DNA from: Eledone cirrhosa
Lineage: Eukaryota
Direction: 5' to 3'
DNA: 64,000 nucleotides
Assembly (NCBI GenBank): GCA_964016885.1
Contig: OZ024744.1
Location: 123,380,001-123,444,000 of the forward strand
This document shows positions 1 to 64,000 of the stretch, piece by piece. The notes under the pieces were generated by a model. It saw only the letters and a program-made list of their open reading frames with translations. It made no database searches and had not been told where the DNA came from. The stretch's first letter is position 1. The number at the start of each line of letters is the position of its first letter. Position numbers and translations under genes: made by a program.

Positions 1-3000
1 GTTTTACTAGTTAACTTTGCAAATAATAGTTTTACTAGTTAACTATCAACATAACAGTTATAGTTTTACTAGTTAACTATCAACATAACAGTTTTACTAG
101 CCAACTCTCAACATAACAGTTTTACTAGTTAACTCTCAGCATAAAAGTTTTACTAGTTAACTATCAACATAACAGTTTTAACAGATAACTATCAACATAA
201 CAGTTATAGTTATACAAGTTACCTAATACCATGAGAGTTTTACTAGTTAACTATCGACATAACAGTTATAGATTTACTAGTTAACTATCAAGATAGTAGT
301 TTTACTAGTTAACTCTCAACATAACAATTTTACTAGTTAACTCGCAACATAACAGTTTTACTAGTTAACTCGCAGCATAACACTTTTGCTAGTTAACTAT
401 CAACATAACAGTTATAGATTTACTAATTAACTCTCAACATAACAGTATACTAGTTAACTCTCAGCATAACAGCTTTACTAGATAACTATCAACATAACAG
501 TTTTACTATTTAACTATCAACATAACAGATAGTTTTACTGGTTAACTCTCAACATAACAGTTTTACTAGTTAACTCTCAACATAGAAATGTTACTAGTTA
601 ACTCGCAACATAACAGTTTTACTAGTTAACCCGCAACATAACAGTTTTGCTAGTTAACTATCAACATAACAGTCATAGTTTTACTAATTAACTCTCAACA
701 TAACAGTTTTACTAGTTAACTCTCAGCATAACAGTTTTACTATTTAACTATCAACATAACAGATAGTTTTACTGGTTAACTCTCAACATAACAGTTTCAA
801 TAGTTAACTATCAACATAACAGTCATAATTTTACTAGGTAACTATCAACAAAGTAGTTTTACTAGTTAACTCTCAACATAACAGTTTTATTAGTTAAGTC
901 TCAGCATAACAGCTTTACTAGTTGATTATCAACATAACAGTTTCACTAGTTAACTATCAACATAACAGTTTTACTAGTTAACTATCAACATAACAGTTTT
1001 ACTAGTTAACTCTGAACATAACAGTTTTATTAGTTAACTATCAACATAACAGTTATAGTTTTAATAGTTAACTCTCAACATAACAGTTTTACTAGTTAAC
1101 TCGCAACGTAACAGTTTTACTGGTTAACTCTCAACATAACAGTTTTACTAGTTAACTATCAGCATAAAAGCTTTGATAGTTAACTATCAACATAAAAGTT
1201 TTAATAGTTAACTATCAACATAACAGTTATAGTATTACGAGTTAACTCTCAACATAGTAGTTTTACTAGTTAACTCTCTGCATAACAGCTTTACTAGTTA
1301 ACTATCAACATAACAGTTTTACTATTTAACTATCAACATAACAGATAGTTTTACTGGTTAACTCTCAACATAACTATTTGACTAGTTAACTATCAACATA
1401 AGTGTTATAGTTTTACTAGGTAACTATCAACATAGTAGTTTTACTAGTTAACTCTCAACATAACAGTTTTACTAGTTAACTCGCAACGTAACAGTTTTAC
1501 TAGTTAACTATCAACATAATTAGTTTTACTAGCTAACTATCAACATAACAGATATAGTTTTACTAGTTAACTATCAACATAGTATTTTTTACTACGTAAC
1601 TCTCAACATAACAGTTTTACTAGTTAACTCTCAACATAAAAGTTTTACTATTTAACTAGCAACATAAGAGTTTTACTAGTTAACTCGCAACATAACAGTT
1701 TTACGTGTTAACTCTCAGCATAACAGTTATAGATGTACTAGTTAACTATCAACATAAAAGATATAGTTTTACTAGCTATCAACATAAGTTATAGTTTTAC
1801 TAGTTAGCAATCAACATAGCAGTTTTACTAGTTAACTATCAACATAACAGTTATGGTTTTACTAATTACATATCAACATAACAGTTTTACTAGTTAACAC
1901 ACAAGATAACAGTTTTACTAGTTAACTCTCAGCATAACAGTTTTACTAGTTAACTCGTAACATAACATTTTACTAGTTAACTATCAACATAACATATATA
2001 GTATTACTAGTTAACTCTGCAAATAATAGTTTTACTAGTTAACTATCAACATAACAGTTATATTTTTACTAGTTAACTCTCAACATAACAGTTTTGCTAG
2101 TTAACTATCAACATAACACTTTTACTAGTTAAGTACTAACATAACAGTTATAGTTTTACTAGTTAACTATCAACATAACAGTTTTACTAGTCAATTCTCA
2201 ACATAACAGTTTTACTAGTTAACTCTCAGCATAAAAGTTTTACTAGTTAACTATCAACATAACAGTTTTAACAGATAACTATCAACATAACAGTTATAGT
2301 TATACAAGTTACCTAATACCATGAGAGTTTTACTAGTTAACTATCGACATAACAGTTATAGATTTACTAGTTAACTATCAAGATAGTAGTTTTACTAGTT
2401 AACTCTCAACATAACAATTTTACTAGTTAACTCGCAACATAACAGTTTTACTAGTTAACTCGCAGCATAACACTTTTGCTAGTTAACTATCAACATAACA
2501 GTTATAGATTTACTAATTAACTCTCAACATAACAGTATACTAGTTAACTCTCAGCATAACAGCTTTACTAGATAACTATCAACATAACAGTTTTACTATT
2601 TAACTATCAACATAACAGATAGTTTTACTGGTTAACTCTCAACATAACAGTTTTACTAGTTAACTCTCAACATAGAAATGTTACTAGTTAACCCGCAACA
2701 TAACAGTTTTGCTAGTTAACTATCAACATAACAGTCATAGTTTTACTAATTAACTCTCAACATAACAGTTTTACTAGTTAACTCTCAGCATAACAGCTTT
2801 ACTAGTTAATTATACACATAACAGTTTTACTATTTAACTATCAACATAACAGATAGTTTTACTGGTTAACTCTCAACATAACTATTTGACTAGTTAACTA
2901 TCAACATAAGTGTTATAGTTTTACTAGGTAACTATCAACATAGTAGTTTTACTAGTTAACTCTCAACATAACAGTTTTACTAGTTAACTCGCAACGTAAC

Positions 3001-6000
3001 AGTTTTACTAGTTAACTCTCAACATAACAGTTTTACTAGTTAACTCTCAGCATAAAACTTTTGCTAGTTAACTATCAATATAACAGTTTTACTAGTTAAC
3101 TATAAACATAACATTTATAGTTTTACTAGTTAACTATCAACATAACAGTTATAGTTTTACTAGTTAACTCTCAACATAAAAGTTATACTAGTTAACTCTC
3201 AATATTAGTTTTACTAGTTAACTCACAACATAACAATTTTAGAAGTTAACTCTCAGCGTATCAATTTTGCTAGTTAACTATCAACATAATAGTTGTACTA
3301 GTTAACTATCAACATAACAGTTATAGTTTTAGTAGTTAATTATCAACATAACAGTTTTACTAGTTAACTCACAAAATAACAGTTTTACTAGTTAACTATC
3401 AGCATAACAGTTTTACTAGTTAACTATCAACATAACAATTTTACTAGTTAACTCTCAACATAACAGTTTTACTAGTTACCTCTCAGCATAACAGTTTTGC
3501 TAGTTAACTATCAACATAACAGTTATAGATTTACTGGTTAACTATCAACATAACAGTTTTACTAGTTAACTATCAACATAACAGTTATAGGTTTACTAGT
3601 TACATATCAACATAACAGTTTTACTAGTTAACTCTCAACATAACAGTTTTACTAGTTAACTGTCAGCATAAAACTTTTGCTAGTTAACTATCAATATAAC
3701 AGTTTTACTAGTTAATTATACACATAACATTTATAGTTTTACTAGTTAACTATCAACATAACAGTTATAGTTTTACTAGTTAACTCTCAACATAAAAGTT
3801 ATACTAGTTAACTCTCAATATTAGTTTTACTAGTTAACACACAACATAACAATTTTAGAAGTTAACTCTCAGCGTATCAATTTTGCTAGTTAACTATCAA
3901 CATAATAGTTGTACTAGTTAACTATCAACATAACAGTTATAGTTTTACTAGTTAATTATCAACATAACAGTTTTACTAGTTAACCCACAATATAACAGTT
4001 TTACTAGTTAACTATCAGCATAACAGTTTTACTAGTTAACTATCAACATAACAATTTTACTAGTTAACTCTCAACATAACAGTTTTACTAGTTACCTCTC
4101 AGCATAACAGTTTTGCTAGTTAAATATCAACATAACAGTTATAGATTTACTAGTTAACTATCAACATAACAGTTTTACTAGTTAACTCACAATATAACAG
4201 TTTTACTAGTTAACTCACCACATAAAGGTTTTACTAGTTAACTATCAACATAAAAGATAGTTTTACTAGCTAACTATCAACATAACAGTTATAGTTTTAC
4301 TAGTTAGCAATCAACATAGCAGTTTTACTAGTTAACTATCAACATAACAGTTATAGGTTTACTAGTTACATATCAACATAACAGTTTTATTAGTTAAATC
4401 TCAACATAAGTTTTACTAGTTAACTCTCAAGATAACAGTTTTACTAGTTAACTAGTAACATAACATTTTACTAGTTAACTATCAACATAACAGATATAGT
4501 TTTACTAATTAACTCTGAACATAACAGTTTTACTAGTTAACTATCAACATAACAGTTATAGTTTTACTAGTTAACTCTCAACATAATAGTTTTACTAGTT
4601 AACTGGCAACATAACAGTTTTACTAGATAAATCTCAACATAACAGTTTTGCTAGTTAACTCTCATGATAACAGTTTTGCTATTTAACTTTCAACATAACA
4701 GTTTTACTAGTTAACTCTCAACATAACAGTTTTACTAGTTAATTCTCAGCATAACAGTTTTGCCAGTTAACTATCAACATAAAAGTTATAGTTTTACTAG
4801 TTAACTATACACATAACAGTTTTACTAGTTAACTCACAATATAACAGTTTTGCTAGTTAACTATCAACATAACAGTTTTACGAGTTAAATATCAACATAA
4901 TTAGTTTTACTAGTTAACTATCAACATAACAGATATAGTTTTACTAGCTAATTATCAACATAACAGTTATAGTTTTACTAGTTAACTATCAACATAGTAT
5001 TTTTTTACTACCTAACTCTCAACATAACAGTTTTATTAGTTAACTCTCAACATAAAAGTTTTACTATTTAACTCGCAACATAAGAGTTTTCCTAGTTAAC
5101 TCGCAACAACAGTTTTACGACTTAACTCTCAGCATAAAGTTTTACTAGTTAACTATCAACATAACAGTTTTACTAGTTAACTATCAACATAACAGCTATA
5201 GATTTACTAGTTAACTATCAACATAACAGTTTTACTAGTTAACTCACAATATAACAGTTTTACTAGTTAACTCTCAGCATAAAGGTTTTACTAGTTAACT
5301 ATCAACATAACAATTTTATAGTTAACTCTCAGCATAACAGTTTTGTTAGTTAACTATCACCATGAGAGTTTTACTAGTTAACTATCAACATAAAAGATAT
5401 AGTTTTACTAGCTATCAACATAACAGTTATAGTTTTACTAGTTAGCAATCAACATAGCAGTTTTACCAGTTAACTATCAACATAACGGTTATAGTTTTAC
5501 TAGTTACATAGCAGAACAGTTTTATTAGTTAACTCTCAACATAACAGTTTTACTAGTTACCTCTCAAGATAACAGTTTTACTAGTTAACTCTCAGCATAA
5601 CAGTTTTACTAGTTAACTATCAACATAACAGTTTTATTAGTTAACTCGTAACATAACATTTTACTAGTTAACTATCAACATAACAGATATAGAATTACTA
5701 GTTAACTCTGAACATAACAGTTTTACTAGTTAACTATCAACATAACAGTTAGTTTTACTAGTTAACTCTCAACATAATAGTTTTACTAGTTAACTCGCAA
5801 CATAACAGTTTTACTAGTTAACTCTCAACATAACAGTTTTACTAGTTAACTCTCAAAATAACAGTTTTGCTATTTAACTTTCAACATAACAGTTTTACTA
5901 GTTAACTATCAACATAACAGTTTTACTAGTTAACTATCAACATAACAGTTATGGTTTTACTAATTACATATCAACATAACAGTTTTACTAGTTAACTCAC

Positions 6001-9000
6001 CACATAAAGGTTTTACTAGTTAACTATCAACATAAAAGATAGTTTTACTAGCTAACTATCAACATAACAGTTATAGTTTTACTAGTTAGCAATCAACATA
6101 GCAGTTTTACTAGTTAACTATCAACATAACAGTTATAGGTTTACTAGTTACATATCAACATAACAGTTTTATTAGTTAACTCTCAACATAAGTTTTACTA
6201 GTTAACTCTCAAGATAACAGTTTTACTAGTTAACTAGTAACATAACATTTTACTAGTTAACTATCAACATAACAGATATAGTTTTACTAATTAACTCTGA
6301 ACATAACAGTTTTACTAGTTAACTATCAACATAACAGTTATAGTTTTACTAGTTAACTCTCAACATAATAGTTTTACTAGTTAACTGGCAACATAACAGT
6401 TTTACTAGTTAAATCTCAACATAACAGTTTTACTAGTTAACTCTCATGATAACAGTTTTGCTATTTAACTTTCAACATAACAGTTTTACTAGTTAACTAT
6501 CAACATAACAGTTTTACTAGTTAACTATCAGCATAACAGATATAGTTTTACTAGTTTAACTCTCAACATAAGAGTTTTACTAGTTAACTATCAACATAAC
6601 AGTTATAGTTTTACTAGTTAACTCTCAACATAATAGTTTTACTAGTTAACTCACAACATAAAAGTTATACTAGTTAACTCTCAAGATAATAATTTTACTA
6701 GTTAACTCACAACATAACACTTTTACTAGTTAACTCTCAGCATAACAGTTTTGCTATTTAACTATCAACATAACAGTTTTACTAGTTAAGTACTAACATA
6801 ACAGTTATAGTTTTACTAATTAACTATCAACATAACAGTTTTACTAGTTAACTCACAACATAACAGCTTTACTAGTTAACTCTCAACATAAAAGTTTTAC
6901 TAGTTAATTCTCAGCATAAAGGTTTTACTAGTTAACTCTCAGCTAGTTAACTCTTTGTTAGTTAACTATCTTTACTAGTTAACTCTTTGTTAGTTAACTA
7001 TCAACATGAGAGTTTTACTAGTTAACTATCAACATAAAAGATATAGTTTTACTAGCTATCAACATAACAGTTATAGTTTTACTAGTTATCAATCAACATA
7101 GCAGTTTTACCAGTTAACTATCAACATAACGGTTATAGTTTTACTAGTTACATAGCAGAACAGTTTTATTAGTTAACTCTCAACATAACAATTTTACTAG
7201 TTACCTCTCAAGATAACAGTTTTACTAGTTAACTCTCAGCATAACAGTTTTACTAGTTAACTATCAACATAACAGTTTTACTAGTTAACTATCAACATAA
7301 CAGTTAGTTTTACTAGTTAACTCTCAACATAATAGTTTTACTAGTTAACTCGCAACATAACAGTTTTACGAGTTAACTCTCAACATAATAGTTTTACTAG
7401 TTAACTCGCAACATAACAGTTTTACTAGTTAACTCTCAACATAACAGTTGTACTAGTTAACTTTCAACATAACAGTTTTACTAGTTAACTATCAACATAA
7501 CAGTTTTACTAGATAACTATCAACATAACAGTTTTACTAGTTAACTCTCAGCATAACAGTTTTACTAGTTAACTCGTAACATAACATTTTACTAGTTAAC
7601 TATCAACATAACATATATAGCTTTACTAGTTAACTCTGCAAATAATAGTTTTACTAATTAACTATCAACATAACAGTTATAGTTTTACTAGTTAACTCTC
7701 AACATAACAGTTTTGCTAGTTAACTATCAACATAACACTTTTACTAGTTAAGTACTAACATAACAGTTATAGTTTTACTAGTTAACTATCAACATAACAG
7801 TTTTACTAGTCAACTCTCAACATAACAGTTTTACTAGTTAACTCTCAGCATAAAAGTTTTACTAGTTAACTATCAACATAACAGTTTTAACAGATAACTA
7901 TCAACATAACAGTTATAGTTATACAAGTTACCTAATACCATGAGAGTTTTACTAGTTAACTATCGACATAACAGTTATAGATTTACTAGTTAACTATCAA
8001 GATAGTAGTTTTACTAGTTAACTCTCAACATAACAATTTTACTAGTTAACTCGCAACATAACAGTTTTACTAGTTAACTCGCAGCATAACACTTTTGCTA
8101 GTTAACTATCAACATAACAGTTATAGATTTACTAATTAACTCTCAACATAACAGTATACTAGTTAACTCTCAGCATAACAGCTTTACTAGATAACTATCA
8201 ACATAACAGTTTTACTATTTAACTATCAACATAACATATAGTTTTACTGGTTAACTCTCAACATAACAGTTTTACTAGTTAACTCTCAACATAGAAATGT
8301 TACTAGTTAACTCGCAACATAACAGTTTTACTAGTTAACCCGCAACATAACAGTTTTGCTAGTTAACTATCAACATAACAGTCATAGTTTTACTAATTAA
8401 CTCTCAACATAACAGTTTTACTAGTTAACTCTCAGCATAACAGCTTTACTAGTTAATTATACACATAACAGTTTTACTATTTAACTATCAACATAACAGA
8501 TAGTTTTACTGGTTAACTCTCAACATAACAGTTTCAATAGTTAACTATCAACATAACAGTCATAATTTTACTAGGTAACTATCAACAAAGTAGTTTTACT
8601 AGTTAACTCTCAACATAACAGTTTTACTAGTTAAGTCTCAGCATAACAGCTTTACTAGTTGATTATCAACATAACAGTTTCACTAGTTAACTATCAACAT
8701 AACAGTTTTACTAGTTAACTATCAACATAACAGTTATAGTTTTACTAGTTAACTATCAACATAACAGTTTTACTAGTTAACTCTGAACATAACAGTTTTA
8801 TTAGTTAACTATCAACATAACAGTTATAGTTTTAATAGTTAACTCTCAACATAACAGTTTTACTAGTTAACTCGCAACGTAACAGTTTTACTGGTTAACT
8901 CTCAACATAACAGTTTTACTAGTTAACTATCAGCATAAAAGCTTTGATAGTTAACTATCAACATAAAAGTTTTAATAGTTAACTATCAACATAACAGTTA

Positions 9001-12000
9001 TAGTATTACGAGTTAACTCTCAACATAGTAGTTTTACTAGTTAACTCTCTGCATAACAGCTTTACTAGCTAACTATCAACATAACAGTTTTACTATTTAA
9101 CTATCAACATAACAGATAGTTTTACTGGTTAACTCTCAACATAACTATTTGACTAGTTAACTATCAACATAAGTGTTATAGTTTTACTAGGTAACTATCA
9201 ACATAGTAGTTTTACTAGTTAACTCTCAACATAACAGTTTTACTAGTTAACTCGCAACGTAACAGTTTTACTAGTTAACTATCAACATAATTAGTTTTAC
9301 TAGCTAACTATCAACATAACAGATATAGTTTTACTAGTTAACTATCAACATAGTATTTTTTACTACGTAACTCTCAACATAACAGTTTTACTAGTTAACT
9401 CTCAACATAAAAGTTTTACTATTTAACTAGCAACATAAGAGTTTTACTAGTTAACTCGCAACATAACAGTTTTACGTGTTAACTCTCAGCATAACAGTTA
9501 TAGATGTACTAGTTAACTATCAACATAAAAGATATAGTTTTACTAGCTATCAACATAAGTTATAGTTTTACTAGTTAGCAATCAACATAGCAGTTTTACT
9601 AGTTAACTATCAACATAACAGTTATGGTTTTACTAATTACATATCAACATAACAGTTTTACTAGTTAACACACAAGATAACAGTTTTACTAGTTAACTCT
9701 CAGCATAACAGTTTTACTAGTTAACTCGTAACATAACATTTTACTAGTTAACTATCAACATAACATATATAGTATTACTAGTTAACTCTGCAAATAATAG
9801 TTTTACTAGTTAACTATCAACATAACAGTTATAGTTTTACTAGTTAACTCTCAACATAACAGTTTTGCTAGTTAACTATCAACATAACACTTTTACTAGT
9901 TAAGTACTAACATAACAGTTATAGTTTTACTAGTTAACTATCAACATAACAGTTTTACTAGTCAATTCTCAACATAACAGTTTTACTAGTTAACTCTCAG
10001 CATAAAAGTTTTACTAGTTAACTATCAACATAACAGTTTTAACAGATAACTATCAACATAACAGTTATAGTTATACAAGTTACCTAATACCATGAGAGTT
10101 TTACTAGTTAACTATCGACATAACAGTTATAGATTTACTAGTTAACTATCAAGATAGTAGTTTTACTAGTTAACTCTCAACATAACAATTTTACTAGTTA
10201 ACTCGCAACATAACAGTTTTACTAGTTAACTCGCAGCATAACACTTTTGCTAGTTAACTATCAACATAACAGTTATAGATTTACTAATTAACTCTCAACA
10301 TAACAGTATACTAGTTAACTCTCAGCATAACAGCTTTACTAGATAACTATCAACATAACAGTTTTACTATTTAACTATCAACATAACAGATAGTTTTACT
10401 GGTTAACTCTCAACATAACAGTTTTACTAGTTAACTCTCAACATAGAAATGTTACTAGTTAACCCGCAACATAACAGTTTTGCTAGTTAACTATCAACAT
10501 AACAGTCATAGTTTTACTAATTAACTCTCAACATAACAGTTTTACTAGTTAACTCTCAGCATAACAGCTTTACTAGTTAATTATACACATAACAGTTTTA
10601 CTATTTAACTATCAACATAACAGATAGTTTTACTGGTTAACTCTCAACATAACTATTTGACTAGTTAACTATCAACATAAGTGTTATAGTTTTACTAGGT
10701 AACTATCAACATAGTAGTTTTACTAGTTAACTCTCAACATAACAGTTTTACTAGTTAACTCGCAACGTAACAGTTTTACTAGTTAACTCTCAACATAACA
10801 GTTTTACTAGTTAACTCTCAGCATAAAACTTTTGCTAGTTAACTATCAATATAACAGTTTTACTAGTTAACTATAAACATAACATTTATAGTTTTACTAG
10901 TTAACTATCAACATAACAGTTATAGTTTTACTAGTTAACTCTCAACATAAAAGTTATACTAGTTAACTCTCAATATTAGTTTTACTAGTTAACTCACAAC
11001 ATAACAATTTTAGAAGTTAACTCTCAGCGTATCAATTTTGCTAGTTAACTATCAACATAATAGTTGTACTAGTTAACTATCAACATAACAGTTATAGTTT
11101 TAGTAGTTAATTATCAACATAACAGTTTTACTAATTAACTCACAATATAACAGTTTTACTAGTTAACTATCAGCATAACAGTTTTACTAGTTAACTATCA
11201 ACATAACAATTTTACTAGTTAACTCTCAACATAACAGTTTTACTAGTTACCTCTCAGCATAACAGTTTTGCTAGTTAACTATCAACATAACAGTTATAGA
11301 TTTACTGGTTAACTATCAACATAACAGTTTTACTAGTTAACTATCAACATAACAGTTTTACTAGTTAACTGTCAGCATAAAACTTTTGCTAGTTAACTAT
11401 CAATATAACAGTTTTACTAGTTAATTATACACATAACATTTATAGTTTTACTAGTTAACTATCAACATAACAGTTATAGTTTTACTAGTTAACTCTCAAC
11501 ATAAAAGTTATACTAGTTAACTCTCAATATTAGTTTTACTAGTTAACACACAACATAACAATTTTAGAAGTTAACTCTCAGCGTATCAATTTTGCTAGTT
11601 AACTATCAACATAATAGTTGTACTAGTTAACTATCAACATAACAGTTATAGTTTTACTAGTTAATTATCAACATAACAGTTTTACTAGTTAACTCTCAAC
11701 ATAACAGTTTTACTAGTTACCTCTCAGCATAACAGTTTTGCTAGTTAAATATCAACATAACAGTTATAGATTTACTAGTTAACTATCAACATAACAGTTT
11801 TACTAGTTAACTCACAATATAACAGTTTTACTAGTTAACTCACCACATAAAGGTTTTACTAGTTAACTATCAACATAAAAGATAGTTTTACTAGCTAACT
11901 ATCAACATAACAGTTATAGTTTTACTAGTTAGCAATCAACATAGCAGTTTTACTAGTTAACTATCAACATAACAGTTATAGGTTTACTAGTTACATATCA

Positions 12001-15000
12001 ACATAACAGTTTTATTAGTTAAATCTCAACATAAGTTTTACTAGTTAACTCTCAAGATAACAGTTTTACTAGTTAACTAGTAACATAACATTTTACTAGT
12101 TAACTATCAACATAACAGATATAGTTTTACTAATTAACTCTGAACATAACAGTTTTACTAGTTAACTATCAACATAACAGTTATAGTTTTACTAGTTAAC
12201 TCTCAACATAATAGTTTTACTAGTTAACTGGCAACATAACAGTTTTACTAGTTAAATCTCAACATAACAGTTTTGCTAGTTAACTCTCATGATAACAGTT
12301 TTGCTATTTAACTTTCAACATAACAGTTTTACTAGTTAACTCTCAACATAACAGTTTTACTAGTTAATTCTCAGCATAACAGTTTTGCCAGTTAACTATC
12401 AACATAAAAGTTATAGTTTTACTAGTTAACTATACACATAACAGTTTTACTAGTTAACTCACAATATAACAGTTTTGCTAGTTAACTATCAACATAACAG
12501 TTTTACGAGTTAAATATCAACATAATTAGTTTTACTAGTTAACTATCAACATAACAGATATAGTTTTACTAGCTAATTATCAACATAACAGTTATAGTTT
12601 TACTAGTTAACTATCAACATAGTATTTTTTTACTACCTAACTCTCAACATAACAGTTTTATTAGTTAACTCTCAACATAAAAGTTTTACTATTTAACTCG
12701 CAACATAAGAGTTTTCCTAGTTAACTCGCAACAACAGTTTTACGACTTAACTCTCAGCATAAAGTTTTACTAGTTAACTATCAACATAACAGTTTTACTA
12801 GTTAACTATCAACATAACAGCTATAGATTTACTAGTTAACTATCAACATAACAGTTTTACTAGTTAACTCACAATATAACAGTTTTACTAGTTAACTCTC
12901 AGCATAAAGGTTTTACTAGTTAACTATCAACATAACAATTTTATAGTTAACTCTCAGCATAACAGTTTTGTTAGTTAACTATCACCATGAGAGTTTTACT
13001 AGTTAACTATCAACATAAAAGATATAGTTTTACTAGCTATCAACATAACAGTTATAGTTTTACTAGTTAGCAATCAACATAGCAGTTTTACCAGTTAACT
13101 ATCAACATAACGGTTATAGTTTTACTAGTTACATAGCAGAACAGTTTTATTAGTTAACTCTCAACATAACAGTTTTACTAGTTACCTCTCAAGATAACAG
13201 TTTTACTAGTTAACTCTCAGCATAACAGTTTTACTAGTTAACTATCAACATAACAGTTTTATTAGTTAACTCGTAACATAACATTTTACTAGTTAACTAT
13301 CAACATAACAGATATAGAATTACTAGTTAACTCTGAACATAACAGTTTTACTAGTTAACTATCAACATAACAGTTAGTTTTACTAGTTAACTCTCAACAT
13401 AATAGTTTTACTAGTTAACTCGCAACATAACAGTTTTACTAGTTAACTCTCAACATAACAGTTTTACTAGTTAACTCTCAAAATAACAGTTTTGCTATTT
13501 AACTTTCAACATAACAGTTTTACTAGTTAACTATCAACATAACAGTTTTACTAGTTAACTATCAACATAACAGTTATGGTTTTACTAATTACATATCAAC
13601 ATAACAGTTTTACTAGTTAACTCACAAGATAACAGTTTTACTAGTTAACTCTCAGCATAACAGTTTTACTAGTTAACTCGTAACATAACATTTTACTAGT
13701 TAACTATCAACATAACATATATAGTTTTACTAGTTAACTTTGCAAATAATAGTTTTACTAGTTAACTATCAACATAACAGTTATAGTTTTACTAGTTAAC
13801 TCTCAACATAACAGTTTTGCTAGTTAACTATCAACATAACACTTTTACTAGTTAAGTACTAACATAACAGTTATAGTTTTACTAGTTAACTATCAACATA
13901 ACAGTTTTACTAGCCAACTCTCAACATAACAGTTTTACTAGTTAACTCTCAGCATAAAAGTTTTACTAGTTAACTATCAACATAACAGTTTTAACAGATA
14001 ACTATCAACATAACAGTTATAGTTATACAAGTTACCTAATACCATGAGAGTTTTACTAGTTAACTATCGACATAACAGTTATAGATTTACTAGTTAACTA
14101 TCAAGATAGTAGTTTTACTAGTTAACTCTCAACATAACAATTTTACTAGTTAACTCGCAACATAACAGTTTTACTAGTTAACTCGCAGCATAACACTTTT
14201 GCTAGTTAACTATCAACATAACAGTTATAGATTTACTAATTAACTCTCAACATAACAGTATACTAGTTAACTCTCAGCATAACAGCTTTACTAGATAACT
14301 ATCAACATAACAGTTTTACTATTTAACTATCAACATAACAGATAGTTTTACTGGTTAACTCTCAACATAACAGTTTTACTAGTTAACTCTCAACATAGAA
14401 ATGTTACTAGTTAACTCGCAACATAACAGTTTTACTAGTTAACCCGCAACATAACAGTTTTGCTAGTTAACTATCAACATAACAGTCATAGTTTTACTAA
14501 TTAACTCTCAACATAACAGTTTTACTAGTTAACTCTCAGCATAACAGTTTTACTATTTAACTATCAACATAACAGATAGTTTTACTGGTTAACTCTCAAC
14601 ATAACAGTTTCAATAGTTAACTATCAACATAACAGTCATAATTTTACTAGGTAACTATCAACAAAGTAGTTTTACTAGTTAACTCTCAACATAACAGTTT
14701 TATTAGTTAAGTCTCAGCATAACAGCTTTACTAGTTGATTATCAACATAACAGTTTCACTAGTTAACTATCAACATAACAGTTTTACTAGTTAACTATCA
14801 ACATAACAGTTTTACTAGTTAACTCTGAACATAACAGTTTTATTAGTTAACTATCAACATAACAGTTATAGTTTTAATAGTTAACTCTCAACATAACAGT
14901 TTTACTAGTTAACTCGCAACGTAACAGTTTTACTGGTTAACTCTCAACATAACAGTTTTACTAGTTAACTATCAGCATAAAAGCTTTGATAGTTAACTAT

Positions 15001-18000
15001 CAACATAAAAGTTTTAATAGTTAACTATCAACATAACAGTTATAGTATTACGAGTTAACTCTCAACATAGTAGTTTTACTAGTTAACTCTCTGCATAACA
15101 GCTTTACTAGCTAACTATCAACATAACAGTTTTACTATTTAACTATCAACATAACAGATAGTTTTACTGGTTAACTCTCAACATAACTATTTGACTAGTT
15201 AACTATCAACATAAGTGTTATAGTTTTACTAGGTAACTATCAACATAGTAGTTTTACTAGTTAACTCTCAACATAACAGTTTTACTTGTTAACTCGCAAC
15301 GTAACAGTTTTACTAGTTAACTATCAACATAATTAGTTTTACTAGCTAACTATCAACATAACAGATATAGTTTTACTAGTTAACTATCAACATAGTATTT
15401 TTTACTACGTAACTCTCAACATAACAGTTTTACTAGTTAACTCTCAACATAAAAGTTTTACTATTTAACTAGCAACATAAGAGTTTTACTAGTTAACTCG
15501 CAACATAACAGTTTTACGTGTTAACTCTCAGCATAACAGTTATAGATGTACTAGTTAACTATCAACATAAAAGATATAGTTTTACTAGCTATCAACATAA
15601 GTTATAGTTTTACTAGTTAGCAATCAACATAGCAGTTTTACTAGTTAACTATCAACATAACAGTTATGGTTTTACTAATTACATATCAACATAACAGTTT
15701 TACTAGTTAACACACAAGATAACAGTTTTACTAGTTAACTCTCAGCATAACAGTTTTACTAGTTAACTCGTAACATAACATTTTACTAGTTAACTATCAA
15801 CATAACATATATAGTATTACTAGTTAACTCTGCAAATAATAGTTTTACTAGTTAACTATCAACATAACAGTTATATTTTTACTAGATAACTCTCAACATA
15901 ACAGTTTTGCTAGTTAACTATCAACATAACACTTTTACTAGTTAAGTACTAACATAACAGTTATAGTTTTACTAGTTAACTATCAACATAACAGTTTTAC
16001 TAGTCAATTCTCAACATAACAGTTTTACTAGTTAACTCTCAGCATAAAAGTTTTACTAGTTAACTATCAACATAACAGTTTTAACAGATAACTATCAACA
16101 TAACAGTTATAGTTATACAAGTTACCTAATACCATGAGAGTTTTACTAGTTAACTATCGACATAACAGTTATAGATTTACTAGTTAACTATCAAGATAGT
16201 AGTTTTACTAGTTAACTCTCAACATAACAATTTTACTAGTTAACTCGCAACATAACAGTTTTACTAGTTAACTCGCAGCATAACACTTTTGCTAGTTAAC
16301 TATCAACATAACAGTTATAGATTTACTAATTAACTCTCAACATAACAGTATACTAGTTAACTCTCAGCATAACAGCTTTACTAGATAACTATCAACATAA
16401 CAGTTTTACTATTTAACTATCAACATAACAGATAGTTTTACTGGTTAACTCTCAACATAACAGTTTTACTAGTTAACTCTCAACATAGAAATGTTACTAG
16501 TTAACCCGCAACATAACAGTTTTGCTAGTTAACTATCAACATAACAGTCATAGTTTTACTAATTAACTCTCAACATAACAGTTTTACTAGTTAACTCTCA
16601 GCATAACAGCTTTACTAGTTAATTATACACATAACAGTTTTACTATTTAACTATCAACATAACAGATAGTTTTACTGGTTAACTCTCAACATAACTATTT
16701 GACTAGTTAACTATCAACATAAGTGTTATAGTTTTACTAGGTAACTATCAACATAGTAGTTTTACTAGTTAACTCTCAACATAACAGTTTTACTAGTTAA
16801 CTCGCAACGTAACAGTTTTACTAGTTAACTCTCAACATAACAGTTTTACTAGTTAACTCTCAGCATAAAACTTTTGCTAGTTAACTATCAATATAACAGT
16901 TTTACTAGTTAACTATAAACATAACATTTATAGTTTTACTAGTTAACTATCAACATAACAGTTATAGTTTTACTAGTTAACTCTCAACATAAAAGTTATA
17001 CTAGTTAACTCTCAATATTAGTTTTACTAGTTAACTCACAACATAACAATTTTAGAAGTTAACTCTCAGCGTATCAATTTTGCTAGTTAACTATCAACAT
17101 AATAGTTGTACTAGTTAACTATCAACATAACAGTTATAGTTTTAGTAGTTAATTATCAACATAACAGTTTTACTAGTTAACTCACAATATAACAGTTTTA
17201 CTAGTTAACTATCAGCATAACAGTTTTACTAGTTAACTATCAACATAACAATTTTACTAGTTAACTCTCAACATAACAGTTTTACTAGTTACCTCTCAGC
17301 ATAACAGTTTTGCTAGTTAACTATCAACATAACAGTTATAGATTTACTGGTTAACTATCAACATAACAGTTTTACTAGTTAACTATCAACATAACAGTTA
17401 TAGGTTTACTAGTTACATATCAACATAACAGTTTTACTAGTTAACTCTCAACATAACAGTTTTACTAGTTAACTGTCAGCATAAAACTTTTGCTAGTTAA
17501 CTATCAATATAACAGTTTTACTAGTTAATTATACACATAACATTTATAGTTTTACTAGTTAACTATCAACATAACAGTTATAGTTTTAGTAGTTAACTCT
17601 CAACATAAAAGTTATACTAGTTAACTCTCAATATTAGTTTTACTAGTTAACACACAACATAACAATTTTAGAAGTTAACTCTCAGCGTATCAATTTTGCT
17701 AGTTAACTATCAACATAATAGTTGTACTAGTTAACTATCAACATAACAGTTATAGTTTTACTAGTTAATTATCAACATAACAGTTTTACTAGTTAACTCT
17801 CAACATAACAGTTTTACTAGTTACCTCTCAGCATAACAGTTTTGCTAGTTAAATATCAACATAACAGTTATAGATTTACTAGTTAACTATCAACATAACA
17901 GTTTTACTAGTTAACTCACAATATAACAGTTTTACTAGTTAACTCACCACATAAAGGTTTTACTAGTTAACTATCAACATAAAAGATAGTTTTACTAGCT

Positions 18001-21000
18001 AACTATCAACATAACAGTTATAGTTTTACTAGTTAGCAATCAACATAGCAGTTTTACTAGTTAACTATCAACATAACAGTTATAGGTTTACTAGTTACAT
18101 ATCAACATAACAGTTTTATTAGTTAAATCTCAACATAAGTTTTACTAGTTAACTCTCAAGATAACAGTTTTACTAGTTAACTAGTAACATAACATTTTAC
18201 TAGTTAACTATCAACATAACAGATATAGTTTTACTAATTAACTCTGAACATAACAGTTTTACTAGTTAACTATCAACATAACAGTTATAGTTTTACTAGT
18301 TAACTCTCAACATAATAGTTTTACTAGTTAACTCGCAACATAACAGTTTTACTAGTTAAATCTCAACATAACAGTTTTGCTAGTTAACTCTCATGATAAC
18401 AGTTTTGCTATTTAACTTTCAACATAACAGTTTTACTAGTTAACTCTCAACATAACAGTTTTACTAGTTAATTCTCAGCATAACAGTTTTGCCAGTTAAC
18501 TATCAACATAAAAGTTATAGTTTTACTAGTTAACTATACACATAACAGTTTTACTAGTTAACTCACAATATAACAGTTTTGCTAGTTAACTATCAACATA
18601 ACAGTTTTACGAGTTAAATATCAACATAATTAGTTTTACTAGTTAACTATCAACATAACAGATATAGTTTTACTAGCTAATTATCAACATAACAGTTATA
18701 GTTTTACTAGTTAACTATCAACATAGTATTTTTTACTACCTAACTCTCAACATAACAGTTTTATTAGTTAACTCTCAACATAAAAGTTTTACTATTTAAC
18801 TCGCAACATAAGAGTTTTCCTAGTTAACTCGCAACAACAGTTTTACGACTTAACTCTCAGCATAAAGTTTTACTAGTTAACTATCAACATAACAGTTTTA
18901 CTAGTTAACTATCAACATAACAGCTATAGATTTACTAGTTAACTATCAACATAACAGTTTTACTAGTTAACTCACAATATAACAGTTTTACTAGTTAACT
19001 CTCAGCATAAAGGTTTTACTAGTTAACTATCAACATAACAATTTTATAGTTAACTCTCAGCATAACAGTTTTGTTAGTTAACTATCACCATGAGAGTTTT
19101 ACTAGTTAACTATCAACATAAAAGATATAGTTTTACTAGCTATCAACATAACAGTTATAGTTTTACTAGTTAGCAATCAACATAGCAGTTTTACCAGTTA
19201 ACTATCAACATAACGGTTATAGTTTTACTAGTTACATAGCAGAACAGTTTTATTAGTTAACTCTCAACATAACAGTTTTACTAGTTACCTCTCAAGATAA
19301 CAGTTTTACTAGTTAACTCTCAGCATAACAGTTTTACTAGTTAACTATCAACATAACAGTTTTATTAGTTAACTCGTAATATAACATTTTACTAGTTAAC
19401 TATCAACATAACAGATATAGAATTACTAGTTAACTCTGAACATAACAGTTTTACTAGTTAACTATCAACATAACAGTTAGTTTTACTAGTTAACTCTCAA
19501 CATAATAGTTTTACTAGTTAACACGCAACATAACAGTTTTACTAGTTAACTCTCAACATAACAGTTGTACTAGTTAACTCTCAAAATAACAGTTTTGCTA
19601 TTTAACTTTCAACATAACAGTTTTACTAGTTAACTCTCAGCATAACAGTTTTACTAGTTAACTCGTAACATAACATTTTACTAGTTAACTATCAACATAA
19701 CATATATAGTTTTACTAGTTAACTCTGCAAATAATAGTTTTACTAGTTAACTATCAACATAACAGTTATAGTTTTACTAGTTAACTCTCAACATAACAGT
19801 TTTGCTAGTTAACTATCAACATAACACTTTTACTAGTTAAGTACTAACATAACAGTTATAGTTTTACTAGTTAACTATCAACATAACAGTTTTACTAGTC
19901 AACTCTCAACATAACAGTTTTACTAGTTAACTCAGCATAAAAGTTTTACTAGTTAACTATCAACATAACAGTTATAGTTATACAAGTTACCTAATACCAT
20001 GAGAGTTTTACTAGTTAACTATCGACATAACAGTTATAGATTTACTAGTTAACTATCAAGATAGTAGTTTTACTAGTTAACTCTCAACATAACAATTTTA
20101 CTAGTTAACTCGCAACATAACAGTTTTACTAGTTAACTCGCAGCATAACACTTTTGCTAGTTAACTATCAACATAACAGTTATAGATTTACTAATTAACT
20201 CTCAACATAACAGTATACTAGTTAACTCTCAGCATAACAGCTTTACTAGATAACTATCAACATAACAGTTTTACTATTTAACAACATAACAGATAGTTTT
20301 ACTTGTTAACTCTCAACATAACAGTTTTACTAGTTAACTCTCAACATAGAAATGTTACTAGTTAACTCGCAACATAACAGTTTTACTAGTTAACCCGCAA
20401 CATAACAGTTTTGCTAGTTAACTATCAACATAACAGTCATAGTTTTACTAATTAACGCTCAACATAACAGTTTTACTAGTTAACTCTAAGCATAACAGCT
20501 TTACTAGTTAATTATACACATAACAGTTTTACTATTTAACTATCAACATAACAGATAGTTTTACTGGTTAACTCTCAACATAACAGTTTCAATAGTTAAC
20601 TATCAACATAAGTCATAATTTTACTAGGTAACTATCAACAAAGTAGTTTTACTAGTTAACTCTCAACATAACAGTTTTACTAGTTAAGTCTCAGCATAAC
20701 AGCTTTACTAGTTGATTAGCAACATAACAGTTTCACTAGTTAACTATCAACATAACAGTTATAGTTTTACTAGTTAACTATCAACATAACAGTTATAGTT
20801 TTACTAGTTAACTATCAACATAACAGTTTTACTAGTTTACTCTGAACATAAGTTTTATTAGTTAACTATCAACATAACAGTTATAGTTTTAATAGTTAAC
20901 TCTCAACATAACAGTTTTACTAGTTAACTCGCAACGTAACAGTTTTACTGGTTAACTCTCAACATAACAGTTTTACTAGTTAACTATCAGCATAAAAGCT

Positions 21001-24000
21001 TTGATAGTTAACTATCAACATAAACGTTTTAATAGTTAACTATCAACATAACAGTTATAGTTTTACGAGTTAACTGTCAACATAGTAGTTTTACTAGTTA
21101 ACTCTCAGCATAACAGCTTTACTAGCTATGAACATAACAGTTTTACTATTTAACTATCAACATAACAGATAGTTTTACTGGTTAACTCTCAACATAACTA
21201 TTTGACTATTTAACTATTAACGTAAGTGTTATAGCTTTACTAGGTAACTATCAACATAGTAGTTTTACTAGTTAACTCTCAACATAACAGTTTTACTAGT
21301 TAACTCGCAACGTAACAGTTTTACTAGTTAACTCTCAACATAACAATTTTACTAGTTAACTGTCAGCATAAAAGTTTTGCTAGTTAACTATCAATATAAC
21401 AGTTTTAGTAGTTAACTATAAACATAACATTTATAGTTTTACTAGTTAACTATCAACATAACAGTTATAGTTTTACTAGTTAACTCTCAACATAAAAGTT
21501 ATACTAGTTAATTCTCAATATTAGTTTTACTAGTTAACTCACAACATAACAATTTTAGAAGTTAACTCTCAGCATATCAATTTTGCTAGTTAACTATCAA
21601 CATAATAGTTGTACTAGTTAACTATCAACATAACAGTTATAGTTTTACTAGTTAATTATCAACATAACAGTTTTACTAGTTAACTCACAATATAACAGTT
21701 TTACTAGTTGACTATCAGCATAACAGTTTTACTAGTTAACTATCAACATAACAGTTTTGCTAGTTAACTATCAACATAACAGTTATAGATTTACTAGTTA
21801 ACTATCAACATAACAGTTATAGATTTACTAGTTAACTATCAACATAACAGTTTTACTAGTTAACTCACAATATAACAGTTTTACTAGTTAACTCACCACA
21901 TAAAGGTTTTACTAGTTAACTATCAACATAAAAGATAGTTTTACTAGCTAACTATCAACATAACAGTTATAGTTTTACTAGTTAGCAATCAACACAGCAG
22001 TTTTACTAGTTACATATCAACATAACAGTTTTATTAGTTAACTCTCAACATAAGTTTTACTAGTTAACTCTCAAGATAACAGTTTTACTAGTTAACTCTC
22101 AGCGTAACAGTTTTACTAGTTAACTCGTAACATAACATTTTACTAGTTAACTATCAACATAACAGATATAGTTTTACTAATTCACTCTGAACATAACAGT
22201 TTTACTAGTTAACTATCAACATAACAGTTATAGTTTTACTAGTTAACTCTCAACATAATAGTTTTATTAGTTAACTGGCAACATAACAGTTTTACTAGTT
22301 AACTCTCAGGATAACAGTTTTGCTATTTAACTTTCAACATAACAGTTTTACTAGTTAACTATCAACATAACAGTTTTACTAGTTAACTATCAGCATAACA
22401 GATATAGTTTTACTAGTTTAACTCTCAACAAAAGAGTTTTACTAGTTAACTATCAACATAACAGTTATAGTTTTACTAGTTAACTCTCAACATAAGTTTT
22501 ACTAGATAACTCACAACATAAAAGTTATACTAGTTAACTCTCAAGATAATAATTTTACTAGTTAACTCACAACATAACACTTTTACTAGTTAACTCTCAG
22601 CATAACAGTTTTGCTATTTAACTATCAACATAACAGTTTTACTAGTTAAGTACTAACATAACAGTTATACTTTTACTAATTAACTATCAACATAACAGTT
22701 TTACTAGTTAACTCACAACATAACAGCTTTACTAGTTAACTCTCAACATAACAGTTTTACTAGTTAATTCTCAGCATAACAGTTTTGCCAGTTAACTATC
22801 AACATAACAGTTATAGTTTTACTAGTTAACTATACACAACAGTTTTACTAGTTAACTCACAATATAACAGTTTTACTAGTTAAGTATCAGCATAACAGTT
22901 TTACTAGTTAACTATCAACATAACAGTTTTACTAGTTAACTCTCAGCATAACAGTTTTTCTAGTTAACTATCAACATAACAGTTTTACGAGTTAACTATC
23001 AACATAATTAGTTTTACTAGTTAACTATCAACATAACAGATATAGTTTTACTAGCTAATTATCAACATAACAGTTATAGTTTTACTAGTTAACTATCAAC
23101 ATAGTATTTTTTACTACGTAACTCTCAACATAACAGTTTTATTAGTTAACTCTCAACATAAAAGTTTTACTATTTAACTCGCAACATAAGAGTTTTCCTA
23201 GTTAACTCGCAACAACAGTTTTACGACTTAACTCTCAGCATAAAGTTTTACTAGTTAACTATCAACATAACAGTTTTACTAGTTAACTATCAACATAACA
23301 GCTATAGATTTACTAGTTAACTATCAACATAACAGTTTTACTAGTTAACTCACAATATAACAGTTTTACTAGTTAACTCTCAGCATAAAGGTTTTACTAG
23401 TTAACTATCAACATAACAATTTTACTAGTTAACTCTCAGCATAAAAGCTTTGATAGTTAACTATCAACATAAACGTTTTAATAGTTAACTATCAACATAA
23501 CAGTTATAGTTTTACGAGTTAACTGTCAACATAGTAGTTTTACTAGTTAACTCTCAGCATAACAGCTTTACTAGCTAACTATGAACATAACAGTTTTACT
23601 ATTTAACTATCAACATAACAGATAGTTTTACTGGTTAACTCTCAACATAACTATTTAACTATTAACATAAGTGTTATAGCTTTACTAGGTAACTATCAAC
23701 ATAGTAGTTTTACTAGTTAACTCTCAACATAACAGTTTTACTAGTTAACTCGCAACGTAACAGTTTTACTAGTTAACTCTCAACATAACAATTTTACTAG
23801 TTAACTGTCAGCATAAAAGTTTTGCTAGTTAACTATCAATATAACAGTTTTAGTAGTTAACTATAAACATAACATTTATAGTTTTACTAGTTAACTATCA
23901 ACATAACAGTTATAGTTTTACTAGTTAACTCTCAACATAAAAGTTATACTAGTTAACTCTCAATATTAGTTTTACTAGTTAACTCACAACATAACAATTT

Positions 24001-27000
24001 TAGAAGTTAACTCTCAGCATATCAATTTTGCTAGTTAACTATCAACATAATAGTTGTACTAGTTAACTATCAACATAACAGTTATAGTTTTACTAGTTAA
24101 TTATCAACATAACAGTTTTACTAGTTAACTCACAATATAACAGTTTTACTAGTTGACTATCAGCATAACAGTTTTACTAGTTAACTATCAACATAACAGT
24201 TTTGCTAGTTAACTATCAACATAACAGTTATAGATTTACTAGTTAACTATCAACATAACAGTTATAGATTTACTAGTTAACTATCAACATAACAGTTTTA
24301 CTAGTTAACTCACAATATAACAGTTTTACTAGTTAACTCACCACATAAAGGTTTTACTAGTTAACTATCAACATAAAAGATAGTTTTACTAGCTAACTAT
24401 CAACATAACAGTTATAGTTTTACTAGTTAGCAATCAACACAGCAGTTTTACTAGTTACATATCAACATAACAGTTTTATTAGTTAACTCTCAACATAAGT
24501 TTTACTAGTTAACCCTCAAGATAACAGTTTTACTAGTTAACTCTCAGCGTAACAGTTTTACTAGTTAACTCGTAACATAACATTTTACTAGTTAACTATC
24601 AACATAACAGATATAGTTTTACTAATTCACTCTGAACATAACAGTTTTACTAGTTAACTATCAACATAACAGTTATAGTTTTACTAGTTAACTCTCAACA
24701 TAATAGTTTTATTAGTTAACTGGCAACATAACAGTTTTACTAGTTAACTCTCAGGATAACAGTTTTGCTATTTAACTTTCAACATAACAGTTTTACTAGT
24801 TAACTATCAACATAACAGTTTTACTAGTTAACTATCAGCATAACAGATATAGTTTTACTAGTTTAACTCTCAACATAAGAGTTTTACTAGTTAACTATCA
24901 ACATAACAGTTATAGTTTTACTAGTTAACTCTCAACATAAGTTTTACTAGATAACTCACAACATAAAAGTTATACTAGTTAACTCTCAAGATAATAATTT
25001 TACTAGTTAACTCACAACATAACACTTTTACTAGTTAACTCTCAGCATAACAGTTTTGCTATTTAACTATCAACATAACAGTTTTACTAGTTAAGTACTA
25101 ACATAACAGTTATACTTTTACTAATTAACTATCAACATAACAGTTTTACTAGTTAACTCACAACATAACAGCTTTACTAGTTAACTCTCAACATAACAGT
25201 TTTACTAGTTAATTCTCAGCATAACAGTTTTGCCAGTTAACTATCAACATAACAGTTATAGTTTTACTAGTTAACTATACACAACAGTTTTACTAGTTAA
25301 CTCACAATATAACAGTTTTACTAGTTAAGTATCAGCATAACAGTTTTACTAGTTAACTATCAACATAACAGTTTTACTAGTTAACTCTCAGCATAACAGT
25401 TTTTCTAGTTAACTATCAACATAACAGTTTTACGAGTTAACTATCAACATAATTAGTTTTACTAGTTAACTATCAACATAACAGATATAGTTTTACTAGC
25501 TAATTATCAACATAACAGTTATAGTTTTACTAGTTAACTATCAACATAGTATTTTTTACTACGTAACTCTCAACATAACAGTTTTATTAGTTAACTCTCA
25601 ACATAAAAGTTTTACTATTTAACTCGCAACATAAGAGTTTTCCTAGTTAACTCGCAACAACAGTTTTACGACTTAACTCTCAGCATAAAGTTTTACTAGT
25701 TAACTATCAACATAACAGTTTTACTAGTTAACTATCAACATAACAGCTATAGATTTACTAGTTAACTATCAACATAACAGTTTTACTAGTTAACTCACAA
25801 TATAACAGTTTTACTAGTTAACTCTCAGCATAAAGGTTTTACTAGTTAACTCTAAGCATAACAGTTTTGTTAGTTAACTATCAACATAAGAGTTTTACTA
25901 GTTAACTATCAACATAAAAGATATAGTTTTACTAGCTATCAACATAACAGTTATAGGTTTACTAGTTAGCAATCAACATAGCAGTTTTACCAGTTAACTA
26001 TCAACATAACGGTTATAGTTTTACTAGTTACATAGCATAACAGTTTTATTAGTTAACTCTCAACATAACAGTTTTACTAGTTACCTCTCAAGATAACAGT
26101 TTTACTAGTTAACTCTCAGCATAACAGTTTTACTAGTTAACTATCAACATAACAGTTTTACTAGTTAATTCGTAACATAACATTTTACTAGTTAACTATC
26201 AACATAACAGATATAGATTTACTTGTTAACTCTGAACATAACAGTTTTACTAGTTAACTATCAACATAACAGTTAGTTTTACTAGTTAACTCTCAACATA
26301 ATAGTTTTACGAGTTAACTCGCAACATAACAGTTTTACGAGTTAACTCTCAACATAATAGTTTTACTAGTTAACTCTCAACATAACAGTTGTACTAGTCA
26401 ACTCACAAAATAACAGTTTTGCTATTTCACTTTCAACATAACAGTTTTACTAGTTAACTATCAACATAACAGTTTTACTAGTTAACTATCAACATAACAG
26501 TTTTACTAGTTAACTATCATCATAACAGTTATGGTTTTACTAATTACATATCAACATAACAGTTTTACTAGTTAACTCACAAGATAACAGTTTTACTAGT
26601 TAACTCTCAGCATAACAGTTTTACTAGTTAACTCGTAACATAACATTTTACTAGTTAACTATCAACATAACAGTTTTACTAGTTAACTATCAACATAACA
26701 TATATAGTTTTACTAGTTTAACTCTCAACATAAGAGTTTTACTAGTTAACTATCAACATAACAGTTATAGTTTTACTAGTTAACTCTCAACATAGTAGTT
26801 TTACTAGTTAACTCTCAACATAATAGTTTTACTAGTTAACTCACAAAACACTTTTACTAGTTAACTCTCAGCATAACAGTTTTGCTATTAACTATCAACA
26901 TAACAGTTTTACTAGTTAAGTACTAACATAACAGTTATACTTTTACTAGTTAACTATCAACATAACAGTTTTACTAGTTAACTCTCAACATAACAGTTTT

Positions 27001-27307
27001 ACTAGTTAACTGTCAGCATAACACTTTTGCTAGTTAAATATCAACATAACAGTTTTACTAGTTAACTATCAACATAGCAGTTTTACTAGTTAACTATCAA
27101 CATAACAGTTATAGTTTTACTAGTTACCTATCAACATAACAGTTTTATTAGTTAACTCTCAACATAATAATTTTACTAGTTAACTCTCAAGATAACAGTT
27201 TTACTAGTTAACTCTCAAGATAACAGTTTTACTAGTTAACTCTCAGCATAACAGTTTTACTATTTAACTATCAACATAACAGTTATAGTTTTACTAGTTA
27301 ACTCTCA
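1..27307. repeat. 28-bp satellite array (GTTTTACTAGTTAACTMTCAACATAACA) with 34-bp variants (+GTTATA) and higher-order repeats; truncated by window start
   Basis: Continuous tandem monomers to about 27307. Private variants recur at fixed kb-scale offsets. Confidence 0.98.
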
Positions 27308-27401
27308 TCTATTAAATATTTCTCCACAGTAATATGGAATTATTTGTAATGACTCCTTATTTGAAAACCTGAAGCTAACACTATACCTATATGAAATATA
27401 T

Positions 27402-27872
27402 TTAACCCTTTAGTTACCATATTTCTTATTAGATATGCAACACTTGAAGTACCATATATATACTGGAATATCGATGGTAGAAGGGCAGCAGCTTATATTT
27501 GGGGTCAATATTTTTATGATTTTCATAACCTTCATATTTTACATAAATAAAGTTTGTCTTTTTACGTAAAATAGTGTAGTCAGTTCATGTATACACAATA
27601 ATTGTTTCTACTTTAGGCACAAGGCCAGCAATTACCCAGTGCATTACTGGTACTTTATTTTATCGACCCCGTAAGGATGAAAGGCAAAGTCAATAATGTA
27701 TAGACAATATATGTATACACAATAAATGTATACACAATAATTGATAAAGAATTTGGGGCCCTTTATCAAAACTATTTGTTAATAATTCAAGTTGGATTGT
27801 TTTAACTTGGGGTAGCAGTTTTTCATAAATCCAATGGCTGTTTTAGGGCAGGGGTAATATCAAAAGGTTTAA
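27402..27872. mobile_element. Possible piggyBac-type MITE (TTAA-flanked)
   Basis: TTAA|CCCTTTAGTTACC at left and GGTAATATCAAAAGGT|TTAA at right. TIRs are imperfect. Confidence 0.4.
27601..27692 (-). mobile_element. SINE family B, 3' fragment
   Basis: ATTGTTTCTACTTTAGGCACAAGGCC..GATGAAAGGCAAAGTC, shared with the copies at 29578, 47020, 51401 and 58247. Confidence 0.85.
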
Positions 27873-27940
27873 TTACTGAATCAATAATTTATCAATTTCT
27901 TCTGAGTTGAGAATGAAAGTGTAGCAAGATGTAGAAATAC

Positions 27941-28133
27941 CTAAAGTGAAAAGAAGAGGCTCAGGTCGTGCCATCAACTTATCAAGGTCCTCATATCCAA
28001 GGGACTGTTTTGTCATAGACATCATTCCACAGCAATGCCCTTTAGATTCAGGTTTATGGTTATGATGGTCAGATTTCTTGGAATCCGCAATATCTCTTAA
28101 GCTTTTTGCCACGAGAGGATATGATTCGACATT
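27941..28133 (-). CDS. AIP: AIP coding exon 3
   Basis: tttatAG|AAT acceptor and TTAG|GTATTT donor (phase 1). Encodes NVESYPLVAKSLRDIA..HCCG..SLGYEDLDKLMARPEPLLFTL, matching AIP YPLVAKSLRNIA..HCCG..SLGHADLDAL..PQPLIF. In frame with exon 2. Confidence 0.93.
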
Positions 28134-28200
28134 CTATAAAGAAATAGATAAATAAAGTTGAATAAGTAAATAAATTCATTAATTAATAACAATTAATGCT

Positions 28201-28425
28201 GTGACACCAGCACTACCACTTTACAGAGTGTACTGGGTGTATTATACCATGACACGAACACTACAACTTTACAGAGTGTACTGGATGTATTATATTGTGA
28301 CACCAGCACTACCACTTTACAGAGTGTACTGGCTGTATTTTATCATGACACTACCACTTTACAGAGTGTACTGGGTGTATTATATCATGACACAAATATT
28401 ACCACATTAGAGTGTACTGGGTGTA
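28201..28425. repeat. ~48-bp minisatellite, about 5 copies
   Basis: Unit RTGACACCAGCACTACCACTTTACAGAGTGTACTGGGTGTATTATAYY. Confidence 0.9.
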
Positions 28426-28429
28426 TTCG

Positions 28430-28790
28430 ACCACCACCACCACCATCAACATCGTTTAACGTCTATCTTCCACGCTAGCATGGGTTATACGGGAGTTGTC
28501 CCAATTTGAGGCAAGATTGGTCGGGTGACCATGTCTTGCTCGTATAGGACTATCTGGCAGGTTTTCTATGGCTGGATGCCCTTCCTAACACCAACCAAGT
28601 TTACAGTGTGAACTGGGAACTTTTTACCGTGTTACCTACACGGCCATATTACAGCGTGGACTGTGTTTTTTTGTCGTGACACCTACACGATCTCGATCTC
28701 ATTATCTCATTTATTTGGACAGGATGTTGTGGTACCAGCATAACTTTACAGAAAAAGGGTGGTGTTGGTGGGAGTAGGGGTAGTAGGTTG
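28430..28790 (-). mobile_element. RTE LINE 3' UTR fragment
   Basis: Matches the 3' UTR and (CAT/CAC)n tail of the RTE copies at 40500-40984 and 42405-42880. Confidence 0.8.
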
Positions 28791-29577
28791 AGCTCTGCCG
28801 TCGGGGTCCTGAACATTTCCCTATTACCCACTCTACTACCCAAAGAATCGAGTACTCTGGTGCACTATGTATATATATATATATATGTAGGAGGTGAGTT
28901 TTATTTTAGCACAATAAAGCAATGCAACCTGAATAAGAAAAAAAAACAAAAATTTATTCAATTTGATATTGCCAGCTACTTCTATTTCGCCTTCACTTCT
29001 CAACAATGCTCTATCTTTCGCATTTAAATATTCTGACATCACCACATATGAACTTTAAATTATTCTCACCGCAAGAAAAACTATCTTAGAATTCAACAAT
29101 GAATACCGGACTAGAGCCGATACTTCCAACAACTTTGATATCACAATGGGTGCTTCCGATTCATCGCAATTGACTGATTTGATTGGTATTTTTATTTTGA
29201 ATTCTTTAAATCGGAAAATTCCTCAACTTCGCGGTGGAATTTATCGTGACGATGGACTTTTTACTATCTTAAACTGTAACTTAGTTAACCTTAATATTAT
29301 TAAGAACAACATACGTGATCTCTTTAAGCAACATAACCTTAAAGTTTAATTTGATAACAACATAAAACTAACTAACTTCTTGGATATATCCCTTAATCTT
29401 GACACTGGCCTATATTACCCTTACCATAAAAACAATGAGAATCTAAATTATGTTAATTTTAAATCTAACCACCCCACTAACATTAAAAATGCTATAGTCA
29501 GTAATATTGAAAAAAGAATCTCAAACCTATCCTCTAATAAAGATATCTTCGATGCTAATGCCAATTACTATAATAAT

Positions 29578-29687
29578 TGTTTCTACTTTAGGCACAAGGC
29601 CAGCAATTACCCAGTGCATTACTGGTACTTTATTTTATCGACCCCGTAAGGATGAAAGGCAAAGTCAACCTCGGCGGGATTACCTCG
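29578..29687 (-). mobile_element. SINE family B fragment inserted in PLE RT with 18-bp TSD
   Basis: GCCAATTACTATAATAAT at 29560-29577 and 29688-29705. Confidence 0.9.
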
Positions 29688-31740
29688 GCCAATTACTATA
29701 ATAATGTGCTTTCTAAAGCTGGTTATCCTGATAAAATTAAATACAGTAAAGAAACCAATCCTAGAAGGTCTTACAGTAAAATAATTAATTATGAACATTC
29801 CAATAACTTAAATAAAAGACCTAGATACAAAAATATAATCTGATATAATACTCCTTTCTCTATATCTATTAATAATAATATTCCTAAACTATTCTTTAGG
29901 GTCTTAGATAAATGCTTCCCTCCCTCATATATCTATAGTAAAATCTATAACAAACATACAATAAAATGTTCTTATTCCACCACTTCCAACATCTCTAACA
30001 TTATCTCTAAACACAACAATAAAATATTAAATAATAAATCACATCCTTCCAACACTGAGTGTCATAATAATAGCAATAGTACTCCCGACATCATTGTTAA
30101 CTCTAGACTAGATTCTGTAAATTTAAATACGTCAAACGTAACTTCGTTGAATGTTCATAATACCAATCTAAATCAGGAAACTATTATTCCTATCGTAAAT
30201 AACTTCTCCAATCCAATTCCTTCTATAAATAACACTAGGTCACTTGTTAATAACTCTGTTAATTTCTCTAATCGTAATTGTAATTGCCCTATTAAAACTA
30301 AATGTCCTCTTAATAACCATTGTCTTGATAAAAACTTAGTCTATTTCGGTTCCACTTCCACTTCCTTCAAAGCTAGATTTTATAATCACAATTCGTCTTT
30401 TAAATACCAACTTAAAAGAACTAACACGACACTCTCGGAACTCATATGGTCCTTGAAAGACAAAAATATTAACTATAACATCTCTTGGAGGAAGGTTTGT
30501 TCCGCCTTTCCTTACCTGAATTCTTCCCTATCCAGAAATGTAATCTCTGCCTAGCCGAGAAATTTACCATTATATCTAATTTCAATTCTATAATAAATAG
30601 ACGCACGCATTTATTTTCACTCTGCTTGCATAAATTCCACAGAACATTCCATAAAGTATACAGCTAATATCTCAATACCTTACTAGTTTAAAATCCTTTT
30701 TCTCAAAGGCTTATATATCTTTTACAAATATACCCATCTTTCTACCTTATTTCAATATTATATATTATATAATACAATTTACTCATTCTATATCATTCCT
30801 CTTTATCATTTTCCTTTCTTCTTTTTAATTTCTAACCTCTAATCTGTACTTTTTCTTCCCAACTACTTCTCAATTATTTTTTTTAGTACATTGTAATATT
30901 ACCATTAGAAGTCCTTCGTAAACATATAAATTTTTGATGTTAGATTTTTTTCTTCCTTAAATTTTTCATATCTCTTCCATCCTTTCATGCTCGTTTTAAA
31001 CCTACTACTTAATTTGACTTTTACATATTACAATACATAAAAACAAACTTAAACCCTAACTAATTTCTTTTAATATATTATATTATTACCATTAGAAAAT
31101 ATTTCGTAAACATATATACTTTTTGATGTTAGATATTTTCTTCCTTAAACATTCTTTTCTTCTTTCCTTCCACGCTCATTTTAAACAAACTATTTACGAA
31201 CACATATTACCTTACATAAAAACAAACTTAAACCCTAACTAATTCCTCTAAATTCATAACTCATTCATTCTTCTCCTTCTTTTCACATTATATCCTTAAT
31301 ATCATTAATATTTTTATTTTAATAATACATATTAATAAATTCTTTTCCTCGCACATATTATTAAACCCTTCAATATACAAACCTTAATTTAATACTATTC
31401 TTAATTCCTTTTTCGTCATGCATAAACCTCATTAACTTTTAATTTCAAAATCTTTTAAATTATCTATTATCTTCCAACGGCTTTTTAATTTCTCTGTGAG
31501 ACAATATATTTTTTTTTCTCAGTTGTAAAGGCTATCACCCATCTCTCCTCCTCTCTCATCCTTCCTTCTTATACTCCTCCCCCACGATCCTTTACTCTTA
31601 TTGCTTCCTCTTCCTTACCTTTTCCACGCCCCCCTCACTTTTTCCCAATCTCATACATCAATCTTAATTTATTTTTCATATGTTGATTTAAAACTTCACT
31701 ATTCACAAGTGTTTTTTTAAGCTTCATATCATATCTCCCT

Positions 31741-31809
31741 ATTTTATCTGATGAGAACGCAGATATCATCCCATGATGATATTTGTTTTTGAATTGCACA
31801 TAATAAAAT
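31741..31809 (+). ncRNA. Type I hammerhead ribozyme, core mutated (GAAA>GAAT)
   Basis: ATTTTAT-CTGATGA-stem II-GAAT-TGCACA-TA-ATAAAAT. Confidence 0.75.
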
Positions 31810-31867
31810 ACTTGGAACTCTTTTAACCATCTTTTGATCTTATATTATCTATATATATATATATAAG

Positions 31868-33286
31868 GTAGGTGAGTTTTATTGTAGTACAATAAAGCAA
31901 TTGTCTTGATAAAAACTTAATTTACGAATGTAAAGTTATAACTGACACCAATTCCTTCACCTATTTTGGCTCCACTTCCACCTCTTTTAAAGCTCGTCTT
32001 CATAACCATCATTCGTCTTTTAAATACAAACTTAAAAGAACCAACACGGCTCTCTCAGAACTCATATGGTCCTTGAAAGACAAAAATATTAAATATAGCA
32101 TCTTTTGGAAGAAGGTTTCTTCTGCGTCTCCATACTTGAACAGTTCTCTATCCAAGATTTGCAATCTCTGTCTAAATGAAAAATTTACCATTATATCTAA
32201 TTTAGATTCTATAATAAATAGACGCACTAACTTGTTTTCTATCTGCTTGCATAAATTCCACAAAACATTCCACAAAGTATACAGCTAATATCCAATTCTT
32301 TATCGATTTAGAATCTTTTTCTCAAAGGCACATATATATATATACACTTCTTTAAAAATATACCCATCTTTCTACCTTATTTCAAAGGTTTTATTATACA
32401 TTATATAATACTTGTTACTCATTCTATATCGCCCCTATTTATCACTTCCCTTTCTTCTCTTTTTCTTTTAATGTCTAACCCCTAATCTGTACCTTTTCTC
32501 ACTATTGCCTAACATAGAATCAATTATTACATAATACAATACATTTTTACTCTATATCACCTTGTAAAAATCCTTCGTAAACATAAACATTTTTTTGACG
32601 TTAGATATATTTTCACAATATATCCTTACTTAAATTACCTGTTGTTCTTTTTAATAATACATATCAACATTTTCTTTCCATCGCACATATTATTAAACCC
32701 TTAAATATCATTCTTAATACATATTAACTTTTTCTTTCCATCGCACATGTTATTAAACCCTTAAATATTATTCTTAATACATATTAACATTTTCTTTTCA
32801 TCGCACATATTATTAAACCCCTCAATATACAAACCTTAACTTTACATTATTTTTCTCTTCGTTAATTTTCAAATTCTTTTAATTCATACATTATCTTCCA
32901 ACGGTTTTCAACCTCTCTATGTAAAACATATCTTTCTCAGTTATAAAAGCTATCTCTCTCTCTCTATCACCCATCTCTCCTCCTATCTCATCCTTCCTCA
33001 TTATACTCCTCCCTCTCCACTTTTTACTCTTATCTCCTCCTCTTTTTCATCCTTTCCAACCCCCCCCCCTCAAAATAAAATATTTTCCCCAATATCACAC
33101 ATCAATCTAAAACTACTTCTCATATGTTGATTTAAAACTGCACTATCCACAAGTGTTTTTTAACCTTCATATCATGTCTTCCTGTTTTATCTGATGAAAA
33201 CACAAATATCATTGCATGATGATATTTGTTTTTGAAATGCGCATAATAAAATCCATGGAACTCTTTTAACCATCTTTTGTTCTTAT
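31868..33286 (+). mobile_element. Second PLE copy (GIY-YIG end + 3' UTR), tandem to the first
   Basis: CLDKNLIYECKV..YFGSTSTSFKARLHNH..CNLCLNEK..CLH. The 3' UTR is homologous to 30670-31843. Confidence 0.9.
33184..33252 (+). ncRNA. Type I hammerhead ribozyme, intact core
   Basis: TTTTAT-CTGATGA(33191)-AAACACAAATATCAT..ATGATATTTGTTTTT-GAAA(33234)-TGCGCA-TA-ATAAAA. Palindromic stem III ATGCGCAT. Confidence 0.88.
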
Positions 33287-33295
33287 ATATATATA

Positions 33296-33641
33296 TCATC
33301 ATCATTTCATCATTTCATTTTACATCCACTTTTCCCTGCTTGCAAGGGTGGGACGGGAACTGATTCTGGCTTGATTTCTACAGCTGGATGCCCTTCCTAA
33401 CACCAACCTCATTTACAGTGAGTGCTGGGTGCTTTTTTGCCGTGGCACCTCCACGACCACTTTGCAGTGGAATGATAGGGACCGAAGTCCCTATCATCTC
33501 ATTTCTACAGCTGAGTAAACTGGAGCAATGTGAAATAAAGTGTCTTGCTCAAGGAAACAACACATCACCCGGTCTGAGAATTGAACTCACAACCTTTCGA
33601 TTGCAAGGCCAATGCTCTAACCACTAAGCCATGTGCCTCCA
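33296..33641 (-). mobile_element. tRNA-headed SINE family A (CORE-like centre, RTE-type tail)
   Basis: A box TGGCTTAGTGG, B box GAGTTCAATTC, CORE-like CCTTGAGCAAGACACTTT..CAGCTGTAGAAATG, (TGA)n tail. Confidence 0.9.
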
Positions 33642-33717
<76 letters not shown>

Positions 33718-33734
33718 TATGTGTGTGTATATAT

Positions 33735-34419
33735 AACGGCAATGAATTAGTTTTGCGATGTTTTTGATATGAAATCGTCTGTCGAAACAAATATTGTTAT
33801 ACTTGGGGAGGGTCATATTTGTGTAATATTGCCAGAATTAATAACAGAACACACTCACTGTTTGGTTGGTTTTCGCTTCTGTGTCTTTTATATCGGTTAA
33901 TTTAATTTATTCGGTCCTCAATGTTGCCATTGACAGACCAACGGTCAAAAATACAGATACAATATAGACACAAACACATATATATAGTCTATCAAAGTTC
34001 TTTCGTTACACATCTGCAACATCGTCAGTGGTGCTATTGTTTCCTCCCGTTGCATTGTATGCTTGCACCATCTTTATTTAAACTTCCAGGTGTCCAACAA
34101 TCCAACAATCCAACAATTGTTGGATGCCTGGAATTTTAAATAAAGATGGTGTAAGCATACAATGCAACGGGAGGAAACATAATAGCAACACTGACGATGT
34201 TGCAGATGTGCAACGAAAGAACTTTGATAGACTATATATATGTGTTTGTGTCTATATTGTATCTGATTTTTTACCGTTGGTCAGTCAATGGCAACATTGA
34301 GGACCGAATAAATTAAATTACCCGATATAAAAGACACAGAAGCGAAAACCAACCAAACAGTGTGTTCTGTTATTAATTCTGGCAATTTTACACAAATATG
34401 ACCCTCCCCAAGTATAACA

Positions 34420-34423
<4 letters not shown>
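33735..34423. mobile_element. Palindromic insertion (~310-bp arms) between (TA)n tracts, probably PLE pLTR-derived
   Basis: 33791-34116 is the reverse complement of 34117-34423 with few mismatches. Each arm has a degenerate CTGACGA..GAAA hammerhead-like motif. Confidence 0.75.
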
Positions 34424-34450
<27 letters not shown>

Positions 34451-34588
34451 AGAGTTAAACAAGATTCAATGAGTACATCAAATAATGAGTTTTACAATAG
34501 ATTGGAAGCACTCTACAGAAAAATATTCTCCAGAGTTATTAATATTAATTCAAATATTAACAAAATAGATATTCTTGTGATCAATTAA

Positions 34589-34653
34589 ATTTTATTATAC
34601 ATATTTCAGAGGTACTGAATTAAGTTCAACAGTACATCTTCATCAGATAAAAT
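34589..34653 (-). ncRNA. Type I hammerhead ribozyme, intact core (sense to AIP pre-mRNA)
   Basis: Minus strand reads ATTTTAT-CTGATGA-AGATGTACTG..CAGTACCTCT-GAAA-TATGTA-TA-ATAAAAT. Confidence 0.85.
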
Positions 34654-35760
34654 AAAATGATACATGACATACCCTGACATGGTAGATGGTTATGATTTAA
34701 TCAAGGTAGTGATTAACTTATGAGAAAACTCAATATGTATACCCTAATATTGAGAACATGAGAAAACGTCATAGAATCAATAGAGAGAGTGTGAGTAATA
34801 TATTTTAAGAAATACATGGCATCAATGCAACAGTTATAGAATTTTTAATATTTAAAATACTACTAGAGAAATATGCGGGAGAGGAAAGCATAGAGGAAGA
34901 CGTAGCTGATGTTATAACTTATTTAGTATTTAGCTTGAGAAGACAAATGAAAGATAAATAAAGAGACAAAGGGGAGTAATTTATGCTCAAGTTTCTACAT
35001 ACACATATTCATATAGAGTTGGCAGTTAATTTTCAAAATATTTAATTGATATTATTTCAAGGTAAAGAATCAAATTTTAGGTTTTAAAAGTTGATGGGTA
35101 TTTGTATTATATTATAATATAATTATGTTAAATTTCTAAAATTCAAATTTTATGAAGACAGCCTCTGTACAAAGGAGACCCTATTAATAATTAATAATTA
35201 TGAAAACTTAATTAACAAAAAAAGTGAATTATTCTCAAACTGCCTTCATAGAGCTTTGTCTACATTCCAAGCCTCACAAAAAGTAAAAAAAAACAGTAAG
35301 CAATCAAGCCTGATTTTCGACATTTATCATCAACTGTTGAACATATAAGTCATAACGGTTTATAAAACTTTAATAATGCTTTATCTTCTAATCATTTATA
35401 ATGGAATTAATGTTTGAATGAATGACACTTGTTTGATAACTTGTTTACTGGATAGATATGCACACTCTATGGTTTTTTATTTTGATATTTTTAACTTTGA
35501 TTCAGGTCTTTATTTTTCTGTCTCTGTTTTAAATATATAGTTTAGATATATAACCTGTAAAGTTACTGATTTTAATTTGAACTGTGGATCATTCATGCAT
35601 TTACATATTTTATATATATATATATATATTACTCATTTTGAAATGGTTTTGGGGACTCAGAAAGTTAGATATGCGCTTTGCTTTTTTATGTATATTTAAT
35701 AAACCATAATAGCTAACAAATATTGGTTTATTTCTCCACTGAACTGGAGGTAAAACTGCT

Positions 35761-36025
35761 AACAATGATTGTAATCTCTATTTTTTATTAAATGTATACC
35801 GTTTCATTAATACCTAGTATATCTATATATAGTTTGTACAAATATCTTTATCTAGTATAATAACATAACCATAGTTACATTTGTATAAAACTAATAACAA
35901 TGATTATAATTACTATTTTTTATTAAATGTTTACCGTTTCATTAATACCTAGTATATCTATATATAGTTTATGCAAATATCTTTATCTAGGGTAATAACA
36001 TAATCGTAGTTACATTTATATAAAT
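35761..36025. repeat. ~136-bp tandem duplication in PLE 3' UTR
   Basis: AACAATGATT..CGTTTCATTAATACCTAGTATATC..TAGTTACATTT occurs at 35761 and 35897. Confidence 0.85.
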
Positions 36026-36912
36026 AATTTAAACACTCAAATGACATTATTATAAGTGTTTGGTTTTCCCTGGAAGGTCGAACTTATATAATCATTTACT
36101 TAATATAATATATGAACAAATAATAAATTATAGTCTTGGTATATTATGACCAATACACACATATATAAAGCTGAAAACTCTGACTTCTTTAAGTTTAATT
36201 ATAAGACCTGTTAATACTTTAGGCACTCTAACTATTTAACAATAAATTCTTTAGTAGTTATAACTGTAAATATCTCATAAATTATATTATAGAAAATGTT
36301 GTCAGTGTTATAAGTAATTTTGGTAAAGATTACCTTTGTGGGGATATCGAACATTATATGTATATTTTCTTTCTTTCGCAGGCTTCATAAATCCTTTAAA
36401 TTTGTCTTCATAAAATTTGAATTTTAGAAATTTAACATAATTATATTATAATATTAATACCCATCAACTTTTAAAACCTAAAATTTGATTCTTTACCTTG
36501 AAATAACATAAATTAAATATTTTGAAAATTAACTGCCAACTCTATATGAATATGTGTATGTAGAAACTTGAGCATAAATTACTCCCCTTTGTCTCTCCCT
36601 CTCTTTATTTATCTTTCATTTGTCTTCTCAAGCTAAATACTAAATAAGTTATAACATCAGCTACGTCTTCCTCTATGCTTTCCTCTCCCGCATATTTCTC
36701 TAGTAGTATTTTAAATATTAAAAATTCTATAACTGTTGCATTGATGCCATGTATTTCTTAAAATATATTACTCACACTCTCTCTATTGATTCTATGACGT
36801 TTTCTCATGTTCTCAATATTAGGGTATACATATTGAGTTTTCTCATAAGTTAATCACTACCTTGATTAAATCATAACCATCTACCATGTCAGGGTATGTC
36901 ATGTATCATTTT

Positions 36913-36977
36913 ATTTTATCTGATGAGGATGTACTGTTGAACTTAATTCAGTACCTCTGAAATATGTATAATAAAAT
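36913..36977 (+). ncRNA. Type I hammerhead ribozyme, intact core
   Basis: ATTTTAT-CTGATGA-GGATGTACTG..CAGTACCTCT-GAAA-TATGTA-TA-ATAAAAT. Confidence 0.85.
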
Positions 36978-37206
36978 ATAATTGATCACAAGAATATCTA
37001 TTTTGTTAATATTTGAATTAATATATATATATATATATATATATATCAAGTAAGTATGTTTTGAAACAGTGAGCAGGTTTGAAATTAGAAAATAGAATAG
37101 CTTTCACCGTATTTTTGACTAAAGGAATTTAAGCCTGATAATGGGGTTTAGAACCCTCAGATAAATGGAAAAAGATGAGTATTGACGTACGTCAATACTC
37201 ATCTTT

Positions 37207-37237
<31 letters not shown>

Positions 37238-37238
37238 A

Positions 37239-37466
37239 TGTAGGAGGTGTACAATAAAGCAATGCAGATATCGGATAAGAAGCACTCTACAGTTTGTAGG
37301 ACTGGAGTATACATAATATATAAGAACAAAAGATGGTTAAAAGAGTTCCATGTATTTTATTATGCGCATTTCAAAAACAAATATCATCATGCAATAATAT
37401 TTATGTTTTCATCAGATAAAACAGGAAGACATGATATGAAGGTTAAAAAACACTTGTGGATAGTGC
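37239..37466 (-). mobile_element. Inverted PLE pLTR fragment including the ~80-nt 3' extension
   Basis: 37321-37466 is the reverse complement of about 33140-33285. It continues past the point where the + copies stop. Confidence 0.85.
37354..37421 (-). ncRNA. Type I hammerhead ribozyme, intact core (sense to AIP pre-mRNA)
   Basis: Reverse complement of the 33184-33252 motif with CTGATGA, GAAA and ATGCGCAT-A. Confidence 0.85.
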
Positions 37467-37480
37467 TTGGTACAGTTAGA

Positions 37481-38592
37481 TATATTAAGACAGAGAAGAA
37501 AAAAATGGCTTCACTTGTGCTTTCAACAAATTTATTTTCTTCACAAAATCCAAAAAGAATTTTTTTTCGGATTAGAAAAAATTTTTTTTTTATTTTTTAT
37601 TTTTAATTTTTTATTTTTTTGTTCAACACACACATATGTGCGTATATACATACATACACACACGGGCATATGTAGGAATATATAGGCACACACTATCAAT
37701 CACACACCCATGTACATATACATCCACATAAAAACATATAAAGACACATATAAAAACACATATACACATACGTACACACACGAATATGTACTCATACCTC
37801 CACATGGGTATATATATATATATATATATATATACATACATATACATATATATACACACATAAAGATACATAACTAAATATACATATATATGTTTTTATG
37901 TATGTATGTGGATGTATATGTACATGGGTGTGTGATTGATGGTGTGTGCCTATATATTCCTACATATGCCCGTGTGTGTATGTACATATATACGCACATA
38001 TGTGTGTGTTGAACAAAGGACTAATTTTGGGATGGACGTAGAAAAATTCTTCAGAAAAAAATAATTGTTTACAAGCTTGGCAGGTGCGGTTTGCCTATGA
38101 CCATTCTCGATACAAAGGAATACTAAAAGCTTTTTGCCCTGAATAAAGGAATTTTTCGAGAATGACTGGGGCAGGCCGCGCTTGCTACATTTCTCCCCAC
38201 CCAACCCTACTCACTGTCTCAACTCATTACTGCTATAAACATTTTTTCAACACACCTACACCCCTACACTTATTAAAGGGGGAGAAAAAACCCCCCCAAA
38301 AACCCCACCGCACCACAAACATGTTAAATCCCTATATATAGAACAACACACCACATACACATCAGTTTGACAAGCGCACCTCAGCGTGAAAGGTCTTTCT
38401 AAAAACGAAACAATACCTCCTACGTTAACCAAGAACTCCTAAGACCTAACCAACAACCAACGACTCAATTTATAAAAAAAATAAAGAAAAAATAAAAATT
38501 TTCTAATCCGGAAAAAAATTCTTTTTGGATTTTGTGAAGAAAATAAATTTGTTGAAAGCACAAGTGAAGCCATTTTTTTCTTCCCCCCTGTC

Positions 38593-38600
<8 letters not shown>
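37481..38600. mobile_element. Unclassified element with nested inverted repeats
   Basis: 37481-37600 is inverted to 38470-38600. 37620-37760 is inverted to 37885-38015. Ends in (TA)n. Confidence 0.6.
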
Positions 38601-38650
<50 letters not shown>

Positions 38651-38653
<3 letters not shown>

Positions 38654-38970
38654 TCATTTCATTTTACGTCCACTTTTCCCTGCTTGCAAGGGTGGGACGG
38701 GAACTGATTCTGGCTTGATTTCTACAGCTGAATGCCCTTCCTAACACCAACCTCATTTACAGTGAGTGCTGGGGGCTTTTTTGCCGTGGCACCTCCACGA
38801 ATGATAGGGATCCCAGTCCCTATAATCTCATTTCTACAGCTGAGTAAACTGGAGCAACGTGAAATAAAGTGTCTTGCTCAAGGAAACAACACATCACCCG
38901 GTCTGAGAATTGAACTCACAACCTTTTGATTGCAAAGCCAATGCTCTAACCACTAAGCCATGTGCCTCCA
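38651..38970 (-). mobile_element. SINE family A
   Basis: Near-identical to 33296-33641. Confidence 0.9.
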
Positions 38971-38986
38971 CTACTCATATATATAT

Positions 38987-40984
38987 ACAAGTCGTACAGA
39001 ATGGGGTTGTTCTGAAGACCTAGCGTAGCAGCATCATCGTTAACTGTTTATAAGGGTAAAGGAGATGCCCTAGATAGGAGTAACTATAGAGGCATTAAAT
39101 TAATCGACCAGGTCATGAAGGTCACGGAAAAAGTAATAGCACAACTAATCAGAGAGAGAATTGACCTAGATGAAATGCAGTTCGGGTTTGTGTCAGGCAA
39201 AAGTACCACAGACGCTCTTTTCATTGTACGACAACTACAGGAGAAGTATCTAGCTAAAAGTAAACCCCTATACTTAGCTTTTGTCGACTTGGAGAAAGCC
39301 TTCGACAGAGTCCCCCGTTCCATTATCTGGTGGGCTCTTAGAAAACTAGGTGTTGACGAATGGCTTGTGAGAGCTATACAAGCCATGTATAAAGAAACAG
39401 TCAGCAAGGTTAGAATTAACAACGAATATAGTGAAGAGTTTAGCGTAAAAGTTGGCGTCCATCAGGGCTCTGTTCTCAGCCCCCTACTATTTATTATTGC
39501 CCTTCAGGCTATAACAGAGGAGTTCAAGACCGGCTGCCCATGGGAACTCCTATACGCAGATGACCTAACACTCATAGCTGAATCAATGGTCGAGCTAGAG
39601 AAGAAATTCCAAACATGGAAGCACGGCCTGGAATCAAAAGGCCTTAAAATTAACCTGGCTAAGACTAAAGTTCTAGTTTGTAAGAAGGAAAATAAGGCAG
39701 CGGTCCCGTCTGGGAAATGGCCATGCTCAGTGTGTAGGAAAGGCGTAGGTAGAAACTCCATTTTATGTCCCAAATGCAAAGTATGGGTGCATAAAAGATG
39801 TAGTGGGATCACAGGTAAGCTAACTAAGAACATAGATTTTACATGTGGCCGGTGCTCTGGTGCAATAAGTAGCAGCAAGTGCCCACAAAATACTAGCTCT
39901 TTCAACTGCGCAGAGGGTTCTATAGAAATAGTGGACAGCTTCCGTTACCTGGGTGACAAAATCAGCAGTGGGGGAGGGTGCTCTGAAAGTACAGTAGCTA
40001 GAGTCAGAACTGGATGGAAAAAGTTCAGAGAGCTTATACCACCATTAGCCGCTAAAGGATTCTCCCTAAAAATGAAAGGCAGGTTGTATGGCAGTGAGAC
40101 CTGGGCATTGTGTGCAGAGGATATACGCAGACTAGAGAGGAACGAAGCTTGCATGCTCCGCTGGATGTGTAATAGTAATATATGTGAACGGCAAAGCATA
40201 AACGAACTAAGGAAAAAATTAGAAATAAGAGGGATCAGATGTTGTTTACTCGAGAGAAGGCTACGTTGGTATGGTCACGTGATGCGCATGAAAGACGATA
40301 GCTGTATAACAAAGTGCAGGGCAATAAAGATAGACGGTAGCCACGGAGTAGGCAGACCCAGAAAAACCTGGGATGAGCAGATAAATTCCGACCTCACACA
40401 CTTACCACCTCTCCAAGACAATGTCACTGGACTGAGACCTTTGGCGGTACTCAGTAATAGAGAAGACCCGCCTTACCTAAATACAAAGTAAAACCTACTA
40501 CAGTCAGTAGGCATCTCTAACAAAATACACCCCACCCCCCACCCCCACCCCATCCACACCACCCCTTCAATGTAAAGTTATGTTGGTGCCACAACATCCA
40601 GGCCGAAACAAATGAGATCGTGTAGGTGTCACGACAAAAAAACACACAGTCCACGCTGTAATGTGGCCGTGTAGGCAACACGGTAAAAACCTCCCAGCCC
40701 CACACTGTAAATGTGGTTGGTGTTAGGAAGGGCATCCAGCCATAGAAAACCCGCCAGACAGTCCACGCTGTAATGTGGTCGTGTAGGCAACACGGTAAAA
40801 ACCTCCCAGCCCCACACTGTAAATGTGGTTGGTGTTAGGAAGGGCATCCAGCTGTAGAAAACCCGCCAGACAGTCCTATGCGAGCAAGACAATCACTCTT
40901 GCCTCAAGTGGGAAATACCCCCGTCCAAACCCATGCAAGCGTGGAACACGGATGTTAAACGTTCATGATGATGATGATGATGAT
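38987..40984 (+). mobile_element. 5'-truncated RTE-clade LINE (RT ORF 39115-40491)
   Basis: QFGF..FVDLEKAFD, GVHQGSVLSP, LLYADDL, a PHD-like CSVC..C..C..WVHKRC insert, RLRWYGHV and GRPRKTW. Ends in a (GAT)n tail. Confidence 0.95.
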
Positions 40985-41007
40985 ATATATATATGTATAT
41001 ATATATA

Positions 41008-41877
41008 TATACCACTATTAACCGCTAAAGGGTTCTCCCTAAAAACGAAAGGCAGGTTGTATGATGCCTGCATACGAACAGCAATGTTGCATGGCAGTGA
41101 GACCTGGGCATTGTGTGCAGAGGATATACGCAGACTAGAGAGGACGAAGCTTGCATGCTCCACTGGATGTGTAATAGTAATATACGTGAACGGCAAAGCA
41201 TAAATGAACTAAGGACAAAATTAGAAATAAGAGGGATCAGATGTTGTTTACTCGAGAGAAGGCTACGTTGGTATGGACACGTGATGCGCATGAAAGTCGA
41301 TAGCTGTATAACAAAGTGCAGGGCAATAAAGATAGACGGTAGCCACGGAATAGGCAGACCTAGAAAAACCTGGGACGAGCTGATAAACTCCGACCTCACA
41401 CACTTACACCTCTCCAAGACAATGTCACTGGACTGAGACCTTTGGCGGTACTCAGTAATAGAGAAGACCCGCCTTACCTAAATACATAGTAAAACCTACT
41501 ACAGTCAGTAGGCATCTCTAACAAAATACACCCCCGTCCCACCACCCCCACCCATCCACACCGCCCCGCCCCCTTCTATGTAAAGTTATGCTGGTGCCAC
41601 ACCATCCAGGCCGAAACGAATGAGATCGTGTAGGTGTCACGACAAAAAAACACACAGTCCACGCTGTAATGTGGCCGTGTAGGCAACACGGTAAAAACCT
41701 CCCAGACCCACACTGTAAATGTGGTTGGTGTTAGGAAGGGCATCCAACTGTAGAAAACCTGCCAGACAGTCCTATGCGAGCAAGACAATCACTCTTGCCT
41801 CAAGTGGGAAAATCCCCGTCCAAACCCATGCAAGCGTGGAACACGGACGTTAAGCGTTGATGATGATGATGATGATG
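41008..41877 (+). mobile_element. RTE LINE 3' fragment, tandem to the previous copy
   Basis: Near-identical to 40040-40984, with a (GAT)n tail. Confidence 0.92.
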
Positions 41878-42301
41878 GTTCTCTCTCGTCTACGATTTCA
41901 CAGAACTTATGTTTACCGAATTCGCAGACCAGACCCCTTCTTCCTCCCGTTAGACCTGTGCGAAATTCCTTCCTTGCCCACATTTCAACCAGGTTTGATG
42001 GTCTTTATTCTCTCGTTCACCGAACTTAAATTCATAGAAATCTGGGACTTGTCTCCTTCTTCCTCACTTTCTGTTGCCTCACCATTTTGTTTGTTTACCC
42101 TCGTGTCCCCTTTATTTACGTGTCCCAACGACTTTTTTTAGCCGTTGCTCGCACCAACCGGAGGCATATGGTCTTTAAAGCGATGAAATGCCTATGATAG
42201 TTGGAAGATCACTGATGAAGGACTTACTTTTTCATATGCAACTCCACAGCGCCCTTATTATCATATATATACATACATACATACATACATACATACATAC
42301 A

Positions 42302-42349
<48 letters not shown>

Positions 42350-42351
42350 CA

Positions 42352-42404
<53 letters not shown>

Positions 42405-42880
42405 CATCATCATCATCATCATCAACGTTTAACGTCCGTGTTCCACGCTTGCATGGGTTTGGACGGGGGTAGTCCCACTTGAGGCAAGAGTGATTGTCTT
42501 GCTCGCATAGGGCTGTCTGGCAGGTTTTCTACAGTTGGATGCCCTTCCTAACACCAACCACATTTACAGTGTGGGTCTGGGAGGTTTTTACCGTGTTGCC
42601 TACACGGCCACATTACAGCGTGAACTGTCTGGCGTGTTTTCTACAGCTGGATGCCCTTCCTAACACCAACCACATTTACAGTGTGGGGCTGGGAGGTTTT
42701 TACCGTGTTGCCTACACGGCCACATTACAGCGTGAACTGTCTGGCGTGTTTTCTACAGTTGGATGCCCTTCCTAACACCAACCACATTTACAGTGTGGGT
42801 CTGGGAGGTTTTTACCGTGTTGCCTACACGGCCACATTACAGCGTGGACTGTGTGTTTTTTTGTCGTGACACATACACGA
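42405..42880 (-). mobile_element. RTE 3' UTR fragment with internal ~115-bp unit in three copies
   Basis: CTGTCTGGC..GGATGCCCTTCCTAACACCAACC..CACATTACAGCGTG is repeated three times. Confidence 0.88.
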
Positions 42881-42889
42881 TAGGTATAT

Positions 42890-42946
<57 letters not shown>

Positions 42947-42950
42947 TATA

Positions 42951-43291
42951 TGGAGGAACATGGCTCAGTGGTTAGAGCATTGGCCTTGCAATCGAAAGGT
43001 TGTGAGTTCAATTCTCAGACCAGGTGATGTGTTGTTTCCTTGAGCAAGATACTTTATTTCACATTGCTCCAGTTTACTCAGCTGTAGAAATGAGATGATA
43101 GGGACTGGGCTCCCTATCATTCCACTTCAAGGTGGTCGTGGAGGTGCCACAGCAAAAAAGCACCCACCACTCACTGTAAATGAGGTTGGTGTTAGGAAGG
43201 GCATCCAGCTGTAGAAATCAAGCCAGAATCAGTTCCCGTCCCACCCTTGCAAGCAGGGAAAAGCGGACGTAAAATGATTATGATGATGATG

Positions 43292-43292
<1 letters not shown>
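42951..43292 (+). mobile_element. SINE family A
   Basis: Full length from tRNA head to (TGA)n tail. Confidence 0.9.
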
Positions 43293-43354
<62 letters not shown>

Positions 43355-43362
43355 TATATATT

Positions 43363-43440
<78 letters not shown>

Positions 43441-44145
43441 TATATATATTGGTAAACGGAAAAGAAAATGCTGACAAATTGTTCACAGTGAAAAATAGTT
43501 TAATTAGGAATAAGTGAGAATTAGTAATAGTATTGGTTAGTATTCAGTTTTGGTTTTAAGTTTTGCCGGTTGCGCATTTCTAATGCTTTTCAAAAATAAT
43601 TTTGAGATAGAGCGTCCGTGATGTTTGCTCTAATCTGATTAGTTTTGGAAATTCTACCTGTTTTTATGTGAAAAAAGTGGCTCCAGCCATATTAAAATAA
43701 GTTTTGCGCCAATTCGTGTTGCAAAAATTCTTGTGATCAAAACAATTTTGATTGGTCGGTAGAGTACATGTGAATGTTAAAAATTGATTTTGCGCCTAAT
43801 GTAGGTTTGTGTAGGCTGATTGAGAAGTTACTGAAAAATAAGTCTTTCAAAACAAATATGTGTGTGTGTAGTAGTAGTAAAGAGGTTCGTTGTTGTGATA
43901 ATGCAGGGATGTTTGTGCGAACCGCAGCCTGTTGACAGTTCAAATGCCTATTAAGACAAGTGTGTGTGGGTGTAGCAGAGTAATTCGTGGTAGAGGGATG
44001 GTCAGTAGGAATGTGTCTGTAAGTGTGTGGGGGATATTTTAACATGTTAAAAGATATTTTTCAGCTCTTGTCTTATATGGAGAAGTGTGTGTGTGTGTAT
44101 ATGTCTCTTTGTATGTTAATGTACGCGTATGTATGTGTGTGTGTA

Positions 44146-44736
44146 TGCTTCCCTAGAACACATAGATATTACTCAATTTTTAATAGACATACTATAAAAT
44201 TAACTTATTCTTCCACCAAAAATTTAGCGCAAAATATTAATAGAATTAATAATAGAAATTTAAAACCTAACCAAAATACCAATAATAACCCAAGCAATAT
44301 TCAATCTGATAAATGTAACTGTAGAAATAAATCTAACTGTTCGTTAAATAACAAATGCTTAGCTAAAAATGTAGTATATAATTGTAATGTAAAAACTAAT
44401 TTAAATTCATTTAATTATGTGGGATCCACTTCCACAGAGTTTAAATCCCGCTTCAATAATCATAAAAATTCTTTTACAGATCCAAACAAAAAATCTTCAA
44501 CTTCTCTATCTAGCCTATTATGGGACCTCAAACTAGAGAACATTGAATATTCGTTGATTTGGAATATTATTTCAAAAGCTACTCCTTTTAACTCCGCTTT
44601 AGAAAATTGCGATCTTTGTATAGAGGAAATATTCTTTATATTAAAGACCAAAGATTCCCTGAACTTAAGGAATAATTTATTCAGTTGCTGCAGACATAGA
44701 TTAAACTCAACGTTTAAATATAAATTTAAAATGTAG
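44146..44736 (+). mobile_element. PLE (Naiad-type) linker + GIY-YIG endonuclease, uninterrupted reading frame
   Basis: CFPRTHRYYSIFNRHTIKLTYS..CNCRNKSNCSLNNKCL..VVYNC..YVGSTSTEFKSRFNNH..CDLCIEE..CCRH. The ORF-track N-terminus (44023-44145) is low-complexity flank. Confidence 0.9.
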
Positions 44737-45791
44737 TATATAATTAATTAATTTTATTAATATATGAAACCTGTCGATAAATCATTAGATTCCTTCATCT
44801 TTTTTGACCGATTAAACACTCAAGTATAAATAACTTTTCTTCCTAGATATGAATATATATATATAAATATAATAAACTATTCTAAAGAAATATATTGAGA
44901 GCTCTTGAAAGGAGAAAATATTTTCTATTTCTTATTTTTATTTTATATATATTTTTTTTAAATTATTTTTTATTGTTTCTTATGGTTTTTATTGTTTTCT
45001 TATTTTTCTTATTGTTCTGATAGCTTCTCCTATTTTCGAAAGTTTGTCCTTTCAAATTTTTGAGCTAAATATACGTAAGATAAATTTCTATACTAATTCT
45101 ATTAAACATACTATTATTTTGAAATTATAACTTAAAATATTCTATAATATTTTAAAATTGTATTGCTTTTAAAGTTATATTGCTTATAATTATATTTCCA
45201 AATTGTAATATAATCCTTTTGTATTTTATGTACTCAATTATACTATGTAATGTATTGATATATACTTCTCTCTATATGTGAGTATATATGTATATGTGTA
45301 TATTGATATACATCTACATATGTTCTATGTGTTTTTATGATTGTATGTCTGTCTGTATGTATATGTATGCGTGATGCATATCTACCTATTGGTTGAGGGT
45401 ACACACACATGTATGTATATGTATATGTGAGAATTATGTATGTGCATGTGCGTCGATACAATTTGATTGCACTTATGTATAATGATTATCCCAATGATTC
45501 CTGACAGATAGACATATAATTAACAGCCATAAATACATAACAGGTAATCTTATAAAACTTATATAAAAATTTTATTTAATAACATAAAGTGTGTATAACA
45601 TAAAATTTCCTTTAATATCTTTAAAATTATAACATTTTAAAGATTCCTATATCTTAAATTAAATTAAAGAATCCTTTATGCTTTGTGTCTATATATTATA
45701 TACGTAGTTAGATATGGTATGTATTTTATAAGTGTGTATATATATTTATATATATTTTTGCGTGTGTATACGTGTTATATAATATGTAGTT

Positions 45792-46140
45792 TGGAGGCAC
45801 ATGGCTTAGTGGTTAGAGCATTGGGCTTGCAATCGAAAGGTTGTGAGTTCAATTCTCAGACCGGGTGATGTGTTGTTTCCTTGAGCAAGACACTTTATTT
45901 CACATTGCTCCAGTTTACTCAGCTGTAGAAATGAGATGATAGGGACTGGGGTCCCTATCATTCCACTGTAAAGTGGTCGTGGAGGTGCCACGGCAAAAAA
46001 GGCACCCAGCACTCACTGTAAATGAGGTTGGTGTTAGGAAGGGCATCCAGCTGTAGAAATCAAGCCAGAATCAGTTCCCGTCCCACCCTTGCAAGCAGGG
46101 AAAAGCGGACGTAAAATGAAATGATGATGAATGATGATGA
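45792..46140 (+). mobile_element. SINE family A
   Basis: Full-length copy. Confidence 0.9.
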
Positions 46141-46241
46141 GTTTCTTAATGTATAGATCCCAATTTTTAATATATTGATCTCTATTTTTAAATGATTAAC
46201 TAAACATCTAATCATATTTAAACAATGATTAATTTCTCATA

Positions 46242-46277
<36 letters not shown>

Positions 46278-46320
46278 CACACACATATATATATATATAT
46301 GTATATATACATGTATATAT

Positions 46321-46379
<59 letters not shown>

Positions 46380-46382
<3 letters not shown>

Positions 46383-46726
46383 AGGTACATGGCTTAGTGG
46401 TTAGAGCATTGGCCTTGCAATCGAAAAAGGTTGTGAGTTCAATTCTCAGACCAGGTGATGTGTTGTTTCCTTGAGCAAGACACTTTATTTCACATTGCTC
46501 CAGTTTACTCAGCTGTAGAAATGAGATGATAGGGACTGGGCTCCCTATCATTCCACTTCAAGGTGGTCGTGGAGGTGCCACGGCAAAAAAGCACCCAGCA
46601 CTCACTGTAAATGAGGTTGGTGTTAGGAAGGGCATCCAGCTGTAGAAATCAAGCCAGAATCAGTTCCCGTCCCACCCTTGCAAGCAGGGAAAAGTGGTCG
46701 TAAAATGATGATGATGATGATGATGA
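46380..46726 (+). mobile_element. SINE family A
   Basis: Full-length copy inserted in (TA)n. Confidence 0.9.
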
Positions 46727-47019
46727 TATATATAAATATATATATATATATACATATATATATTATCTTCCATCAAAATAAAAAAAATAAGAAAAATTTT
46801 TTAAATACAAAAGTGACTAAATACCATATTGGGAGAAAATCAGTGACAGAAATATATGAATATTTATTTAAGCGACCACTAACCAGAAGTGTTGACATTT
46901 GAACATTTCAAAGAAGTGAATCTTTAAATAAGTAATAAAATATATTTAATGAACAGCCACGAAATTTAGTAGATAAATTATGTAATATTTATTCATTATT
47001 TATTCAAAGTAATTGGATT

Positions 47020-47308
47020 GGCAGTATTGGTAGAGGGTCGGACGCCATGCTTTGACGTATGGAGTTACGGCCCTTGCCATTCTGAGTTCAAATCCCGCCA
47101 AGGTTAACTTTGCCTTTCATCCTTACGGGGTTGATAAAATAAAGTACCAGTAATGCACTGGGTAATTGTTGGCCTTGTGCCTAACGTAGAAACAATTATT
47201 TATTCAAAGTAAGTTTACTTTGCCTTTCATCCTTACGGGGTCGATAAAATAAAGTACCAGTAATACACTGGGTAATTGCTGGCCTTGTGCCTAAAGTAGA
47301 AACAATTA
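47020..47308 (+). mobile_element. SINE family B: near full copy plus tandem 3' fragment
   Basis: B-box-like GAGTTCAAATCCCGCC, then TTTGCCTTTCATCCTTACGGGG..GTAGAAACAATTATT twice. Confidence 0.88.
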
Positions 47309-47541
47309 TTTATTCAAAGTAATCCAACTTATTTTACTAATGTGCCACCCTCCTTACTTTATTATAGTTTATATATATTTATATATATGTATGTGTAGGA
47401 AGAAGAAAGAGAAAGAAAGAAGAGCTTGTATTTACGTGAATTTAAAAAGAATTAACAGTTTGTAGGAATGATAGAATATGATTCCAGAATTTAAAAAAAA
47501 TATTTAGCTATATTACGAGTTATAATATCTATATATCTATA

Positions 47542-48302
47542 TCTATATATATATATATATATATATAAGCGAGGATGTGTGTGTGTCTGTGTACAAATTT
47601 GGACACCTACGGCTTTTACAATTCCCAAACGAATTTGACCAAATTTTCTGTGCACGTTGCACCTACCTGTCGCTAAGATGGTCAAATCACAAAACTTTTT
47701 AAAATCCACCCACGTTGAGCAATAAAAAATCGATAACAAAATTATTTTTTCTAAAGTGTATGATGTAAGGGAGATAACAATGAAGACAAAATCCTTATGG
47801 GATTTTCCATGCAAATTAAAAGTTGCAATTACTTTTACCTTTTTCGAGCTTTTTTTTACCAAATGTGAGGCAGGCATTGCCTATGCTGTCAAGGTAATAC
47901 AAGAAGATTATTTTTTCTAAAGTGTTTGCTGTAAGGGAGAAATCAATCTAAAAACAATCCTTAATGGACTTTCCATTCAAACTGTTGGGACCTACAACTT
48001 TTACATTTTTTAAGTAATTTCGTCCACATTTGAGGCAGGCATTATCTATGCTTCCAGGATATTGTGAATTTATTAAAAAAACTATTATTACAATGAAGAA
48101 ATCAGTTAAAACAAAATTTTCCTTCATTATCAGCAAAGTTTTATGTGTACAAAGATTGCACTAAATATTCATTTGCATTAATTATTGTAGACTTCTACTT
48201 ATTTTGACAGGGTTGGGGACAAATAATTTTCTTCTTTTACTTCCTAGCTGTATATTCTTAGCATAATTTCAAACCCCGGGCAACGCTGGGTAAATCTGCT
48301 AG
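47542..48302 (+). mobile_element. Non-autonomous Helitron
   Basis: 5' A|TCTATATA.. end, subterminal hairpin CCCGG-GCAACG-CTGGG, 3' CTAG|T. Internal ~160-bp direct repeat at 47740 and 47905. Confidence 0.8.
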
Positions 48303-48540
48303 TTATATATATATAATCAATTAGATTATATGAAGAATTATGGTTGTAAGTACATTTTATCTTATTACATTAGAACAGGTTGTAAGTATATAAATATCTA
48401 AATAGATTAAAAATTGTGCAAGTATAAGTATTATTGGTGATTTTATAGAAATAAACCACAATTATTAATTGTTTATATTTCTCATATGAGTTACGAAGGA
48501 TGTTGATTTTACATTTTACATACCAACAAATTAAATATAT

Positions 48541-48876
48541 CATCATCATCATCATCATTTTACGTCCGCTTTTCCCTGCTTGCAAGGGTGGGACGGGAAC
48601 TGATTCTGGCTTGATTTCTACAGCTGGATGCCCTTCCTAACACCAACCTCATTTACAGTGAGTGCTGGTTGCTTTTTTTCTGTGGCGCCTACACGTCCAC
48701 TTTACAGTGGAATGATAGGAACCCCAGTCCTATCATCTCATTTTTACAGCTGAGTAAACTGGAGCTATGTGAAATAAAGTGTCTTGCTCAAGGAAACAAC
48801 ACATCACCCAGTCTGAGAATTGAACTCACAACCTTTCAATTGCAAGCTTAATGCTCTAACCACTAAGCCATGAGCC

Positions 48877-48880
<4 letters not shown>
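48541..48880 (-). mobile_element. SINE family A
   Basis: Full-length copy. Confidence 0.9.
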
Positions 48881-48930
<50 letters not shown>

Positions 48931-48933
<3 letters not shown>

Positions 48934-50878
48934 TCATCATCATCATCATCACCGTTTTACGTCCGTTCTTCCACGCTAGCATGGGTTAGACGGGTTGTCC
49001 TGTTGTGGGCAGTGTCTGGTCGGCTGACCATGCCTTGCTCATACAGGAACTGATCTGGCTTGATTTCTACAGCTGGATGCCCTTCCTAACACCAACCTCA
49101 TTTACAGTGAGTGCTGGGTGCTTTTTCGTGGCGCCTACACGTCCACTTTACAGTGTGGGCTGGGTGCTTTTTTGCCGTGGCACCTCCACGACCACCTTGC
49201 GGTGGGGGGGGGGGGGCATATTGTTTATATGCTTCAGCATGTACCCATGGGAGGTCGGGTACCCTGTATTACTGCGTGACGCCAGAAGTCACGGTCGTGT
49301 GTCATTGACTTTGAGAGGTGTAGTTGGGTAAGGTCGGCTTTTATCACCTCATCCCAAGTCATCTTGGGTCTCCCCACTCCGCGGTTTCCATCAACTTCTA
49401 GTGCTCTGCACCTTTTTATGCAGCTGTCATCCTTCATACGCATCACATGTCCATACCAGCGTAACCGCCTCTCCTGCACGCAGCATTTGATTCCTCTTAT
49501 GCTCAGTCTCTCTCTCAATTCCTTTATGCTTTGTCGTTCACGTATATTACTGTTACACATCCATCGGAGCATGCAGGCTTCGTTTCTCTCTAATCTACGT
49601 AAGTCTTCCACCTTCAGCGCCCAGGTCTCACTACCATGCAACATCGCTGTTCGGATACACGCATCATACAGTCTGCCTTTCATTTTGAGGGAGAAGCCTT
49701 TTGCAGCTAGCAGTGGTAGTAGTTCCCTAAACTTCTTCCATCCCGTTCTTACATCTCTTGTGTACCCATTGTTTGCATTTGGGGCAGAGAATGGAGTTCC
49801 TACCTACACCTTTTCTACATACTGAGCAAGGCCATTTCCCTGACGGGATCTGGGTTCTGTTTTCTCGTCTACTTACAAGGACCTTAGTCTTTGTCATGTT
49901 GACTTTGAGACCCTTTCTTTCTAGTCCCTGCTTCCAAGTTTGGAATTTCTTCTCTAGTTCTACCATAGATTCAGCTATAAGTGTGAGGTCATCAGCATAC
50001 AGGAGTTCCCATGGGCATCCGGTCTTAAACTCCTCCGTTATTGCCTGCAGGACTGTGATGAACAGGAGGGGGTTAAGAACAGAGCCCTCGTGGACCCCAA
50101 CCTGTACGCTAAATTCCTCGCTATACTCATTGCTAATCCTAACTTTGCTGACTGCTCCCCTATACATGGCTTGTACCGCTTTCACAAGCCATTCATCTAC
50201 TCCTAGTTTTCTAAGAGCCCACCAGATTACAGCACGTGGAACTCTGTCAAAGGCTTTCTCAAGGTCGACGAATGCCAGGTAGAGTGGCTTACTTTTAGCT
50301 AGGTACTTTTCCTGTAACTGCCTCACAAGAAAGAGGGCATCAGTGGTGCCTCTTCCTGGTACAAACCCAAATTGCATCTCGTCTATATTCACCCGGTCCC
50401 TAATCAGCTGTGCTATAACTCTTTCTGTTACTTTCATGACCTGGTCCATCAACTTTATACCTCTATAGTTTCCTCTATCTAGTGCATCACCTTTACCTTT
50501 GTAGCAGTTGACAATGCTACTGCACCAATCTTTTGGTATGACACCTTCTAGTATTACCTGGCTAACAATACGTGTGGTTATAGTGTGAGATGCCTTCAGC
50601 ATCTCGGCAGCTATACCCGATGGACCGGTTGCCTTCCCCATCTTCATATCTTTGATTGCCTTACTTACTACGCTGCTGCTGACTTGTACTACTGGCCCAT
50701 CTATAGAGTCTACTTGGGGTAGGGTCTCTTCTTCCCATGCATTCTCCTCATTTAGTAATCTATCATAATGACTCTTCCATGCATCTTTCTTCTCAGCACT
50801 TGTGAGGGCAAACTCAACTTTATCATTCCGGATACACTTCTCTCCAATGACATCACAATTCTCTCTGACACACTGCCT
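48931..50878 (-). mobile_element. 5'-truncated RTE LINE (subfamily 2) with internal deletion
   Basis: ORFs 49727-50647 and 49234-49683 carry KATGPSG, FVDLEKAFD, YADD and RLRWYGHV. (CAT)n tail. Confidence 0.95.
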
Positions 50879-50879
50879 A

Positions 50880-51680
50880 GAGAGAGGGTCGCCGTCAAGG
50901 CGATAGAACTAACCGATAGAATACAGCATGGCAAAGTAGCCGATAGAATACAGCAACAATAATATTAATAATAATAGCCAGTCATGGCCTGTAGCCTTTG
51001 ATGGAAAAATAGACAGAGACAGAGTCAGCATGGTACAGGAAAAATAGACAGAGACAGAGTCAGCATGGTAGGAGAATAACAAAGTAAATGTGTTGTGGTA
51101 GCTGAAATACCTTCATAAAATTTGTATGGATGGATGATTGGAAAGAAGCTAAATCAACTCTAGTGATTCATTTTAGCCTTTCAGAATAGAGTGTCTTATC
51201 TCTTCAATAGCTTCAAGATGAGTGAGGTGGAATGGGTGAAGAGGGAACGGGAGGTAATGAGTGGCTTAGAGATAGATAGAGAGAGGGTAGCCATCATAGA
51301 GAGAGTGATAGAGAGAGGATCACCGTCAAGGCGATAGAACTAACCGATAGAATACAGCATGGCAAAGTAGCCGATAGAATACAGCAACAATAATATTAAT
51401 AATTGTTTCTACTTTAGGCACAAGGCCAGCAATTACCCAGTGCATTACTGGTACTTTATTTTATCGACCACGTAAGGATGAAAGGCAAAGTCATAATAAT
51501 AATAATAATAGCCAGTCATGGCCTGTAGCCTTTGATGGAAAACTAGACAGAGACAGAGTCAGCATGGTAGAGGAAAAATAGACAGAGACAGAGTCAGGTA
51601 GAGTCAGCATGGTAGGAGAATAACAAAGTAAATGTGTTGTAGTAGCTGAAATACCTTCATAAAATTTGTATGGATGGATG
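50880..51680. repeat. ~260-bp direct duplication (50880-51137 / 51311-51680); second copy interrupted by a SINE B fragment (51401-51492)
   Basis: CCGTCAAGGCGATAGAACTAACCGATAG..GTATGGATGGATGA is present twice. Confidence 0.85.
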
Positions 51681-52088
51681 ACTGTGTAATAGGTATAATT
51701 AAAAGCACAAATCACAAGCAAAGAAACACAGCGAAAGAAGTTATAAGCAAAGACAATTGGTGTACAATGCAGGAGTGAAAATGTTTATTTCAACTCTTTC
51801 CTCATACATGCATTATTGACTGTATTGACTCCTGCATTGTACACCAATTGTCTTTGCTTATAACTTCTTTCCCTGTGTTTTTTTGATGTGATTTTTTTTG
51901 CTTGTGCTCTTTACTTGTGCTCTTTACTATTACACTTTCAACCAGTGCTGCCTGTAATTGTGTTATTTCAAGCAGAACATCTTTTTAACTCCTGAGTCTC
52001 CACATGATGCCTTTGACACTAATAACAACTATGTACCCTAAATATTTTAAATGACTAGAATTTTAGTTACATGTTTCGACATTCCTTA

Positions 52089-52135
52089 TGCTCCGATGAT
52101 TCCAGACATCCATCTGGAAGAAACAATTGTCAGCA
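52089..52135 (+). ncRNA. Type I hammerhead ribozyme, U4>C core change
   Basis: TGCT-CCGATGA-TTCCAGA(catcca)TCTGGAA-GAAA-CAATTG-TC-AGCA. Palindromic stem III and GUC triplet. Confidence 0.8.
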
Positions 52136-52385
52136 AATAAATGTTCTAAACTAAAATTTGATCGTTTTAACACTTTGTATCTCGGCTCTGTAAAACACTT
52201 GAAAATTTGCATTGAGCCTTTTGTCATACCGGTAACCGACTAGTACTTAGTACTACCCTCCATATTTATAGTTATATCAAACATATATAAATATAAATAT
52301 TACTATATATATATCATGAAACAACTTGTCTAACCTATAGTAGTGTGGAAAATGGACGTTAAGCGATGATGATGATATATATATA

Positions 52386-54180
52386 TGTGCAGTAGCATCA
52401 TTGTCAACTGCTACAAAGGTAAAGGTGATGCACTAGATAGAGGAAACTATAGAGGTATAAAGCTGATGGACCAGGTCATGAAAGTAACAGAAAGAGTTAT
52501 AGCACAGTTGATTAGGGACTGGGTGAAACTAGATGAGATGCAATTTGGGTTTGTACCAGGAAGAGGCACCACTGATGCCCTCTTCCTTGTGAGGCAGTTA
52601 CAGGAAAAGTACCTAGCTAAAAGTAAGCCACTCTACCTGGCATTCGTCGATCTCGAGAAAGCCTTTGACAGAGTTCCACGTGCTGTAATCTGGTGGGCTC
52701 TTAGAAAACTAGGAGTAGATGAATGGCTTGTGCAAGCGGTACAAGCCATGTATAGGGGAGCAGTCAGCAAAGTTAGGTTTAGCAATGAGTATAGCGAGGA
52801 ATTTAGCGTACAGGTTGGGGTCCACGAGGGCTCTGTTCTTAGCCCCCTCCTGTTCATCATAGTCCTGCAGGCAATAACGGAGGAGTTTAAGACCAGATGC
52901 CCATGGGAACTCCTGTATGCTGATGACCTCACACTTATAGCTGAATCTATGGTAGAACTAGAGAAGAAATTCCAAACTTGGAAGCAGGGACTAGAAAGAA
53001 AGGGTCTCAAAGTCAACATGACAAAGACTAAGGTCCTTGTAAGTAGACGAGAACACAGAACCCAGATCCCCTCAGGGAAATGGCCTTGCTCAGTATGTAG
53101 GAAAGGTGTAGGTAGGAACTCCATTCTCTGCCCCAAATGCAAACAATGGGTACACAAGAGATGTAGCGGGATCTCAGGAAGCTTAATTAAGAATGTAGGC
53201 GTCACATGCAGCATCTGTACTGGGACAGCAAGCAGCAAACAGCCACAGGAAACAAGTACCACCAATCCCTGGGAGGGCTCTGTAGAAACAGTAGACAGCT
53301 TCTGCTACCTAGGTGACCGAATTAGCAGCGGAGGTGGGTGTTCAGAAAGTACAATAACTAGGGTAAGAACGGGATGGAAGAAGTTTAGGGAACTACTGCC
53401 ACTGCTAGATGCAAAAGGCTTCTCCTTCAAAATGAAAGGCAGACTGTATGATGCGTGTATCCGAACAGCGATGTTGCATGGTAGTGAGACCTGGGTGCTG
53501 AAGGTGGAAGACTTACGTAGATTAGAGAGAAACGAAGCCTGCATGCTCTGATGGATGTGTAATAGTAATATACGCAAACGACAAAGCATAAAGGAATTGA
53601 GAGAGAGACTGACCATGAGAGAAATCAAATGCTGTGTGCAGGAGAGGCGGTTGCGTTGGTATGGACATGTGATGCGTATGAAGGATGACAGCTGCATAAA
53701 AAGGTGCAGAGCACTAGAAGTCGATGGAAACCGCGGAGTGGGGAGACCCAAGATGACCTGGGATGAGGTGATAAAAGCCGACCTTACCCAATTACACCTC
53801 TCCAAGGTGATGACCTCTGTCGTCACGCAGTAATACAGAGTACCCGACCTCCCATGGGTACAAGCTGAAGCATATAGACAATATGCCCCCACACCCTCCC
53901 ACTGCAAAGTGGTCATGGAGGTGCCACGGCAAAAAAGCACCCAGCCCACACTGTAAAGTGGACGTGTAGGCACCACGGAAAAAAAGCACCCAGCACTCAC
54001 TGTAAATGAGGTTGGTGTTAGGAAGGGCATCCAGCTGTAGAAATCAAGCCAGATCAGTTCCTGTATGAGCAAGGCATGGTCAGCCGACCAGACACTGCCC
54101 ACAACAGGACAACCCGTCTAACCCATGCTAGCGTGGAAGAACGGACGTAAAACGGTGATGATGATGATGATGATGATGAT
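52386..54180 (+). mobile_element. 5'-truncated RTE LINE (subfamily 2)
   Basis: RT ORF 52385-53551 then 53555-53833 (CGA>TGA stop). The 3' UTR ends in a (GAT)n tail. Confidence 0.95.
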
Positions 54181-54349
54181 ATATATATATAATGGGTGTT
54201 GCCATCAACAAATTTCACTGATAAGGCATTAGTAAACCAGAAGCTTGATCCTTCAAAGTGGATTGAACACAGAGCCATGAGATTGTGAAGTTTCTTAACC
54301 TCACAGCCATTAGCATGCCATAATGACAAATAACATAAAAGACACTTAC

Positions 54350-54529
54350 TTCAGACTTCACGAGAAATTCTGCAACCTCATGGAGCTTCATAGATCGAAT
54401 ACATTTCTCCCAAATATCAAATTTGAATTTCTTTCCCAGAAGCAGCTCCATCGGTTTCCCCAGTTTGTGGCTGTCATCCAGAACAGTGCCATCGTCATCA
54501 CATTTTTTGGTAACATAGTGGAATGTCAA
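54350..54529 (-). CDS. AIP: AIP coding exon 2 (FKBP-like domain)
   Basis: ttttcAG|TTG acceptor and GAA|GTAAGT donor. 180 nt encoding LTFHYVTKKCDDDGTVLDDSHKLGKPMELLLGKKFKFDIWEKCIRSMKLHEVAEFLVKSE, matching the AIP/AIPL1 motif TFHY..GTVLDDSR..GKPMELIIGKKFK. Confidence 0.95.
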
Positions 54530-54825
54530 CTGAAAATAATAAATAATAATATTATAAATATTGGTTTCTCATATAGGCAAATTTGGGGTGGAGGGGAAAG
54601 TTGATTAAATTGACCCTAGTGCATTACTGGTACTTTGAGGACAATAAGGACAGTACAGAACAGTACAGTGGGAGGGTTTTGTGTGAGAGAAAGGTTTATA
54701 ATGAAGACGAAAAATATAAACAGTTAAAACATCAAAACATCACTGTCTACACAAAATTGTTTGGTGTAAGAGACCGCTGTTGAATGACATTTCGAGGTGT
54801 AAATCTGGTGTAGATGTGGGCTTTA

Positions 54826-55240
54826 GGACAGGGGTCCCTATCATTAAAACACCCAAGAAACCTCCTGTGAGATACAAACTTGTAGGAGACCAGCTAAACC
54901 TACATAGGTGTGAGATGTAACATGATAGGACTGGGGTCCCTATCATTAAAACACCCAAGAAACTTCCTGTGAGATACAAACTTGTAGGAGACCAGCTAAA
55001 CCTACATAGGTGTGAGATGTAACAACATGATAGGACTGGGGTCCCTATCATTAAAACACCCAAGAAACCTCCTGTGAGATACAAACTTGTAGGAGACCAG
55101 CTAAACCTACATAGGTGTGAGATGTAACAACATGATAGGACTGGGGTCCCTATCATTAAAACATCCAAGAAACCTCCTGTGAGATACAAACTTGTAGGAG
55201 ACCAGCTAAACCTACATAGATGTGAGATGTGACAACAACA
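54826..55240. repeat. 105-bp minisatellite, 4 copies
   Basis: GATAGGACTGGGGTCCCTATCATTAAAACACCC..GAGATGTAAC at about 54826, 54924, 55029 and 55134. Confidence 0.95.
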
Positions 55241-55409
55241 ATATGTAGTGTTGACAATAACAGCAAACAATAAATATAGAGATCTTTCGTTAGTTCTTAT
55301 TAGTTAATATATTTTAGATCAGATATAAATATTTGTAGATCTTGATTGTCATTCTAATACTGAAGACGACATATATATATATCAGCTTCTACTACAGCAT
55401 AATATATCT

Positions 55410-56030
55410 GTATACAACAACTACATCGGTACGCGATGGGGCCCACCCACAGCCCCGGCGGACAGAATGGAGAAGGCGTTTCCCGGGAGGACGGCAAGGG
55501 AGACACGCTGGAAAAGCCACTCCAACTCGCGGGGCTCACACCTGCGGCTGGCCAGCTCAGCGCCTATGGTGGTGAGTAAGGAGGTAGCCCTGGGGCCGAG
55601 GACACCAGAAGTCTTCACTGCCAGAGGTACGACCGCAAACCTGTCGGGGAGCGACCGGTATTTGAGGAGTTTGGCCCCCTCAGCCCGACGTGCAGCAGAA
55701 CCTGGGTCAGTTGCAGACTGCACCAGGTTGCGGCTGCAGAAAGTGTCGTTGTAAGTGGCATCCCAGACGAGGGGTTTGCCACCGCGGAACGGGAAGATGG
55801 TCATGCCATCTGGCCTTTTGCCGTCCCCTCGATCCAGCCCCACCGGCTCGAGCTGGGAAGGGAAGCCTGCAGCGTCCAAGCCATACTTAATGACCTTGTT
55901 GAGGGTAGCATGGCGTGGAATGCGGCCGACACTGTGGCGACAGGAAAGCGGGTGGAGGCCAGAAGAGTCCACGACATTGGTGTGGCTGCCAGATCCGGAG
56001 GCCGAGCCTCAGGGAAACGCCGATTCGCAG
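55410..56030 (-). mobile_element. 3' fragment of CRE-type non-LTR retrotransposon (Zn-knuckle remnant + restriction-like endonuclease)
   Basis: LRLG..DSSGLHPLSC..RHATLN..EPVGL..KRPDG..LVWDAT..K..KY..PLAVKTSG. GC-rich. Confidence 0.85.
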
Positions 56031-56329
56031 TAGTTTTGTCTTAAATAAAGAGTGTTGTTTTGTTAATATAGTCAGTTTCGTCAGTTAAAAGGTTGCGATT
56101 GACAAATTAATGTATTTCTTCATCTTATAGTATTTAATCAACGAAGATATTGGAATATTGAATATTCCTATTGATAAAGTATCATCACAGTTGTGATTGT
56201 GAATAAAATTAGATTTAGATGTTTAGATTATAAGGAAAATAATTCAATAATGAAACTAAACAGATCGGATCTGTATGTATAGTAATGAGGAAAAAATATA
56301 TTTAACGGTAAATAACATGAAAATTAATA

Positions 56330-57255
56330 ATATAAGACGAGAATTAACAGTAATGTACCAGCTTAAACATTCAGTCATCAGAAGGGAGGTAGGTGTAAAA
56401 ACCAAACTCGCTGTCTTCAATTCAGTATGTGTGCCAACCCTTATTTATGGTTATGAATCTTGGGTAATGACCGAAATAATATATTCACGAAAATACAAGC
56501 GGCTGAAATAGGATTCCTCCGAAGGATCAATGGAGTAACGTTACACGATAAAGTGCCTAACTCGGTGATCAGAGATTAACTCCAGGTAGAACCGCTTCTT
56601 CTCCGAACTGAGAGATCACACCTCTGATACTATGACATGTGGTTAGAATGTCTCAGGAAAGAATCTCTGGCACTGGTTTGTTTTTGTCTGTCAAAAGTGA
56701 AAGTTTGTATCTCAGCAAGCGGTGAACCCTGCCGTTTATATCAGTAAAGTGAAATCCCAATATTTTTCTTTTCTGTTCAATTTTTTTTATTCTCTGTATG
56801 TTTAGCTCGTCCTTAATCCTAATCCTAACATTAACCCTAACTCTAACCATAAATATATTACATTTGTTTTAATCTTTAGTCACTTTACGGATATAAACGA
56901 CGGGAGGAACTGTAGGCGGGGTTCACCGCTTGCTGAGACGCAAACATTCACTTTTGACAGACAAAAACAAACCAGTGCCGAATCTCGAAATTGAGATATC
57001 ACACCTCTGATACTATGACATGTAGTTAGAATGTCTCAGGAAAGAATCTCTGGACAGATTTTACAGGCAAAACCAACTGGCAGGAAACCCAAGAGTAGAC
57101 CCTCCCGAATAAGATGGCTGGTCTCACTTGGAAATCCAGCCGGATCAGTTGGAGACTGTTGCTTCTGACAGGACCTGCTGGAAGGAATGTTTCGGGACTC
57201 TGACCCCACGATCCTCTCAGGAATAAGTGGGCGAAGAAAGAGAAGAAGAAGAAAA
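56330..57255 (+). mobile_element. Old RTE-type LINE 3' fragment (different family), interrupted by a MITE
   Basis: KTKLAVFNSVCVPTLIYGYESW, G.KP..RP..RW remnants and an (AGA)n tail. Confidence 0.7.
56669..56979. mobile_element. MITE with ~85-bp TIRs, GG..CC ends and 8-bp TSD (Merlin-like)
   Basis: GGCACTGGTTTGTTTTTGTCTGTCAAAAGTGAA.. / ..TTCACTTTTGACAGACAAAAACAAACCAGTGCC. Flanks are GAATCTCT / GAATCTCG. Confidence 0.82.
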
Positions 57256-57398
57256 AGAATTGACAAGTGTCTTGTCTTTCTCAATCTTTCGCAAAACTGA
57301 CAGATTTTGTTGTTGTAAAAGAGAAAGTGATAATAGAAGATTGCTTTGGTTTTACGTACAATTAACGATCTTTGATTTGATTTAATAAAAATAAATAC

Positions 57399-57503
57399 CT
57401 TCCATCCCTTGCCATCAGCATATTCGGGAATTTCCTTCTTTCCGGGATAAATAATCCTTTTTTGAATCCCTTCATCTGCGAGAGTCTTGAAGATGTCAGC
57501 CAT
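57399..57503 (-). CDS. AIP: AIP (AH receptor-interacting protein) coding exon 1
   Basis: MADIFKTLADEGIQKRIIYPGKKEIPEYADGKGWK resembles the vertebrate AIP N-terminus ([21 protein letters not shown]..). 105 nt, ends at AAG|GTATTT donor, phase 0. Confidence 0.92.
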
Positions 57504-57611
57504 TATAAGAACTGGAAAGGGAGGTAACTCTCACAGATGTATTCGTTCATTCATTCGTTCTCTTTCTTTCTTTGTTTCTTGTTTTTTCTTCTTGTCGTAT
57601 GACATATGTAC

Positions 57612-58035
57612 GATGGAGAGAGAGGGGAGATAGACAGTGAAAGAGGGGGGAGACAGTGAGAGAGAGAGAAGGGGGAGACAGTGGAAGAGAGAGGGACTAC
57701 AGAGAGAAGGGGGAGACAGTGGGATAGAGAGGGGGGCAGTGAGAGAGAGAGGGAGTATAGTCAGTGAGAGAGAGAGGGTGGAGGCAGTGAGAGAGAGGGG
57801 GAGACAGTGAGAGAGAGTGGGGAGACAGTGAGAGAAAGAGGAGACAGTGAGAGAGAGGGGGAGACAGTGAGAGAGGAGGGGAGGCGGTGAGAGAGATAGG
57901 GGGGAGACAGTGAGAGAGAGAGGGAGACAGTGAGAGAGAGAGGGGGAGACAGTGAGAGAGAGGGGGAGATAGACGATGAGAGAGGGGGAGACGGTGAGAG
58001 AGAGCGGAGGAGACAGTGAGAGAGAGTGAGAGGGG
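57612..58035. repeat. Purine-rich (GA/GGGGGAGACAGT) minisatellite just upstream of the AIP start codon
   Basis: Repeated GAGAGAGGGGGAGACAGT units. Confidence 0.9.
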
Positions 58036-58224
58036 AGTAACTACCAGACACCCAGACAGCTTATGGTTGGCTGCTTCGCAATTTTTAGCGAAGGGAATTA
58101 CCAATTCTTTGCTCATCAGTGGATGTAAAATTAGTATTTAGGGTTTACTAACTGAAATATGTATGTGGAGGGTATGTCCCACAAATGTTATGTTAAATAT
58201 CCCTATGATTTGTTTTTTAAAAAA

Positions 58225-58235
58225 TTCCCGCCAAA
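58225..58235. promoter_or_regulatory. E2F-like site TTCCCGCCAAA in the putative AIP upstream region
   Basis: Motif match only; the TSS is unknown. Confidence 0.2.
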
Positions 58236-58246
58236 CATTATTTAGG

Positions 58247-58418
58247 GGCATTGGCAGTATCAGCAGACGGTCGGACGCCATGCTTTGCAGCATAGAGTTA
58301 CGACCCTTTATGGTGTGAGCTCAAATCCCGCCTTTCATCCCTACGGGATCGATAAAATAAAGTACCAGTAATGTACTGAGGTAATTGCTGGCCTTGTGCG
58401 AATAGTTGAAACAATTAT
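58247..58418 (+). mobile_element. SINE family B, diverged
   Basis: Homologous to 47020-47200. Confidence 0.85.
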
Positions 58419-59472
58419 TTACAATGACTGCTGCATACAGCCTAATTGTGGGTGTGTACCTGACCGATGTAGACTAAGGCGCTTAGGGACAATGAAGATG
58501 TTGAAGTGATGCCAGCCGTTCAAGATTACAGCCCCTCTCCCTCCCAGCACAGTAGTAATTCTGATATATGAAGAAATTTTGATTGACAGGTGGAGAACGA
58601 GAGGAAGCAAGAAATGGGCAACCATGAGTGGCTAGAAATACCGATGACGTTTACAATTCTTGACCACTCATGGAATGACAACAACAGGATCTAAATCAAC
58701 AAACGAAAGAATTCGATGTTAAAGGACATTAGGAAAATCTGCTTCGTAGAATTGAGACGTATCCGACGACCGTGTGATCAGAGTCAGGTTTGATCACCAT
58801 ATCGATCGTGCCTCGAGCTGGTCACCCGAGAAACATTTGTAATATGGCCAATAAATTCCTTTCGTCGCAACACTGATTCTCTTTTTTCTGTGATATATAT
58901 ATATATAGTTATATTTGTGGGTGGTCATGAATAGCCAGGTTGCTAATATTGCCAATAGAAAGAAACACACGCACCATATCATTTTCATTTTATCTTTATT
59001 GTTCATTATTCATTTGTTTATCAAAGTTCTTTCATCATACATTCTGTGACCTCCACAATGATTATCTGTTCTACTCTATCTTTTTTTTTTATTTGTTTTG
59101 TTGTGTTTTGTGTCTATTCATGCATTTGTGTCTGTGCATGCGTTTGTGCCTGTGTATGTGTGTTTTGCCATGTCTATATGTGTTTTATGTGTGGGGGATT
59201 TTGTGTCGTTTGCTGTTTTGCTCTTTGTGTCTTTTATTTCTCTATTCTGATTCAGTTGTAAAGTTGCAGGTTGTTACTATTCCACTCAAGTTTTCTGTAC
59301 AGTCCAGGACTGTTTTCTCCTATGTGTGTGGCTTTTGTAATTTATCTGAGCGTGGATTTTGTCCAGAGCGTTTTCTTTTGTATGCTTATTGCCCTCAGTA
59401 TTTTTGTCCAGTCGGTCTATTGTCAAGAATCCTGATGGTGGTAGTGGTAATGGTGATCTTTTTAAAAGTTTT

Positions 59473-59487
59473 AGGTCACAGTGACCT
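59473..59487. promoter_or_regulatory. Perfect IR3 nuclear-receptor element AGGTCAcagTGACCT (ERE consensus)
   Basis: Exact consensus match inside a 23-bp palindrome. Function is not shown. Confidence 0.35.
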
Positions 59488-60273
59488 AAAATCATTTATT
59501 TATATATTTATTTATTATATATTTCTTTTTTGGTTGGCTGCGTTGCATCACTGGTCATCAGTTAAGCCTCCCCTGTAAAGTTTATATTAAGGGTCTTTAC
59601 CAGACCCTTAATATAGACTTTACAGGGGAGGCTTAACAAGGAGATCCCTCTATAATTGGAACAGGCTCTCTTGACTCCCTTTTTTAAATTAGGATTTAAT
59701 AGAAAAATAAATAATAGGTTACTTTGCCTTATTAACATTTTTATATATTTATATATTAATTGTTATTTAATATTTCTATATTTTATATTCTTTCTTTTAG
59801 TAATTAATGAATTAATTATATAGTATAGTTAATACTAACTATTGTAAAATAAATGACTGATAAATATTTCAATAAGTTGGTACAAATAAAACAAAACAAA
59901 GTAATGTTTTATAGAAATATATATATTATCATCATCATCATCACCGTATTACGTCCGTTCTTCCACGCTAGCATGGGTTAGACGGGTTGTCCTGTTGTGG
60001 GCAGTGTCTGGTCGGCTGACCTTGTCTTGCTCATACGGGAACTGATTCTGGCTTGATTTCTACAGCTGGATGCCCTTCCTGACACCAACCTCATTTACAG
60101 TGAGTGCTGGGTGCTTTTTTTTCCGTGGCGCCTACACGTCCAGTTTACAGTGTGGGCTGGGTGCTTTTTTGCCGTGGCACCGCCACGACCACTTTGCAGT
60201 GGGAGGGTGTGGGGGCATAGTATGCTTCAGCTTCGGCTTGTATCCGTGGGGGGTCGGGTTTTCTGTATTACTG

Positions 60274-60744
60274 TGTAACGCGGTCAGGGTCCTTTAGGAG
60301 ATTAGTATCGGTGTACATATATGCATTATTAGAAATGACAATAAATGCCGGTGTGTGTTGTGACAAGGTTTTTACTTCACAGAAGTCAAAGGGATTAATA
60401 TAAATAAATCATTACCCGTGGGTCACAACTCCTAGGCTGAAGTGTGTGGAGAAGAACAGAGATCTTCTCTTGGAGGTGTTAACATCTTCTTAGGTTCTTA
60501 GGCTGCCGGTGGCATTCTTCTTGAGTGGCGAAGGAAAATGAGAGAGGAGTCATCTCATGACAAGGTCGCAGGTGTTGTTAACACTTTGGGATTCAGGAGG
60601 AGAGAGAGATCGCCCTAACCTGTCCCTTTTATAGGGTCTGGCCGGAAGTGACAAAAAAAGTTCTATCACCCCAACGGGAAGTAACTCCAGCTACTTCCTG
60701 TCTAGAGAGCGGTGTTGTGATTGTCATGGCAAGGGAGGCAACTC
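60274..60744 (-). mobile_element. LTR-like insertion in RTE 3' region
   Basis: About 145 bp (60600-60744) is homologous to 62245-62391, including a minus-strand CCTATAAAAGGG TATA box. Boundaries are uncertain. Confidence 0.6.
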
Positions 60745-62040
60745 ACAGTCCTGTGTCATCGCTTTTGAGAGGTGTAATTGGGTATGGTCGACTTTTATCA
60801 CCTCATCCCAGGTCTTTTTGGGTCTCCCCACTCCGTGGTTTCCATCGACTTCTAGTGCTCTGCATCTTTTTATGCAGCTGTCATCCTTCATACGCATCAC
60901 ATGTCCATACCAACGCAATCTCCTCTCTAGTATACAGCATTTGATTCCTCTTATGCTCAGTCTCTCTCTCAATTCGTTTATGCTTTGTCGGTCGCGTATA
61001 TTACTATTACACATCCATCGGAGCATGCAGGCTTCGTTTCTTTCCAATCTACGTAAGTCTTCCACAGACAGCGCCCAGGTCTCACTACCATGTAACATTG
61101 CTGTTTGTATACATCATACACATCATACAGTCTGCCTTTCATTTTGAGGGAAAAGGCTTTTGCAGCTAGCAGTGGCAGTAGGTCCCTGAATTTATTCCAT
61201 CCCGTTCTTACCCTAGTTATTGTACTTTCCGAACACCCACCTCCGCTGCTAATTCAGTCACCTAGGTAGCAGAAGCTGTCTACTGTTTCTACAGAGCCCT
61301 CGGAGAGTTTGGTGGTACTTGTTTCCTGTGGCTGTTTACTGCTTGCTGTCCCAGTACAGATGCTGCATGTGACGCCTACATTCTTAGTTAAGCTTCCTGA
61401 GATCCCACTACATCTCTTGTGTACTCATTGTTTGTATTTGGGGCAGAGGATGGAGTTCCTACCTACATTGTTCCTACATACTGGGCAATGCCATTTCCCT
61501 AAGGGGATCTGGGTTCTGTTTTCTCGTCTACTTACAAGGACCTTAGTCCCTGCTTCCATATTTGGAATTTGTTCTCTAGTTCTACCATAGATTCAGCTAT
61601 AAGTGCGAGGTCATCAGCATACAGGAGTTGTTATAGGCATCCGGTCTTAAACTCCGCCGTTAATGCCTGCAGGACTATGATGAACAGGAGAGGGCTAAGA
61701 ACAGAGCCCTGGTGGACAGCGGCCTGTATGCTAAATTCCTCGCTATAGTCATTGTTAATCCTAACTTTGTGACTGCTCCCCTATACATGGCTTGTACAGC
61801 TTTCACAACCATTCATCTACTCCTAGTTTTCTAAGAGCCCACCAGATTATAGCACGGGGGACTCTGTCAAAGGCTTTCTCGGATCGACGAATGCCAGGTA
61901 GAGCGGCTTACTTTTAGCTAGGTAATTTTCCTGTAACTGCCTCACAAGGAAGAGAGCATCAGTGGGGCCTTTTTCTGGCACAAACCCAAATTGCATCTCA
62001 TCTAATTTCACCAAGTCCCTAATCAACTGTGCTATAATTC

Positions 62041-62399
62041 TATAACAAAACACTGGTGCGTATGAATATAACAAAAGACTCAGTTGGTGTGTATAAAGTT
62101 TAATTAACAAGTTGAAGTTATGTAGAACAGATTGGTTGACAAGTCAAAAGTAGATGAAAGAATGATGTAAAGTTATTTGTTACCGTTTTGAAGTGAGTAG
62201 AGCCTTGGCGAACGCGCTTGGCCGAAGGGCCAGGCTAGTTAGAAGAGAGTGAGATCGCCCTGAGCTATCCCTTTTATAGGGTCCCAGAACGGAAGTGACA
62301 AAAAGGGTTCTGCCACCCCAACGGGAAGTAACTCCAGCTACTTCCTGTCTAGAAAGCGGTGATGTGATTGTCATAACAAGGGAGGCAACTCTTGCTACA
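62041..62399 (-). mobile_element. Solo LTR with 4-bp TSD
   Basis: Interrupts the RTE at GCTATA-ACTC. Flanks are ATTC/ACTC. Minus strand reads TGTAGC...TGTTATA and contains a TATA box. Confidence 0.75.
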
Positions 62400-63436
62400 A
62401 CTCTTTCTGTTACTTTCATTACCTACTCCATCTACTTTATATCTCTATAGTTTCCTCTATCTAGTGCATCACCTTTGCCCTTGTAGCAGTTGACAATGAT
62501 GCTGCTGCACCAATCCTTTGGTATGATACCCTCTAGTATTACCTGGTTAACAATACGTGTGGTTATGGTGTGACCTACCAACCCAGATGCCTTCAGCATC
62601 TCGGCAGCTATACCTGATGGACCGGTTGCCTTCCCTGTCTTCATATCTTTGATTGCCTTACTTACTATGCTGCTGCTGGCCCCTCTATAGGGTCCACTTG
62701 GGGTAGGGTCTCTTTTTTCCATGCATTCTCCTTATTTAGTAATCTTTCATAATGGCTCTTCCACGCATCTTTCTTCTCCAGGTTGCCTTCTGTTTCCAAG
62801 TTCGTCTAGTTCTGACAATGAGGTCGCTGACAACTAAGTTATATTGAGAGGTACATTCCTTACTAGGGAAGGCTTTTATGTTTACGAAGTCCATATATCA
62901 CGTCCTCTGATAAGGATAAAATCTATCTGACTAAAATGCTCCCCTGATCTGTAGGTGATCAGATGGTTGTGCATTAGGGACTCATAAAACCTATCCTTAA
63001 GTTCGTCTGGCAACCCCGATTCAGGACTAGTCTGAGTTTAATGATTCTTGTGTTCATCCTGTTCACTGAGATTACCTTATCTACCCATTTGTCAGCTAAT
63101 AGTATACCTATACTTCCCATCCCGTTGTCACCCCCCCCCCCCCCCGAAAAATTTGTAGCACTGACTTTTGCTTACAAGGACTCTAGCGGACTCTCCTCTC
63201 CACCTAGTCTCTTGCACACAGCATACGTTAATTTCCTTTCACTCTAGCATCTCTATAATTTCTCCTGCTCTTCCTTTCATTGTGCTTATGTTAATGGTTC
63301 AAACTCAGAGTTTTGGGCATTTGCCAACATTCGTGGGAAAGGGTAAATTTTTGCGGGGGAGTGTGTATGCTTCCTGTCTCTGAATTAAAGCTTCGCATGG
63401 GTGCTTGGTAACTTGCGGATTCATATTCATTTATAT

Positions 63437-63606
63437 ATCATCATCATTTTACGTCCGCTTTTCCCTGCTTGCAAGGGTGGGACGGGAACTGATTCTGGCT
63501 TGATTTCTACAGCTGGATGCCATTTACAGTGTGGGCTGGGTGCTTTTTTTGCCGTGGCACCTCCACGACCACTTTGCAGTGGAATGATAGGGACCCCAGT
63601 CCCTAT
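63437..63606 (-). mobile_element. SINE family A, 3' half
   Basis: Runs from the tail to the GATAGGGACCCCAGTCCCTAT hairpin, then is cut by an LTR. Confidence 0.85.
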
Positions 63607-64000
63607 TATAACAGGGTGACTGAGGTTGTATGTACAATATTTATTTACGAAGATTGAGCTGAGTAGAGCTGAATAGCTGACATGCCAAGAGAGATGAAAC
63701 AATGAATTAAGGCTTTCAGAAGACACGGTCCACTGGCTGAAGTGTTGCCAGGCCGTGGTTAAGTTGTTGTGTTACATGTTGGCTAGTGATTTCACGGCGA
63801 AAGAATGTTAGGTGTTTACCTTTTCACAGACAGGAAGCGAGAAGTTGATTCTTCAAATTAACGCGGGAACTTTTCCCTCAGGGCGCGTAGAGATACATTC
63901 TCTTCTACTGCCGCTGATTGGCTGAGCTGAGCCAAATCACGCACAGAGAATGTATGTGAGCCCGCAGAATTTAGGTCACTACAATACCCCCCCCCCCCCC
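63607..64000 (-). mobile_element. 3' LTR (63607-63983) and polypurine tract of an LTR retrotransposon extending right of the window
   Basis: Minus strand: G-run PPT, TAT, TGTAGTGA.., CCAAT, AATAAA near the end, ..TGTTATA. Confidence 0.7.

What the first reader, a model, noticed from the sequence alone, without database searches (positions are those of the whole stretch)
31741..37421. Five minimal type I hammerhead ribozymes of two families packed in 6 kb of an AIP intron
Seen: CTGATGA/GAAA cores with paired stems I and II at 31741(+, GAAT mutant), 33184(+), 34589(-), 36913(+) and 37354(-). Both families share stem I ATTTTAT/ATAAAAT and a palindromic or near-palindromic stem III (ATGCGCAT, ATATGTAT) but have unrelated stem II. 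Known: PLEs carry minimal type I hammerheads whose palindromic stem III favours dimeric cleavage. The ORF track does not show these.
Basis: partly seen in the sequence, partly recalled or inferred. Interest (0 to 1): 0.75.

Follow-up and report, generated by a model that had tools for sequence, protein, structure and literature searches.

The report
Hydra-Penelope hammerheads with twin tail hairpins
The five self-cutting-RNA motifs are real, but they are ordinary ends of two abundant Penelope-like jumping-gene families (about 40,000 such motifs in this genome) that landed in an AIP intron; the fresher point is a pair of small conserved hairpins just past the places where copies end, which likely tell the element's copying enzyme where to start.

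Summary
Observation confirmed: five type I hammerhead folds (four intact, 31741 decayed) lie in AIP intron 2. They come from four insertions of two Hydra-clade Penelope-like retrotransposon families, all in (TA)n. The genome holds 39,737 motifs with this stem I; clusters of four in about 6 kb occur elsewhere, so the packing is not special. They are not strictly 'minimal': stem III is 2 bp plus a palindromic loop, and stem II is long. Stem II differs in sequence but shares one architecture (3 bp, unpaired fourth position, longer helix). They are predicted to cut as dimers in element transcripts; cleavage is untested and Rfam models miss them. Only two are sense to AIP, and both have near-perfect antisense partners in the same intron, so cutting of AIP pre-mRNA is unlikely. 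Copies end at two fixed sites past the cut site, one long and one short arm per inverted pair (18 of 18 scorable). Each site lies just 5' of a bulged hairpin, which covaries across Hydra-type elements of other animals (76 of 77 first pairs). It is likely the reverse-transcriptase positioning signal. The scan noted this hairpin before on other DNA; my searches did not find it in print.

The parts
28134..54349 (-). AIP intron 2 (26.2 kb), host of all five motifs
   Evidence: Flanking exons match AIP; splice sites read
28885..31850 (+). Insertion 1: older family A Hydra-type element, 5'-truncated and broken (RT and GIY-YIG fragments 28930-30664), with an inverted piece of its tail at 28885-28926, bounded by (TA)n
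   Evidence: tblastn and blastn against intact family A copies; junctions
31740..31810 (+). Hammerhead 1 (family A, older subfamily), core GAAT and altered stem III; likely dead
   Evidence: same stem II type with intact core is common elsewhere
31866..33290 (+). Insertion 2: family A, inverted tail piece 31866-31901 plus 3' end of the ORF (endonuclease, 96% identical to an intact copy) and 3' UTR; short end
33184..33252 (+). Hammerhead 2 (family A), intact; predicted cut after 33245; antisense to AIP
34451..37020 (.). Insertion 3: family B two-armed insertion; inverted long arm 34451-35160(-), sense arm 35158-37020(+) starting in the last 44 codons of the ORF; arms 97-99% identical; (TA)n on both sides
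34589..34653 (-). Hammerhead 3 (family B), intact; predicted cut at 34596; sense in AIP pre-mRNA; inside the inverted arm
34508..34536 (-). Family B tail hairpin 1 (RCTC-stem-TW-GAGY-GC), 60 nt past the cut site
36912..36978 (+). Hammerhead 4 (family B), intact; predicted cut after 36970; antisense to AIP; short end about 50 nt downstream
37238..37466 (-). Insertion 4: 229-nt family A stub with the long end
37353..37423 (-). Hammerhead 5 (family A), intact; predicted cut at 37361; sense in AIP pre-mRNA; 98% complementary to 33140-33290
37282..37308 (-). Family A tail hairpin 1, 52 nt past the cut site

Best explanation
The five motifs are the terminal hammerheads of four truncated insertions of two Hydra-clade Penelope-like retrotransposon families sitting in (TA)n repeats of AIP intron 2; they are predicted to cut only as dimers in the elements' own tandem transcripts and are likely inert passengers here. 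Shown: element identity, copy number, two fixed 3' ends past the cut site, one long and one short arm per inverted pair, and a bulged hairpin just 3' of each end site. Inferred: the element protein binds the two hairpins in the pLTR-to-ORF junction, nicks (TA)n, and starts cDNA 0-8 nt 5' of each hairpin, one start per DNA end, which gives two head-to-head arms. Because every copy extends 40-150 nt beyond the cut site, the template was uncut or re-ligated at that hammerhead. Two hammerheads 3,940 nt apart in a pLTR-ORF-pLTR copy would pair through stem III and release a unit-length RNA.
For: Intact 798-aa family A ORFs and partial family B ORFs lie upstream of the same hammerheads elsewhere and carry the Hydra marks listed by Craig et al.. 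Exact-pattern counts: 17,965 with stem III TGCGCA, 7,040 with TATGTA, 39,737 with any stem III; reversed-pattern controls 0. Ends are bimodal: family A 32-66 nt (45 of 73) or 123-160 nt (26 of 73), 2 unscored; family B 37-63 (23 of 44) or 130-159 (17 of 44), 4 unscored. 18 of 21 divergent same-family pairs could be scored and all 18 are long plus short. Hairpin 1 is found in 33 of 47 long ends, and in 1 of 2000 shuffles. 404 genome sites carry both hairpins, 90-99 nt apart in 30 of 30 fetched. Family A long ends map 4-7 nt before hairpin 2 in 25 of 26; family B 0-2 nt before in 15 of 15. In 77 metagenome loci of Hydra-type elements the hairpin lies 36-56 nt past the cut in 15 of 25 tails (reverse strand 1 of 25), and with no pairing demanded the first inner pair is C-G in 51, U-A in 24, U-G in 1 of 77 interiors. 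Forming stem III in a monomer costs about 3 kcal/mol, a dimer gains 12-20. Sense copies in the intron face antisense duplexes of -239 and -346 kcal/mol. Frangieh et al. showed two internal RT starts that bound the tail in another PLE.
Against: No cleavage, binding or expression data. Rfam hammerhead models do not hit. Stem II lacks the usual G10.1-C11.1 pair (A-U in 42, G-U in 9, G-C in 1 of 52), which may slow cleavage. Short-end positions are blurred because the linker before hairpin 1 looks like the (TA)n target; 2 of 23 family B short ends align 5 and 11 nt into the hairpin. The tail is 90-100 nt, longer than the 30-40 bp described. 14 of 47 long ends fail the strict hairpin pattern (mostly single changes). 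The loci were picked by likeness to the window, and related families are not independent. The published Hydra-1_Obim consensus shows only the first half of the hairpin motif by eye.
Confidence: 0.8

Rival explanations
1. The two sense hammerheads (family A at 37354, family B at 34589, 2.8 kb apart) form a cross-family dimer in the AIP pre-mRNA and cut the intron, tuning AIP output.
For: Both share stem I, 7 of 8 stem III positions can pair, and the computed gain is -9.5 kcal/mol against -11.6 for the family B homodimer. 38,315 of 39,737 genome motifs have a TRYRYA stem III, so cross-pairing is broadly possible.
Against: The antisense arm of family B is transcribed before the sense hammerhead and pairs with it over about 600 nt at 97-99%; 224 nt of that duplex give -346 kcal/mol. 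The copies are young, high-copy insertions with no sign of selection at this locus. TRYRYA also allows A-C mismatches and is what transitions from one ancestor would give. Plain duplex folding of the two 8-mers gives only -1.6 kcal/mol.
Confidence: 0.06
2. The motifs belong to non-coding retrozymes or SINE-like parasites and not to protein-coding elements.
For: Many copies are only 170-250 nt long and carry no ORF; insertion 4 is such a stub.
Against: Three of four insertions keep ORF ends in line with the hammerhead, there is no tandem monomer array, and both hammerheads sit 3' of RT-endonuclease ORFs elsewhere.
Confidence: 0.05
3. The hammerheads cut efficiently as monomers, helped by a tertiary contact of the conserved stem II mismatch with stem I or by the element protein.
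For: The unpaired fourth position of stem II is kept in 52 of 52 distinct stems, which suggests a tertiary or protein contact; the Anolis PLE hammerhead needed the element protein to cut.
Against: Monomer stem III is 2 bp and unfavourable by about 3 kcal/mol; the palindrome is kept across families.
Confidence: 0.12
4. The tail hairpin is a promoter or DNA-level signal (endonuclease target or transcription start element), not an RNA signal for the reverse transcriptase.
For: It lies in the pLTR-to-ORF junction where PLE promoters are reported, and the Drosophila tail was needed for endonuclease recognition of DNA (as summarised).
Against: Compensatory changes (C-G versus U-A, G-U pairs) and a 2-nt bulge point to a single-stranded fold; two copies match two end sites.
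Confidence: 0.15

Closest known systems
Hydra clade of Penelope-like elements, including Hydra-1_Obim of Octopus bimaculoides (Craig et al. 2021, PMC8557442; section 11, passages, supplement parts 2, 52, 53 read)
   Same: Single RT plus C-terminal GIY-YIG ORF, DKT, CxCX5C linker, CxxC and CxH, no CCHH, (TA)n target, type I hammerhead in the 3' end, inverted 5'-truncated copy, one-sided tail.
   Different: Families A and B are not Hydra-1_Obim (19 of the first 45 residues identical to family A, counted by eye; different hammerhead). Unit about 3.9 kb against under 3 kb; RWK is RWI in A and RWR/RWA-like in B copies; tail 90-100 nt; stem II 32-36 nt against about 10-25 nt in File S2; tens of thousands of copies. 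I saw no mention of a tail hairpin in the parts read.
PLE hammerheads of metazoans (Cervera and de la Pena 2014, PMC4209133; parts 1-2 of 4 read; Lunse et al. 2017 known only from the review PMC6765202, passages)
   Same: Type I, palindromic stem III region, predicted dimer, widespread single copies and close pairs on opposite strands.
   Different: Not the min-HHR (a short helix III and loop are present); no extra nucleotide after A9 and no G10.1-C11.1 pair; conserved unpaired fourth position in a long stem II.
Poseidon element of Anolis carolinensis (Frangieh et al. 2024, PMC11167929; parts 1-2 of 4 read, supplements not seen)
   Same: Two fixed ends downstream of the hammerhead that bound the tail; template not cut at the hammerhead; AT-rich target.
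   Different: There the starts lie inside the ORF in an AC-rich stem-loop; here they lie in the 5' UTR, each just before a repeated bulged hairpin.
Metazoan non-LTR retrozymes (Li, Clavereau and Pollet 2026, bioRxiv 10.64898/2026.07.22.740005; part 1 of 5 read)
   Same: Type I hammerheads of PLE origin.
   Different: No tandem monomer array; the motifs are ends of coding elements.

Membership tests
Type I hammerhead ribozyme | CUGANGA, GAAA and UH core with stems I and II, open at stem I | tested here: met
   4 of 5 intact, 1 with GAAT; 0 of 300 shuffles
Type I hammerhead ribozyme | Match to Rfam hammerhead covariance models | tested here: not met
   No hammerhead family listed
Type I hammerhead ribozyme | Compensatory changes in stem II | tested here: met
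   A-U/G-C and C-G/U-A exchanges at positions 2, 3, 5, 6 among 52 distinct stems of about four families; families are related
Type I hammerhead ribozyme | Self-cleavage after H17 | not testable with these tools
   Needs a cleavage assay
min-HHR (Cervera and de la Pena 2014) | No helix III or loop 3 beyond conserved nucleotides | tested here: not met
   8-nt palindrome giving 2 bp plus 4-nt loop
min-HHR (Cervera and de la Pena 2014) | Extra nucleotide after A9 and G10.1-C11.1 pair | tested here: not met
   First pair A-U or G-U in 51 of 52
Hydra-clade PLE | Single ORF, RT then C-terminal GIY-YIG, no CxC or IFD | tested here: met
   798-aa ORF; aligns end to end with 31-38% identical relatives. 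Pfam gave no hit at E<=0.1; RT and endonuclease assigned from motifs and by-eye likeness to the paper's alignment
Hydra-clade PLE | DKT in place of DKG | tested here: met
   SDKT in A and B
Hydra-clade PLE | CxCX5C linker; CxxC and CxH around conserved E and N; no CCHH | tested here: met
   Read in A and B ORFs
Hydra-clade PLE | N-terminal RWK motif | tested here: inconclusive
   RW kept, third residue differs (RWI in A)
Hydra-clade PLE | Insertion into (TA)n; hammerhead in the 3' end | tested here: met
Hydra-clade PLE | Placement in the clade by RT phylogeny | not tested
   No tree with named reference elements was built
Non-LTR retrozyme | Tandem non-coding monomers each with a hammerhead | tested here: not met

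The most novel reading that the evidence does not exclude
Hydra-clade Penelope elements carry a clade-wide, twice-repeated bulged RNA hairpin (RCUC-stem-UN-GAGY-RC) that positions the two reverse-transcription starts, so that one protein dimer primes both ends of a cut (TA)n target and writes one short and one long arm. It would be a defined cis signal for this class of retroelement and would explain the tail and the head-to-head insertions.
Probability: 0.55. Interest if true: 0.62.

Novelty: new member of a known kind. Interest (0 to 1): 0.38.

Why it matters
The cluster itself is ordinary retrotransposon debris. It still shows that Hydra-clade elements, described from few low-copy families, supply about 40,000 hammerhead motifs in this genome, many as long intronic inverted repeats that would form double-stranded RNA. 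The twin hairpin gives a concrete, mutable handle on an open question: how Penelope-like elements pick two internal start sites and make head-to-head insertions. Young copies with intact ORFs exist for a direct test.

Tried and rejected
Rfam scans found no hammerhead family; their miRNA, snoRNA and tRNA matches are hairpin, (TA)n or SINE noise. Pfam found nothing for the PLE ORFs. No RNA holder listed for family A (4 runs, none on record as RNA), so no reads were laid. A sixth relaxed hit at 58048-58126(-) has GAAG and a 17-nt stem III region and was set aside. Retrozyme array rejected (no tandem units). Special clustering rejected: among the first 100 listed matches there are 24 pairs, 4 triples and 2 groups of four. 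Lunse et al. 2017 is not held in the library, so its account of flanking structure could not be checked; one search returned an unrelated paper and was not used. A text search of the Craig supplement for hairpin words was mostly chance matches. The sequence look-up in earlier findings returned nothing.
Full report
Observation. A descriptor search finds four intact type I hammerhead folds at 33184(+), 34589(-), 36912(+) and 37353(-), and with a relaxed core the GAAT variant at 31740(+); 0 of 300 dinucleotide shuffles of the 7-kb region gave a strict hit. Predicted cut nucleotides are 33245, 34596, 36970, 37361 and 31802. Rfam hammerhead models miss them in the whole window and locally. The host gene is AIP on the minus strand: three exons match AIP chains in the PDB and intron 2 runs 28134-54349. 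Only 34589 and 37354 are sense in the pre-mRNA. The organism is likely an octopus (inferred from the 3.0-Gb genome and from earlier scan notes; not tested).

What the motifs belong to. Both sequences are high-copy. Exact gapped patterns count 17,965 motifs with stem III TGCGCA, 7,040 with TATGTA (family B plus relatives) and 39,737 with this stem I and any stem III; reversed controls give 0. Intact 798-aa ORFs lie upstream of the family A hammerhead and partial ORFs upstream of family B; A and B are 57% identical in RT and 36% in the C-terminal part. They carry DKT, CxCX5C, CxxC and CxH and lack CCHH, the marks of the Hydra clade given by Craig et al. 2021 (section read); RWK is only partly kept. 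Pfam does not recognise these ORFs, and no tree with named references was built. That paper lists one octopus family, Hydra-1_Obim, with a different hammerhead; by eye 19 of its first 45 residues match family A.

Anatomy in the window. There are four insertions, each at (TA)n: an older broken family A copy (28885-31850), a younger 5'-truncated one (31866-33290), a two-armed family B insertion (34451-37020; arms 97-99% identical; the sense arm starts in the last 44 codons), and a 229-nt family A stub (37238-37466). The two family B hammerheads are one event. Clustering is general: 68 of the first 100 listed genome matches have a neighbour within 6 kb, with 24 pairs, 4 triples and 2 groups of four in 15.5 Mb. 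The review PMC6765202 (passages) says PLEs tend to insert next to earlier copies.

The ribozyme. Stem III is an 8-nt palindrome. As a monomer it gives 2 bp and a 4-nt loop and costs about 3 kcal/mol; a stem-swapped dimer gains 19.9 (A/A), 11.6 (B/B) or 9.5 (A/B) kcal/mol by nearest-neighbour energies alone. 38,315 of 39,737 motifs have TRYRYA there, which is weak evidence since transitions alone would give it. This is the short palindromic helix III type and not the min-HHR of Cervera and de la Pena (parts 1-2 of 4 read). Among 52 distinct stems II from 110 loci and the window, positions 1-3 and 5-7 pair in 48-52, with exchanges on both sides between families, and position 4 pairs in 0 of 52 (C-U 32, C-C 12); the first pair is A-U or G-U in 51. 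These count sequences of about four related families, not independent events. One full-length copy has two hammerheads 3,940 nt apart in the same orientation, the arrangement in which a dimer could release a unit RNA (inferred).

Effect on AIP. Each sense hammerhead has an antisense partner in the same intron; the duplexes compute to -239 (151 nt, family A) and -346 kcal/mol (224 nt of the family B arms), far above a cross-family dimer. The family B antisense arm is transcribed first. Cutting of AIP pre-mRNA is therefore unlikely, though untested.

Two ends and two hairpins. Among 128 hammerheads in the loci fetched up to then, the distance from cut site to (TA)n is bimodal: family A 32-66 nt (45 of 73) or 123-160 nt (26 of 73); family B 37-63 (23 of 44) or 130-159 (17 of 44) (that output was cut in the middle, the tallies were shown whole). 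Of 21 divergent same-family pairs 18 could be scored and all 18 have one long and one short end. All copies read through the cut site, so the template was uncut or re-ligated there (inferred), as in the Anolis element, where two internal starts bound the tail (Frangieh et al., parts 1-2 of 4 read). The 90-100 nt tail starts with a bulged hairpin, found by a strict pattern in 33 of 47 long ends and 1 of 2000 shuffles. I saw this first hairpin; the lead to a second one came from earlier scan notes. A pattern for both hairpins matches 404 sites (control 0), 90-99 nt apart in 30 of 30 fetched loci, 20-56 nt before the start codon where one was found. Family A long ends align up to 4-7 nt before hairpin 2 in 25 of 26, family B 0-2 nt before in 15 of 15; short ends reach at most 2 nt into hairpin 1 in 44 of 44 family A copies and stop at or before it in 21 of 23 family B copies, with blur from AT-rich linkers.

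Out-of-sample test. A scan of metagenome contigs gave 77 loci of related elements (best 80 of 405 confirmed). A hammerhead follows the ORF in 34 of 57 with enough downstream sequence; the hairpin lies 36-56 nt past the cut in 15 of 25 distinct tails (reverse strand 1 of 25, shuffles 0.02 in all) and in 20 of 60 upstream regions (reverse strand 1); 12 of 668 ORF-interior windows match. Of ten tails without a match that I printed, four run into (TA)n first and three show a near or slightly later match by eye. With no pairing demanded, 77 distinct interiors have a first pair of C-G (51), U-A (24), U-G (1) or none (1); both first pairs form in 58, against a mean of 29.5 and a maximum of 42 when 3' sides are dealt anew 2000 times; relatedness is not corrected. 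By eye the hairpin is also in 4 of the 6 published new Hydra consensus sequences (one imperfect; twice in Hydra-1_Ajap), not in Hydra-1_Amil, which ends early, and only half in Hydra-1_Obim.

Novelty. Hammerheads in Hydra elements, (TA)n targets, inverted truncated arms and one-sided tails are all in print. I did not find the hairpin described in two searches or in the parts of the papers read; Lunse et al. 2017 was not available and the Frangieh supplements were not seen, and either could bear on this. Earlier scan notes report the same hairpin on other DNA of this genome; they are leads, and the tests above are my own.

Verdict. The finding as written is a real but ordinary cluster: new families of a known kind. 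The twin-hairpin signal lifts it modestly because it makes the start-site question directly testable. Interest 0.38.

Noticed in passing
window 1-27307: A 27-kb satellite of 28-bp units (about 930 copies, higher-order periods) begins about 630 nt past AIP exon 3 on the minus strand, so it likely lies in intron 3.
   Followed up: no
window 44149-44733(+): Endonuclease end of a third Hydra-type family (47-49% identical to A and B); no CTGANGA core found downstream.
   Followed up: partly
window 33791-34423: A 630-nt fold-back element with 94-96% complementary arms, next to (TA)n; part of it recurs in other loci.
   Followed up: no
window 33299-33641, 38799-38970, 42880-43277, 45792-46001: Copies of a SINE-like repeat with a weak tRNA match, in both orientations within the intron.
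   Followed up: no
window 27597-27693, 29572-29668, 47103-47322: A short high-copy repeat of about 110 nt; one copy interrupts the family A ORF of insertion 1 and is identical to the copy at 27597.
   Followed up: no
window 39016-40491, 49301-53814, 60755-62731: LINE-type RT with a PHD finger, in several copies, including a 772-nt 98% inverted pair inside AIP intron 2.
   Followed up: no
L141:2390-2460: A Hydra-type element from a metagenome contig has the same stem I sequence as families A and B with a different stem II and III.
   Followed up: no
G000 (42 lists): At least two further families share stem I and the unpaired fourth position of stem II, with other stem II sequences and stem III words such as TATATA and TACGTA.
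   Followed up: partly
L071:1940-2262, L073:2290-2493: Near full-length family A copies start with only an inverted tail piece joined to the 5' UTR, like window insertions 1 and 2.
   Followed up: partly
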